A DNA stretch of 62,146 bases, filler included, from Dugesia japonica (taxonomy: Eukaryota): the NCBI GenBank assembly GCA_001938525.1. It is 6 parts of 6 records of this genome, joined end to end, with 100 filler letters (N's around TTAATTAATTAA, not from the genome) between each part and the next. Parts side by side here need not be neighbours in the genome. Positions count along the whole stretch, not along the records: positions 32,362 to 41,223 come from MQRL01631077.1; 5 more parts are not named here. One strand, given 5' to 3'. Below the pieces are notes generated by a model. The model was not told the origin of the DNA, did no database searches, and saw only the letters and a list, made by a program, of their open reading frames with translations. This document shows, in pieces, positions 1 to 62,146 of the stretch. Numbering within the stretch: position 1 is the stretch's first letter; the number at the start of each line of letters is the position of its first letter. Made by a program: the position numbers and the translations under genes.

Positions 1-144
1 CAGTTAATTTATTTTAAAATTACCACAACATAACATTTTTTAAAATACCACAACGTAATATATTTTAAGAATTTGTTTCTAAAATTTCACTCTCCTTTAT
101 ATATATATATACATCTCAATAAATTTGGCATTTTTGTAATAATT

Positions 145-3100
145 ATGTATAATAAAAAACCTCATGAAATAACTGTAATCAAGTTGATCAACTGGGGATT
201 AGTGTTCAGACCCCAAATAGTAATTCAAGAAATAGAAACAGGCGAGTTTTATCATAATCTCGAAGAAACATTCTTAAAAGAAATCGTTCCCCCCCAGTCT
301 CAAAAGTATATGCGGAAAAGATTGGCGACAATAAGGGTAATGGACCATCTGGAATTGGTGCAAACCGAAGCATCATGACTAACATTAGCCCGAATTGACG
401 AGATACTGGTAGCCACCCAGAAACTCCATGATACAATAAAGGAAGAAGTATACCTAAAGTTGACAAATCGATTGGTGGAATTATTGGAAGTTATAAAATT
501 GATCACTACTGAGGAAAGTGATTGGACAGGATGGTTACCAGTACATTACGATTGGGTAATATCCAATATGGGATTATCGGATTACCAAGTATGGTTGTAT
601 AACCCAGAAGGTAATATGAAACTCACACTCACAGGATTAATGGTAGAAGATCTAGAAACGGCACTCAATCAAGCAGGGTATCCATGTGTAACTGATAAAT
701 ATGTATGTACTCCAAGTGCAATAGTGGATTTTAATGCCAGAAAAAGACATATCTACGATTTTGGAGTAAAACCAGGAGAGGACATTGAAATCGTAGTATT
801 AGACAAACACCCTGGTATTGATTATGATATATGGGTAACGAAAACCGGCAGATCAGCATTGGAAATCATGGGAGAAATGGAATATCTGTATAAACAAGGT
901 GTAGAACCTATAAAAATAAAGATACTTTCCACAGTATTAGGAAAGAAAGATAAACTAACAAAGGAAGAAAGAAAACAGTTACTGATGACACGTAATGATT
1001 TTCTCAGACAACGACTAGAAAGAAGAGAAGAAAAATGCAACATGATAAGAATGCGACAGATGCCGTCAAGGGAAGTTATAGCAATGCGTAAAGTGGAGGA
1101 AATGGTTAAACGGGTGCAAATAGAAAAGGAAAAGTTACCCCGAGAAACATATTGGATGATAATGAACCGAATCTATGACATATATGACGGACTGGAAATA
1201 CCAGAAGAGATTGAGGATCAATGGCTCATGATTAAACAGAAATATGCCGAGGAAATATTAGCCACTACCAAAATTCAGGACTACAAATTATACCTGAATA
1301 TAGGTAAAAATGAACAAGACTTGACTAGATACAGTCGATTAAAGCCTCAAGGAATAACTATGATGGATCTAATGGATGCCCTTACCGATAAGTGGCGAGA
1401 GCATGGATTGAACATGGTACCACCATTTGTAAACGGCAAATTGATAGAAACAGACGATGAAGATAAACATATATTCCAATGTCATGCAAAGCCCGGAGAA
1501 ATATGTGAGTTAGATGTAGAGGAANAGTCACGGACGGTCCAATCACCAGATCTAGAAGAAAGAATGGAGGAAATAACGGAAATATATGTATCCGAAGTAT
1601 TGGCAGGAATTAAGGAACAAGTGAAAGAAAATCAGAAAATACAGAATATTGATAATCTACCAATAATTACTACAAAATCAGTTGAATTTCCAGAAGGAAC
1701 GCCGACAATACGGGATATTAGAAGTAACTACACGAAACACATAACTGAGGAATCTGCCACCTTTCACGCAATTAACGACTTATTACGAGTAACACGAAAA
1801 ACTCGACCGGCGGTGAATATCAAAGTATATTGGAAAATGATGAATAATCTACGGGATTTAGCCACCTATGGACAACTCAGCTTGTGGGCTCAGGCACAAT
1901 GGTGGAAAGAGAAGAACTTATACGAAGAGGAGGTACAAAATACTTCTGCTATATCTGATTACTCCATTCGAGTCAGTCTACTTAACAAAGAAAGGAGCAT
2001 AAAAAAGGTAGATATGATAACCTTGGAAGGATTAACTATCCATCATATTTTGAAACCTATAAAAAAATAGTTATGGCCTAAATCGATCAAGTCTTATAAA
2101 ATGCAGGCGGGAGCAACAATGATCATATTAGCTAAGAAAGAGGATCATATTTTCTTACATGATATCAAACCAGGAGAGGTTACTGATATNNNNNNNNNNN
2201 NNNNNNNNNNNNNNNNNNNNNNNNNNNNNNNNNNNNNNNNNNNNNNNNNNNNNNNNNNNNNNNNNNNNNNNNNNNNNNNNNNNNNNNNNNNNNNNNNNNN
2301 NNNNNNNNNNNNNNNNNNNNNNNNNNNNNNNNNNNNNNNNNNNNNNNNNNNNNNNNNNNNNNNNNNNNNNNNNNNNNNNNNNNNNNNNNNNNNNNNNNNN
2401 NNNNNNNNNNNNNNNNNAACCTCGGAAGATACCGCCAAACCCAAGTTATTACCATTTAAACAAGAATTTGTTGGTCTCTTCAGCTCCCCTCAAACCGAGC
2501 GGATAACAAAGATAATCTCTGATTTCTGTTATTTTCTGGGAAGGATACCCCAGGCAAAATTCTGGAAGGCATTTAATTTGCTAGCAGATCTGTCAAAATA
2601 TACCGAGATAGCAAAGGAGGAGTGTGCTAAGTGGGAATCTATACTCAAATCTTATACGAGTGCAGTTAAGACCAGTGCCAAAGGAGAAGATTTTCAGGTC
2701 ACCATCGAATATAGGACACCCAATAAAAAGCCTAGAAAAGAACCAGAATTGGCCTTAATGCATATACCACATTTTGACAGTACATCAGCAGCAGAATTAC
2801 AAGAAATTATAGAATCATTAGAAATAACTGATAAACAGAGCGGCTATATAATCACAAGTGACCATCTGAGGTTTCCTATCAAGTTTGAGGGAAAACAGCA
2901 CTTAATGAATATTGGGCTAAGACCAGGCGAAAATACCTTTCTCCAAATACAGAAACCCGAAGATTACACTCCAGGTCCGGTAAAATCTATGGAAGAAGTA
3001 TTGCAGCAACTGGAGGAATTATACGAACAAGAAATCAACAGTGGGAAATTGTTTGAAGAAGTCGACGATAAAACAGTCGAGATAAATATTGAGGCATGGG

Positions 3101-4215
3101 AAGCCAGTAAAACTTGGGGAAGTTTGGCACGAGTAGTAATGAAAATACTGCTAACTCTGGAAGAAAACTTGGCATTATTGAGACATGATAAAGTCATACA
3201 ATTAATCCTGAAGTTAAATCAGTTACGAGCTATAAGTCGTATGCCCGAAGATGTGATAAATGCAATATTAACTAAAGCGGTTCGAATGTTAACGAATGTG
3301 GCCGTCGACATAACAATCAAATTTNNNNNNNNNNNNNNNNNNNNNNNNNNNNNNNNNNNNNNNNNNNNNNNNNNNNNNNNNNNNNNNNNNNNNNNNNNAT
3401 TTATGAATCAACAACATAGCCTTGACAAAGAGGAAACCGGAACACAACCATTACTACAGGAAGACGACATAGTACTCTATTATAACCAAGTAATAGAACC
3501 AGACCAAATGAGATTGCCAATGAAATATATGGGTGTTTGGCCAGGAACTAAATTGAAAATTTACGTAACATCAAAAGATGAGGAGAAACGACGACCACGG
3601 GTCTCAGAAGAAAGATGGAAACAAGAAGCCAGAGAAGTAGTGGAATATTATTTAGAGGAAATACATCCACTGGTGTTCGCAAGAGCCAAACTCCCTAAAC
3701 AAGAACAGAAGAAACAACGAGTAGAGATGGTAGCAGCTCTGACCAACACACCAGTTAAAGATGAGAAGCCGGAAGACAACTTACCAAAGTTATTCGAATT
3801 GCTAGTGGGGGACAAACTAATAAAACCAGAAATCATACGGCGATCCAACATAGTCTTACAACAAGATCTGACAGTAGAAGACCTCAAGAAACTACAACGA
3901 TTAATTATGGCCATCAAAGTATCTCATGTATGGGATCCCATTCAATTCAATAAAACTTTGGTTAAATGGAGTAAAGCGAAAATAGGACAAGCCACTCCGT
4001 TGGAAATAAAATTCAGAATAATCGATCCGGAAGGAGATAAAACTACGGTTAAGATACCAGTATATAATACGGTAAAACACTTACGAGATAAGATACCATT
4101 TAAGCCAACCTACAAACTCCTGGACGATGATGGAATAGTCGAAGATACCACTTCAATTGGACTAATGAAAATCGATTTAGTTAAACCTAATACGTTATGG
4201 ATTTTTCCAGAGTGA
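145..4215 (+). pseudogene. Tandem-repeat protein with six ubiquitin-like (beta-grasp) domains separated by helical bundles
   Basis: One frame broken by stops at 376 and 2068 and by N gaps. Recurrent motifs are HIYDFGVKPGED / HIFQCHAKPGEI / HIFLHDIKPGEV / HLMNIGLRPGEN / MKYMGVWPGTK and YWMIMNRI / YWKMMNNL / FWKAFNLL, with a period of about 600-730 nt. Confidence 0.65.
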
Positions 4216-4934
4216 GGTACACTCACTCGGAAAGACGCAGATCCGTATAAGGCAGCAGATAAAACTCGACCGATAATGGGGGAGACCTCAGACATGTTAA
4301 AAGAATATAAACATCGAACAGAAATTGCAGCTAGTCAAATATTAAGACCGACAACAGATCAGTCCGGAAGTACATAAGTATCCCGAGAGATATAAAAAAC
4401 CCCTTAAACAAGCCAGGATTGGGAAGGTGAAATATTCGGATCACCATCAGCAGACGAGTTAGTGGAAAATGAAAACGAATTACAAATTACAAAGTACTCT
4501 CCGCCAGTTAGAAAAAGTGAAGAAATAAAGAGCAAAGAGCTGACAAGAAGTAAGAAATATGGCCCTAGCAAAGTCGACTTAGATGAGGAAGATATATTAG
4601 AAGAACAACCACTGTCACCAATATTGAGCAGAATAGCAAAATAATTGCCAGCTTCAGTTATGGACGATTTAATGGATACCAATCACCCCTTAGAAATGGA
4701 AAATCTTATAGAGACAGAAGAGGAGGAAGTGCCACCAAAACCANTGCGCACCCGAGTAGATGCGGAAACAATTACTGAACCTCGTAATAGAGGTTGACCA
4801 AGAACAAAACGCCCAGGAAATCCTGAGGAGGAAGAAGCATTAAAACAAAAACGATTAACAACATCAATAAACCATCAAACTGAGCGATTAGCAACAGTGT
4901 CACAGGAAAGATATGAAAATTCAACGGATGAGGA

Positions 4935-5345
4935 TATGCCTACAGAAGTAGTAATACGGCAACTATTACTAATGCTTTACCCGGAGCTAAAGATATGGAT
5001 TGGTAAATTTCAGCTATCTGATAGTCTCCGACCACTAGTCAAGGAAATAGAAGCAGCCATTAAGAAATTTCCTGCTACTAAAGGAACTAGTCATGGTACA
5101 AGAGACAATCTAGAAGGGGTAATGGATGAGTTGTTACAGGATTCACCAACAAAAGGAAGGATATAGTAGTATCGATAGCCCATTTAATCAATCAAGCACA
5201 CCTATCAATCGCTAGAAGTAAGCCGTCAAAAAACTTCATTCTTAGTAAATTACCGATAGTGGAACTCATACAAAATAAAATCATACCTTTGATAAAACAA
5301 CAAGGAGGATGGAAAAAATTTATTGAGTTCATATGCCCTAAGCCA
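4935..5345 (+). pseudogene. Bcl-2 family-like domain (one frameshift)
   Basis: BH1-like VMDELLQDSPTKGRI/VVSIAHL spans a frameshift at about 5163. BH2-like LIKQQGGWKKFIEF is at about 5287-5330 and BH3-like LSDSLRPLVKEIE lies upstream, all at Bcl-2-like spacing. Confidence 0.7.
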
Positions 5346-5460
5346 CAGCCATCACATAAAAATGTAACGAGAGTAATAAGGATTGTTCGGGAACAACTAA
5401 ATGAGATCGAGAATGGATGGACGCGTGGACCTCGAGGAAATTCTTGGCAAGCATTAACCA

Positions 5461-7400
5461 ATACTCTTGTTATTCCTAATGATGGGCAGAAGTGAAGCCA
5501 TTTTGGCCTATGACTGCGATGGGATGCAAGTTGAGAAGGAAGTCTTCTCATTAGTAGATACTGAGGAATGTCCAGACGCAAATCCGGAGAAAATTTCACT
5601 CCGTAATAATTCGGTGTACCACTTATATCAGGAGTCAGATTATTACAAGGCTCAAGTGCGTGAATGTACGGTAACCGTAAAGACATTTATATTTCATTGT
5701 GGTTACCACAGTAATACCTCGATAATCGATCCAGGAATCATAAGACATCCGGTACATCTAACGGGAAAACAATGCGATGAAGGATTCACAACTGGTAAAA
5801 TTACTATCAAACATGGAACTCAGGTTGTCGCTAAAAAAGAGCATGTAATTGATCAACCAATAGAAGCAGCCGGAAGTATATCGTCACATAAAGGTAATTG
5901 TGAATATGATACAACCACTATAAGTGGAAAAGTATGGCAATATGCGGTAGCAATCGAAACTTATACGGTGGAACTCAAAGAATACGAAGCATTTTTTGAC
6001 ACCCAGGATTGAACTATGAAAGGAAGGTCATACTGCAAAGCAGCAGATGGAGCATGTAATACAGGTTCGTCAACATTAACATATAAAGTAGATTACCAAG
6101 ATTGCAAGTTAGCACACTTAAAAGAAGCAGTGTTTGACGAATACCAAGGACAACGTGCTATAACACCTATTGATCACGATACAAAGGAGAGTAATCTGAA
6201 AGATAGGATAGATAATTTTAAAGAAACCATAAAATCAGGCCCGAGGTCATACAATCAACAATGGCACACCACACCTACGGTGCTAATGTCCTCAGAAAAG
6301 GATGAGACTATCCGATTAATCAAAGGAAACTCTATGTCTAAATGCGGGCAAATAGTATATAAGACAAATTATAAANGAATATTCGTATCGAAACATCGAA
6401 TAAAAACAGCCCAAGCCGCAGTGATGACCCAAGACTTCAAACTGCACTTATATGCTAATAATAAAATGGACAACTTATTCCACCGGATGCAAGATACTAT
6501 TGGATTGATGTACCATGACCTCATACAAAATGATTGCACCTTAAATAAGGAAATACTGAAGACGAAGTTAGCAATGGCAGTTACGAATCCAGATAGTGTA
6601 ACTCCGTTAATTCCGTTAGAAAAATGATAATTTGGTCGAGTGGTAGGTGAAGTAATGTACCTATACAAATGCAAAGCAATAGATGCGGAATTTTCATCTA
6701 ACNCAAAACCTTGTTACAATGAGATAGAAATCATCCACAACAATGAGAAACGTTATGTACAACCGATTACTCGAATAATATCACCATTGGGATATAAGTC
6801 AAATATCATAAATTGTTCTAATGTATTTGGACCACAATACATAATGACGGATGGTTCATGGATAAGATTTCCACAACGAATGGCAGTAGGAGTCGAACCA
6901 CGGAAATTCTCAATGTACCGATTAAATGGGGGGATGCAATTTACCCCGATCGATGTAAACAAAGGAGGAATTTAAAGCAGAGAAGATCTAGAGAAAGCAA
7001 GGGAATATATGTTGTTCCCAGTCCGAAGGATGCAGATCCTCTCAAATATCGTACAATTAACAAGTGGAACTAACATAGACGGACGTGTAAATTACGACGC
7101 ACTTTTGTCAGCAGATCATTTCCAGAAAGCCACTGAAAACGTCATGCGGAAAATGTGGGGAAGATTTATAAAATTTGGCCAAGCAATGGCAGGATTGTTG
7201 GGAGTCATGCTGATAATTTCAGTAGCACGAGTAGTAATTACCCAGTTGTTTGCATGTTTCGACATATACAAAAGGGAAAAGAAAGTGAATTGGAAACTGG
7301 TAACCAGAATATTCCCTTTCCTAGCAAAAACTATGGTGCTTAATAGTCACTCTAAAGATATCGACAGAGTAAAACGATTTATTCGGAAACTCGGACAAAT
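5461..7400 (+). pseudogene. env: Envelope glycoprotein, class III fusion type (chuvirus/Monjiviricetes G-like, herpes gB-related)
   Basis: Signal-like ILLLFLMMGRSEA followed by AYDC, a Cys-rich ectodomain with HCGYHS, FGRVVGEVMYLYKC, PCYNE..YVQPITRII..NCS and GGI(Y), then a TM segment FGQAMAGLLGVMLIISVARVVI. In-frame stops at 6010, 6625/6628 and 6973. Confidence 0.8.
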
Positions 7401-7984
7401 CAGAGGATCAGACAAACAGGTCATAATGCAACTCAGATTATTGTGTGAAGAAATGAGCAATGCTAAAAAGAAAATATCATATTTCAATCAATTCAAGGAA
7501 AGATTTAAGAACAAAAATGAAAGTAGTAGCGGAAGTGATGATGATAGAGGAGGAAGCAGTGGAGTACCACATGTACCTAGTTATAAAACTGCCATGGAAT
7601 ATGACGCAGAATTCAAAAGGCAACAATATGAAAAAGTCAGCAAAATGCAGCGACTGAGAAATGCATTGAAATTCGGAGGAAACGAAAATACTCCAGCACC
7701 AGCACAAATGTACTATAACGCTTACCCGCAACACGGTTGGCAACCTATGAGTCAAAAACCACCACAGGTATGGGCACTAGGTCCCAAATATAACACTCCT
7801 TATATAAATGCACCACAAGCCCCTAATATGGCATTATTAACAGAAAATAATTTGGCAACCATTGACCGAAGGGTTACTGAACAAAACTTGCACTCCCCAA
7901 ACAACCGGATCACTGAGGACGATAAATTAGAAACACACACTGTGTGTATGATGATTTCTCAACGAGCAAAATTATTACAAAAAA

Positions 7985-9710
7985 GAATTAAAATAGATGG
8001 GAGATGGGTGATAGCTATTATACAGGAGCAAGTAAGACGTTAGTCCACAAAACAGTATTAAAAGATTATCGACTACTCCGGATAACCATTACTAAAGGGG
8101 TTATCATCACCGCTTCAGGAGAAAAGATCTCACCTGTTGGGGTAGCAATATGTGCAGTGGAGAGTGACGGATTACGCCTGTGGCATAAGCTACAAATAAT
8201 GAACGAATTAACCTTTGACTGTCTTATAGGGTTGGATCTCTTACCACGCATCTGTCCAGAAGGAATTTTTGACTTAAGAAAACTGACGATACGGGAGAAT
8301 CATGAACACGAATATACACTAGTAGGGTATCATAAAACTAGAGTAATAACTAAACAAAAAAGTCCACAACAATGGAATCAGCCAACAACCAATCAACAAC
8401 CACGAAGAAGCAGAGGTGAGCAAAATCCCTCAAACTCCGATCCTGGGAAAACTACCGATACATCCACCATAATACAAGACGATTGGATCAGGTTCCAAGA
8501 ACGGGAACCAAGATGGAAAACCAAAAAACCACCTAACTCCAACCATAAAACTACAGACGTGGTATGTGCAAGTCTCAGTGGCGGACCAGTATTAACTATC
8601 ATGGGTAAAATCAATGGTAGACCTACAACTGCATTATTAGATACAGGAGCAACCATCTCGTTGTTATCAATAGAAGAAATTGCAATAACAGAATATAAAA
8701 ACATATTACCTACTAATACCACGGCAGATGTGGCGAACGGAAGCAGTTTCAAAATTTTCGGGGAACTAGCTTGCGAAGTAGAATATCAAGATAACAAAAT
8801 TAAACACAAAATGATAATAGTGGAAATGGCGGGACAATGCATCTTGGGTACGGATATTCTCCCAATTTTGATGAAAAACGGCATTCTAAACTTTTCCACT
8901 TTACAGTTGCAATCTTTGGAAGGTTATACACATGTTAAAGATCATGAAGTATTTACTACCNNNNNNNNNNNNNNNNNNNNNNNNNNNNNNNNNNNNNNNN
9001 NNNNNNNNNNNNNNNNNNNNNNNNNNNNNNNNNNNNNNNNNNNNNNNNNNNNNNNNNNNNNNNNNNTACCTACATCAGGAAGGTTAACTACGGTCAATAA
9101 AAGTGGAGAAGTACCGGTTAGCTTGGTTAATTTTACTGAAAAGGATATCAAGATCAAGCCAAATTCCAGAATAGGCACATTAACACCCATTGAACCAGAA
9201 ACCAATGAAATTGAGGAAATAGTCGTTGAACCAGTAATCGATAGAACATTAAAAGTGGAAACAGAAACACTATCGGATGATCAGAAACAGGCAATATTAC
9301 AATTATTGGAAGAATTTAGGGATATCTTTGCATGGACTGATGAAGAGCTAGGTATGTGTACCGCTACAATGCACACAATTCTGTTAACAGATGAAATCCC
9401 AAGCAAGCAGAAACCGTATGCCATGTCGATGGAGAAGAAGGAATTTGCGAATAAAGAAACAGCTAAATTAGTGAAAATCGGAGTAATAGAACCCAGTTGT
9501 TCACCATGGCAATCGCCTGTGAACCTCGTAGATAAAAAGGTTGGGACACAGCGATTCTGCATCGATTACAGACGATTAAACGCACAGACTAAAAAGGATA
9601 CATATCCACTACCAGATATCAACGAATTACTTCAATTACTGTGTAACGCCAAAATATTCACTACGTTGGATTTACGAAGCGGGTATTGGCAAATACAAAT
9701 TAAACCCGAA
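7985..9710 (+). pseudogene. pol: pol: two retropepsin proteases, dUTPase-like region, N-terminal half of reverse transcriptase
   Basis: PR1 is RIKIDGRWVIAI/(D)TGASKTLV...DCLIGLDLL with a frameshift at the catalytic Asp. PR2 is ALLDTGATISLL...ILGTDIL. The dUTPase-like stretch is SGEVPVSLVNFTEKDIKIKPNSRIGTL. RT motifs: SPWQSPVNLVDKK, RFCIDYRRLN, TYPLPDI, LDLRSGYWQI. Confidence 0.92.
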
Positions 9711-9796
9711 AGAAAATTAAATACTAAAGAAAATGGGATAAACCCGAGAATTTTTGATAATTTTTGAAAATTTTTTCTTCTCAAATCGTAACAAAA

Positions 9797-9896
9797 NNNN
9801 NNNNNNNNNNNNNNNNNNNNNNNNNNNNNNNNNNNNNNNNTTAATTAATTAANNNNNNNNNNNNNNNNNNNNNNNNNNNNNNNNNNNNNNNNNNNN
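9797..9896. other. Artificial contig-joining spacer (also at 22819-22918, 32262-32361, 41224-41323, 50280-50379)
   Basis: Each is 44 N + TTAATTAATTAA (a stop-codon-rich linker) + 44 N. Confidence 0.95.
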
Positions 9897-9949
9897 TTCT
9901 ATGCTCAGAGTAGTCTAAAATTCAATAAGGAAGATTAAAAAATGTGTAA

Positions 9950-10085
9950 GTGTTTTCAGTGTATGGAGTTTATGAGTATATAGGGCTTATGAGTGTAGGC
10001 GATTTATGAACGTAGTGTTTATGAGTATTTAGAGTTTATTAGTGTATGAGAGTATTGCACTATGAGTGTGTTGGTTTATGGATTT
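9950..10085. repeat. Degenerate short tandem repeat (TTTATGAGTGTA-like); reverse-complement relative at about 59990-60030
   Basis: Repeated ttatgagtgta/gagtat units are directly visible. Confidence 0.6.
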
Positions 10086-11074
10086 TATCAGGTTTTAATA
10101 TCATAGTATTCAAATCATTTGTTTCTACTAGTTATTAGCAAAAGAGCATATGTGCTCATTCAGTAAACAGTCAGTCATGCTTTCAAATATTTATTCTAAA
10201 ATAATTATAAATTCCACTTTTTAATTATTAACTCTTTTTATTTGCTTCTCAATCTTCTGCCAAGTACTCTGAATATTCAAACAACTTTCTTATTTTTTTA
10301 AATTAATTTCTAAAATTAAAACTTAAAAATATTCATTTACTTATCCTAGAACTAGTAATTTTGTTTGAATAGTTCTTTAAAAATATATCAAATATTCTGA
10401 TTTTATGCATTGAAAATTACATAGTAATTATTTAAATTTAACAGTTAATCAATAACATTTAAATGTTGGTTTTCAGAAAATGTCTGAAATTTTAAAAAAT
10501 ATAATATATATTTCCAGCTAATATAGTGTAATTAAAGGAATTATCGAATTTGTTTCTGAAAACAAGCCGATTCAAATTTCTGTGCATTTTCCATCGGTCA
10601 GCACAGGGCTTACTTTTAAAATCTTCTTGTATTTATTTTATAAGTTTTCTAAATTTCTTTACAAGTAAAATATGTTTGAAACTAAGAAAACATTTACCCT
10701 TAAGATAGTATCGCACTTTACATTATAATAATCAAAAGTTAATAAAAACTTTTAATTTGTGTAAGAAATAAAACTATTTCACATATAAACTTTAACAGGT
10801 AATGATATTGTTCTGAAAGCAGCTAATGCTGCATTTCCTTATTATGTAGCAATGGCATTTGAAAAGATAATTCAATTTGGACTTCTTGATAAAGTGAACC
10901 AAAATCTTAGTTCTATAATATTCAAGGCTTTATTTGAGGTTTGATTTATTTTTATAAAATATTGTTATGAGGAAATAATTATTAATTAATAATTTCTCTG
11001 AATAGAAATTGAGTTATCTAAATATTAAAATTAAAATGCTTGTATTTCAATATTATTTATATTGTGAAACATGT

Positions 11075-11157
11075 GTTGTAGTAGTAAAATAAATAATGTC
11101 CAAAAATATTAATTGTGATTTGCAAAAAGATTTAACAATTGAAGATACACCTAACAA
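11075..11157 (+). repeat. 3' end of a probable solo LTR
   Basis: Similar to 19735-19812 (GTAGTAAAATAAAT..ATGTC..GAAGAT..ACCTAACA), which directly precedes a PBS and gag. Confidence 0.55.
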
Positions 11158-12009
11158 TTGTAAATAGAAGGATACTAGCGCACTGAATCACCCTGCCGCC
11201 GACGAAGTGATCTAGTGATCGGAGTAATCCAGGAATAAAGCATTTTTGATTGGTCGTTACGATGACATAAAAAGGTTTTCTGAATTCGAGTTGGAACCGT
11301 CAAATTATCGATTCAAAGTTTTTCGGTCAATTTTTTTCGTAAAATTTTAAGTTTGGTATTGTTGATCTAGGAATTAGAAACTGAACATTTTCTGTATATA
11401 ATTTTCTAGATGAATATGCTTGGTTCTCTGGCAAAAGGTACTAGCAAACTGGATCAGTTGACCATGATCTAGGAATATCTCAACGAAAACATATCGTATT
11501 ACACTAAAAATAGTAGCATTCAATTTAAAATGAAATTCTGAACATATTTTGTTTAGGGTTTGCTGTACAAATATGCTTAGTTCAAAAGATAAAAAAAATT
11601 CATAGTATTCAAACAAATAATCTTAGAAAATTTTCAATGAAATAATAAATAATCTACTTAACATAAAAATTTTAAAAATATTTTAAAAAATATTCACTTT
11701 TCAATTTAATTTTAATAAATAATCATTTTTACATAAAAATTTTTTAAAATATTTTACTTAATAATTTCATTAAATAAATTAAAAATATTTAATTTTATGG
11801 AATATTTAATTTTACTTAAAAATTTCATAAAATATTTTACCTAATAATTTCATAAAGTAAATAATAAATATCGATTTAATTTTATGGAATATTTTTATTT
11901 TACATATGTTTTAAAAATACATTTTAAAATTATATATATAAAATTTAAAGAAAGATTTCTCAGATATTTAAATCTATGAATAATTCTTAATTACAATATT
12001 TTATAATCT

Positions 12010-12440
12010 TTTCCACATTTCTTTCAATCCTCTTGCCTTCTGAACTCTTCAGTAGGTATCGTCTTTCATGAATCTGTTTTATCACCTCTTATGGACCTGT
12101 ATATCTTTATTTGTCTTTTGATCTCTTTTCTACCTTGATTAGCACATCATCTCCAATTTGAAAATGTCTCTTTGTTGGTGTCAACTCTCCAGATTCTTCA
12201 TTCTTTTCTCCATTATTGAACTATCTTTCTCTATGTATTTTCTTACCAAATATCATGTATACTGGACCTATCTCCAAAGTCTTCTGGCTTGTTGCATTTA
12301 GTGTATATTCAATTTCTGGTATTAACTCCGCCCAAATTTATTCTTTTCGTCTTTTAATGTTGGATTGATGTAATCTCTGATCGTTCTGAATTGACATTCT
12401 ATTATTCCATTTGTATTATGATGACATGGACTTGAAAACA
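12010..12440 (-). pseudogene. Ty3/Gypsy integrase C-terminal remnant
   Basis: Minus-strand translation FSSPCHHNTNGIIECQFRTIRDYI matches the integrase SPYHxxxNGxxER motif. Confidence 0.75.
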
Positions 12441-15335
12441 TATAATAATATTTTTATTAATTATTATTTGTATATTTATTTGTTTACTTCCATATTTATT
12501 TATTCTTTATAAAAACCTTATTTTATCAATAAAGAAAAATGATAATTTTATTAATAGTTTTTAAAAAATTTTTCGAAAAATTATTACAATACTTAAAAAT
12601 ATCAAAAAATTGAGAAAAATATATCATGATTTATGGTCGTTTTAATAACCCCATTGTGTTAAAACGAGCCTCTTTAAATCATAAAATAAATTTATTAAAT
12701 AATAATAAAAATTTTACGTATTTAAGTTTTAACAAAACTAAACTTTTTTAATTTTAAATATTTTTAATTAAATCATAAAAAAATTTGGTAAATAATCATA
12801 AACTTTCACGTATGCAAATATGGGGTTTTTTTGATATGGGGTCTTTTTGTTGGTGTCTTAAATAAATCTTAGAATGAAAAGTGTTCAATTTTTAATTGCA
12901 AAGATGAATGTTTAATATTCATCTAACATGGTGCTAAAATTATCGTGATCTAATACCTTATCACTATATAATGGTTTCTCACAAATATTGTTGTTTATAA
13001 TCAGTTTTCGGAAAACTTGCCTAAAAATAATACATAAGATCTTTAGCACAAATTTGATAACACTTTTACTTTAACTAGAAATTTTATCTAGTAAACAGAT
13101 TAATTTTAACATAGTTAAAATAAATGAAGTAATTTATTTCAAAATCTATAAAAAGCTTGTTATGTATTATAAAAAACATTCTAAATAATTTAATTTACTT
13201 TCTAGACTGAAAAATATGAAGAAAGAGACGAATTAATAAAACATGAAGAAGAAATTAAAAATTATATCAATAACAAAGGAGGAATTAAAAAAGTTCATGA
13301 ATTTTGGGAAGTATGTTTTAGAAAGATCTGTTTTCTTTAACATTAATATAAGAAGTTTTTGTTCATCTTTTACTAACATATAAATCAACATGATTTTGAT
13401 CCTATAAATTTGTTGTCTTTAAATAAAGCATTAAAAAATCTTAGAATATTAGAATGATATTTGAAACATTTAAATATGCCACACTTGAATGAATAGTGAA
13501 GGATCAATCTTCGATAGCAAGGAATAAGTCCTTGATAAAAATATTGAAATTAAAATAAATGAAATTTTAACGAAATTAGATGTAGCAAAATTAAGTTTAA
13601 TGCATGAAAATTATAAGAAAATAGTTTTTGATTTAAACGGTTTAAAAGTTAATGTTGAAATAAAAGTTCCATCTCATAGAATTTATTTTCTTTAACTAAA
13701 ACAAAATCCTCATTGTTTGACAGATTATTTTTATAGAAAAATAATGTATTATAAAGAAAAATTAAACTTTGGATATCATCAACATTTCCATTTGGCAATA
13801 AAGGAAATCAACAGGAATTTAAATTTTCTAAAGTAGGTAGTTTTATTATTCCATATTTAAATTTTAAAACTGGAGAAGAAATTAATACAAATCGGGTTTT
13901 GCCGTCATTTTTTTTATGGTTTTTATATTGACAACTAAATGATTAAAGATTTTATTTTAAAAAATTAAAAATAAGATATGAATAAAAATGAAAATTTTAT
14001 AAAACTATTGCCACTGGAGAATTTTAGAATTGTAATAAATTAATAACTAGCAGTAAATTGAAAGTAGTTATTCCTGCCGAATTTAAATTTATAAATTTTA
14101 TATCATGCGAAAATTGTGTAACAAAATCAATTTTAAAAAATTTTAATTTTATAATTATCATCATCTAAGAACAACAAAAATATGAAAAAGAAAATCTAAC
14201 CATAATTCATTAATTGAAAATTAATTTTATTAAAAACGATTAAAAGAATAGTTTTATAATGTCAAAATATATACCAGAGTAGATAAATATGAGCGTTCTG
14301 GAACAGCTAACATTCAGTACCACCCATGATAAGTGGTGTCATTTAACTTAATCCTAATGTTTTTAGTTGGAGAATCAAAAATGACATCATATTAAGTAAT
14401 ATTATACTAAATTTTTTATATTTCCCTTGTGTATTTAGTTCTGTACTCAAATTATGTCATTAGATTAATTTAATCGGTGAAATTTGATTTTTAAAGAAAT
14501 AACTGCTTTTAAATTTTTTGGGATTTTTAATTGGTAATATTTTTTAAGTCTTTTAGTTGTAAAAATGTTTTTATGATGTTTTATAGAAATCTAATTAATA
14601 TGAAAATTTAAAATTTTTTACATCTAATTTTTTCAATAAAATTTTCAATTTTTAAAACAAAAATTTTTTCATTAATCGACTCAAAATTTTGCAGCGACCA
14701 ATTTAGGTTTTCCCAGAATTTCACACTGAATATTTCGAAAAAATATTTTCTTCTCAAAATAGGTCAATAAAGTGTCTATTCAATAGAAAATATTTTGCTG
14801 ATTCCAAATATGTTACTCTAAAATCGCTAAAGTTAATCCATGATAAAATAAACGAAGTTTTGTCATTGTTAATATCAGAACTCGAATTCATTACAAAATT
14901 TATTCAAATAAAATCTATGCTTAACACTATTTGTTTATTCAAACAAATTAAAATTCTGTGTTTTCATTGGTGATCATTTTTATAAAATTTTTAAATCAAA
15001 ATTTTTATTTATTTAAAATAAATTTACTTTAATTTAATTAAAGATTTTTTATTTATTTATTTCAAATTTAAAGAAATTTTTATTCTCTTTAAAAATTTTA
15101 TTTATTATAAAATTTTACTTTATTATACAATCGTTATTTTGAAATTTAAATTTGAAACTTTTATTTATATAATTAGCAAAATTTCCGTTTACTCAAAAAA
15201 ATTTAATTTATCATTAAACCAAATATTTGTAATTTAAATTTTTCATCAACAATTTAAATCTCTCCTTTAAACATAAGATTTTAAACATATGATCACCAAT
15301 CACACAAAAATTTCAACTTGCTTTTCAAAACATAC

Positions 15336-17200
15336 TCACATCCTCCTTTTTAAATAATTTTTTGATCTTCTTTCAAGACATTTTCCGTTTGTGTCTTTTA
15401 ACCGTTCTTTCTCATATACTAGACTTAATGGTCTCCATTGTTGGACTGTTGCTGTATCAATGTGCTTTGGCTCGGCTATCTCAACTAAATGATTCATTGT
15501 TTTCCAAAATACTTTTTTAGTCAGTTCATCTGTCAGCAATGTCGTATTTCCGATCACAGTCTCCACATAATCATACACCATCGTTTTATATTTTAGTTTA
15601 GTTATCACTTTTAGTTATCATATTAACTTGAGCTATGGTGGTTTTCTTTTTCATTGCACATATCATTTGTCTAGTCTTTGGTTTTCTGACTTCCTTCACG
15701 ATGTCTGTCATAAATTCTTGATGCAATTATATACTTTTTTGGTCGCAGTAATAGTCTCTGATCGTACGATCACCATATGTTTGCGATATTTCTTTTTAAA
15801 GGATTTTAACATTTGATCGCTCATTCTTAATTCTGAATAATATCACTATGGTCGTTTAATTCTGTGCATTCCTACAAAATCTACTAGTTTCACTGTTGGT
15901 TTACCTGACCAGATTCCATTTTCTGAGATATGTGCTATTGGATGAGTTTTGAGAACTCGGATTATCAACATCAAAATTCAACTCCATAAAATTTATTTCT
16001 AAAAAAACCATCATTATTTGTTTAATCAAACAAATTAAATCTTTATGCTCTAATCGGAAATTATTTTTCACAAATTTAAAAATTTAGATTTAAAACTTGA
16101 TTTAAATTAATTTGAAAATTTTCAGAAAATAATTATTTTTCAATAACACATCCTTTAAAATTTTCACAAAATTTTATAACAAAAAATGTTCATTTGTTAA
16201 GAACATATCCTTTAAAACTTTCACAAAAGCTTTCATAAAATTTTCAAAACCAAATCACTTGCTATTAAATTATCATTTTAAAATCTTCTGAACTTTCAAA
16301 ACAAAAGTGTTATTTCCAAAAATTTTAATTTATTTTAATTTCTTAATTTATTTGTGATTTTGGTTTTTTTAAAAAAGATTTTTAAAAACACAATTTCCAA
16401 TCAGAGCACAAAAATTTAAACTGGCTTCGAAACCACTGACATTTGCTTTATTGTCATCTTGTTCTATTATTCATGTTCGTTAACACAAAACATAATCTCT
16501 GATAGGCTTTGGCCATACCGATTCATTTAATGTTTGCAATAATCCTCCCACTGTAGTTTCTGGCAACACGATTTTCCTGGGTATTTCCTGATATTTCAAC
16601 TTAGCCAAATTTTTGTCTTAGGCCGGTGAATAAGCATTGATATTATAATCGTTTTGGTTTTGTATGATTTCGAATTTTTAATTAATATTCCCATGCTTAA
16701 GGTAAGCACGATTTGCTTCTGAACGAATCCAGTTCACCGGACTCCATTAATTCCAGCAAATGGTTCATCATTTCCCAAAATGCTTTTCGATCAACTACTG
16801 TCTTGAAAGTTTGTATCATTGTAATTTTATCCTTAATCTGTTTCTTTATAGCTGTCCTATTTGCTATTCATCTCGTCGGTGGTTCCACTTTCATTGGATG
16901 GCTTCTCATCATATTTATATGTCCTCGATTATTTTCTTGTTTTTGCATTCTCCCTCTTGTCAATTGCTGCTCTTCTAATTAAAGTTGCAGATGTTCTTGC
17001 TCTTGTTTTAACTTGCCGTTCACTCGATGTTCCGTCTCATCTTGTCTTTCCATGTCTTGCTGTATGAAATTCACTTGTTGCTGTCTTTAACTACGATTAT
17101 TTTTTATCTGGTTCCTCAATTTATACTTTTTTCTATCATTTGCCTGGTTATTTCTTGATTTATTACTGTAGTTTGTATTGGAATTCACATATATATGCAA
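15336..17200 (-). pseudogene. Decayed relative of the segment A repeat protein, interrupted by an AT-rich LTR-like insert (about 15945-16420)
   Basis: KKVFWKTMNHLVEI...QQW..LVYE (15336-15608), RKAFWEMMNHLLEL (about 16745-16790) and HISENGIWSGKPTVKLV (about 15885-15935) match the repeat motifs at 145-4215. Confidence 0.65.
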
Positions 17201-18120
17201 ATCAATGTTTCAAATAATAACTTAAATTTACTTTTTATATATATTAGCTTCTCCCGGATTTTCCAAAATAGCAAATGATAAATTTTAAATCAAACATAGT
17301 GTTGAAAAATTGTTAGTTTTTAAAAATAAACTAGAATGATAATTGTCCATTTTCCATAGCGTAACCAGATTTTATTTTTACTTGTAGCTAGGAAAATTTA
17401 GCTGTTGGTTAGCCAGCCAATCATAATGGTATTTTTTCTATTTTCAACCGCTGATTGGAGGCCACATCTTTGTCGTTCAGCGTCAGATTTTTCAGTCGGT
17501 CACCTCGTATGAATAAGTTTGGTTGTCGCTATGCGATATCTTTGTCTGGATTAGGGTGAGTAACTTGTTTTGTTTCTAATTCTAGATTTTATTCACCCTA
17601 ACCAGACGTTTTATTGGACTATCTGTACAAGATTTGTCTTAACTCAAGATGTATCAGCATAAATATTTTGACGTAGATTTTTTTAATATTTAAAACGTAA
17701 ATTTTTTTAGTATTATATTTCAGATTTTAATTCAACATGAAAATATTGAAAGTCCTACATAAGATTAAAGTTGGATAAAATAATAAAAGAATGAAACTAA
17801 ACGTATATTTATGTAAGATATATTCTAAATTTGATTTAACGTATCTCATAAAAAGACGTAAAATGAAAACATTACTAAGATATTTTTTACGCGATACACA
17901 CGTTCACAATGAACACTCGTAGATAACAGAATATTATTTTGCTAATATTTAAATGTAGATAACTAATTATATTATGATGTAATCAGTATAATAAAAGTAT
18001 TATTTTTTACCTTAAATCACGGGAAACATGAATCCATAATGAAAATTAAATAATAAATAAATAAACTAAGATTAAGACGAGTTATAAATCTTGTGTATTT
18101 ATGTATATATTGATTTTTAG

Positions 18121-18405
18121 AAGAAAAAGAAAAATGCTGACATTGATCAGAGGGAAGACTTAATTAGTAAATACAACTTCATTTGATTAATTAAATTTAT
18201 TTATCAGTTAAAATGGTATCGGATAATTTCAAAGTGGTACAGGCTAATATTATCTGCAATTTTCCTAAATGGATTCAAAAGTTTATGATTAAAGATTTGC
18301 TTGAAACTATGGATACATTGCTAACAAGTGAAGATGCTTCTCATCTATTAAAAATAGATAAAGTGCATGAAAATAATTTAGCGATTTTAAAAAGTGAATT
18401 AAAGG
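18121..18405 (+). CDS. Probable exons of an unidentified host gene
   Basis: Two open stretches bounded by TTTTAG/GTAAAT and TATCAG/GTAATC with an intron of about 40 nt; no recognisable domain. Confidence 0.3.
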
Positions 18406-18659
18406 TAATCTTTTAAATTATAGATTATTATAATTATAATCATTCTGATAATTTTAATGAATTATTTATTAAATGTCATTCAGTAGCGTTTTTCTTTTCT
18501 GAAAAGATTTCATAAATTTTTTTGACTTTACTTTCATTTTGTTAAATATAAATTTCTAAAATAATATTTAATGAATTAAACAGTTTCAAACTATCTTCAA
18601 AATTTAAATATTTAAACAATTCAATTGTAATTTAAATATTATACCAAATCCCTCTTTTT

Positions 18660-19620
18660 ATCATTCGAATTCCCGGATTCTTGGTGGCTTACGTCTTTCT
18701 CTTGTAGGATTATTTTTCTCTGACTGTCGATTGTTAATTGTTTCGGTTTGATTATTGAACTTCTTTTTGATTGACTCATTATTGTTGTGTTCTTAAGACT
18801 CCTTTCACCTCTAGCTTTTCCATTGTAAATTTTTTTATTTGATTAACATTACGAATTAGCAATTTTCCATTGTAACTCATTGAAATATTATCGTATGGTA
18901 GTATTTCAGTAACCTGATACAGTACTTTATATCGCTTCTTTAACATTCATTTCTTCTTCGATTTAAACAGTATCATGTCGCCAATTTTTATTTGATAGTT
19001 AATGTTAATTATATTCTCTTTTGCTTTTAAATTTTGATCTATTCTGTCTAAATTTACTCTAGAAGTCTCTAGATATTGATCAAAAGTCTTTGAGTAGACT
19101 TGTTTGTTATTTAAATAAGCCTGAAATTGTTTGCCAAAGCTATTTCAAAAAGAGTATAAGTTGTTTCATTTTTTGTTATTCTCATACCCATTTCGACAAA
19201 AGAAATTACATGAATCCAATTTGTTACAAATTTCTAGCTGGTTGCGTAAATTCTATCTTTTGAAGTTCTAAAAATTCTTTCTATAAACCCATTCCCTTGA
19301 TGATAGTATTGGCTAACAAAGTTCTGATTTCTTTTAAGAACTTTACAAAATTCTTCACCAAAATTGTTTTAAAACTGACTTTTACGGTCGGAGTGAATAA
19401 TTTTTGGCATTATAAAGATAGTGATTTATCTTTTAAATAATGTATTTATTACTTAGTTCAATTATCATTGTTTATCTTGAGAAAACATTTATTACTCATT
19501 AAATATATCTGTATTCTTTACATTGTGTTAATTGTCCGGTGATATCTATGCATATTTTTTGAATGCCTCATTAGCTACAAAATGTTTTTCAGTAAAACTC
19601 AAAAAATTTGCTTTTCATTG
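18660..19620 (-). pseudogene. Ty3/Gypsy integrase remnant
   Basis: Minus strand gives CIDITGQL, PKIIHSDRKSQF and YYHQGNGFIERIFRT (D,D,E regions), with many stops. Confidence 0.75.
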
Positions 19621-19811
19621 TACGGAAATAATTATTATTTAATAATTTAAGACAATGGAAAGTGATAAAATTGAATATTAAAATTTAATCAATTCTAAAA
19701 ACACTTATATATTTATCCTATCAAGCATAGTTTGGAGTAGTAAAATAAATGATGTCTCAAAATATTAGTTTTGATTTGGAAAATTAATTTCCATTTGAAG
19801 ATTTACCTAAC

Positions 19812-20760
19812 ATGATGGCAGCGTTAAATACCGATTTTATTACAGAGAGGTTATTGTCAAATATGTTTTGCAGAAGAGATGATATTGAGAAACTCATCAA
19901 AAGGTGCGAATTGTATTTTGAAGCTAAAAGCATCATTCAGGTGAAACAACAGGAGAGATTAGTCTCTTGTTTGCTAGATGAAGATTTGTTGGAAGAATAT
20001 ATAGACGTTGAAAAATGTTGAGGTTTCCAGGCTCATTTACGTATGGCATTTGAGAAAGAGAAATATGTTATCAAATACCTTCAACATTTGATTAATTGCA
20101 AGCGTTGAAATGAAGAGATTCAAGTTATTTTTAAAAATATAAAAGATTTACTAAAAAAATTATTTACAAATAAAGATTTTACTGAAAAGAAATGGTAGCA
20201 AAGATGCTAGTATATTGTTCAGATAACAAAAATGTTGAAGAAGAAGTGACTCTGAGGAAACAACAATATATATAGAAGAAATTGAAGAAACAATAACGTT
20301 AGTAAATCGAGTAGAAAAAAACAGAGATTGAGTTGATGCAGTCAGAAGTTACGCGAGAGTTACAAATCGAAATTATCAGAAACCTGTAAATCATACAGTG
20401 AATAGACATGTAGAGCAAAGAAAGGAAAAACAAAATATCAAATACTGGTTATGTCATAAGATCGGTCATACTAAAGCAAATTGTCCGATGAAAAAAGGGG
20501 TAGAGTGCTGGAGTTGTCATAACACAGAACATATAAGTCGAGATCGTCTAAATAAAAAACCAACAAAATGTTTTGGCTGTGAAAATGTTGGTCATATTAG
20601 AAGGTTATGTCAAGAAGTGAAATTTAAACGATGTGGTAATAGTGGACATAGGGCAGAAGATTGCTACACAAATTGTATATGTAATGAAATCAAAATCGAG
20701 AAGATTGAATTGGAAAATTGGTTAAAAGTTAGAAAAGAAGAGAAAGATCAAATAAAAGCA
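19812..20760 (+). pseudogene. gag: Gypsy gag remnant with multiple CCHC zinc knuckles
   Basis: CHKIGHTKANC, CWSCHNTEH, CFGCENVGHIRRLC and RCGNSGHRAEDC. It follows an LTR-like end ..CTAACA and PBS-like TGATGGCAGCG, and is homologous to 43536-44100. Confidence 0.8.
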
Positions 20761-21399
20761 TTCAGATCAAATAAAAACCACATAATAATGAAACTCTTCT
20801 GGAGAATATTAAACAACATGTTTGGAATTTATATAATGGTATCCATTAAATAACAAACAAAACAACATAATAATAACTATTTTTTAATTACATCCAATCA
20901 TTTCATCCTTAAATTAAATTTTTTATTTGATGATTACACATTGGCATTTATCGCATAGACAAAATTCTTTTTCTGTATTATTGTTACAAACTTTGATTAC
21001 AACTAAATACACAGGGATTAAGTTTATAATCTTACGTCAGTGAAGAGAGGGTTAGTACAGTCCGCTACTATCTACCTTCATTTGTCTTTCATCAACGGAA
21101 TATGAAGAAAAAGAAGATAGAAAATTGACTATCAAACCATGCAAAGCATTGTCTCCACGTAATTGAAATTGAAAAGCACAGCCCAGTTCAATAAATATAT
21201 TATATTAAAATTTTAAAAGGAATTCCTGCTGATTTGGCAAATGTTTTAGATGATAAATAAAATTCTTCAGTAGACATTTTTAATGGAGTAGTCAGAGTTT
21301 TATAATAATTTGTAAATAATTATTCGTTTTATGTTTTCATTGTAAACAGATTGGTTTTCATCTGTATTTTTTAATAAATTGGTTCATGAGAGTTAAATG

Positions 21400-22090
21400 C
21401 TTTGCTGTATCTCAATCCATTAAAAAACTTTTGACGCCAAATTGATTGAATTTGAACTGCATCAATTTTTATGTTCCAATTTATAAGCCCATTCAAATTC
21501 ACGACAGTAGTATAATGATAGTTTTTTGCCGTCCGCTAACAATAGCATATTTATTTGTTTTTCTCCACAAATTTTGATCTCAGAATTATACCTAAATTAT
21601 AATGTTTGATATCCCATATTTTTTTATTCAAACTTCGAAATATTTGCCAACTTCATAGGCATATCCTTTTCATAAAAAAGTTCTGACATAAATTGATTAT
21701 ATTTAAAAACTCTATAACTATGATTTTTGTCAATTACATCTCATTTATAACCACTTAAAAAGTCATACATTTTCACTATTCTTAAAAATCACAATCGCTT
21801 TTACTAATAAATGTTTTCTAGTGTTAGGATATAACTACATCCTGATAATCTACTTAAGTTAATTATTTTAGTCAATTTGAAATTTATCTCCAATAATCTA
21901 CTTAAATTCCAGTCACTTCCTAGTTCACTTCTTCAAACTATTTTTTCATTCAATGACTTAATTTTTTCTTCGAAAAACTTATTATTAATTAAGACAACAC
22001 GGTTAGATACTTGACAGGTTTTTATTTCATTATCTCTTATGAACTCAACATGAATTCCAAACTGAATTTTTACATTCTTCATTTCTTAAA
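21400..22090 (-). pseudogene. Highly decayed N-terminal fragment of a Polinton-type PolB ORF
   Basis: Minus-strand LGSDWNLSRL and KAIVIFKNSENV resemble GSGWTM...VINIENKDNKCF at 38682-39008. Confidence 0.4.
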
Positions 22091-22730
22091 TTATTTTAAA
22101 CAAATTTTCTAGTAAAATAATCCTGAGCATGTTAGTGAGTGGTTACGTACAGACACGACCAGGAAGTGACGAAATCACCGTTGACGCCCCCTTGTGTAAA
22201 CAACAATAGGTGTGAATTTTCACAACTTTGAGGTGTGAATTTTCACACCTTAAAAATAAATAAAAAATTTCAAGCATTGTGCACTTTGTTATTTTTTTAT
22301 TGACATTTCAAAGCATATCATTATTATTAGTATTTAAATTACTATTTTTTTTTGAAGGCGCACTGAGCATTATAAAATACATTATTATTAATATGATTTA
22401 AAATATTTTTTATAGTGGTGAATTTTCACATCTTTTATATTTTTATTGTTTTAATTAACATGGAAATTTAACACCTTATTAATTTTTTATTAAAAATTAA
22501 AAGCGTTGTGCATTGAGCTTTATAAAATACATTATTATTATTCTTATTAATATTATTATTATTAATGTTATTTAATTTTTACATCTTTAGCGTCAATTTT
22601 CACACCTAATTGTAAACAATGTTTTCTTTTTATCAGCATATAAAAATTTTCAAACATTATTATTATTATTATTAAAATGTTTTTTTTCACACTTTTGGCA
22701 TAAACTTTCACACCTTTATTATTTGTCAGG

Positions 22731-22763
22731 AATCCTGACGAAGATTAGGTCGAAATATCGATT
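22731..22763 (+). ncRNA. Minimal type I hammerhead ribozyme motif (Penelope-like)
   Basis: AATC-CTGACGA-A-GAT.TAG.GTC-GAAA-TAT-C-GATT: intact core with stems I and II paired. Confidence 0.7.
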
Positions 22764-22918
22764 TGTTATCTAATATCAATAATTAAAACCTAAATTTTGA
22801 TCTAAGCTTTTATATTAANNNNNNNNNNNNNNNNNNNNNNNNNNNNNNNNNNNNNNNNNNNNTTAATTAATTAANNNNNNNNNNNNNNNNNNNNNNNNNN
22901 NNNNNNNNNNNNNNNNNN

Positions 22919-25900
22919 GGTTGTGGAATAGATTTTATTGAAAATGGAAAAATAACATCGGTATATATTGGATGACTAATTTTATATGGACTTTTAGAGT
23001 ATATTCTGAATCTGTTTTCAATAGATGTATCAAAATCTGGAACTTCGTATTCGAAAATATTTCCTGGCAAGTGAACTATAGGTATCCAGTCCTTTGTTTT
23101 ACTTGTCCATTTTTCAAGAACAAATGATTGTTGTGGTTGATATTCATAGCTTCCGGGCATTTCCCACATTACTTTAAATGGTTTAACAGTTTGTGATGGA
23201 TAAATATTAATAGGTTGAACTAAAATATCTTTCTCTAAATTAGGCATTTCAATTGGTGCTGATCTTGCAGATGAACCACAACCCTCAGAATTAAATGGTG
23301 TGATTTGTACAACCCAACTGTGATCAGGATTTAATTGTGGAAGTATACACCGGTTTTCATTAGGACCGATTGTTGCGATACTTGTTTCTTCTCCTGTTGT
23401 CAAATCTAAAAGTAAAACTTTATAACCTTTAATGGGTGATCCTCCATCATCCATTGATTTAAACCATTTAGCAAATAATCCAAATTCTTCTGGTTCCACT
23501 CTTACATTTAATACAGATAATGGTTTTGATAATTTCATTTGTGGTTTGACAGAGCGGTCCATTAACATGGGCGGAAGGGCTTTGCCAGATTTATCATATG
23601 GAATAACTCTAATCCATATCGGAGTGTCTGCATTCAACCCATACATTAAATGATTTCGTTTAGTTCCTCTAACATCAGTTTCATATTCCCACTTTTTGAG
23701 ATCAGGATTCCATTTTTCAACTCTGAATTTATCGATTTCTGTTGTTGGGATGTAGTCATTCCACGAGACTTCTAAACTGGCTGAAGTTAACGGTTTAACA
23801 ATTAAAGGATTTTGATTTTTAAGTTCTATTTCTGTAACTGCAGTTGGTTTGGGATAATACTTTTCTGATTTTGGTAAACCATAACTTCCATAAATGTATT
23901 CTTTATCTATCCAGGAAAGATTTTCCGGTTTCAAATTATAATTCAAACCAGGACTAGAACTGTAATCGGGTTTGAAATTATTATTATAAAAGTTATCTTT
24001 TTCATATGATTTTTTAATTCTTGGTTCGAACTTTAAAATATTCTNNNNNNNNNNNNNNTCTTCATGTTCATCATATACATTGGGTAATCTAACTTTTATT
24101 GGCAAACTTCTTAAATTATTAGTGTCATCATATACCGTCAACTTTAAATCTCGAGGTTTTCTGTTTGACAACAAAGATAAAGGAATACTATAAGTACTTA
24201 AAGAATCTGGCAAATCAATAACTGGTTTCCAAACATTTTCATTGCAAATTTTTTCTTCAATTAAAACATGGCGATTAGAAGTATCTAATTGATTCGGTAA
24301 ATTCCAATTTAAATCGAGGAATTCATGCTCTTTATTTAATCTTAATTTGAAATTTGAAATCGGCGCCAATGGTATTCTTTCAGAAGTCAAAACTGGATTC
24401 GGTAAATTTCTTGGTTCACTAATTGCGTCAGGATACAAAGCTGAAACACGGAAATCATAATATGTGTTTGGTTTAAGGTTATCAACAATATATTCAACTG
24501 GCTTTGATCTATCTTTATCCTTTGGTTTGTAGGTGAATTCAACTGGTTGCCAATTATCAGAAGAAGAACTGAGATTTTTCTTTTCAACTTTATATGATTG
24601 AACATCATTCGAAGATGGAGAAATCCATGATAATATTACTTTATCATCATTAGGTTGTTTATTTATTGCTTTAAGACCTTTAATTGATTCTGGTTTTATT
24701 ACTTTAACAAAACTCTCCTCGCTAATTAATGGTTTACTTAACCCATTTGCATTTCTTGCAAACACACGAAAAAAGTATTCTTCATTTGGAAGAATATCAC
24801 TAAATATTGCTTCAGTGTCTGGAATTTCTAAATAAGATTTCCAAGGTCTTCCTCGTCTTTTAAATTCAATTTGATAACACGTTGTAGGTAATCCGCCATC
24901 GTCAATAGGAGGTTTCCATGAAATAACACAGTCACTATTGACAGGTTTCATTTTTATCGGTCCTCTTGGTTGACTTGGGACAGTCGATTGTTTTTTCGGT
25001 TGAATGGAAAATTCGTTTTCTAAAGGCTCTGATATTCCATTTTTATTTTCAGCAACAATTCTAAAATTGAATTTTGTGCCTTCCAATAAATATTGAGCAG
25101 TAAATTCCAAAGGTTGACCAATAATATTGGGAATTTTTCCAATTTCTTGCCAACTTGTACGAAAATGTTCTCTTTTGTAAATTCGATAAGCGGTAATTGG
25201 TGTGCCTCCATCAAATAGCGGCTTTTTCCAAGCTAATACACAACTATTGTTGTCAATATCGGTAATAATGAGAGGACCTTGAGGAGCAGTTGGTACAGCT
25301 GAAAATAATATAATTAAATANNNNNNNNNATTACATTACATAAAACAAAAACTATCAAAAAATATAGTTCAACATTTCCATTTTATTTACTTATTAATGA
25401 AGGTTGAATATTAATTATATGATTAAAAAGGTTTTATTAAGATTATGGAAATAAAAGAAAAAAATATTCCTTGTAATTTGAATCTAATATAAAGTGGTAA
25501 CGTTGACCGTAAACCTTTTTTACATACATACAAAAATATAATATAAAAACAATTCAAGACTGTGATGATGAACACTAATTTCAAAAAGTTTGGTTTAAAA
25601 CATTAGTTTATTAACAATAACCATGTAACAATATCTAAAAATTAATAGATGACCTTTGACTAAATTTCTTTCTTTAAAAGTCAGATAGGGCTTCAAATCC
25701 ATTTCGAAAATGAAATGAGTAATTCTCGTCAAACAAATCTAACAGTGATTATATGATGGTTAAGTAAAACTAAAATTACATTTACACGTATAAGAAAATC
25801 TGATATTAAACTTCATATTAAAATAAAATTGAGGAAAAATGTATTTCAAAGTAACTCAATATCTATTTAAATATTAATTTTATAAATTTTCTCTAGAAGA

Positions 25901-28543
25901 GACAGCGGACCAGACTTTAGACAATCCTGAACTAAGCCGATTATTTTCAGACACTCTTTGTAAAGAGATGAGTTTTATACAATTATTATCCTTTGATATT
26001 AATTCGAAATACACCCTCTATTTACTAAAAAGTATGAAAGATTTAAGAAAACCGAGTAAAATTTAAAACCAACATAAACACAATAAAAATATAATGATTT
26101 CTATGAATTGCAAATCACTCCACACTTTTACTTCGACTTGGAGAACGTAAATGGATTCGCAAAGGAGCGTAAATCCATTCCAAATTTTATCTTTCTGAAA
26201 AATGGCAATAACCCCTGATCATTGAAATAAAAAATTCCAAAATGTATCTGATTTTTCGTAGCAATGAATTTTTATAAGTTTATTTATTAGAAATGATTAA
26301 TTTTGATAAAATGAAAGCTAACTTGTTACTAATTCAGGGGATACCGGTTCAAGTGTTGATACAATATCCCCGATTCCATATTGATTTACTCCAGCTACTC
26401 CAAAGTAATATTTTTTATCTGGTGATAAATTACCAATAGTAATTTTGTCGAGATAATGATCAACATTAGATATTTGAACCCACTGAGAATCAGGTTTATC
26501 TTCTTTCTGATAAATTAAGTAGCTATTAACATGATGTTGATGTTTCTGGCCATGTTTACACTCATTTGGAATTACCCATTGTATAGTAACACTAGAAGAT
26601 CCTTTTCCAATAACCTTTACCCATGCAGGAGCATCAGGAGCGAAATGGGCTTCTTCAATTGAGAAATCGTCTGATTGTAGCAATTCTCCAGTTCCATATT
26701 GATTTGTTGCTGAGATACAAAAATTATAAATTTTTCCTGGTAGAAGATTTTTAGCACGAATCGAATTTTCCCCATATGGTACTCTGCCAATTTTATACAT
26801 AACTGGACTATTTTTATATTTAATGAAACAATTAAAATGCGAAATAGGTGCATCTCCTTGATCAGTTGGATTTTTCCACGATATCAAAACTGAAGTGTCT
26901 GTAAAATCATTAAAATTTATTGGTGGATTTGGTTTATCTGGTGTACGAAATGGATTCACACAAACAATAGGTTCAATTGAGCATAAAGGAGAACTTTTTC
27001 CTTGATCGTTTTCAGCAGTTACTCTAAAATAATACTGATTACCCGGTTTAAGATTTTTTGCAACATAATTGCATGTTTCGGCATTAGGTGTGCGGCCAGT
27101 ATATTTCCAATTTATCCCATCAATACTATGTTCAATACTGTAACTTGTTGGGTTTCCGTGTAAAGATGGTTTCCATTTCAATTCAATGCTATTAAAAGAA
27201 TCACATGTTCCAACTAATGGACCAACAGGCTGAGACGGTATAATTGGATGTGTTCTCAAATTGAAAGGATTAGAATATAAAAATGAACCTGGTCCTAAAG
27301 AGTTATGTGCATTAACTCTGAAAGAATAAATTTTATCTGCATCTAGAATAGGAGTATTAAAAAATAGGTCGCTGGCTTTGCAATTTCCGAGATTCTCCCA
27401 GTCTTTATTATTGGTTTTTATTTCAACATCAAATTTATCAATTAACAAGCCACCGTCATCAAGAGGTAAATTCCACGATAAACGTAAATTATTATCTGAA
27501 GTCAATAAAAGTTTCATTGGACCTTCAGGAGCTGATGGTACTTTCTTCGGTCTATTAAAAGAAATAGATTGTTCAGATTCCAACCAATCACTTGGGCCCA
27601 CTTCATTAACTGCTTGTACTCGGAATTTATATGCATATCCATCTTTTAAACCACCTACATCATATTCAAGATTATCATTTTTTAATCGAGCAAGAGGAAT
27701 CCAGTCATTTTTCCCTCCAACTTCCTTAATTTGCAAATTGTAATTTTCAATAGGTTTGCCACCATCTAATTTTGGAGTTTTCCATTGGACTTTTACAGAA
27801 GAACTATCAAGTGATGTTGAAATCAAGGGTCCTTCGGGTTTTGACGGACATTCTGAAACAAAAAAAAATAATGACGTTACAAAAAATTTCCAATTTTTAA
27901 GTTAAATATTAATTTAAAAGTTTCTTACCATATGGACTCTTCAGAATAATCGGATTCAGAGCATTCAAATATTGACCTTCTCCGTTAATATTAGAAGCAC
28001 ACACTCTAATTCGGTATGGAACACCTGGAACTAATCCTTCGATAATACTTGATGTATTTATTGGATTTATTTTTATTGGTTGACTAAATCGATTTTTCTT
28101 CTCATCTTTATACTCTAATAAATAGTTTCTTAAAGGTTCATCGTGATCAGAAATTGGGGGTTTCCAGTTTACTTTCACGGAATTTGGCGAAACTTGACAC
28201 AACTCTAACGGTCCTTCCGGTATGTCAGGAACATCTGTTACTTGAAGATTTACAAGCACTTCATTCTTTCCAGCTTTATTAGAAGCTACAATTGCATAGG
28301 TTCCAGTTGAATCTTGTTTGACATTTGGTAAATTAACATAATAATTATTTCCATATTGTTCAACTTTCAACGTTTCCAACGGAATCGATTTTATGGGTTT
28401 TTTGATTATTTCTAATATTGGCTTTACATCTGATTGAATATATAAAGGAACTCGCAAATTTGAACCAGGACGAATTTTAAAATCTGAAGGCCCAATTAGA
28501 GATATTTCTGGTGGATCTGTTAAAAAGAAAAATTTATCACAAC

Positions 28544-28608
<65 letters not shown>

Positions 28609-28658
28609 NNNNNNNNNNNNNNNNNNNNNNNNNNNNNNNNNNNNNNNNNNNNNNNNNN

Positions 28659-28694
<36 letters not shown>

Positions 28695-30055
28695 CATGAA
28701 TTCTTAAATTTCACTTACTTATTGCAATTGGTACTGTTTCTTTAATAGCTTCTTTATACTCTCTAAGTTGTTCAATCAAATCTTTAGGACTTTTTAAAGA
28801 TTCAGAGACTTCGGAAACAATTTTCGGTTTTACCGCTTCTAAATAAATGTTTATTATTATTTATTTTAATTATTACACCCAATACCCTGTTTTAATATAA
28901 TCCATTCAGTTGGCAATGATGGTGCACTTTTACCATCGACATTTTTAGCCAGTACTCTAAATTGATATTTACATTTATTATTCAAATTAGTAACATTTAA
29001 ATAGGGTGTTTTGATTGGTTGTATTGTTATGGGAGTCCATAAATTCGTCATATCATCTTTTTGCTCTACAATAAACATGATAGGTGATGTAGTGGTTGTT
29101 TGAAGTGGATTCCACTTTAAATGAACCTTGTCCAATCCAATATCTTTTACTATTAGGTTTTCTGGCATAGATGGAACATCTGTAAAATATATCTATTCAT
29201 AAAATAATAAAAGACAAAGACATACCAATTATTTGTTGCAAAGAAATAGGTTGGTCTATCTCTACAAATTCACTTTTACCGATAGCGTTTTCAGCAGCTA
29301 CTCTGAAACTATAGGTTCCGTTAGGTGTTAAATTAAATACGTTTATATTATATTTTCTATCCCCAGAAGTTGTTCCACATCGAGTCCAATTATTGGGACT
29401 TGAACCGATAATTTCACGCTTTTCAATTATATAATTAACTATTTTTGAACCACCATCGTTAGTTGGAGGGCTCCACTCAACAATAGCACAATCAGACATG
29501 TTAGAAACTGCTTTAGCATTTTCCGGCGGAAATGGTCTTGTGAGAACATTTAAATGAATTTTAGCTGAGTATCGACCTGCTGAATTTTCTGCTACAATTT
29601 CATAATCACCGGCATCTTTTGGTGTCGTTGAATCAATAATCAAATTATATTTGTTTAAAGATTTTTCATTTAATTCATGTTTGTTGGACGATGAATCAAT
29701 AATTTTATTATCTTTCAGCCATTTAATTTTACATTCTGGATGACCTGTAACTGTGGCTGATAATGTTGATTTCTGTAATTCAGGTATTGATAATCCCATC
29801 GATGTTTTACTATCCAATTTAATCGTAGGTTTTTCTGAAAATGTTATTAAAAATTTTTGATTACATAAATTTAAAAATTTACCTTCTATTTCAACTTTAC
29901 ATGAAGTTTCAGCTTTCCCGAATTGATTTTCTAGTTTGCATAAATAAACACCTTCGTCATCAATCTTACATTTTTCTAATGTTACTGAACTTTGATTTTT
30001 TCCCGAGTTTACTTTTATTTTAGTCAAACCTCTGATAACTCGATTGTCTTTCAAC
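22919..30055 (-). CDS. Twitchin/titin/projectin-like Ig and fibronectin type III repeat muscle protein, partial, multi-exon
   Basis: Repeated Fn3 motifs (WxPPxxDGG, YxFRVxAxNxxGxS) and Ig motifs (DxGxY). Inferred exons with GT-AG boundaries: 29883-30055, 29226-29834, 28886-29179, 28719-28838, 27929-28516, 26323-27852, 22919-25298. Confidence 0.9.
28544..28692. repeat. (AAT)n microsatellite in an intron
   Basis: Directly visible; contains an N gap. Confidence 0.95.
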
Positions 30056-30306
30056 CTATTAAATAATAAAGTCACAAATACAATATTGTATTATCCAGAC
30101 TTAAACTAATCTAAAATCTCATCTTATTAATAGAAATTTTTCAAAAATATTAGAAAATTAAAATATGAAACCTTTTCATTCAAATTTTTACAAATTTGTA
30201 TCAATTTCTGTTTAGAAACCATTTACCATTAAACATGACAACTGTAATTTCACCAGTTTTTACATTAATTATTGTTTAATCATTCTTAGAAATTCTTGCT
30301 TTTTAA

Positions 30307-30556
30307 CCCTTTATCTACTGCATTATGAACTACTGAAAATTTCTTCATAAATATATTTTTTTATATTTTCGAAAATAGCTTTCTTCCTCGCAAAATTCAT
30401 CAGCCTAGAACAACTACTGCCATCTATCATGAAAAATTANNNNNNNNNNNNNNNNNNNNNNNNNNNNNNNNNNNNNNNNNNNNNNNNNNNNNNNNTTGTT
30501 GTGCTATAAGGTTTTTAAGTGATTGGTACTTATAAGTACCGTCAGTAGATAAAGGG
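30307..30556. mobile_element. piggyBac-type MITE
   Basis: Perfect 14-bp TIR CCCTTTATCTACTG / CAGTAGATAAAGGG, flanked by TTAA on both sides. Confidence 0.85.
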
Positions 30557-30814
30557 TTAAAGTTATTTTTATTGTAATTTTAGACATTTAATTCCAAATT
30601 TTTCCAATTAAAGATTCATCATGTCTCACATATACGGCTCTTTAAACTTTAATATATTTGGTAAAATAAAACTACTCATAATCAAAATTTCNNNNNNNNN
30701 NNNNNNNNNNNNNNNNNNNNNNNNNNNNNNNNNNNNNNNNNNNNNNNNNNNNNNNNNNNNNNNNNNNNNNNNNNNNNNNNNNNNNNNNNNNNNNNNNNNN
30801 NNNNNNNNNNATGT

Positions 30815-31433
30815 AGATTGAGCGGAAAACAAATGAAAAATCAAGAGGTCAGAAGTACAGTTTTGCTTCAACGGAACCAAAGATGGAAATTGGGTTTATT
30901 TTGAGTATTCCATCGCAGAAAATTATGGGTTGATTCAATTTAATCCGTGAACATCGTCAGCAAAACCTAATCGCTTTGGAAAGAAGACAATGCTCTGTGT
31001 TTTGTAGAATCAGAAAATGTGATATATCATGAACTTTTAAAACTTGGTGAAACTATTGAATACTAATCGCTTCTAACAAGAAAGAATCAATTTGAATAAT
31101 TTATTAATAGTGAAACGACCAAAATGGATAAGAAAACACATAAAGTCGTTTTACTTCAGGACAACGCACCATATTACACTTTAAAATCAGTTAAATACAG
31201 GTTAAAAGATCTTGCCTGGAAATTATTATCCAATTGTCTGGTTCTTTTAGATTACTGCATGTTCCGATCGATGGCTTATGCACTTTCTAAGACCGACGTC
31301 AAAAGTTATGAAAGAATGAGGCCATGTGTAACTAGCAATAGATTTTACTATAAATAAAGCGCTCTTAAAGTTTCTCTTGAAATTATTGTCTTATTTTATT
31401 ATAAAATCAGCATTATAACACGGTACACCTAAT
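30815..31433 (+). mobile_element. mariner transposon remnant
   Basis: GKKTMLCV, IYHELLK, VVLLQDNAP and DYCMFRSM; mariner-like end GGTACACCTAA-TA. Confidence 0.8.
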
Positions 31434-31580
31434 ATTTCCGAAATTCATTCAATTTTAATAACTAATCTTTAAAATAAAATAGAGAGTAAAATAAAAAAAA
31501 TAAGCGCCTCTTACATTGATATTTAAAGATAATATATGTACTAGAACATAACATTAAAAATAATATAAATGATTTAGTGC

Positions 31581-31612
31581 TCCCTGAAGAAGACGATAGT
31601 CGAAAATTTGGA
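31581..31612 (+). ncRNA. Minimal hammerhead ribozyme motif, second sequence family; degenerate inverted copy at 31725-31756
   Basis: TCC-CTGAAGA-A-GAC.GATA.GTC-GAAA-ATT-T-GGA. Confidence 0.6.
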
Positions 31613-32361
31613 AATATAATAATATTCTGTTTTGATTTACGCATTTTAATTTTTAATGTCGATTTATTTACATTAATAAATATATGATTAAAATGTTTAA
31701 TTTTCTTTAATTTCCTGTTAAAGACTCAAATTTTCGACATTAGTCTAATTCAGGGTTTCACTTTCAGGTTCTAAGTTTTTTTATCTATTGAAACTATAAA
31801 ATTTCAATCAATGGTTAAGTCCAGCAATTATTCCAGTAATAATTGTAATTGTAATTGTAAAAAGTATATAGTATTAAAAATTGCAGAATTTCAATATCGT
31901 ATATTTAACAAAATACTCTAAAGATCTAAAACTCATAAATATTAGCGGAAATGTTGCTTTTCATTCTTCATTTAAAGACTTTGGGATAACGCTGCATTTA
32001 GATGTTGGAATTTAATAAAAGACTACGTTAAGGGTTCCTAACCTTTTTGTAGTGCGATTGCAATCGGATTTGAAAATAAATAAATAAAAGTATTATGTCC
32101 ATTATTATAATATACATTTTGTAACATATATTTCCAATAATATTATATATTTATTTAAAAAATCGAATTAGAACGATCTTGGACACTACATTTTATTTGC
32201 TAATTTTTCACAGTTTGAAATGTAAGATGATAATCTCAATCGTAAACAATCATCTAGGTTGNNNNNNNNNNNNNNNNNNNNNNNNNNNNNNNNNNNNNNN
32301 NNNNNTTAATTAATTAANNNNNNNNNNNNNNNNNNNNNNNNNNNNNNNNNNNNNNNNNNNN

Positions 32362-34234
32362 TATGTTTATGAAGTAGATTTAGAATATCCACCTGAGATT
32401 CATGAGAAAACAAAATATTTTCCATTAGCACCAGATAGAATAAATATTACACAAGAGATGTTAAGTAATTATCAAAAGAGTTTTAATAGAAAATTATCAA
32501 AGAAAAATGAAAAGCTAACATTAAATTTTGGAGATAAAGAAAATTATATATGTTTAGGAAGTACTTTAGATTTATATTTAAAACTTGGAATGAACATTAA
32601 AAAGATTCATAATAAATATAAAATGCCAGTAAAAACATGGTTAAAAGATTATATATTATTTAATATTGAACAAAGAAAAATAGCTAAAAGAAATAAAGAT
32701 GAATTTGGAGATTTCTTTTTTAAATTATTAAACAATTCATTTTATGGTAAAACATTAGAAAATATTAAGAAAAGATGTAATGTTAAAATTGTAGCGAGAG
32801 ATGAAGACATTCAAAAGTTAGCAAGTAAACCAACATATTTAGGATGTAAAGTGTTTTCAGAAAGATCTGCAGCAATACATTTAGAACAAACTAATTTAAA
32901 ATATGATAAATAAGTTTCAATATATAGGTTTCACAATTCTTGAACATGCGAAAGAAGTAATGTATGATTTTGTATATAATCAATTAGATCCTTTAATTGG
33001 ACATGATAATTATAAAATACATTACAGTGATAGTGTAACATTNNNNNNNNNNNNNNNNNNNNNNNNNNNNNNNNNNNNNNNNNNNNNNNNNNAATTAGAT
33101 CCTTTAATTGGACATGATAATTATAAAATACATTACAGTGATAGTGTAACATTTGACACTCCAATAATCTTAAGGAAAAATAATAAAGTTGAAATTAAAA
33201 AGATTTCAGAAATAAATCAATCTTACATAAAAAATTATTATAATGACAAATATTATTCTTATCCTGAAAATTATGAGATATGGACAAAAAATAATTGGGT
33301 TAAATTAAATAAATTAATTAAGCACACGATAAATAAAAAGATGTATAGAGTTAGAACTAAAATGGGGATTGTAGATGTTACTGAAGATCATTCATTATTA
33401 AATGAAAATGGATAAGAAATTAAACCGATAATTTAACATGTGAAACTAAATTATTACATAATAAAATTAAAAAGTTAATATCTTTAAATAAAAATATTAC
33501 ATGTGAGATTTTAAATAAAATAATTATAGATAAAGAATCTTTAGCCAAAGCATATTATTTGGGAACACTCTTAGAAATGAATTTAATTATTACAGAAGAT
33601 TTAAAACTTGATGAATCAACTTAAGAAATTGAAACTAATATGCAAAGTGTAACATTTTTAAGAGAAAGTATTGAAGATGTATATGATATCGAAACTGAAG
33701 ATGGATCATTCAATTGTGGATTTCATTTATTAATAAAAAATACTGATTCTATGTGTTGAGATATTTGGAAGAGATAATTTAGAAAATTTAAAATTAATAT
33801 TAGGAGATGAATTATTTCAGATGAAAGACGAAATGCCTAATGATGAAATATTAAAATTAATTTGTTTAAAAGCTAAATCATATGCTTTTGAATTTAATAG
33901 AAATGAATTAATAAAGAAACATAAAGGTGTTCAACAATTTAATAAATTTCTTAAAAGTGATTTTGAAAAAGTTATATACGATCCAAAAGAAACAGTATTA
34001 GGTGAAAATTATTCTATTAAATCTTTCTTACATGATTTAAAAATTAATCAACAAAGTAAAATTGCTTTCACTGGATTTGATGATAAAAGATTAATTGAAG
34101 ATAATGGAGAAATAACTTATGGTCATCATTTTAGATATTATTGTGAAAAATGTAACTATTATCATTTAATGTTAAATAAAATTAATAACATTTTAATTCC
34201 AAGAAATAATTCACCATGTATATTTTTCTTATAA
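32362..34234 (+). pseudogene. polB: Polinton/adintovirus-type family B DNA polymerase, C-terminal half, intein-containing
   Basis: YEVDLEYP..IH..FPLAP, FFKLLNNSFYGKTLEN, IGFTILEHAK, split YSD|TDS, MKDE, LKAKSY, HKGV, FDDKR. Confidence 0.9.
33143..33741 (+). other. Mini-intein (Hint domain) in PolB motif C
   Basis: Block A SVTFDTPII, block B VDVTEDHSLL, block F DVYDIETEDGSF, block G LIKN|T. About 200 codons with two stops and one frameshift. Confidence 0.9.
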
Positions 34235-34249
34235 GAAATGAGTGGAGAA

Positions 34250-35660
34250 ATGGATAATCTATTTCTATCTTTCTTTTTTAATATGAATTAAACCACCTCT
34301 AGATACGTAATATGTAAATGTTACTGCATTATGATTAATATTAATGATGTTATTAAATCTTTAATTGTAGAATAACCTCTTATCTCCAAATAAAGTTTAG
34401 TATTAATATTTACTGTTAAATTAATAATAAATGGTTCATCGAGACGATAATAAAATTTATTTGCAATTTTTACCATTTCTTATAAAATCTACATTAAGTA
34501 TAGATATTTCAGATGGAAAATAAAACCCTGGTAAATCCCCATCTTTGGAATGAGGAATGAAAATATTAAATATTAAATTAGAATGAATATCAGTAATTAT
34601 AAAAGGTAAGTAATTATCAATTAACACTCTTAAACTTTTATGTATTGATTCAGAAAAGGTTTCTTTATATTGTTTTAATAAAAAATAAATTCTATCCCCC
34701 AAAAGTTTGTGTAGTCTTGGTTTTATTCTTTCAATTTCATCAACAATTTTTAATTTTAACAAATTAACACTTAATTCATGTAAATAAATTTTTTTTGGTA
34801 AAATTATTTCAACATAGTTTATAATACTATCTTTATTAATTTCACTGCTTTCATTGTAAATTTTTATATTACTATCTCTAGGTGTATTTTATGAAAATGA
34901 TTGTGTAAAATGATTAATTTTAATGATATATGTAAATTTTTCAATTTCACAATAACCCTCTATATTTATACAAAGTTTTTCATTAATGTTTGCATGTAAA
35001 AAATAGAAAAATATCTTCAAGATAGAAATATTGTTTAGTTTTCAAAGTTTTCATTTTACCCTTTCTTTCAAAATCTAAATTATATACATACTTATCCATA
35101 ATAGAAAATTGTGCAAGAATTTCATAATAGATAATTGGAAATATTATGATAACACTAGTCCTAAAAACATAAAGTAAGTAATTATCAATTAACCCTTTTA
35201 GACTTTTAAGTGTGGATTCGGAAGTATTTTCTTTATATTCTTTTACTAAAATATTAATTCTATCAATAGAAATTTTATGTAGTTTTGGTTATATTCTTTC
35301 AATTTATTTAAATATTGCTTCAGGAATTTTTATAAATTCTATAGTTAAATTATGTAAATAAATTCCTTTTGGTAAAATTATTGAAATAAAGTTTATATTA
35401 GTATCTTTATTAATTTCGGTGCTTTCATTGTAAATTTTTATAATATTATCTCCATTACGTTTAATATATAAAAATGATGATGAAATTTTATTAATTTTAA
35501 TAGTGTAATTAAAAAAATTAATTTCACAATAACCCTCTATATTTATAAAAATTTTTCATTAATCTTTGTATGTAAAGATATAAAAAAGGGTTCTTCAAGA
35601 TAGAAATGTTGTATATCTTTCAAAGTTATCATTTTACCATTTTTTATAAAATCACCTTGA
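34250..35660 (-). pseudogene. Unknown decayed ORF(s) made of diverged tandem units of about 585 nt
   Basis: Unit starts DFIKNGK / DFERKGK / DFIRNGK near 35655, 35075 and 34490; IERIKPRLHK..LIDNYL occurs twice. Confidence 0.55.
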
Positions 35661-38600
35661 ATTATTTCAGAATTCGGCATTTCATCCTTCATCTGAAATA
35701 AATTATTTCCTAATATACTTTCTAATTTTGTTAAATTTTCTCTACTTTTTATCTCAACAAAGATACAGTCAGTATTTTTTAGAATTAATGGAAATCCACA
35801 GTTAAATGATACATCGCTTGTTTTAAACTTTCTCTTAAAAATGTTATGCTTTAAACATTAGTTTCAATTTCTGATTTTGTTTCTGTAAGTTTAAAATCTT
35901 CTGTAATAATTAAATTCATTCCTAAAGATGTTCCCGAATAATATGCTTTAGCTAAAGATTCTTTATCTGTAAATGTTTTATTTAAAATATCATCTGTAAA
36001 TGTTTTATCTGTAATAGAGAATATTTTATTATGAAGTAATTTAGTTTTACTGTTTACATCTGTTGGTTTAATTTGTTCTCCATTTTCATTTAATAGTGAT
36101 TCCCATCTTTGTTCTCACTCTATAAATCTTTTTGATTGTTGAATGTTTAATTACTTTGTTTAATTTACTTCATCCACCTTTGGTCCATATTTCATAATTT
36201 TCTGGATAAGAATAATAATTTACCATCAATATTTTTTGTGTAAAATTGATTTATTTCTGAAATCTTTTTATTATAAATTTATTATTCTTTCTAAAAATTA
36301 TTAGAGTGTCCTTTGTCACACTATCACTGTGATGTATTTTATAATTATTTTCTTCTATTAAAGGATCCATTTTATTGTATATAAAATCATATATTACTTC
36401 TTTAGCATGTTCAAGAATTGTGAAACTTATACAAGGAAATTTATTATATCTTAATTTGCCTTTTACCATATGCATTGCTGCAATTTCGGCTTCGTGATTA
36501 TCATTTGTTGTTAAAATTTTACTTGATTTAAAATTTATTTTAGATGCAAATTTTTGATAATCTTTGTCATTGTCAACTATTTCTATGTTACACCTATTTC
36601 TAATATTTTCTAGTAATTTTCGATAGAAAGCATTTAACATTAATTTATAAATATAATCACTGAAAACATCACTATTTATTTTAGCTTCTTTTCTTAAAGC
36701 TAATTATTTATGAACATAATCCTTGAACCATGGAGATGTTCTCATTAAAATTGTCTTGTGTACTTTTATTAATTTCATTCCAAGTTTTAAATATAAATCT
36801 CAAGTGGAACCTAGAAATACATATTTTTTCTTATCAAATTGATTTAGTGTAAGTTAAATATTATCTTTGGATAATTTCTTATTAAAACTCTTTTGATAAT
36901 TACTTAACATGTCTTGTGTAATATTTAATCTTTCTGGACATAATGGAAAATATTTTGTCTTATCATGTATTTCTGGTAGATATTCTAGGTCGACTTCATA
37001 AATGTAATTCATTGTATCGTTTGCTTCAGTATAAATCAAATCTGTGGATTTATACATTTCCCCTGTTGGTAACGGTCGTGTCATGCATGCTCCATATAAA
37101 CTGTTTTGATCAATATATTTAATAAATGTTTCTTCAAATAAACTTTCAATATATTCATCGGGAATAAACTCATGTATATTCATCATTTCTATGAAATCGT
37201 CATACTGTCGTTTATTTAATTTTCTATTTACATCTCGTAATTTATTATAACTAAATACTTGTCTTTGACCTAATTCTCCAGAATATCCACCTCTAATACC
37301 TTCTTCAACTACTAAGAAAGTATCATAAGTTTCGGATTTCACATATTTTAGTTAAACAGCCGCATTTAACATTCCTGTTTCCAAAGCATATCCTGGTGCT
37401 GAATATGAATAACATGGATCTAATCTAAGAATATTATTTAAACATGAATCACGAAAGTTTTCTAAGAAATCTGCAAGGATTAAAACATCAAGTTTCATAT
37501 AGTGCATAATGTAATCCCACATGTTATTGAAATCCTGAGAGACGTCATTTAGAAATGCCGCATATTCTTCTTCACTCATTTCTTTTTGTGTAAGTGTATT
37601 GAAAAAACTTGTCTCGTTGGAATCGTATCGGATTTTAACAATTGTTCTACATCATTAATATTTAATCCTTTTACATACTCATATGGAAAATGTGCTTTCT
37701 TTGGTAATATATTAAATGAATTTAATATTGGATAATTACCTGATTGTGTTAATAGTTTTCCCATTACTTCTATTGATGTGAATGGAAGTAATCTTGCTGA
37801 ATCCAGAAATCTAACATCTTCATATTGAAATGAAATGTAATTATCAGTGGCGTGTGGTATTATTTTTTTTACCTTTGATGGAAATTTTGTCAATAATTCT
37901 CTTAAGAATAAATGGTTATCATATCCTGATGCGTATTGAAAATAAAATAGTATAAATAAATGTTTGTCTGATAAACGATCATTTATGTTACATCATTTAC
38001 ATCATTTACATGACCCACGAAATTCTCCATTAAAATGATTATGATCTTTTACTGGGGTTCCATATAGTTTTTTCTCACAATATCTACATTTTGTGTCTGG
38101 TGTAAATTCTGGATGATTGGTTTCTGTGTATTCTTTTATTAATTTATTTTCCTTAATATCTTGTAATTTATTATTAATATCTTCTAAAAACGTAAAGAAA
38201 TCTCTATAAATATTTTCACCTGAAAATTAGTAATATTTACTTTCAAATAAATCTGTGTAATCACTTTGAAGATAAATAACTAATGATAATGCTTTTTGTT
38301 TTTTAGCAAGTGTATCTGTGTAAGCCTCAAAATCTCCAAGAAGTATAAATGGAATTTTATTTTTTTGATAATGCTTTTTAAAATAATAATAATCTTCATA
38401 TTGAAAAAAAAATGTTATTTGGTTTATGTCTAATGCTCGCTTCTTGATGATTCATTAATAATTCTTCACTGGAATAACATTTCATACATCGGATACATGG
38501 ATAATTTCTATTTCTATTCGCAGCGAAAAATGCACCTAAATCTCTACACAAAATATAATGATCCTTATACACTAAAAAATTACATTTAATTCCTCTGGTA

Positions 38601-39661
38601 ATGGTTTTCTTGTATTATAAGAAATGTGTTATGGTTCAAGTTTTTTTAGTAGCATTTACTCCATATACATTTAATTGAAAGTTATTTAAATTCTCGAAAT
38701 TTTTTTATATAATCAATATTCATAGGAAATTTAAATCCATGATATCTTAAATCTGATAAATAAGGAATGTATTTTTCTACTCGTGTTGGATGATCAACTA
38801 CATATTTATGTGCTAAGATTGAATAAAGAAAACATTTATTATCTTTATTTTCTATGTTGATTACACCTGGTTTATGAAATGGTAATTTGCAATATGTTGC
38901 TCTACCTAATGAACGACATTTACTTAAATCAATTTTATAATCCACAATTTGCATCATTGTCCAACCTGATCCTTCATCTTCAATATATCGTTGTAATTCA
39001 TTAAACATTTCATTAACACCTTTTTCTATATCATTTTCAATTGTAAATCGTTTATTGTTTGTATATGAAATAAATCTCTTTCAACATTTTCACTATTTAT
39101 TTCTTTTGTATATTTACATTTTACTGTCATACTTATAACAATTCTTTTCCATAGTTAAAATATTTGGTAATGATTTCTTTTACTTCATTTTGAAAGTCAC
39201 TAATTTCTCTAACTGGGATTATCTATTATTTCATCTACATTTCTTTTCATTAACACTTTACTTTCCTTAAAATATTAAATTTCAAAATCCTTATAAATTC
39301 TAAAAATATCTCTAATTTCTGGATCGAAATCAATTGCTTCTTCACCAGCTAATTCTCCAAATAAAACTCTATTTACCTTTTCTTTATGTTTGTCAGAATT
39401 TAAATGTGTTTTTGCATGATTTTGTCTTGTAAACCGTTTGTTACATATTAAACAACGTAATGGAACAATATTTAGATTTCCACAAACTGTTGAATTTAAA
39501 TGTTCTAGTAAACCATTTTCTGTTATAAATGATCGATGACATATTTCACATTGAAATGTTCTTTCTTCTCTGAAACAAGTTCGAGATCTAACATGTCCTA
39601 TTAAACCTGCTAAATTTCTAAACAACTTTCTACAATTATTACATCTTATTATATCACTCAT
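35660..39661 (-). pseudogene. polB: Second Polinton/adintovirus-type PolB ORF: C2H2 fingers, GSGW domain, endonuclease VII-like Zn motif, 3'-5' exonuclease and intein-containing polymerase
   Basis: Three C2H2 fingers (39275-39661), GSGW..NKCFLYSILA, CRYC..KDHNH..GEFRG, SGYDNHLF, FLDS, FPYEY, DVLILAD..ENFR, GIRGGYS, YIDQNSLYG, HSD|TDC, MKDE; many stops and frameshifts. Confidence 0.88.
35774..36322 (-). other. Mini-intein, second and more decayed copy
   Basis: HSD|SVTKDTLII ... SFNCGFPLILKN|TDC; deletions remove most of block B and part of block F. Confidence 0.85.
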
Positions 39662-40059
39662 TATCTATAGAAATAATGAAATCATACAGCTACTAAAAAG
39701 GGAAGTAGAAAGATAGTGGCGGGCAACCTCTGCACACATGCGGTACCCCTACCCCCGACGTGATGAGATTATTACATAACTGAGGTTGTATTTTTCTAAT
39801 GAAAATAGGCGGTGGCACACATTTGTGTGCGTAACATAATGTAAATAATCTTGTCGCGATAGAATTACGTAAGAGAGGTTACTTTTTTCCTGTGTATTTA
39901 GTTAGGAAAAATTATTTGCACACAAATTGTGTCATGAGATTAATTTCATCGGTGAAATTTTACGTAATAGGATTAAGAGAGGCTACTTTTTTCCTGTATT
40001 TAGTTGGTAAAATTTTTTATGGGAATTTTTTAAAGAATCCGTGCAAATTGTTCATTTTG

Positions 40060-41223
40060 TTTAAAAAAATGAAAATTTAAAAAAATTTTTAAATCAAACT
40101 TCTATGGGAATCAGAGAAAATATCTGAAATTTCGAAAATTTTTGAAAAAATTTTTTGTCGAGATTTTTTACATCAATCGATAAAGAATTTGATGGAGATT
40201 ATTTTTCACAAATAAAAATTTTTCGAAAAAATTATTTCNNNNNNNNNNNNNNNNNNNNNNNNNNNNNNNNNNNNNNNNNNNNNNNNNNTTTTTCACAAAT
40301 AAAAATTTTTCGAAAAAATTATTTCTCATCTTAAGATAAAATAATCATGGTTATTAGATAGATAATTCTTTGCTGATTCTAAATAAATAAACCTTACATC
40401 GCCAAAATTTATCCGGAATGAAATAAATAGGGTTTTGTGCTGAAAATTCTCAAATTTTGAATCTTCGTGCTCAATTTCTCTTCGTACATAACTCGTAATG
40501 TTTTGAATTTAGTATTATTTTACTCAGGAGGAAAACGTGACTGTACAAAGTTAAAATATCGTCTCGCGAAAAATTCTTCCTAACGAAGATATTCAGGTGT
40601 CCTCTCGGATTTGGTAACTTTTTTCGAAAATTTAATATGTATCTCAAAATTGGTATCTATTAGATAGAGAATCTTTTACTGATTCCAAATATGTAAACTT
40701 TAAATCGTTACATTTTATAGATAAAAAGTAATATAGAAAAACATGTACTTCATTTGTGGGAGTCCGGAAGGGAATTATGAAATTGTGAAATAGTAACTCG
40801 AATTTGAACATCAAAGTATCTATTCGATAGGGACTTTTATTTGGAGTAGGAAAGACATGGTTACAAATCATTAAATCTTGTCTGGGACTAAAGAAAATGG
40901 GATAAACCTAAGATTTTTTGACAATTTTTGAAATCTTTTTCTTCTCAAATTGTGACAAAACATACATTATTCGATAGAGAATTCTTTACTTATCAAGGAA
41001 AACATCACTTAAAATCACCAAACTTAATTTTTACAAAGTAAATTCGAAAAAACATAGTCAAAAATCACGATTACGCTAAATCGAAACAAATAAAAAGTTA
41101 TTTTTTACAATTTTCATCCAAATTTAATGATCCAATTATTATCAGATAAAGAATTTTTTACTGATCAAGAATATATACGGTAGAAATTTGTCAAATTAAA
41201 TTACTTTGAAAAAAGTTAAAATT
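40060..41223. repeat. Dispersed AT-rich repeat with internal subrepeats; related copies at about 9720-9796 and 14690-14890
   Basis: ACTAAAGAAAATGGGATAAACC..TTCTTCTCAAAT is shared with 9723-9796; ATAGA(G/T)AA..CTGATTC recurs. Confidence 0.65.
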
Positions 41224-41819
41224 NNNNNNNNNNNNNNNNNNNNNNNNNNNNNNNNNNNNNNNNNNNNTTAATTAATTAANNNNNNNNNNNNNNNNNNNNN
41301 NNNNNNNNNNNNNNNNNNNNNNNAACAAAATTAGTGACTATATCATTGAACAGATAAATATTAATTATTGTTTTCAAACAGCAAATTGATATTTTACTAG
41401 ATTCCTTATCAAAACAAAAAGTAATAAAATATTTTATTAAACTGTTTTAAAAAAAAATAAATAANNNNNNNNNNNNNNNNNNNNNNNNNNNNNNNNNNNN
41501 NNNNNNNNNNNNNNNNNNNNNNNNNNNNNNNNNNNNNNNNNNNNNNNNNNNNNNNNNNNNNNNNNNNNNNNNNNNNNNNNNNNNNNNNNNNNNNNTCAAA
41601 AATTAAAATATAAATTCAAAATTATAATTCAAAAAAAAATTTTAAAATAAAAAATTACTTTTTTACTATAATATTTGAATTATATTTAAATGTTTCAAAA
41701 AGTAAATTTTTAATATAATATAACATAATATATATAAAACTTTACGTCTCTCATATATGTATATCTATGAATCACTCTTACAAGTACTACCATAGTTATT
41801 ATTATTATCATTATTATTG

Positions 41820-41980
41820 TTGTTTTACAATTGCAATAATTATGAGAATAATTGTTGGACGTAACTATTGATCGTTTTTAAGAATTCATTTAAAATAAAA
41901 GCTTCCATCAAAATTAGATTTTTGGTTTTTTGAGATTAATTCAATATTTCGATTTTGTCTTCGTCAGGAATTGACTTTTT
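41820..41980 (-). repeat. Hammerhead-containing dispersed repeat (Penelope pLTR-like); core at 41938-41972
   Basis: Closely similar to 53310-53460, 46130-46220, 53560-53650 and 61255-61360. Confidence 0.75.
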
Positions 41981-42469
41981 TATTATTATGATTTTTATTA
42001 TTATTATTGAGTGGTTTAAAAGCAAGTTTAAATTTTAGTGCTTTCATCATAAACGGTTTTCTAAATCTTTTTATAAAAAAATAAAAATCGCAAATTAATT
42101 AAAAAGCTAAAATAATTATTTTGAATGGAAGTTTGATCTAAAATTTTGCAACTGAAATTATTTTTTAAAAATCTTCAAATTATTTTTGAATGAATCTGAA
42201 ATTTTAAATCTTTTAGAAAATAGTTTTCAATCATAGCATGAGGTTTTAATTTTTTTTAATTAAACAAATAATGATGTTTAGTTTTCATTTTGAAATAAAT
42301 TTTATGGAGTTGGATTTTGATGTTGATAATCTGAGTTCTCAAAACTCAACTAACAATTATTACTATTATTATTATTAATAATATTGTTATTATTATTAAA
42401 AAATAAGTAACGCCATTTAAAATAAATTTTTATTGTTATTTATTTCGACGAATTAACATCACGAATGAG

Positions 42470-43080
42470 AAACAACAGTAAAGATTAGTCTCTTGATTGC
42501 TAGATAAAAATTGTTTGGAGGAATATGCAAAGACGTTGAAAAAAGTTGACGGTTTTCAAGCTCGTTTATGTATGACATTTGAGAGTACATGCGATTGAAG
42601 ATAAAGATGTCAGTACAAACGATGGATATGAGGAAGTATATCAAAGTTACTACGAAAGTCAGTATCCAAAGGGCAGGGCTCCGCCAGTAGAGGAAAAGAA
42701 AAGACATAACAATAGGTTTTGATTTCACACAACTGAATGCAGTAACGAAAAGACATGCCTTTGCGATGCCTAATATCGATGAAGTGCTGGACAAGTTAAA
42801 TAGAGCCAAATATTTCAGTTCAATATATTTGAGAAATGCATACTATCAGGTATAGGTCGAAGAATAATCTCAAGAAAAAACGGCGTTTTCAACGAAGCAT
42901 GGACAATACTGTTTTAATTGAATGCGTTTGGTATCGCAGCGGCATCATGGACATTTCAGGAGGTGAAGACAAAAGTGGTTTGCGAAATCAAAGGAGTCAT
43001 GGTTTATCTTGAGGACATTCTGATATTTACGAACAATAAAGAACAACCCTATGAAGTCATTGAAAAAGTATTGATAGAAA
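42470..43080 (+). pseudogene. Ty3/Gypsy reverse transcriptase remnant
   Basis: DFTQLNAVTKRHAFAMPNIDEVL, LRNAYYQV, EKTAFST, VYLEDILIF (YLDD variant). Confidence 0.85.
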
Positions 43081-43535
43081 TTATAAGATAATTTTTTAAA
43101 ATAACAGATCTTAAATTTTTTATCTTTCAAAACGGAATTTAGTAAAATCAAAAGTATATTTAAAATTTTATCAAGAAAAAAAACTATAAAATAAATTACT
43201 AAAATTTAAGGATTTTGTAAAATATAAAATAAAATGAATAAAATATTTTTATTGTGATGCATTTTTTAAAATCAAATATATTTTAAAAAGAATAAAATAT
43301 AAAATGAAATGAATAAAAGATGTTATTTAATATATTTTTTAAAATCAAATATAATTTAAATATAAAAAAATATAAAATTAAAAATTTTGATATTTTCCGT
43401 TTTGAATATGAATTTTTAAATTTGTTTGTTTAAATGATATAGTAATGATGTTTTAGTTTTTTATATTAATAAATCGTTGTAATGAATTCGAATTATGATG
43501 CTAATGATTCGAGGAGTTTTCAAAACCCAACTAAC

Positions 43536-44100
43536 ATGGTGGCAGCGTTAAACACCGATGCAATCACAGAAATATCGTTGACAAAAATATTTTGCAGAGG
43601 CGATGATTAAGGGAAGTTTATCAAATGGTGTGAAATATACTCTGGGGCAAAGAACATCGTTGTTAAGAAAGATCAGGAACGTTTGGTAACATGTATGCTT
43701 CATGAAGATTNAATGGAAGCATATGTGAAGACATTAAAGAAAGCGGATGGATATCGAGAGAGATTGCCATTAGCTTTTGAGAGCAAGAGAGACATAATAA
43801 AAGGTTTACAGAATCTTGTAAGCTATCAAAGTGGTGATGAAGAACTTGAGGTCTTTTTTAAAAACGTGGAAGATTTGGTGGATAAATATTTAGCAAATGG
43901 AGAGCTGACGAAAGAAAGACTCTTATCAAAAATGCTAATTATTTGTTCAAATTGTAGAAAAGCAGAAGAAGTTATCATGCAAAAATTGGAGAAAGTAGAA
44001 GACATAAAAGAAACGTTATCTTTGGTTAAAAAATAGAAAGAAGAGAATCTATTAACGTAGTAAAGAGTTACGCTGGTGTAACACACGGAGAACGTATCGG
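43536..44100 (+). pseudogene. gag: Gypsy gag N-terminal remnant
   Basis: Homologous to 19812-20400; follows an LTR-like end and a PBS. Confidence 0.7.
43537..43547 (+). promoter_or_regulatory. Primer-binding site, tRNA-Leu type
   Basis: TGGTGGCAGCG immediately follows ..CTAACA and is complementary to the 3' end of tRNA-Leu (CGCTGCCA-CCA). Confidence 0.65.
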
Positions 44101-44954
44101 AGAAAATATTTATTAACAAAGCTATTAGCAATCCTTTGTGAAATACAAATAATTTTCAATAAAGGAAAATCCTTAGCAGCTTTCAGAATCGAATTCTTAA
44201 ACTTTTTAAAACCTTCAAAATAAAATATCGATAAAACAAATGGTCCAATACAGTTTGATAAAGTGTTACCAGGTTAAGGATTATTCAATACAGTTTCAGT
44301 NNNNNNNNNNNNNNNNNNNNNNNNNNNNNNNNNNNNNNNNNNNNNNNNNNNNNAAGTCAATAAATTTAAACCATACAAATGTTGCACCAAATAGTTTTTG
44401 TGACCCTGATTATAAAAGAAACATGATTCGTTCTTGATCATTGTCCTCAACTTATTCAAAATCTAATAAAAGTAGTGATCATTTTTTAAAGTTACTGCAA
44501 GCAAATGAATATAGTAAACAGTTTTTAAATTCATTAACAGTAAAAAACAGAATATGGTGTTTATCAAAAATTCTCCAAGATATTCATCATCAATGAATTA
44601 CTACAACATGCCTAATTACAATATAAACATAATTACTTTTTCTTTTTACCTTTGTCATTATGACTCCACTTATATATTATAATCCGATACTACCTACCAT
44701 GCACACATACAAANNNNNNNNNNNNNNNNNNNNNNNNNNNNNNNNNNNNNNNNNNNNNNNNNNNNNNNNNNNNNNNNNNNNNGGAATCTGATTATTTATA
44801 ATACATAATAAATAATATTGATATATACTTATAATGGAATAAATTAAAAATAATTATATTCTGCCTTAATAATGAAAATATTTTCCCATAATTATTGAAT
44901 TTCAATTATTAAAACAAATAAAGAAATTTTTATTTTTAATAAACAGTTTATTTT

Positions 44955-45908
44955 TCAAATAGTTACATCATTTGAAATTGAAATAATTTTCTCATTTTCC
45001 CATAAAAATCTATTAATAATTTGTCGGCGAAATCGTTTAAATAATATGAAATAAGAAATTGGTGTTATGATTGTTAATAAAGAATATAGATCATACCAAA
45101 AATATGGTAAACATTGCAAACCAACTAATGTCACATTTATTGAAACAAGTAGATTTCTAATTAAATCAATTAATAAAACAACAGCATAAAATACAGTTGA
45201 AAAAAATGTGGTTATAGAAAATTTATAGAAAAGCAAATTTCGTCGATGAATTATCGATTTATTTCGTAGCAACATTTTATTTTTAGAATTTTTCAACAGA
45301 TTTCTTGCCGAAAATATATTAAAAATAAAAAGACAAGTAATTGGTATTGCAAAATAGAAAGTATTGTAAAACACACTTGTAATTAATGTTAGCTGGTAGG
45401 AACATGTAAACGTTTCTGTATTGTTAATTTTAATTATTTTCACATCAAAAAATTCATAAAATGTTCCCATAAATCCGGATAAAATACTTACTGAAATCAC
45501 TAATTTAATAACTTTACTTTTCGTAAAACGTTTATATAACATTGGAAAAACAATACAATAAAACTGGTCAAATGATAATAATATTATCATATAAATATTC
45601 ATCGATATCAAACACCAAAATGCAATCATTGTATCCCAAAAAAAACAATAAAATCTAGCAAAATCTACATCAATTGTTGATAATGATGGATCTTCTTTGA
45701 AATAATACAAGAAATATATTGGTAAAATTATAACTGCCATTATCGTTCTGGTTTTCATCAACAACATTGGATTGAAAGATAGGATTCTGTGTTTGATTAG
45801 AAATCTCAGAAATTCTAAATTGATTAAAAAATAAAAAACAATAAGTAAACTTCGAAATCCAAATAAAAAAAAGTTGTCATAACAATCTTTATTCAAAAAG
45901 AATTTCAT
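44955..45908 (-). CDS. Intronless divergent rhodopsin-like (class A) 7TM GPCR
   Basis: 317 aa with multiple hydrophobic segments; TM3 LSFDQFYCIVFP (DRY variant), ECL2 Cys, TM5 YFAIP, TM7 TPISYFILFKRFR (NPxxY and helix 8 variant). Confidence 0.8.
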   Translation of the reverse strand: MKFFLNKDCYDNFFLFGFRSLLIVFYFLINLEFLRFLIKHRILSFNPMLLMKTRTIMAVIILPIYFLYYFKEDPSLSTIDVDFARFYCFFWDTMIAFWCLISMNIYMIILLSFDQFYCIVFPMLYKRFTKSKVIKLVISVSILSGFMGTFYEFFDVKIIKINNTETFTCSYQLTLITSVFYNTFYFAIPITCLFIFNIFSARNLLKNSKNKMLLRNKSIIHRRNLLFYKFSITTFFSTVFYAVVLLIDLIRNLLVSINVTLVGLQCLPYFWYDLYSLLTIITPISYFILFKRFRRQIINRFLWENEKIISISNDVTI

Positions 45909-46179
45909 CGAACCGTTTAATACATTTATTCAATATGGCAAATTGTATTTTGTATTTATAAATTATTTTCTTTTATAATCATTGGCCGGTTAAATACTAG
46001 AATAATTGAATACAATTCTTTTCAAAAGCAATTCTATTTGTTAATTAAAACAAAAAAAATGAATGAAAAAAATATTGTTTTTAATTTAAATTAGTTTTTC
46101 AATATACAATAGTTTTTTTCAAAATTTTAATTCATTAAAATAAAAGAGCCGATCAAAATTTTTTTTTGTTTTTGATAAT

Positions 46180-46214
46180 AATTCTATATTTCGACTTTGT
46201 CTTCTTCAGGAATT
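46180..46214 (-). ncRNA. Minimal hammerhead ribozyme motif with intact core
   Basis: Reverse complement is AATTC-CTGAAGA-A-GAC.AAA.GTC-GAAA-TAT-A-GAATT. Confidence 0.7.
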
Positions 46215-46350
46215 GACTTTTCAGGAATATTTGAATAAGACTATTATGTAGAGAATAGCCTTTTTTAATTTCTAGTTTCTTTTCGATACTTAAAAATGTA
46301 TTCCTTTATTCTAGTTTCTTCTATTTACTTTTGTCTATATAATTTGTTAC

Positions 46351-46415
<65 letters not shown>

Positions 46416-46465
46416 NNNNNNNNNNNNNNNNNNNNNNNNNNNNNNNNNNNNNNNNNNNNNNNNNN

Positions 46466-46528
<63 letters not shown>
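46351..46528. repeat. (TTA)n microsatellite
   Basis: Directly visible; contains an N gap. Confidence 0.95.
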
Positions 46529-46530
<2 letters not shown>

Positions 46531-46989
46531 TTTATTTGTGAGAAGAAAATTTTATAGATCCCAAGAGAGTCACCAAAAAAATGTTTACTGACACTTGGGT
46601 TGTATAATGTGCTAAAAACTTTATTTCTTATACATTGAATAAAAATATAAAAATAAAATAAATGAAACTTTTTTAACAAATTTTATTTAACAGAAAATTT
46701 AAATAATTTCTGTTTTGTTTTTTGGAAGTTTACGGGAACCAGCGTTTCCAATCCATAGATGATTGCCGTAATGCAAACACAACTATTATTAAATCAAAAT
46801 TTTTCCAAGTTCTTCAAGTATCTGATCGTCGTTCTTTCGTCTACTTTAAGTTTGGCCTATTTGGTAGTTGCATTAGTTCTTGCTGTTTTTTAATAATGAG
46901 AAAAAATGTAAATAAAACCTCCAAATACATTTATTTTTACATAATAACTCAATCATTGCTAACAACATTTTCCGACCTTTCTGGCAACA

Positions 46990-48133
46990 AATGAACTCAA
47001 CGATAAAAGAAATTTTCTTCCTTGAAATTTACCCAATAGTCAAGCTATTTCTGGAAATCTTAATGATTGTTGAATTGCTGTTAACAAAAGCTATGTTGCA
47101 TTTAGTGAATAAGGTCGTAATCACTTGGTGCGATGTCTGGTGAGTATGGTGGTTAAGTTAAAATTTTCCATCCGAATTCTACTATCGTATTCCTAACTAA
47201 AATCGCAGTGTGGGGTCGAGCATTATCATGCTGTAACAACACCGTCTCATGTCTATTGGAGTAGTCTGGCCGTTTTTTGTTCATTACTTGCTTTAATTTT
47301 ATTAATTGTTGTTGATAATGCTGATCATCAATCGTTTTACGTTTGTTCAGAACCTACAAAATAAATAATCTCCCATTGATTCCGAAAAATGGATAACATC
47401 ACCTTTTTTCATGCAAGTCTTGTTTTGGTGTTTATTTTCCGGGTTGACCAGGCTTCATCTATGATTTTCTTAGTTTTGGATTTTCATAAGAAATCCATTT
47501 TTCAACACAAATAACAATGCTATGTTAAAAAGACTTTTTCCTTTGTCTACTGTGCAGCGTCTGACAAATGTCTAATCGTTTGCTTCTTTCAATTGATGAG
47601 GCAATCATTTGCCGATTTTCTGTTTGTATTTAATGACTTTAATCGTCTGTTTATGGTAGATCTATTTACATTAATAATTTTTGACATTGTTGCAATTGTT
47701 TTGTTTCGATCTTTGATCTACACCTTTTCCAAGTCTTCATCGGAAAAGTTCTTTGGTTGACCTGGACGTTGTTTATCCTGCAAATCAAAGTCACCCATTT
47801 TGAATTGCCGAAAACATTCTCGGCCACATGTTTTAAACAGAGCATAGTTGCATAAGCTTCTGAAGACATCATATGACTTTCTGAAGCACTTCTTTTGAGA
47901 TGAAAACAAAAAAGTAACGCCTCCTCCAAAATTTGCGTTTTTGGAATAAAACTAGTCATATTAAATGGATCGGTTTTCGTTTGCTGTACAACTTAACTAA
48001 ATAATATACCATTATTTTAACATTTAAATATTAATAAATAACAAATCTTACCGATTGATTTAAATTATCGCTGAAATATTTAAAAAGTTAGTTAATTAAA
48101 ACAAAGCAGTGAGAATTAATGCAACTACCTAAT
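46990..48133 (-). mobile_element. mariner transposon, decayed, near full length
   Basis: LLFCFHLK, FKMGDFDLQDKQRPGQP, LQHDNARPH, PPYSPDIAPSDY; end TA-TTAGGTAGTTGCATTAATTC. Confidence 0.88.
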
Positions 48134-48549
48134 AGAATTAACTTAGATTTGAATTTCCAATTTATTTAAATTCGTTTTTCAATTTAGTTTTCTTAGACTT
48201 AAATAATACTCTAAATTGAATCAGATTTGAATTTGTATTAAATTTAGATTTCTTTTCTAGGTTATAATTTAACTTGTCAAATTCTCTTTCAAATCAGTTT
48301 TTATTTTTAAACTTTTACAATTTTCTTTCTGGCGTTTGCTAGGATTCAATTTTTATAATAGAAATTATAAATTGACAATTTGTGAATTTGTGAATAAATT
48401 ATTAAAATTTTCTATTAATCTTGATATTAATAATAATAATACACATAAGTATATACTTACACTCATGCGTGTATGAATATACTTCAACAAATTAAATTTT
48501 TGATTAAAATAATAATAAAATAAAAAAAGCATAACATTAATCTCCCCTT

Positions 48550-48880
48550 TGTTTAATTAATTTGTTAATTTAATTAATAATTTGTTTAATTAATTAATTA
48601 TTTGNNNNNNNNNNNNNNNNNNNNNNNNNNNNNNNNNNNNNNNNNNNNNNNNNNNNNNNNNNNNNNNNNNNNNNNNNNNNNNNNNNNNNNNNNNNNNNNN
48701 NNNNNNNNNNNNNNNNNNNNNNNNNNNNNNNNNNNNNNNNNNNNNNNNNNNNNNNNTTTATTAGTTTAATTAATTAATTATTTGTTTAATTAATTAATTA
48801 TTTGTTTAATTAATAATTTATTTGTTTAATTAATTAATTATTTGTTTAATTAATTATTTATTAGTTTAATTCATTAGTTA
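48550..48880. repeat. Minisatellite with a unit of about 20 bp (TTTGTTTAATTAATTAATTA)
   Basis: Directly visible. Confidence 0.9.
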
Positions 48881-51800
48881 TATAATTAATTTATAATTTA
48901 CTAATAAATATCGTATTAAACTGAATTTCGTTAAAGTAACTATAATAGTTAAATTGAAGTTTTATTATAATAATACTGAGCTCAGAAGATTTTAATATAC
49001 AATGATATACATTTTTTAAAGGTTTTAAATCTAATTTGGTAAGTTTTTACATTTATTTAGAATTCTTTTTAATTTTTTTAAATAAAATTTATTTTAAATA
49101 CCTTTAAAAGTTATTAAATTAAAATCTTTGTGATTTATTTAAATTGTCATAATCGTTCCTTTCCAGAGTCGTAATTAAAAAACTGTTCAAAAAAACTCTT
49201 AAGTATAAATTCCAAATTTTGATTATAGGTTCTAAAAATGTGCTTCGCGTTGAACAATGTTTAGTTGTACGTTCTTGGAAATATAAAATCCCAAAGATTT
49301 GTAGAATTTTAATTATTAATCATGGTTATGAAGTCATTTATGTTTTTAATTGGGCGCCAATTATAGGTGGCCGCATTAGTCCTCATACACATTAACGCTG
49401 GTCCTGGGTTCAAGTATGATTTGTCCAAATTAATTCACATTGTAAATAAATTATGACAAATTAGAATTTTATAGCTTTTTTAAACAAAAGAAAAATAATT
49501 TTATCTTCGAAATTTTTTACGTTTAATATTTCATTTTCAAACTTGCCAAAAAACTTCCTCTTTTACAATTATATTGTCACAATTGTCAAAATTTTAATTA
49601 ACACATTAATTAAAATTCGTTTTTTTATTTAATGAAAATAATATTAATAATTAACATAAAATTATTTATCATTTTTTTATATCTAGAATTTTTAAAAAAT
49701 CCTTTAAATAATTTACTTTTGACTTTTAAATAAATAAATATTTTAGAAACTTTTCTTGGAATTTCAGCAAAATAATTTACGAAATTCAATTGAACAGAAA
49801 TTATTTATAAAAATGTTTCAAGCTTAAATATTGTTATTATTATTGTTGTTTGGCAAGTATTTTTTTTATTTTTTTTTATTTGGAATTGTTCTGAAATATT
49901 ATTTTAAAAGCATTAAGCAAACTCAGTAAAATATGTTTTAAAAAATATTTATTGTAATGGCTAATTAAAACAAATGAATTTTGTTTGTATTTATTTTTAT
50001 TTTAAGGAATAAACTTTTTATTGTTTACTTCTGCCAAAAAACAAAAATATAAAAAATCAATTGAAGAAAGTCTTGCCAAATAAAAAAATGTTTTAAATTT
50101 AATTCATATTTAATTCATATTTTTATGGATAATATTTATTTGTTTCGAATTAATGAATTTGGAATTTATCTTCAATATAAAAAAAATTATTTTCATTTTT
50201 ACTTAGTGAAATATATCTATGCAATTGCATTAAAAATCCATGCAAAAAATATAAATAAAAGTTAAAGTTAATTATTTTANNNNNNNNNNNNNNNNNNNNN
50301 NNNNNNNNNNNNNNNNNNNNNNNTTAATTAATTAANNNNNNNNNNNNNNNNNNNNNNNNNNNNNNNNNNNNNNNNNNNNATAATAATAATAATAATCAAT
50401 AATAATAATAATAATCAATAATAATAATAATATCAATAATAATTATTATAATAAAAATATAATAATATATTTTCCGAAGGTTCGGAAAAAATTTTCCAAC
50501 AATTTTTTAGTTGTTGGATGAAAATTTTGTTAATATTAATCAATCACAATTCTATTTGATAAAATATTTTTTTATTTGAAAAATCAATTTTTTATTTTAT
50601 AAAAAAAATTATTTATTTATTATTATTTATAAAATTATTTATAAAATTGATTTTTCAAATAAAAATATTTTATTTTTTAAAATAAATTGATTTTTAAAAT
50701 AAAAAAATTATTTTATTAAATAAAAAACAAATAATATTTTTATTTGAAAAATCAATTTTTCATTAAACAAAATAAATTATTTTTTTTATTAAAATATTTT
50801 TTAAATTTATTAAAATAATTTTTTTTATTTGAAAAATCAATTTATAATTTTAAACAAAAAAATAATTTTTTTATTAAAAATATTTTTATTAAATAAAATA
50901 ATTTTTTTATTTGAATAAATAAATATTCTAAAGCAATCTTGATTGTCTCTGTTGTCAATCTGGCCAGCCCACATTGAATTCTTTATGTATTTGATAGGAA
51001 CAATGGTAAAACTTCCAACATTGTCTCACTTACAAACGATTTCATGTCGAATCTTGCTGCAGAATATGGCAAACACGTTACTGATGAGTTGATTGTTTCT
51101 TTCCNAATTGAGAAACACAGCTGAATAATTACGATTGTAACCATTTTGTTTGCAGCTATCCTCTGAATATTCGATAGATAAACGAGTTTGTACGCGATCG
51201 AACTATCAAGAATCCTCACTCGTTCTTCTTCTAATCTCAATTGAGTCTTCTATCTAGCATGTATTCGATCACAGAGCTCTTGTTATCTGTTATCACACTC
51301 AATAATTCTTTGACTGAGCCTCATTTCANNNNNNNNNNNNNNNNNNNNNNNNNNNNNNNNNNNNNNNNNNNNNNNNNNTATTCTAAAGCAATCTTGATTG
51401 TCTCTGTTGTCAATCTGGCCAGCCCACATTGAATTCTTTATGTATTTGATAGGAACAATGGTAAAACTTCCAACATTGTCTCACTTACAAACGATTTCAT
51501 GTCGAATCTTGCTGCAGAATATGGCAAACACGTTACTGATGAGTTGATTGTTTCTTTCCNNNNNNNNNNNNNNNNNNNNNNNNNNNNNNNNNNNNNNNNN
51601 NNNNNNNNNNNNNNNNNNNNNNNNNNNNNNNNNNNNNNNNNNNNNNNNNNNNNNNNNNNNNNNNNNNNNNNNNNNNNNNNNNNNNNNNNNNNNNNNNNNN
51701 NNNNNNNNNNNNNNNNNNNNNNNNNNNNNNNNNNNCAGAGCTCTTGTTATCTGTTATCACACTCAATAATTCTTTGACTGAGCCTCATTTCAACATGGCA

Positions 51801-52109
51801 AATTAATTAATTAATAACAAATCTTCTGCAAGAACAACAAATTTTGAGTTTTCTTATAAAACAACTTTACAAATAGAAACGCGTTTATTAGCAATTAATT
51901 TAATTTAATTTCAATCAATCCACTAATTGATTTAATTCCAATCAATATTATTAATATTACAAGTTTTTATTGAAATATATTTATCTAATTTTAATGAAAA
52001 ATGTCTACAAATCCGTAAAGTAATAGAAAATTTTGTTTATTTGTCTATCAAATTCGAATAGCTTTATAAATGAGAATTATGAAATCATGTATTTCTGAAT
52101 GATTTAAAG

Positions 52110-52428
52110 ATAAAATTAACCTAAAATCAGGATTATCTGATGGCATACCCACAGATTGGGGTGTAAGATATTCCATAACCCAATCTGGATTCCTTGTTTG
52201 ACGATTATATGAAACTACAAATCGATTGTAAATTTTCAAATCACTTTTACTGGGATAATTATAATTAGGAATTGGAAATAAAGCTGGCGAACTATTATTC
52301 ATCAATGTGACTGCATTTGCCTTCAGTAAATCTGGGCATGTTAAATATTCTTTTACTGCCAAACTAGAAATACTACCAAATAAAAATGCTGAAGCAGTTA
52401 AATAAATCTAATAAAATAAAGTTGACAT
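52110..52428 (-). pseudogene. Endonuclease G-like (DNA/RNA non-specific nuclease) N-terminal fragment
   Basis: FVVSYNRQTRNPDWVMEYLT matches the EndoG N-terminal motif. There is an early TAG after the ATG at 52428 and no DRGH catalytic motif nearby. Confidence 0.65.
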
Positions 52429-52744
52429 ATTATATAAAAAATTAATAAATTTACTTTTCGCATTTTTTAAATTTGTTAACTCAACAAAATCAATAATTTC
52501 TATTATATAAAATTAAATTTTTTTTGATTTTGATTTTGAACAGATTATTAACCATTATTAAAACAAGCGTTAAATTTTACTTTGTTTATTGGTTACAATA
52601 ATTTTAGTTTTAAAAATATTAAATGAGAAACTTTTTTATTTCAATATTATTTTATTGGAGAAATCATATTTGTGGTATTCTTTTTCATTTAATATAGTCA
52701 ATTGAAAAATAAAACTTGATTCCATAATTTCCAAACACATTAAT

Positions 52745-53270
52745 GTTATTTTTTTACTCTATTCAATATGAATCATTGTATTTTTCATTTCAGATACTGT
52801 GATTCGAACTTTATATAACAAAATGTTATTTATTAGAGTCCAACGCTTTTTACAAACATCAAAATCTACATTTTCTGGTGTTGCAAAAATACTCGAAAAC
52901 TCAACACCTTTACCGCCGTGCTTATATATTTCCCAGTTAAATCTGCTTCTAACAAACATGTCACCTGCTTCTCTTGTCTATTCTGAAAATAAATTTCTCC
53001 TGTCAAAATGTTAATAAATAAAAATCAAATAAGTCAGAAAATTTATTTACCCAATTTGAAACATATCCGTTCTTCGATAATCATAATATTTAAATAAAAT
53101 TCCAATCATTTTTAAATAACACACCCCCATGATCTCAAGATTAGTCAAGTTCACAAAATGCAAAAGAACTGGTATTGTTTGCTCGCTTTGTTCTCTATCT
53201 GAATTTAATCTTATACTAACAAAATTCCCATTATCATTCGTTTGACTTGTTCTTAATATACCATGATTGT
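52745..53270 (-). CDS. Possible exons of an unidentified host gene or pseudogene
   Basis: Two open coding-like stretches separated by a short intron-like segment starting GTAAAT; no domain recognised. Confidence 0.25.
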
Positions 53271-53309
53271 TATTGATTTTAATAGTAAAAATAATTAGAG
53301 ATAGTACAG

Positions 53310-53650
53310 TTTTTTACAACTGCAATTATTACGAGAATAATTGTTGGACGTAACCATTGATCGATTTTTAGAATTCATTTAAAATAAAAGCTTCTATCAA
53401 TTTTTATTGTTTTTTGAGATTAATTCGATATTTTGACTTTGTCTTCGTCAGGAATTGGATTCATATATATATTTAAAATTTTTATATAATTTTTAAATAT
53501 ATAATATATAATAAAAATATAATTTTTATATATTTAATTAATATATAATAAATGATTATAAAAAGTCGATTCCTGACGAAGAGAAACTCGAGATAGCAGA
53601 TCAATCTCAAAAAACAAAAAAAATTTGATTGAAACTTTTATTTTAAATGA
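53310..53650. repeat. Inverted pair of hammerhead-containing repeats (cores 53422-53456 minus, 53568-53602 plus)
   Basis: The two arms are reverse complements around an AT-rich spacer; both GAAA cores are mutated. Confidence 0.75.

Positions 53651-62146: not shown

Follow-up and report, generated by a model that had tools for sequence, protein, structure and literature searches.

Within the window (the whole stretch of Dugesia japonica DNA that was analyzed, 62,146 nucleotides with filler), the region at 145-9710 reads like a retrovirus in which an envelope gene and host-like cargo precede the enzymes. The question is whether these parts once formed a single polyprotein and, if so, what kind of element encoded it. 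Very probably, the region is one damaged and truncated member of a multi-copy Ty3/gypsy family of the Burro/GAG-ENV-POL gB type, in which env precedes the enzyme genes; the element likely was once translated as one long polyprotein. The order of domains is at least four repeat modules, a Bcl-2-like domain, a signal peptide, Env, two aspartyl proteases, a weak dUTPase match, and half of a reverse transcriptase (RT):

391-3069, + strand: four mutually homologous tandem modules, R1 (391-918), R2 (1108-1620), R3 (1747-2190), and R4 (2497-3069), recognized with leave-one-out profiles
3097-3669 and 3787-4212, + strand: two more distant candidate modules, R5 (spanning an N gap) and R6, for which the leave-one-out comparison fails
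4213-4935, + strand: acidic, Ser- and Pro-rich linker with six in-frame stops
4936-5330, + strand: Bcl-2-like domain, split by a frame change at ~5163, with a BH1-like stretch at the break and a BH2-like motif in frame +3
5458-5505, + strand: internal signal-peptide-like hydrophobic stretch, broken by a frame change at ~5460
5458-7353, + strand: Env, a gB/chuvirus-type fusion glycoprotein (PF24664) with four in-frame stops and a transmembrane stretch at ~7174-7260 by hydropathy
7970-8260, + strand: first aspartyl protease, its catalytic motif broken by a frame change at ~8020; the part in frame +3 matches PF13975 (E 0.003)
8601-8861, + strand: second aspartyl protease, with the catalytic DTG present (PF13975, E 5e-9; PF00077, E 3e-7)
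9102-9185, + strand: dUTPase-like remnant between protease and RT, adjoining an N gap
9405-9710, + strand: N-terminal half of a Ty3/gypsy-type RT, cut off before the catalytic box
9723-9796, no strand assigned: unrelated repeat that closes the visible element, an 89% match to window positions 40887-40960, followed by an assembly gap

Frame structure and decay of the window copy

The earlier note had described nine frame +1 ORF fragments between 73 and 8043; exactly nine of at least 60 amino acids were found, spread over 34-8043. The reading frame stays open in +1 over 145-5163, in +3 over ~5163-5460, +1 over 5458-8020, and +3 over 8020-9710, in agreement with the three frame changes already proposed. 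The accompanying idea that these small indels alone separate the region from one frame of ~3,200 codons fits the length (a span of ~3,190 codons) but not the damage, given that 12 in-frame stops (376, 2068, 4213, 4375, 4393, 4405, 4642, 4795, 6010, 6625, 6628, and 6973) and three N gaps of unread content (2190-2417, 3325-3398, and 8961-9066) are also crossed. Because only 12 stops are observed along the coding path, compared with ~218 expected from base composition, the open frame is not due to chance. The window copy is unable to make the polyprotein.

Neither gag, LTR, RNase H, nor integrase was found in 145-9710. No gag match occurs in 1-5163, and the copy may be cut on its 5' side; no LTR-like repeat of 1-9800 was found elsewhere in the window, and both ends of the element are missing. 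At 9723, reads and contigs continue into other sequence. Two remnants elsewhere in the window, of gag at 20.3-20.9 kb and of RT at 42.6-43.1 kb, were weighed as possible lost pieces of the element and rejected, no link to it having been found.

The same species carries many diverged sister copies: in one sequencing run, 10,997 contig pieces fell in 30 of 30 bins of the stretch, most at 90-95% identity. These copies, together with relatives, bear on whether the breaks are functional, that is, whether they delimit separate ORFs or are bypassed by programmed frameshifting or read-through, as happens in conventional gag-pol elements. The breaks lie inside domains: they interrupt the Bcl-2-like domain, the signal peptide, the catalytic motif of a protease, and, at four points, the Env ectodomain. 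Relatives are intact at the same places, and the double stop at 6625-6630 is absent from all 7 contigs aligned there. Functional breaks are thus very improbable, even though a frameshift before pol is frequent in Gypsy elements and the 8020 break is shared by one independent contig piece, which passes it without a gap, so that this break is real. Decay of a formerly continuous polyprotein is the preferred reading.

Env and its fusion to pol

Env is firmly identified. Four ORFs in a row match PF24664 (E 3e-29 to 8e-14), covering profile positions 8-606 in order, and single alignments to relatives run across all four Env stops. The class III assignment, made at the outset, is a separate matter: this fold is taken from PMC13524379, and a search of Env against PDB sequences gave no match. 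A hydrophobic stretch lies ahead of the conserved ectodomain start in all 16 of the sequences listed. In a FastTree phylogeny built from the window Env, 16 close relatives, and 30 stand-alone proteins (the first 30 within 560-900 aa), the close relatives all fall together with the window Env, separately from the stand-alone glycoproteins (support 1.0). Among viral contigs searched with an Env piece, 16 pattern matches were obtained, 0 of which were confirmed.

The 14 ectodomain cysteines that are invariant across all aligned relatives are kept in the window Env (14/14), as would be expected if a host gene, for example one for a co-opted fusogen or for a regulator of apoptosis, had been domesticated from the element. 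Such an origin is nevertheless extremely unlikely, given that Env and the Bcl-2-like domain are interrupted by stops and frame changes, that many diverged copies exist, and that RNA reads are scarce: in two RNA runs, about a quarter of each of which was read, 67 and 3 reads matched, mostly on the neighboring repeat, and a single read reached 95% identity. A decayed retroelement remains the favored interpretation.

Unbroken relatives, together with the Ty3-like RT, support the original proposal of a Gypsy lineage whose env precedes pol and is fused to it, with host-like cargo in front. Among 19 relatives scanned, 13 carry Env and protease in one chain, 6 of them with RT as well, and 4 (P0005, P0007, P0016, and P0019) have Env, protease, RT, RNase H, and integrase in one chain; P0154 (4,844 aa) is a fifth protein of this kind. 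Matches to gag or CCHC lie ahead of Env in P0010, P0015, P0019, and P0020.

In the visible element, protease precedes RT, and the element is cut off before RNase H and integrase would come. Both predicted proteases were recovered; the second is solid, and the first, which matches proteases of relatives, is genuine, although a break runs through its catalytic motif. The dUTPase-like region is in the right position, but its PF00692 match is weak (E 0.002; 18 bits against a cut-off of 22). The RT call is likewise solid: of the solved structures, Ty3 RT matches best (E 7e-23 to 2e-22), with the runner-up at 7e-15 and foamy virus (5e-11) and MLV also behind, and the window RT is 51% identical to P0001. 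A search of metagenome contigs with P0001 left 80 of 108 loci, with RT or protease matches only; because none of these 80 matched the Env or N-terminal queries, they were used as outgroups. In the RT tree (34 of 48 sequences kept, near-identical loci and the partial P0155 having been dropped), the 8 env-first sequences form one side of a branch, with support of only 73/79.

Host-like cargo ahead of Env

The Bcl-2 domain proposed earlier emerged through profiles of relatives. When the window piece was added to four relatives, the resulting profile matched Bcl-xL (E 2e-4), with 4 of its 5 rows matching PF00452 (best E 2.3e-5), and a profile of the four relatives only, run against six frames of the window, has its best match at 5160-5327 (E 0.005). 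Single-sequence searches with the window pieces returned no Bcl-2 match, and the frame +1 half of the domain matched no profile, its BH1 reading having been made by eye. In P0004, P0006, P0014, and P0020, an unbroken chain leads from the Bcl-2-like stretch into Env.

Upstream of this domain, the claim of ubiquitin-like (UBL) repeats held for the repeats, which are real for four units, but not for the fold, which Pfam, PDB, and structure prediction left unconfirmed. Leave-one-out profiles gave 19-34 bits for R1-R4, and for each unit 0 of 200 shuffles reached the score; for R5 and R6, such support was absent, 15 and 56 of 200 shuffles, respectively, being equally good. The R1-R4 region contains the stop at 2068 and the first N gap, and the stop at 376 lies just before R1. 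A profile of relatives' modules, compared with the window, beat nearly all shuffles at R4 and R6 alone, and R6 matches the region of P0021 upstream of Env (E 2.4e-6).

Judged from sequence, R1-R4 each seem to consist of a helical segment and, after it, a segment whose pattern resembles that of ubiquitin. Neither Pfam, applied to six window modules and three relatives' modules, nor PDB sequence searches with the modules gave a ubiquitin match; single-sequence folds of modules (pLDDT 32 and 39) were too poor for a fold search; and an Atlas search with R4 did not confirm a ubiquitin-like fold. For the R5-R6 region, Atlas neighbors include PF11976 and PF00240 clusters at 0.82-0.85 (PF11976 at 0.85), which are leads only, and P0020 carries a PF00240 match (E 0.03) in the corresponding position, upstream of BCL2. 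Cleavage of the modules by host deubiquitinases was considered and dropped because none of the readable module ends has a di-glycine.

The possibility that the repeat region (145 to ~3,400) came from another element, or was joined to Env-Pol across assembly gaps, hinges on continuity. The repeat region contains two N gaps, the contig pieces listed are all ≤338 bases on the stretch, and R1-R5 are linked to Env in no relative, R6 alone being linked, via P0021; a search with the N-terminal region against proteins of 2,929-5,000 residues yielded 0 of 1,997 candidates. However, strand, frame, and base composition do not change across any of the gaps; R4, downstream of the first gap, is homologous to R1-R3 upstream of it; and 3399-8960 is gap-free, so that R6, the Bcl-2-like domain, Env, and both proteases are continuous sequence. 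Such a mosaic is therefore improbable, and the modules are treated here as part of the env-first element.

It is conceivable, although rather unlikely, that one helical-plus-ubiquitin-like module was expanded into a tandem array of 4-6 units that acts as a multivalent decoy or scaffold for host ubiquitin/SUMO machinery. The repeats themselves show that the cargo region of such enveloped retroelements is able to grow by tandem repetition.

Proposed working of the active family

In the active family, we infer, a single polyprotein would enter the ER through its internal signal sequence. Cleavage by signal peptidase would release the Env ectodomain in the lumen, gag, the repeat modules, and the Bcl-2-like domain would remain cytosolic, and the leftover signal anchor would hold the Bcl-2-like domain at the membrane. 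Pol would hang on the cytosolic Env tail until freed by the element's own proteases, and this tether would carry it to the budding site, making a gag-pol frameshift unnecessary. The Bcl-2-like domain and repeat modules would dampen host apoptosis and ubiquitin/SUMO responses.

Relation to described elements

Burro/GYPSM1 elements are of giant size, with an internal region of up to 25 kb and long LTRs. They are gypsy-like LTR retroelements of planarians, as described in PMC6431247 and reportedly in Jurka 2007 and Grohme et al. 2018. The supposition that no described element has this architecture proved wrong, since the same order has been published for planarian Burro/GYPSM1 (PMC6431247) and for GAG-ENV-POL elements (PMC13524379). 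Burro/GYPSM1 combines Ubi2/SUMO-like, BCL2, in-frame env, protease, dUTPase-like, and RT parts in one polyprotein, its env shows similarity to mononegavirus fusion proteins, and it occurs in many copies, including decaying fragments with stops and frameshifts (PMC6431247). The window element resembles Burro/GYPSM1 in its published order of parts: env lies in frame between the BCL2-like domain and protease, intact in relatives such as P0004 and broken in the window copy. Unlike Burro, for which PMC6431247 gives a single Ubi2/SUMO-like motif, the window copy has 4-6 repeat modules, and its protease is present as a tandem pair; MATH, BIR, SMC, and ankyrin cargo was not found in the window, remaining unmatched in the visible 9.6 kb of the element, and 145-5163 gave 0 families. 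No description of a tandem array of 4-6 modules was found for Burro or GAG-ENV-POL elements, although the supplements of Grohme et al. 2018 might contain one.

GAG-ENV-POL errantiviruses with gB-type Env occur in flatworms, nematodes, and bryozoans and are not monophyletic (PMC13524379, the main text of which does not mention ubiquitin or Bcl cargo). As in these elements, the window Env lies upstream of the proteases and RT. Smed_errantivirus_1 to _6, six Schmidtea elements of cysteine type C1a that are intact (PMC13524379, supplementary files 2 and 3), likewise have a gB-type Env upstream of Pol, and the window Env aligns with theirs at the same cysteines. The nearest appears to be Smed_errantivirus_5, with ~40% Env identity over ~185 residues, counted by eye. 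A flatworm is the likely source of the element; animal host genes and an AT-rich flank were also seen, and a titin-like gene used to search for the host group had its best match at 72%. Unlike these elements, the window copy is broken, and its Env is identical to none of the six; the window element thus adds a distinct family to the little-studied enveloped retroelements. BEL/Pao elements reported to have captured a chuvirus-type glycoprotein (PMC7642597) share the Pfam family of Env but differ in that the window RT is Ty3-like and Env precedes pol in the same chain; the window Env also falls apart from stand-alone glycoproteins, including P0041.

PMC6431247 leaves open whether Burro-type elements give rise to infectious particles or influence the death of host cells, a question on which a broken, truncated copy gives a poor handle. 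Because the layout is already published, the window copy adds little alone; the relatives found reveal a wider env-first group.

Chains of the env-first relatives differ in how many protease motifs they contain, from one to seven.

Reading frame and breaks of the element

Nine frame +1 ORFs of at least 60 aa lie between 34 and 8043 in the ORF list of the window, confirming the count of the earlier note. The open path, followed by counting stops in each frame, runs in frame +1 over 145 to 5163 (8 stops), in frame +3 over about 5163 to 5460 (0 stops), in frame +1 again over 5458 to 8020 (4 stops), and in frame +3 over 8020 to 9710 (0 stops). The path thus carries 12 stops, compared with ∼218 expected from composition, and the region, at ∼38% GC and strongly A-rich, differs in base composition from its flank (∼25% GC). 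Positions 145 to 9710 are therefore a single coding unit in decay: its frame changes three times, 12 in-frame stops interrupt it, and it is missing sequence at three N gaps of 228, 74, and 106 bases. The reverse transcriptase (RT) stops at ∼9710, followed by a different repeat (9723 to 9796) and an assembly gap. The pairs of 44-N runs around a 12-base filler, found at 9797 to 9896 and in several later gaps, are an assembly linker, not biology.

Domains of the element

Four consecutive ORFs (5458 to 7353) match PF24664, the Pfam Monjiviricetes fusion glycoprotein, in profile order. The ectodomain contains 14 cysteines that are invariant across every aligned relative, a hydrophobic stretch precedes it in 16 of 16 sequences inspected, and near 7174 to 7260 there is a transmembrane stretch. 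In the Env tree, the window Env clusters with 16 close relatives, and 30 stand-alone glycoproteins fall outside this cluster (support 1.0). The domains that follow are listed here.

Downstream of Env: first aspartyl protease, broken at the catalytic motif (E 0.003)
After the first protease: second aspartyl protease, catalytic motif kept (E 5e-9)
Between the second protease and RT: weak dUTPase match, below the cut-off (E 0.002)
Ending at ∼9710: RT, half domain, with Ty3 RT as the best solved relative

Upstream of Env, the Bcl-2-like domain gave no matches in a single-sequence search. A five-row profile matches Bcl-xL over BH1 and BH2 (E 2e-4), and 4 of the 5 rows also match PF00452. When the window row is left out, the profile built from the four relatives has its best match in the window at 5160 to 5327. 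Four modules farther upstream are mutually homologous (0 of 200 shuffles as good for each); two more are doubtful as their homologues. The ubiquitin-like fold claimed for these modules was not confirmed by Pfam, PDB, or folding and is a candidate only; Atlas neighbors at 0.82 to 0.85 include PF11976 and PF00240 clusters, and P0020, a database relative, has a weak ubiquitin match at the equivalent position. The tandem array was not found in the consulted parts of the papers that literature searches gave, although Grohme 2018 and its supplements may cover it. It is conceivable, if rather doubtful, that a helical-plus-ubiquitin-like module, tandemly expanded to four to six units, serves as a multivalent decoy or scaffold for the host ubiquitin/SUMO machinery.

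Continuity in relatives

An Env-region search of 1.84 billion representatives gave 1,104 matches, the best 150 being listed; 19 relatives, picked by length or rank, were scanned for domains, and 10 more were scanned later. Env and protease share one chain in 13 of the 19, Env, protease, and RT in 6, and Env, protease, RT, RNase H, and integrase in 4; P0154, among the 10 scanned later, is a fifth complete Env-to-integrase chain. Matches to gag or CCHC precede Env in P0010, P0015, P0019, and P0020, the last with the order capsid-like, CCHC, ubiquitin-like, Bcl-2-like, Env. Each joint between the Bcl-2-like domain and RT that is broken in the window copy is intact in some relative. A mosaic joined across the assembly gaps is an improbable account of the element. 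Contig pieces from sequencing run X6 are too short to bear on long-range linkage.

In P0005, P0007, P0016, and P0154, the chain continues past integrase into a signal-peptide-like stretch and an ectodomain-like region, mostly with a late hydrophobic stretch. This region, which has no Pfam match, is likely a second surface protein; the window copy ends before its equivalent. P0007 (HBK71150.1) is an Env-protease-RT-RNase H-integrase chain, although its record names it a hypothetical protein from a Flavobacteriaceae MAG; animal DNA was likely binned there with bacterial sequence. In P0154 (4,844 aa), seven protease-like motifs occur, together with an ankyrin match and a C2H2 finger between Env and RT; proteases have been repeated several times within the env-first group.

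Copies and transcripts

The X6 contigs yielded 10,997 pieces covering 30 of 30 bins of the element, most at 90 to 95% identity; the element therefore belongs to a multicopy, diverged family, and its domestication is scarcely credible. One piece runs gapless across the break at 8020, which is therefore genomic. The double stop near 6625 is absent from all 7 contigs placed there, and programming of the breaks is very unlikely. About a quarter of each of two RNA runs was read; 67 and 3 reads matched, most of them on the neighboring repeat.

Relation to known elements and proposed working

In nematodes, bryozoans, and flatworms, PMC13524379 describes GAG-ENV-POL errantiviruses of the gB type, six of them from Schmidtea. 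By eye, the window Env aligns with all six (Smed_errantivirus_1 to _6) and is identical to none; the nearest is Smed_errantivirus_5 (∼40% over ∼185 residues, also counted by eye). The element belongs with the env-first gypsy elements of the gB type and resembles Burro, the giant gypsy-like planarian retroelement; PMC8532177 reports that BURRO1 is silenced by PIWI. The layout, which the earlier note held to be undescribed, is already known, and the family of the window element seems new. In the RT tree (34 rows), the window row pairs with the relative P0001 (support 95/98), and the 8 env-first rows taken together are supported at just 73/79.

The domain order, the breaks, the continuity in relatives, and the many copies are observed; the active family would have made one polyprotein, with a signal sequence inside it. 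Cleavage by signal peptidase would leave the Env ectodomain in the ER lumen, the Bcl-2-like domain would remain tethered to the membrane on the cytosolic side, and Pol would be carried on the cytosolic tail of Env until cut by the element's own proteases. The cargo may target the apoptosis and ubiquitin pathways of the cell, which PMC6431247 also puts forward, as a suggestion only.

Other features of the window

A host gene on the minus strand (22867 to 30090) has long exons with fibronectin-3 and Ig domains and is titin/twitchin-like. At 32300 to 39700, two facing decayed fragments matching type B DNA polymerase (PF03175) and a C2H2 zinc-finger ORF make up a long imperfect inverted repeat; this region is likely Polinton-like. 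Remnants of another Gypsy-type family, with related repeats, lie at 19794 to 20853 (CCHC-knuckle ORF, 20332 to 20853) and 42457 to 44036 (RT remnant, 42592 to 43088). Further features are as follows.

44955 to 45929, minus: rhodopsin-type 7TM receptor ORF
52048 to 52407, minus: endonuclease-NS exon
56574 to 56966, minus: hAT transposase fragment
60783 to 61250, minus: GIY-YIG fragment

What the first reader, a model, noticed from the sequence alone, without database searches (positions are those of the whole stretch)
583..4212. Six tandem diverged ubiquitin-like plus helical-bundle modules
Seen: units start near 583, 1282, 1960, 2692, 3304 and 4000. Each follows a Trp-containing helical segment and runs D(Y/F)x(V/L/I) strand, helix, then H(I/L)xxxG(V/L)xPGE; most then continue with an E(L/I)Y helix. 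Unit 6 (IKFRIIDPEGDKTTVKIPVYNTVKHLRDKI..YKLL..IVEDTTSIG) follows the ubiquitin pattern closely. No C-terminal GG is present, so these would be integral UBL domains. Speculation: UBL plus three-helix bundle recalls BAG1, a Bcl-2/Hsp70 partner, which would pair functionally with the adjacent Bcl-2 domain. However, the BAG RK motif is not evident.
Basis: partly seen in the sequence, partly recalled or inferred. Interest (0 to 1): 0.8.

Follow-up and report, generated by a model that had tools for sequence, protein, structure and literature searches.

The report
Tandem ubiquitin-like modules in a retroelement ORF
The first large reading frame of a decayed, virus-like retroelement encodes an orphan protein built from four to six ~230-residue repeats, each a helical segment plus a probable ubiquitin-fold domain; nothing like it was found in the protein databases searched.

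Summary
The repeat is real, but fewer units are supported than claimed. Frame 1 of 34-4212 is one reading frame of about 1,390 codons. It is broken by in-frame stops at 376 and 2068 and by two assembly gaps.

- **Repeat support:** modules 1-4 are significantly alike pairwise (z 7-20, 0/300 shuffles). Module 5 is marginal. Module 6 rests on pattern and spacing only.
- **Module anatomy:** a Trp-containing helical segment, then an 80-97-aa beta-rich segment ending H(I/L)xxxGxxPGE, then an E(L/I)Y helix and a charged linker.
- **Fold:** AlphaFold2 of module 1's beta segment (pLDDT 60, pTM 0.51) gives the ubiquitin strand-helix order. The 50 best PDB matches shown by Foldseek are all ubiquitin, UBL, UBX, ISG15 or NEDD8. 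No GG dipeptide occurs anywhere. Integral ubiquitin-like domains are supported at moderate confidence.
- **BAG1 idea:** not supported. No BAG domain was detected.
- **Homologues:** none in Pfam, PDB sequences or 1.84 billion representative proteins.
- **Context:** ORF1 sits at the 5' end of a decayed Ty3/gypsy-like element. A Bcl-2-like remnant and a Monjiviricetes-type G glycoprotein lie upstream of, and in frame with, protease-RT. One metagenomic relative (L001) shares this order.

The likely role, a non-enzymatic multivalent scaffold or adaptor, is inferred, not shown.

The parts
34..375 (+). N-terminal stretch of ORF1 in frame 1 (first ATG at 145), separated from the rest by an in-frame TGA at 376-378. 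It is not detectably a repeat unit.
   Evidence: Searches give the frame and stops. Searches show no profile match above shuffles. One search shows no Pfam hit.
412..1110 (+). Module 1: helical segment 412-576, ubiquitin-like beta segment 577-816 (HIYDFGVKPGE at 748-780), then an E..Y helix and a Lys/Arg/Glu-rich linker 817-1110.
   Evidence: Searches give the motifs. One search gives z 7.8-12.6 against units 2-4. Searches give the AF2 model and its ubiquitin-fold matches.
1111..1788 (+). Module 2: YW...N.(I/L).D(I/L)...W helices 1111-1275, beta segment 1276-1536 (one N at 1525), then the E(I)Y helix and linker.
   Evidence: One search gives z 7.8-19.6 against units 1, 3 and 4.
1789..2189 (+). 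Module 3, left part: YW helices 1789-1953 and beta segment 1954-2187. The segment is interrupted by an in-frame TAG at 2068-2070 and runs into gap 1.
   Evidence: One search gives z 6.9-19.6. One search shows that 2071-2187 matches the unit profile at 8.5 bits, above all shuffles.
2190..2417 (.). Assembly gap 1 (228 N). It should hold module 3's post-UBL helix and linker. The estimated length fits the repeat phase.
2419..3138 (+). End of the module 3 linker (2419-2520) and module 4: FW helices 2521-2685, beta segment 2686-2976 (the longest, with an insert), and the EELY helix and linker 2977-3138.
   Evidence: The AF2 model of 2419-3324 had low confidence.
3139..3834 (+). Module 5 (marginal): helices 3139-3303, first strand 3304-3324, gap 2 (3325-3398), rest of the beta segment 3400-3594 (..GVWPGT), and the VEYY helix and linker 3595-3834.
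   Evidence: One search gives 9.6 bits in register, above 1,600 shuffles. One search shows the pairwise scores are not significant. One search shows the beta-segment profile alone fails. One search covers the gap frames.
3835..4212 (+). Module 6 (putative): Trp-containing helices 3835-3999 and a 71-aa ubiquitin-pattern segment 4000-4212. It ends at the TGA at 4213-4215.
   Evidence: Only pattern and spacing support it: the anchor lies 232 aa after unit 5's. There is no statistical support and no Pfam hit.
4216..4797 (+). Acid-rich, coding-like continuation of frame 1 with five further in-frame stops (4375, 4393, 4405, 4642, 4795). It links ORF1 to the Bcl-2-like region.
   Evidence: Searches show no Pfam hits.
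4798..5457 (+). Bcl-2-like remnant: frame 1 to about 5163, then frame 3 from 5130 to 5492 carrying a GGW (BH2-like) motif. Motif-level evidence only.
   Evidence: One search gives the translations. One search shows no Pfam hit. One search shows 55% identity over 22 aa to L001. One search shows that L001's region matches Bcl-xL chains over BH2 only, at E 0.2-1.6.
5458..8040 (+). Class III fusion glycoprotein (Pfam Monjiviricetes_fusion) in four frame-1 pieces split by stops at 6010, 6625/6628 and 6973. The transmembrane segment is at about 7165-7266, followed by a cytoplasmic tail.
   Evidence: One search gives E 2.7e-29, 1.4e-14, 8.3e-14 and 8.1e-17, colinear with the profile. locates the hydrophobic stretch. 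Searches show similarity to L001.
7992..9764 (+). Frame-3 pol: a degenerate protease-like stretch, the retropepsin (DTGA at 8640), gap 8961-9066, a dUTPase-like stretch and the start of RT. It is cut off by the edge of the piece.
   Evidence: One search shows the closest named relatives are Ty3/gypsy-type polyproteins.

Best explanation
Positions 34-4212 hold one reading frame of about 1,390 codons (ORF1). It lies at the 5' end of a decayed endogenous Ty3/gypsy-like retroelement.

**Shown**
- ORF1 is a non-enzymatic repeat protein made by ancient internal duplication of a module of about 230 residues.
- Each module has a conserved helical segment ((Y/F)W..N.L.DL ... W ... Y), a beta-rich domain of 80-97 residues, an E(L/I)Y helix and a charged linker.
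- Four modules are certain, a fifth is probable and a sixth is possible.

**Moderately supported**
- The beta-rich domain is an integral ubiquitin-fold (beta-grasp) domain. It cannot be conjugated, because no GG dipeptide is present.

**Inferred mechanism**
- The array works as a multivalent scaffold or adaptor. Its UBL faces would engage host proteins that read ubiquitin-like surfaces, such as proteasome or shuttle receptors, p97-type or ESCRT-type factors. Alternatively they would polymerise head-to-tail as other beta-grasp modules do.
- The helical segments would act as spacers or an assembly surface.
- In this way the array would serve assembly, trafficking or host manipulation for an element that also carries a Bcl-2-like domain and a viral G fusion protein.

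**State of this copy:** it is not functional as it stands. There are in-frame stops at 376 and 2068 in ORF1, and many more stops and frame changes downstream.
For: **One frame:**. The stop at 2068 lies inside a repeat unit.

**Repeat:** BLASTP registers are 232 aa apart. Pairwise z is 6.9-19.6 with 0/300 shuffles for units 1-4. The alignment shows conserved motifs. Unit 5 scores 9.6 bits and unit 3b 8.5 bits, both above 1,600 shuffles.

**Fold:** the AF2 model of 577-816 has pLDDT 60.2 and pTM 0.51 with ubiquitin element order. The Foldseek top 50 in the PDB are all ubiquitin-superfamily, TM 0.53-0.73. BFVD gives mostly viral UBL and CIDE-N domains. No GG is present.

**Non-enzymatic and orphan:** there are no Pfam hits above noise. 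There are no PDB sequence hits. phmmer found 0 hits in 1.84 billion representatives and the word-indexed search found 0.

**Belongs to the element**
- It is on the same strand and in the same frame as the downstream G gene, and it is decayed like the G gene.
- The relative L001 also carries a long Pfam-less ORF directly upstream of a BH2-like motif, G, PR and RT.
- In L001 all of these lie in a single frame.
Against: - The fold rests on one model of modest confidence built from 7 paralogous rows. No Foldseek E-value is 1e-3 or better, and no shuffled-sequence control could be run.
- The larger model covering unit 4 failed (pLDDT 41).
- No ubiquitin-family sequence profile matches any unit.
- Units 5 and 6 are weakly supported or unsupported.
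- L001's ORF1 shows no detectable similarity to this ORF1. Conservation of the module across the element family is therefore not shown, and independent acquisition cannot be excluded.
- There is no evidence on expression, partners or function.
- Only 144 nt lie upstream of the first ATG, so whether a separate gag lies further 5' is unknown.
Confidence: 0.5

Rival explanations
1. ORF1 is the element's Gag-equivalent. It would be a structural assembly protein in which the beta-grasp domains act as homotypic polymerisation modules (as PB1, CIDE-N or DCX domains do), not as ubiquitin mimics. The charged linkers would contact nucleic acid.
For: - No recognisable capsid or zinc-knuckle domain exists anywhere in the window or in L001.
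- ORF1 is the 5'-most ORF.
- The linkers are rich in Lys, Arg and Glu.
- CIDE-N domains are among the fold matches.
Against: - ORF1 is not adjacent to the protease. A Bcl-2-like region and the whole G gene intervene.
- A six-fold repeat is unlike any known Gag.
- There is no similarity between the ORF1s of two elements whose G and pol are 34-54% identical.
- A gag further upstream cannot be excluded.
Confidence: 0.2
2. The beta-rich segments are not ubiquitin-fold. The module would be a novel alpha/beta repeat, and the AF2 model reflects the predictor's bias towards a very common small fold.
For: - The model has pLDDT of only 60, with 19 of 80 residues below 50.
- The unit 4 model failed.
- No UBL sequence profile matches.
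- Foldseek E-values are only 4e-3 to 3e-2.
Against: - All five AF2 models scored similarly (52.8-60.2) and pTM is 0.51.
- All 50 top PDB matches shown belong to one superfamily and cover the full length.
- The conserved C-terminal motif (hydrophobic..G..PGE.hydrophobic strand) and the strand-strand-helix start fit the generic beta-grasp pattern. This last point is inference from the sequence.
Confidence: 0.2
3. One reading: BAG1-like co-chaperone modules (UBL plus a three-helix BAG domain) that bind Hsp70 and cooperate with the adjacent Bcl-2-like domain.
For: - The BAG1 UBL (1wxv) is among the fold matches, at rank 15 with TMq 0.73.
- A Bcl-2-like motif lies downstream.
Against: - No BAG domain is found by Pfam in any piece or helical segment or by the PDB profile search.
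- BAG1's UBL is no better a match than dozens of other UBLs.
- The conserved helices precede each UBL.
- The Bcl-2 assignment is itself unproven.
Confidence: 0.05
4. ORF1 is an unrelated host gene or pseudogene that merely lies next to the retroelement.
For: - There is no sequence similarity to L001's ORF1.
- The stretch just upstream of the first ATG is AT-rich with a TATA-like run.
Against: - It has the same strand and frame as the element's G gene, with coding-like sequence running continuously from 4216 to the Bcl-2-like region.
- It has no introns over 4 kb.
- It is as decayed as the rest of the element.
- L001 has a long ORF in the equivalent position and frame.
- It has no homologue among 1.84 billion proteins, which would be unusual for a host gene.
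Confidence: 0.05

Closest known systems
Proteins with tandem integral ubiquitin-like domains (USP7 HUBL array, ISG15/FAT10 di-UBLs, Rad23/Dsk2/ubiquilin/Ddi1-type UBL adaptors)
   Same: - A ubiquitin-fold domain is used as a built-in module. ISG15, Dsk2, ubiquilin and UBX domains are among the best fold matches.
- Several UBLs occur in one chain.
   Different: - There is no sequence-profile similarity to any of them.
- Each UBL is separated by about 130-150 residues of conserved helices and charged linker.
- There is no GG (unlike the conjugatable ISG15 and FAT10), no UBA/UIM domain and no catalytic domain.
- It is encoded by a retroelement.
BAG1 (UBL plus BAG domain, an Hsp70 and Bcl-2 partner)
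   Same: - The UBL fold is shared (1wxv).
- It has helical neighbours.
- A Bcl-2-like motif lies nearby in the same frame.
   Different: - No BAG domain was detected.
- The architecture is repeated.
- The conserved helices are N-terminal to each UBL.
Env-carrying LTR retroelements that captured a viral fusion protein (errantiviruses; the mosquito Pao element 'Anakin' with a chuvirus G; PMC7642597, PMC10084718, PMC13524379)
   Same: A retroelement with retropepsin and RT also carries a Monjiviricetes-type class III G.
   Different: - Here G lies upstream of PR-RT and in frame with it, not downstream of pol.
- The RT relatives are Ty3/gypsy-type. PMC10084718 reports no clear Gypsy capture of a Jingchuvirales G.
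- This element has an extra 5' poly-UBL ORF and a Bcl-2-like region.
Retroviral and LTR-retrotransposon Gag
   Same: It is the 5'-proximal, non-enzymatic ORF of the element.
   Different: - It has no capsid or zinc-knuckle signature.
- It is not adjacent to the protease.
- It has a six-fold repeat architecture.

Membership tests
Ubiquitin-like (beta-grasp) superfold, integral UBL domain | Element order b1-b2-a1-b3-b4-(3-10)-b5 in about 75-95 residues, superposable on ubiquitin | tested here: met
   Tested for unit 1 only, at moderate confidence. The AF2 model has pLDDT 60.2 and pTM 0.51. The top 50 PDB matches are all ubiquitin-superfamily with TM 0.53-0.73. BFVD gives mostly UBL and CIDE-N domains.
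Ubiquitin-like (beta-grasp) superfold, integral UBL domain | The same fold in units 2-6 | tested here: inconclusive
   The unit 4 model had pLDDT 41. Units 2-4 are inferred by homology to unit 1.
Ubiquitin family by sequence (Pfam ubiquitin and related UBL profiles) | A significant match to a curated UBL profile | tested here: not met
   No UBL family matched any piece or any isolated unit, even at E up to 10. The only UBL-named match (PF25565, E 0.13) fell on one helical segment and is not significant.
Conjugatable ubiquitin-like modifiers | A C-terminal Gly-Gly exposed or cleavable after the fold | tested here: not met
   No GG dipeptide occurs in the 1,394 codons.
BAG-domain co-chaperones (BAG1) | A BAG three-helix-bundle domain C-terminal to the UBL | tested here: not met
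   Pfam scans of the pieces and helical segments and a PDB profile search give no BAG match.
BAG-domain co-chaperones (BAG1) | Binding to the Hsp70 nucleotide-binding domain | not testable with these tools
   This needs a binding assay or a confident complex model.
Internal tandem repeat (six units) | Each unit significantly similar to the others | tested here: inconclusive
   Units 1-4 pass, with z 6.9-19.6. Unit 5 is marginal. Unit 6 fails.
LTR-retroelement Gag | A capsid-like domain and/or a CCHC zinc knuckle, directly upstream of the protease | tested here: not met
   No such Pfam hits were found. The Bcl-2-like region and G lie between ORF1 and the protease.
Ty3/gypsy-like env-carrying retroelement (context) | Retropepsin with D(T/S)G and an RT of Ty3/gypsy type | tested here: met
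   Pfam finds protease and RVT_1. DTGA lies at 8640. Named relatives are Ty3/gypsy polyproteins.
Ty3/gypsy-like env-carrying retroelement (context) | LTRs, and the gene order gag-pol-env | tested here: not met
   No long direct repeat lies in the window, which is cut at both ends. G precedes PR-RT and is in frame with it, both here and in L001.
Bcl-2 family (neighbouring region 4798-5457) | A BH1-BH2 helical fold recognised by profile | tested here: inconclusive
   There is no Pfam hit. Bcl-xL chains match L001's region over BH2 only, at E 0.2-1.6. The motif is conserved between the window and L001.

The most novel reading that the evidence does not exclude
This window and L001 would represent an undescribed lineage of Ty3/gypsy-like endogenous retroviruses that is expressed as one long polyprotein.
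- The proposed order is a poly-UBL scaffold, a Bcl-2-like domain, an internal signal peptide, a captured mononegavirus-type G, a membrane-anchored tail, then PR-RT.
- In this lineage the tandem integral UBLs would replace Gag functions. They would recruit ubiquitin-reading host machinery (ESCRT, p97 or proteasome factors) for budding or trafficking.
- The Bcl-2-like domain would keep the cell alive.
Probability: 0.15. Interest if true: 0.85.

Novelty: new variant of a known kind. Interest (0 to 1): 0.6.

Why it matters
If the modules are true integral UBLs, this is a retroelement that builds ubiquitin mimicry into its own 5' protein six times over. It sits beside an apoptosis-regulator-like domain and a fusion glycoprotein captured from a negative-strand RNA virus. 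Together these would form an unusual toolkit for an invertebrate endogenous retrovirus.

The element's gene order, with G upstream of and in frame with protease-RT, is not among the env-carrying retroelements described in the papers consulted. It would widen the known ways in which retrotransposons became virus-like.

The ORF1 sequence is an orphan: 0 hits in 1.84 billion proteins. Its fold assignment is therefore also a small test of what can be learned from internal paralogues alone.

Tried and rejected
- **Homologue searches for ORF1:** the word-indexed search of 5.8 billion proteins and exhaustive phmmer against 1.84 billion representatives returned nothing. Neither did scans of viral and metagenome contigs with ORF1 or with the conserved G-TM probe. 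No outside alignment could therefore be built.
- **PDB sequence searches:** the pieces and profiles gave only noise. The noise included staphylokinase at E 0.05-0.3 and HIP12 at E 0.004. I do not treat these as evidence.
- **AF2 of 2419-3324** with a 4-row alignment gave pLDDT 41 and was unusable. I did not fold-search it.
- **Search with L001's G-containing ORF** found only itself.
- **Comparison with L001's ORF1:** BLASTP, HMM and hhalign comparisons with this ORF1 showed no significant similarity. My visual impression of UBL-like stretches in L001's ORF1 is unsupported.
- **N-terminal stretch 34-375 as a seventh unit:** rejected on statistics.
- **Separate genes at 460-2070 and 2101-4215:** rejected, because the stop at 2068 lies inside a repeat unit.
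- **DNA-level repeats or LTRs:** none found.
- **Literature:** searches found no retroelement with a UBL-repeat ORF or a Bcl-2 homologue.


Full report
**1. What the window is**

All long reading frames lie on the + strand. Frame 1 is open from 34 to 4212 apart from in-frame stops at 376 (TGA) and 2068 (TAG), and it ends at 4213 (TGA).

Frame 1 then continues as coding-like, acid-rich sequence with five more stops, as far as a Bcl-2-like remnant.

From 5458 to about 7350, frame 1 encodes a class III fusion glycoprotein. Four consecutive pieces match Pfam Monjiviricetes_fusion colinearly (E 2.7e-29, 1.4e-14, 8.3e-14, 8.1e-17). They are split by stops at 6010, 6625/6628 and 6973. A transmembrane stretch at about 7165-7266 and a long tail follow.

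Frame 3 from 7992 encodes a retropepsin (DTGA at 8640) and the start of a reverse transcriptase. Its named relatives are Ty3/gypsy-type polyproteins of invertebrates.

The window is therefore a decayed copy of a retrovirus-like element, and the finding is its 5' reading frame.

**2. The gaps**

At both gaps only frame 1 is open on either side.

- **Gap 1:** with the written length (228 N) the frame is kept.
  - It separates unit 3's ...KPGE motif from the run-up to unit 4's FW helix.
  - The distance through it is 130 aa, against 126 and 112 aa for the same interval elsewhere.
- **Gap 2:** with the written length (74 N, which together with base 3399 makes 25 codons) the frame is also kept.
  - It splits unit 5's beta segment.
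  - The first-strand-to-PG distance is 78 aa, against 64-78 elsewhere.

The flanks are thus consistent with one continuous frame and roughly correct gap lengths. This is not proof. I did not try to fill either gap.

**3. Is the repeat real?**

- BLASTP aligns piece 2419-3324 to three registers of piece 379-2067 that lie 232 aa apart.
- Smith-Waterman scores for all six pairs among units 1-4 are 6.9-19.6 standard deviations above shuffles, with 0 of 300 shuffles reaching them.
- The alignment shows a shared module:
  - (Y/F)W..N.L.DL, a second Trp about 20 residues on, then D(Y/F).(V/L/I) opening the beta segment;
  - a ...L.L.G(I/L)...DL..AL helix region;
  - H(I/L)...G..PGE;
  - an E(L/I)Y helix and a charged linker.
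- Unit 5 is marginal.
  - A whole-unit profile scores its post-gap half 9.6 bits in register, above all 1,600 shuffles.
  - Its pairwise scores are not significant.
  - A profile limited to the pre-helix plus beta segment misses it.
- Unit 6 and the N-terminal stretch 34-375 have no statistical support. Unit 6 is supported only by its ubiquitin-like residue pattern and its position one period (232 aa) after unit 5.
- No DNA-level repeat exists, so the duplication is old.
- The stop at 2068 falls inside unit 3's beta segment. It is a disruption, not a gene boundary.

**4. Is the beta segment ubiquitin-like?**

Sequence methods give no support. No UBL family matches any unit or piece in Pfam, even at E up to 10. 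There is no significant PDB sequence match.

Structure prediction of 2419-3324 with four paralogous rows failed (pLDDT 41).

Prediction of the compact unit 1 segment (577-816) with seven paralogous rows gave pLDDT 60.2 and pTM 0.51. The five models scored 52.8-60.2. The element order was strand, strand, helix, two short strands, short helix, strand.

- Foldseek against the PDB returned, in its top 50, only ubiquitin, designed ubiquitin variants, ISG15, NEDD8, UBX and UBL domains. These included Dsk2, ubiquilin, UBL4A and BAG1. They cover 72-88 columns at TM 0.53-0.73.
- BFVD returned mostly viral UBL proteins and CIDE-N domains.
- E-values are only 4e-3 to 3e-2 and the model is of modest confidence. 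I rate the beta-grasp assignment as moderately supported for unit 1, inherited by homology for units 2-4, and open for units 5 and 6.
- No GG dipeptide occurs anywhere in ORF1, so these would be integral domains, not conjugatable ones.

**5. The helical part and the BAG1 idea**

The helices are conserved, but their fold is not established.

- In the low-confidence model they appear as two long helices before each beta segment and one after it.
- Pfam scans of the helical segments and a PDB profile search gave no BAG match. They returned only noise-level hits: HIP12 at E 0.004, and Spectrin_7 at E 0.096.
- BAG1's UBL is merely one of many equivalent fold matches.
- The BAG1 analogy is therefore not supported.

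The neighbouring 'Bcl-2 domain' is itself only motif-level.

- It has no Pfam hit.
- The matching region of L001 hits about 50 Bcl-xL chains, but only across BH2 and at E 0.2-1.6.
- The GGW motif region is 55% identical over 22 aa between the two elements.

**6. Relatives and context**

ORF1 has no detectable homologue: 0 hits at E of 1e-3 or better in 1.84 billion representative proteins. The word-indexed search and the contig scans also returned nothing.

The pol region did find one informative relative, P0001, on an 8.2-kb JGI metagenome contig (L001).

- L001 is colinear with the window from the BH2-like motif onwards. Identities are:
  - G: 34-45%
  - TM and tail: 54%
  - protease: 40%
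  - RT: 46%
- In L001 the whole 8 kb is a single frame with only three TAG interruptions.
- In L001 the C-terminal part of G, the TM segment, the tail, protease and RT form one uninterrupted 1,023-aa ORF.
- The position of G upstream of and in frame with PR-RT is therefore a family trait and not a local rearrangement.
- L001 also has a long Pfam-less ORF (up to 934 aa, possibly cut by the contig edge) directly upstream in the same frame. It shows no significant similarity to the window's ORF1 by BLASTP, HMM or hhalign.
- ORF1 is thus either very fast-evolving or was acquired separately in each lineage.
- Papers on chuvirus-type G genes in arthropod genomes report capture by a Pao element and no clear Gypsy capture (PMC7642597, PMC10084718).
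- I found no report of a UBL-repeat or Bcl-2-like gene in a retroelement.

**7. How it most likely works**

*Shown:* ORF1 is a repeat protein with no enzymatic signature. It lies at the 5' end of the element, in the same frame as the downstream genes, and it is inactivated in this copy.

*Moderately supported:* the repeated beta domain has the ubiquitin fold.

*Inferred:* an array of four to six non-cleavable UBLs spaced by helices and charged linkers is best read as a multivalent adaptor or scaffold. There are two versions of this reading.

- It presents UBL surfaces to host factors that recognise ubiquitin-like domains.
- It polymerises through beta-grasp contacts as an assembly protein standing in for Gag.

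An internal signal peptide after the Bcl-2-like region would leave ORF1 and that region cytosolic, with G in the lumen and the tail-PR-RT on the cytosolic side. This topology is an inference from the sequence order, not a result. I cannot separate the adaptor and assembly versions with the data at hand.

**8. Verdict**

- The UBL reading is moderately supported and the BAG1 reading is not.
- The protein is an orphan in an unusual retroelement. I class it as a new variant of a known kind (integral UBL repeat proteins) in a context that appears undescribed.

Noticed in passing
window 5130-9764; L001 1-8154: The element's gene order is unusual. A Monjiviricetes-type G lies upstream of, and in the same frame as, protease-RT. 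This is conserved between the window and the metagenomic relative L001, where G C-terminus, TM, tail, PR and RT form one 1,023-aa ORF and the whole 8 kb is a single frame with three TAG interruptions. The papers consulted describe G capture only by a Pao element.
   Followed up: partly
window 4798-5492; L001 3050-3500: A Bcl-2-like remnant lies just upstream of the G signal peptide. A GGW (BH2-like) motif is conserved between the two elements. There is no Pfam hit. L001's region matches about 50 Bcl-xL chains over BH2 only, at E 0.2-1.6. In the window the region changes frame near 5165.
   Followed up: partly
window 376, 2068, 4213-4795, 5164-5455, 6010, 6625-6628, 6973, ~8000: The copy is decayed throughout. 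It has at least a dozen in-frame stops and frame changes near 5165, 5458 and 8000. In L001 the junction matching the window's ~8000 frame change lies in one frame.
   Followed up: yes
window 1-144: An AT-rich leader lies upstream of the first ATG (145). It has a ~22-nt tandem duplication (about 13-35 and 38-58), a TATATATATATA run at about 99-111 and AATAAA at 119-124. It could be a promoter or the edge of an LTR. The window ends too soon to tell.
   Followed up: no
window 8020-8300 and 8600-8870: There are two protease-like stretches. A degenerate one lies just after the frame change, and the DTGA retropepsin lies downstream (one search reports two stretches; one search aligns both to L001's single protease).
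   Followed up: no
window 9069-9190: A weak dUTPase-like match (E 0.018) lies between the protease and RT, just after gap 8961-9066. One pol relative (P0017) carries the same Pfam domain.
   Followed up: no
L001 77-364 (ORF1 residues 25-120): The N-terminus of L001's ORF1 gives a weak phmmer match to a 110-aa chain named Cell death protein 4, 8jo0_H (E 0.1). It is not significant. It is noted only because a Bcl-2-like region lies downstream.
   Followed up: no
L001 5-2806: L001's ORF1 contains stretches that look ubiquitin-like by eye. It shows no internal repeat and no significant similarity to the window's modules. Its fold was not tested.
   Followed up: partly

Follow-up and report, generated by a model that had tools for sequence, protein, structure and literature searches.

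A long, decayed gypsy element of the planarian Dugesia japonica, which carries env and follows the layout of Burro, very probably contains a divergent Bcl-2-like domain that is broken in its reading frame. In this reading, which we hold with considerable confidence, the copy described here is dead, and intact relatives are likely to make a giant polyprotein and likely to dampen cell death. The element lies at one end of the window, by which is meant the whole stretch of DNA that was analysed (62,146 nucleotides, joined from six records). The original prediction had placed in an LTR-type retroelement a Bcl-2-like domain whose BH3, BH1 and BH2 follow in order, and had a frame change near 5163 divide it; both statements are borne out, the first by a profile alignment of 105 columns at 93% that beats its controls and the second by the use of frames +1 and +3. 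Every peptide that it quoted is present at its place in these frames.

The element is distinguished from the A+T-rich remainder of the window (20-30% G+C) by a G+C content of about 38% and a purine-rich (+) strand over bases 1 to about 9760. Frame analysis reveals one long decayed reading frame from base 34 to base 9765, about 3,200 codons in total with three N gaps included, in which env precedes pol (Table 1). Frame +1 runs from 34 to 5163 and contains eight stops, frame +3 is used from 5163 to about 5457, frame +1 returns up to 8040 with four stops, and frame +3 is used again from 8040 to 9765. The 12 in-frame stops, together with the several frame changes, show that the window copy is dead. 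The env matches to PF24664 have E values of 3e-29 to 8e-14 and keep the order of the profile; the protein is a fusion glycoprotein of the mononegavirus/gB type, its start resembles a signal peptide, and hydropathy places its membrane anchor near 7183-7239. Downstream, the dUTPase-like match to PF00692 reaches 18.1 bits, below the cut-off of 22, and the reverse transcriptase (RT) match to PF00078, also below cut-off, spans positions 2-89 of the 205 in the profile. No second copy of the element was found within the window.

Table 1. Features of the retroelement, in coordinates of the window
Feature	Position	Strand	Remarks
Polyprotein upstream part	34..4935	+	Frame +1, at least 1,600 codons, internal repeats
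Bcl-2-like first piece	4936..5163	+	Frame +1, ends at BH1-like ELLQDSPTKGR
Break	5161..5166	+	Frame +1 stop; domain continues in frame +3
Bcl-2-like second piece	5163..5345	+	Frame +3, core helix, BH2-like LIKQQGGWKKF
Linker to env	5346..5457	+	Short and polar
Second frame change	~5458	+	+3 to +1; other copies differ in length at 5458
env	5458..7353	+	PF24664 Monjiviricetes_fusion, four consecutive pieces, four in-frame stops
Aspartyl protease	8601..8861	+	Frame +3, PF13975 E 5e-12
dUTPase-like remnant	9102..9191	+	Between protease and RT, PF00692 E 0.0024
Reverse transcriptase start	9531..9716	+	PF00078 E 6e-6, ends shortly before gap

The upstream part of the polyprotein is repetitive. Five copies of a G-x-K/R/W-P-G motif stand at nucleotides 763, 1486, 2161, 2914 and 3532 of the (+) strand; these tail-like repeats (763-3560, +) are spaced roughly 620-750 bases apart and are accompanied by longer internal repeats, self-alignment pairing 1132-1653 with 2542-3093 (E 2e-6). 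We take the five repeats to look like the C-terminal halves of ubiquitin or SUMO. Pfam matched no family above cut-off in 34..4935 and did not match PF11976 there, and a PDB sequence search with two upstream pieces returned nothing credible as a ubiquitin-like relative.

The first part of the Bcl-2-like domain lies in the frame +1 stop-to-stop stretch 4798-5166, with a GTG at 4897 and an ATG at 4936, whose product reads ...LSDSLRPLVKEIE...VMDELLQDSPTKGRI before the stop at 5164. The product of frame +3 (5130-5495) reads IVVSIAHL...IIPLIKQQGGWKKFIEF. In BH1 the E, D, G and R are kept while the N and W of NWGR are replaced by T and K, giving TKGR; in BH2 the I, GGW and F are kept and the first W has become L, and the R of the BH3 helix is also retained. 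The NWGR motif of BH1 is thus not found in the domain, which for the replacement of its N and W is filed as Bcl-2-like and not as a canonical member. BH1 and GGW stand 46 residues apart, a distance that falls inside the range of 43-48 by which members were picked. Core columns are hydrophobic at 20 of 29 positions against a background of 41% (p 0.002), the other nine being polar. The stretch has the base composition of the element itself. No C-terminal membrane anchor follows just after BH2, the best 19-residue hydropathy after the break being 1.27; the next hydrophobic stretch is the start of env (hydropathy 1.41), about 40 residues on.

Bcl-2 domains can be collected by a pattern that combines the BH1 and BH2 motifs. 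From 102 such motif matches, reduced to 70, a profile of 43 natural domains was built after near-duplicates had been removed; seven sequences judged by eye not to be Bcl-2 and rows with fewer than 90 upstream residues were dropped, and the 120 loci of an earlier scan with a looser pattern were excluded. All 30 of the test alignment rows matched PF00452. With an X placed at the break, the query was aligned by hhalign over 105 collinear columns (nucleotides 5011-5331), which extend from the BH3 helix beyond BH2, at a probability of 92.8-93.3% and a score of 42.5. The resemblance of the repaired translation to the Bcl-2 family, as originally predicted, is upheld by this comparison, the score being above all controls. 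It was reached by none of 85 full shuffles (maximum 18.2), none of 103 shuffles in which GR and GGW were fixed (maximum 26.3) and none of 89 windows of 141 residues taken elsewhere in the element and in a host gene (maximum 19.3), and the reversed read scored 16.1. When GR and GGW were masked the same 105 columns were recovered at a score of 25.6, with no shuffle out of 90 reaching it (maximum 15.2). The halves align in their proper order, and swapping them retains the BH2 match and drops the first half. Compared singly with the Bcl-2 alignment A1 by hhalign, the second half matches BH2 (probability 87%, E 4.5e-6) and the first half matches the BH3-BH1 part over 50 columns (E 0.0014, probability 17%).

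HMMER scored the joined stretch at 10.8 bits, against 67-163 for members, a value reached by one of 2000 motif-kept shuffles; with the motifs masked the score was 1.0 bit, which 35 of 2000 shuffles reached and which is not significant. The selection of the profile by NWGR plus GGW favours queries that bear GGW, a bias that the masked and motif-kept controls reduce but do not abolish. Neither half, scanned alone, matched a Pfam family, and a PDB sequence search with each half gave nothing. The second piece, searched against 1.84 billion representatives, returned a single match, an unrelated repeat protein, which was rejected; no relatives were found in metagenome contigs, and no relatives of env in viral contigs. 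The match is real but remote, and for this reason the domain is called Bcl-2-like.

Single-sequence models predict three helices in the first half, at the places of BH4, BH3 and pre-BH1 (pLDDT 71), and a succession of helix, helix, GG turn and helix in the second (pLDDT 66). The helix pattern predicted for both halves fits Bcl-2. Fold searches with the half-domain models gave best Z values of 3.3 and 6.2, with no Bcl-2 chain among the 50 matches listed, and Foldseek gave no match to the half-domain model of the second half built without an alignment. Set beside the Bcl-2 family (PF00452) of animals and DNA viruses, the domain has in common the order and spacing of BH3, BH1 and BH2, the G-R pair, GGW and a predicted all-helical pattern. 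It departs from that family in its TKGR, in the L of BH2, in its want of a tail anchor, in being embedded in a polyprotein and in scores far below those of members.

The copy described here is one of many. Contigs placed on 4600-5800 numbered 2,580, 2,066 and 2,110 in three DNA runs, most of them 80-95% alike, and more than 2,000 contigs per run point to a high-copy family. Among the best 40 of 293 differences, those in the domain fall at third positions of frame +1 in five of seven cases before the break and at third positions of frame +3 in five of seven cases after it (p 0.004). This bias independently marks frame +1 and then frame +3 as the coding frames, and it fits past selection on a protein read in exactly these frames. 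None of the best-supported 40 of 293 differences lies within 5131-5173, and there is a weak hint that TKGR is shared across copies of the family. In a quarter of one RNA run, 14 of 13.6 million reads fell on 4600-5800, none of them 95% alike, and no read fell on 5092-5419.

The rest of the window contains a variety of other sequences. A twitchin/titin-like host gene of several exons, rich in FN3 and Ig-like domains, occupies 22867-30090 (-), with an fn3 E of 1e-45 for one exon. Zinc-knuckle (gag-like) remnants lie at 20332-20853 (+) and 43611-44036 (+) (PF00098 E 4e-6), and the 70% likeness of 19794-20000 to 43518-43724 suggests another small retroelement family. An intronless, rhodopsin-family GPCR-like frame is found at 44955-45929 (-) (7tm_1 E 1e-5) and an EndoG-like exon of a non-specific endonuclease at 52048-52407 (-) (PF01223 E 2e-4). 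Decayed pieces of DNA transposons, together with a Penelope-like GIY-YIG remnant (PF01541 E 0.004), lie at 54336-58388 (-) and 60783-61250 (-); by eye we take the transposon pieces to be Tc1-like and hAT-like, and Pfam gave no match on two of them. A Polinton-like, protein-primed DNA polymerase is present as two decayed inverted copies, at 32314-34234 (+) and 35400-39664 (-), with weak matches to PF03175. In the (+) copy an intein at 33.1-33.7 kb separates YSD from TDS, and its N-terminus matches TIGR01445 above cut-off (E 1.2e-9). This intein has a TEDH motif and ends at about 33640-33735 in VYDIET...KN, which we take to be intein C-terminal motifs and which has no C-terminal profile match; it is short, no endonuclease was seen in it, and the same insert occurs in the (-) copy. 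Intein invasions of polinton polymerases have been suggested in a passage of PMC11161782, and the intein may merit more attention.

Dugesiid planarians harbour giant, gypsy-like LTR retroelements named Burro and GYPSM1 (Jurka 2007; Grohme 2018; PMC6431247). Burro-type elements exceed 25 kb. The Burro polyprotein has about 4,900-5,100 residues (Arkhipova and Yushenova, PMC6431247) and is described as one open frame. A BCL2-like motif, to which Grohme 2018 drew attention, stands immediately ahead of the in-frame env; a Ubi2/SUMO-like motif lies upstream of BCL2, an env homology that matches mononegavirus fusion proteins lies between BCL2 and the protease, and a dUTPase lies between protease and RT; decayed fragments with stops and frameshifts are reported from one species (all PMC6431247). 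Excerpts of PMC8532177 and PMC11410931 describe Burro as expressed and giant. The window element and Burro share the Bcl-2-like domain, env, protease, dUTPase-like domain and RT in this order, the last two below cut-off here, as well as a very high copy number; the ubiquitin/SUMO-like region before BCL2 may have its counterpart in the five tail-like repeats. The assignment is made by the described layout of Burro. The window copy differs from Burro in being truncated at both ends, as it runs off the start of the window and stops at a gap: gag, LTR, RNase H and integrase are absent from the window, and the part of the element that is present has no Pfam match to BIR, ankyrin or MATH.

The original prediction had further supposed that Bcl-2 mimics do not occur in LTR retroelements; this premise was wrong, because a BCL2-like motif before env had been published for Burro (PMC6431247). 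The presence of such a domain before env in Burro-type elements is therefore not novel. The GAG-ENV-POL errantiviruses of the HSV/gB type from Platyhelminthes, Nematoda and Bryozoa also place a gB-type env before pol in a Ty3/gypsy context, as here, according to the accessible text of PMC13524379. The long cargo region of the window element is Burro-like and unlike the errantiviruses portrayed there, and the main text of that article contains neither 'Burro' nor 'BCL'. No functional test of the Burro BCL2 motif was found in the literature; a 2026 Burro1 paper, beyond the present scope, may cover it.

The Bcl-2-like domain may have been captured from the host. Intact relatives would synthesise it in one frame, after the ubiquitin-like repeats and ahead of env plus pol, and it could be released by signal peptidase at the start of env together with the element's own protease. 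Lacking a tail anchor, the domain may be attached to the membrane through the env signal sequence, and cleavage there could leave it membrane-bound. The G-R pair of BH1 lines the BH3 groove, the role of the Gly being drawn from excerpts of PMC8998228, and the retained pair would allow host BH3 motifs to be bound. Since the kept pair suggests a BH3-binding groove, the likeliest role is that apoptosis is held off in cells that express the element, and analogy, too, makes an anti-apoptotic function likely. The window copy itself would make no such protein. Another Burro cargo, the BIR-RING protein of Burro1, reportedly shields stem cells against caspase-mediated death (as cited in PMC13465017). 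A more elaborate proposal is that a family-wide TKGR variant of BH1, tailless and held at the ER membrane by the env signal once cleaved, acts beside the element's IAP, so that apoptosis is blocked at two steps, perhaps to the benefit of host stem cells; we regard it as speculative and quite unlikely in this full form.

Some poxvirus proteins of the Bcl-2 fold bind non-BH3 partners, and the domain here could likewise be Bcl-2-derived but non-apoptotic, serving as a structural spacer or binding a partner other than BH3. We consider this somewhat unlikely. The loss of the N and W of BH1 and the W of BH2, an identity of no more than 26% to even the closest of the 43 profile members and the lack of its own tail anchor all agree with such a use, but the G-R pair lining that groove for BH3 (PMC8998228, in excerpt) has been kept, and the element family has other apoptosis-related cargo (PMC6431247; PMC13465017, in part).

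A divergent Bcl-2-like domain is also preferred to a chance resemblance built from amphipathic helices and a GGW, which is very improbable. BCL2 has been annotated independently at the same place in Burro (PMC6431247). The halves lack Pfam and PDB sequence matches and the masked-motif HMMER score is not significant, as chance would have it, but the hhalign score exceeds those of all shuffles, also when masked, and those of the 89 other windows.

Retroelements use programmed frameshifts, and the break might be one, switching between a short upstream protein and a full Bcl-2-env-pol product; this we find extremely improbable. Most of the summed depth at the break carries no length difference, as a programmed site would have it, but contigs of other copies do differ in length from the window copy there in all three DNA runs (3, 2 and 3 contigs, amounting to 5-15% of the summed depth). 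Some other contigs cease matching at 5163, and the remaining depth may represent contigs clipped there or copies sharing the break. Moreover, the break cuts BH1, a second change 295 bases on restores frame +1 and is also variable among copies, and the 12 in-frame stops are those of a decayed copy, Burro being one open frame (PMC6431247). We read the break in the window copy as the result of decay, or of a slip in the assembly, rather than as a programmed event.

That a Bcl-2 gene of the host, or a processed pseudogene of one, came to lie inside the element by chance is likewise extremely improbable: an ATG does stand at the start of the domain (4936), and its likeness to host-type domains is so slight that its origin could be masked, but thousands of contigs span the stretch together with its flanks and env, its composition is element-like, its location is as in Burro, and it lacks the intron that in animal Bcl-2 genes usually follows GGW (PMC8998228, in excerpt). 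On these points the stray host gene, the chance match and the programmed frameshift are all rejected.

As found, the Bcl-2-like domain and its surroundings add another dead example of an arrangement already in print. Should the domain be functional in intact relatives, retroelement and large DNA viruses would have arrived at the same strategy by convergence, and the survival of planarian stem cells would depend in part on the cargo of a transposon.

Follow-up and report, generated by a model that had tools for sequence, protein, structure and literature searches.

The catalytic motif C of a Polinton-type DNA polymerase pseudogene in Dugesia japonica is split by an insert that we interpret, with a probability of roughly 0.8, as a decayed mini-intein of a Polinton intein lineage whose members occupy the same site in several polymerases and are likely capable of both homing and self-splicing. 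The insert lies in a 62,146-nt stretch of DNA from the assembly GCA_001938525.1 (the window), made up of six parts joined by filler. Its features are collected in Table 1 with those of a second copy, absent from the earlier note on this DNA, which is inverted relative to the first and 2 kb away.

Table 1. Coordinates of the two polymerase copies, their inteins and the adjoining features, counted along the window
Feature	Position	Strand	Remarks
N-extein of copy 1, Polinton-type pPolB polymerase domain	32365..33042	+	motif B LLNNSFYGK; PF03175 E 1.1e-5
50-N overlap gap	33043..33092		exact 61-nt duplication on both sides (32982-33042 = 33093-33153)
YSD part of motif C ahead of the insert (N-terminal splice junction)	33134..33142	+	
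Insert (intein), whole	33143..33741	+	599 nt; starts SVTFDTP, ends LIKN
N-terminal splicing region of intein	33143..33430	+	Ser1, block A, block B TEDH (33380-33391); TIGR01445 39.5 bits
Short linker, remnant of LAGLIDADG domain edges	33436..33621	+	~150 core residues missing
C-terminal splicing region of intein	33622..33741	+	block F VYD (33679-33687), terminal Lys-Asn
C-extein, Thr+1 (TDS at 33742-33750) and remaining polymerase	33742..34231	+	stop and frameshift ~33757-33766
Tandemly duplicated frame between the two polymerase ends	34311..35653	-	~577-nt period, 73% identical
Second pPolB pseudogene, longer	35640..39664	-	C2H2 fingers, exonuclease with endonuclease VII-like insert, motifs A-C
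Second mini-intein copy	35774..36322	-	same short linker as copy 1
Very high-copy repeat upstream of copy 2	39726..40238		summed depth >10x polymerase bins

The intein is positioned between the Asp and Thr of YxD/TDS. The earlier note had described motif C as split into YSD and TDS by an insert of about 200 codons, and both this interruption and the Ser at position 1, the TEDH and VYD motifs and the Thr at +1 that it listed are recovered here. The 61-nt duplication flanking the overlap gap includes the extein-intein junction, which is therefore seen on both sides of the gap. Residues 2-86 of the insert match the TIGR01445 intein_Nterm model well above its cut-off (39.5 against 24.5 bits, E 8.5e-10), thereby answering in the affirmative the profile search proposed as a check. 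The insert further matches 134 of 282 candidate proteins at E<=1e-3, the 120 listed being mostly intein-bearing polymerases and topoisomerases, and its best match in the PDB is the Neq polymerase split intein (E 2.2e-5). A profile built from the natural family matched 4 of 1792 six-frame fragments of the window, every one of them inside the insert or its second copy, and the C-terminal region aligns with the relatives (family profile match E 1.3e-7). The Pfam Intein_splicing model stays below its cut-off on the insert fragment (E 0.05-0.06), and no intein model of Pfam or NCBIfam matched the C-terminal piece; the Pfam intein model scores above its cut-off in three of eight proteins scanned (P0023, P0005 and P0137).

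The residues with assigned roles in class 1 splicing (PMC4031507, available text) are represented in the insert by Ser1, the block B Thr and His, the block F Asp, the terminal Asn and Thr+1; among those named in that text, the penultimate His alone is missing, with a Lys in its stead. This substitution, already pointed out by the earlier note, is common within the intein family: a pattern search of 436 proteins extracted 264 inteins, 130 of them ending in KN and 119 in HN (the family counts of Ser1 and Thr+1 were excluded as evidence, as the extraction pattern itself demanded both). The penultimate His is a common assisting residue rather than an obligatory one, and Lys is ordinary for this family. 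Judged by its sequence, namely the cut-off pass and the Ser1, TEDH, VYD, Asn and Thr+1 signature, the insert is a class 1 intein, and its alignment with relatives marks it as a mini-intein of 198 residues (breaks read as X) that has lost the LAGLIDADG core and retains a remnant of its edges. The claim that LAGLIDADG motifs are absent accordingly holds for the catalytic core and fails for this short remnant of the endonuclease edges (the KESLAKAYYLG region). In an intact relative, P0008, the fold predicted with a 46-row alignment (pLDDT 82) matches intein-homing endonucleases (TliVMA, E 2.4e-15; PI-PfuI; PI-SceI) as well as giant-virus polymerases, and a Hint fold is predicted to be present there. 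A spliceosomal intron was rejected, since the insert encodes a Hint domain and the relatives are in frame; a Hedgehog-type Hint domain was likewise rejected on account of the internal position, the terminal Asn and the existence of empty alleles.

Copy 1 of the intein and its polymerase is a dead pseudogene. The reading frame of the insert is broken three times, by stops at 33413 (in frame) and 33622 and by a frameshift near 33430-33436. The polymerase, too, is damaged on either side of the insert: a frameshift near 32910 affects the N-extein, whose left end abuts a scaffold gap, and the C-extein is broken near 33757-33766. The second polymerase copy shows 72-75% DNA identity to the first and ends shortly past motif C; its mini-intein is the more decayed of the two, with several stops and with deletions that take out block B and block F residues. 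The polymerase to which the exteins belong is protein-primed and of family B; it has C2H2 fingers at the N-terminus as well as an endonuclease VII-like insert, an architecture that we take to be the type found in animal Polintons and adintoviruses. PF03175 was matched on both copies (below the cut-off on fragments), and the exteins give strong tblastn matches to full pPolBs bearing PF03175 and PF02945, which upholds the earlier identification of the gene as a Polinton/adintovirus-type DNA polymerase. A Pfam scan of the window frames detected no capsid, integrase, packaging ATPase or protease gene at this locus, a fragment bounded by gaps, and the label 'Polinton' is therefore carried by the polymerase alone. 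The duplicated frame that joins directly onto the truncated end of polymerase copy 2 has no convincing Pfam match, and the high-copy repeat on the other side of that copy is possibly an element end.

The mini-intein belongs to a multi-copy family of this animal species. The species was examined in three DNA runs, one from each of three studies. In every run, roughly 30,000 contigs match 32362-40238 and roughly 2,500 match 33093-33880, and as many as about 70 different contigs carry a variant at a single position within the insert; the summed depth, which is not a copy number, is high over the splicing regions and low over the linker. The insert is skipped in six of the nine contig joints listed, and the three skipping joints with readable letters (short sides of 20-27 nt) run on into TDS or TDL; they therefore represent empty sites of related subfamilies in this species. 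Two RNA runs cover the insert with almost nothing (one read in one, depth <=0.5 in the other). It is exceedingly unlikely that the DNA lies outside the animal's chromosomes and that scaffolding drew it into the assembly from a contaminant, a free virus or a resident protist. The stretch is indeed bounded by scaffold gaps and filler joins, and no unbroken path within the window leads to the titin-like or 7TM host genes; contamination is nevertheless unlikely because dozens of variants per position along the 7.9-kb stretch and intein-free sites occur in all three DNA runs. Moreover, contigs of 331 and 281 nt from two studies match 34171-34549 with zero differences at low depth, and both copies are pseudogenes with host-like base composition. 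The argument made earlier against a contaminant was based on pseudogenisation and shared host repeats: the former stands, but the link to host genes within the window crosses scaffold gaps, and the case is now carried by the sequencing runs and by decay instead of by the flanks. Elsewhere in the window we observed a degraded LTR retroelement (379-9767, + strand) with a gB-type fusion gene (PF24664) upstream of the protease and RT, an arrangement corresponding to the GAG-ENV-POL order reported for nematodes, bryozoans and flatworms in the available part of PMC13524379; a titin/twitchin-like array of Ig and Fn3 domains with long frames (22867-30090, - strand); a rhodopsin-family 7TM frame (44955-45929), which like the titin/twitchin-like array identifies the window as animal DNA; and an identical 12-nt filler with stops in all frames between 44-N runs, at 9841, 22863, 32306, 41268 and 50324, marking artificial joins.

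The two window copies bear on whether the short form was ever active. In the N-terminal splicing region they differ at 26 of 87 third positions as against 24 of 172 first and second positions (p=0.002); in the linker the differences are spread evenly across codon positions, and the C-terminal splicing region shows no significant excess at third positions (p 0.18). The excess in the N-terminal region fits selection on splicing after nuclease loss. Alternatively, the short form may never have functioned, the deletion of the endonuclease being part of the decay of a dead element that was then passively copied. No intact mini-intein was seen, both copies are full of breaks and the unbiased linker would agree with this; we nonetheless consider it improbable, given that copies about 25% diverged share the same short linker with a gap-free 184-nt block, that their breaks fall at different places, that the splicing region shows the third-position excess, and that the frameshift and second stop of copy 1 are missing from most contigs at those positions. 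Returning to a mini-intein that once spliced, its activity would have been needed for as long as the element was alive, because the intein separates the catalytic aspartates of motif C: the unspliced polymerase would be inactive, and the standard four-step class 1 reaction would rejoin YSDTDS.

Inteins at the same site were found in other Polinton polymerases, namely P0023 (a 136-member cluster), P0008 (121), P0012 (41), P0002, P0005, P0180, P0182, P0183 and P0199, with P0137 also among the full-length Polinton relatives. These inteins are in frame with their host polymerases, measure 337-354 residues where complete and contain both LAGLIDADG motifs (Pfam LAGLIDADG_3 or Hom_end), with GFFxxDG and GFYxxDG motifs and their acidic residues in all nine of the aligned full-length Polinton inteins; set against them, the window intein is short of about 150 residues of the nuclease core. 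Motif scans, one of which came back empty, recovered PolB loci of the giant-virus type (L002-L004, L006), prokaryote-labelled loci and a 4.2-kb contig (L005, the same as P0002) carrying a Polinton-type polymerase only, and protein-seeded locus scans for the full-length relatives gave no related locus and one weak, irrelevant match (L001). Contigs of up to 1 Mb suggest that the full-length carriers may be chromosomally inserted.

Occupied and empty alleles coexist within clusters of 90% identity. A clean empty allele, P0127, matches P0124 in 25 of 25 positions around the site and in 561 of 567 upstream. The P0023 cluster has 136 members, of which 15 were listed and 14 compared; one of the 14 does not extend to the site, seven are occupied and six empty. 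The empties are 95-99% identical upstream and 91-96% downstream, yet only 14-16 of 25 residues agree at the site itself, which occurs in three variants, one with a Cys replacing the motif C Thr. From this protein comparison, the divergence of the site fits either co-conversion during homing or resistance of the empty sites. Overall, 77 empty pPolB sites were counted; together with P0127 set against P0124 and P0008 and with the empty sites of this species, they mark the intein as a precise insertion when compared with intein-free forms of its host protein. The distribution is patchy: on a tree of N-exteins (94 rows kept out of 115 once near-duplicates were removed; 14 occupied, 80 empty), whose sampling is biased by the use of P0008 as the query, intein presence changes eight times, at least seven of these being forced by strong branches and all falling in one 35-row clade; the nearest extein relative of the window is empty. 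The search for other alleles advocated by the earlier note has thus produced intein-free ones, both at contig joints of the same species and in related Polinton polymerases, and no intact one of the mini-intein, both window copies being broken.

In the intein tree (37 of 60 rows kept after removing long branches and near-duplicates), all nine Polinton inteins form one clade (support 100/99), within which the window intein is sister to that of P0199 (98/96); its best match is likewise a Polinton intein (58% over 104 residues). P0199 is a pPolB (PF03175), and its exteins gave no tblastn match to the window and no significant blastp match to P0127. As they are unalignable with the polymerase class of the window, the intein must have crossed, in either direction, between distant Polinton polymerase classes; a tree that separates the window from P0199 is not rejected by the AU test (p 0.10). 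The immediate source of the window intein was most likely another Polinton. A giant-virus mini-intein that moved directly into this Polinton lineage, independently of other Polintons, is a highly improbable source: the BLAST neighbours after P0199 are giant-virus-type mini-inteins in PolB and topoisomerase II, and natural versions of 200-260 residues are common there (66 of 264 are under 270 residues), but the best match, the tree sister and the well-supported clade all point to Polinton inteins, the linker aligns to the endonuclease edges of these inteins, and an endonuclease-less mini-intein has no obvious means of homing. The direct jump from a large DNA virus into this element postulated earlier is thus not supported in view of the nearest relatives, and neither is the order proposed with it, the intein arriving first and endogenisation following.

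As to the source of the Polinton intein clade as a whole, an origin from giant viruses is favoured, being the best tree under the Asgard root: with two archaeal inteins as the root, the Polinton clade falls within the giant-virus-type inteins (a label resting on similarity and a few names, P0248 and L002), in none of 200 bootstrap trees was the giant-virus group split off by a single branch, and the clade is sister, at 86/93, to a group including Mimiviridae sp. ChoanoV1. A rather unlikely alternative is that the clade is an old sister lineage or stems from archaeal or cellular polymerases; giant viruses might even have received the intein from Polintons. Same-site members of the family do occur in Asgard and Thermoproteota PolB, in phage PolB and in the Pol delta of Anaeramoeba; a tree holding the giant-virus inteins together is not rejected (p-AU 0.09), and with a long-branched Thermoproteota intein as the outgroup the root is drawn inside the Polinton group. 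Against this stand the nesting under the Asgard root and an FNCGF end signature shared with some giant-virus PolB inteins. Kinship with the giant-virus and archaeal PolB inteins of the pol-c site, as claimed at the outset, is supported by both the matches and the tree, and the suggested comparison with NCLDV pol-c inteins comes out in favour of nesting under that root while leaving the alternative tree standing. FastTree placed three phage inteins together with the Polinton clade, a grouping that was set aside, as these inteins show only 30-36% identity to their nearest neighbours, none of which is a Polinton intein; one of the three, kept in the later tree, fell elsewhere.

The wider family includes several further members. 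Type II topoisomerases (P0001, P0010, P0017 and others) harbour it at D/TDG, a look-alike of the polymerase site, which suggests non-allelic homing, and phage-type family B polymerases (P0069, P0088 and P0089; phrog_262) carry a divergent member at D/TDG. PolBs of a Promethearchaeota (Asgard) member (L009), an uncultured archaeon (L013) and a Thermoproteota member (L007) have the family at motif C, two of them full-length and one mini. Four MAG contigs labelled as bacterial (L008, L010, L011 and L012) encode giant-virus-like or eukaryote-like PolBs with this intein and are probably misbinned.

Together, these observations can be arranged into a scenario in which the lineage would have made a single entry into Polintons, probably out of a giant-virus PolB when both occupied one host cell, and would have moved at some later time between two classes of Polinton polymerase that are very distant from each other. 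The LAGLIDADG endonuclease of the full-length relatives would cut empty sites, whose repair would copy the intein in. Both window copies share the same shortened linker; the endonuclease may have been lost once in their ancestor, after which the mini-intein would have spread passively as the Polinton multiplied in the animal lineage. The window would then capture the late stage of this cycle, i.e., nuclease loss, passive amplification with the Polinton and decay, the last of which is observed in both copies. More tentatively, at somewhat under even odds, we propose that a full homing cycle of invasion, endonuclease loss, decay and re-invasion runs among Polintons in animal nuclei, with full-length inteins cutting empty motif C sites, jumping between polymerase classes that share little else and driving target-site resistance. 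If so, Polintons would constitute the first reservoir of inteins in the animal germline and would offer inteins that already function in animal cells. Because some clusters contain both occupied and empty alleles and the empty sites vary, homing and target-site resistance are open to direct testing.

The finding concerns an intein amplified in an animal genome, though its carrier is a virus-like element rather than a gene of the host. Protein-primed polymerases and Polintons thereby join the known hosts of inteins, and the lineage can be used to trace genes moving between Polintons and giant viruses as well as among distant Polinton classes. A motif C insert of about 340 residues breaks the YxDTDS motif used by Polinton surveys, and such elements may hence be under-counted. 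Inteins are stated to be absent from metazoan genomes in the available portions of PMC5784728 and PMC8529194; the former lists 67 viral DNA polymerase inteins, those of large eukaryotic viruses including Iridoviridae, and inteins receive generic mention in the parts of PMC12220804 and PMC3671162 at hand. The word 'intein' is absent from the main text of a nematode Polinton survey, and searches of the openly available literature turned up no paper describing a Polinton polymerase with a Hint-domain intein. The intein family and its insertion site are thus already known, and what is new is the Polinton host element and the animal genome setting.

Among known systems, the closest parallel is offered by the pol-c inteins of giant-virus (Nucleocytoviricota) PolBs, such as those of ChoanoV1 (P0248), Megavirus courdo11 and Heterosigma akashiwo virus 01, which sit at the same YxD/TDS point with Ser1, Asn and Thr+1, share the SVTxDTP start, the VDVTEDHSL block B and an HN or KN end, and are 41-45% identical to the full-length Polinton inteins; in contrast to these, the host here is a protein-primed Polinton-type polymerase, and the intein belongs to a clade of its own and is multi-copy in an animal genome. 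The archaeal motif C PolB inteins (Neq, PDB 5oxw; L009, L013 and L007) are similar in sequence, and the three loci share the site, but they reside in cellular RNA-primed polymerases, and the Neq intein is split whereas that of the window is contiguous. In Anaeramoeba, a protist, the nuclear Pol delta gene (P0102) carries a member of this family at the equivalent position. Intein-bearing endogenised giant-virus polymerases are described from the nuclei of Klebsormidium, Tetrabaena and a labyrinthulomycete in the available text of PMC10710043; those are giant-virus genes in algae and protists, whereas the present case combines an animal with a Polinton. Finally, HNH and VSR endonuclease inserts occur in Polinton pPolBs (bioRxiv 10.1101/2023.08.22.554363; PMC11071308; both in excerpt), and the excerpted text of the latter suggests that such inserts stem from intein invasions. 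As selfish nuclease domains in Polinton polymerases, they resemble the Polinton inteins; unlike them, they are described in these excerpts without a splicing domain, whereas here a complete Hint domain lies within the catalytic motif and is accompanied in the relatives by LAGLIDADG.
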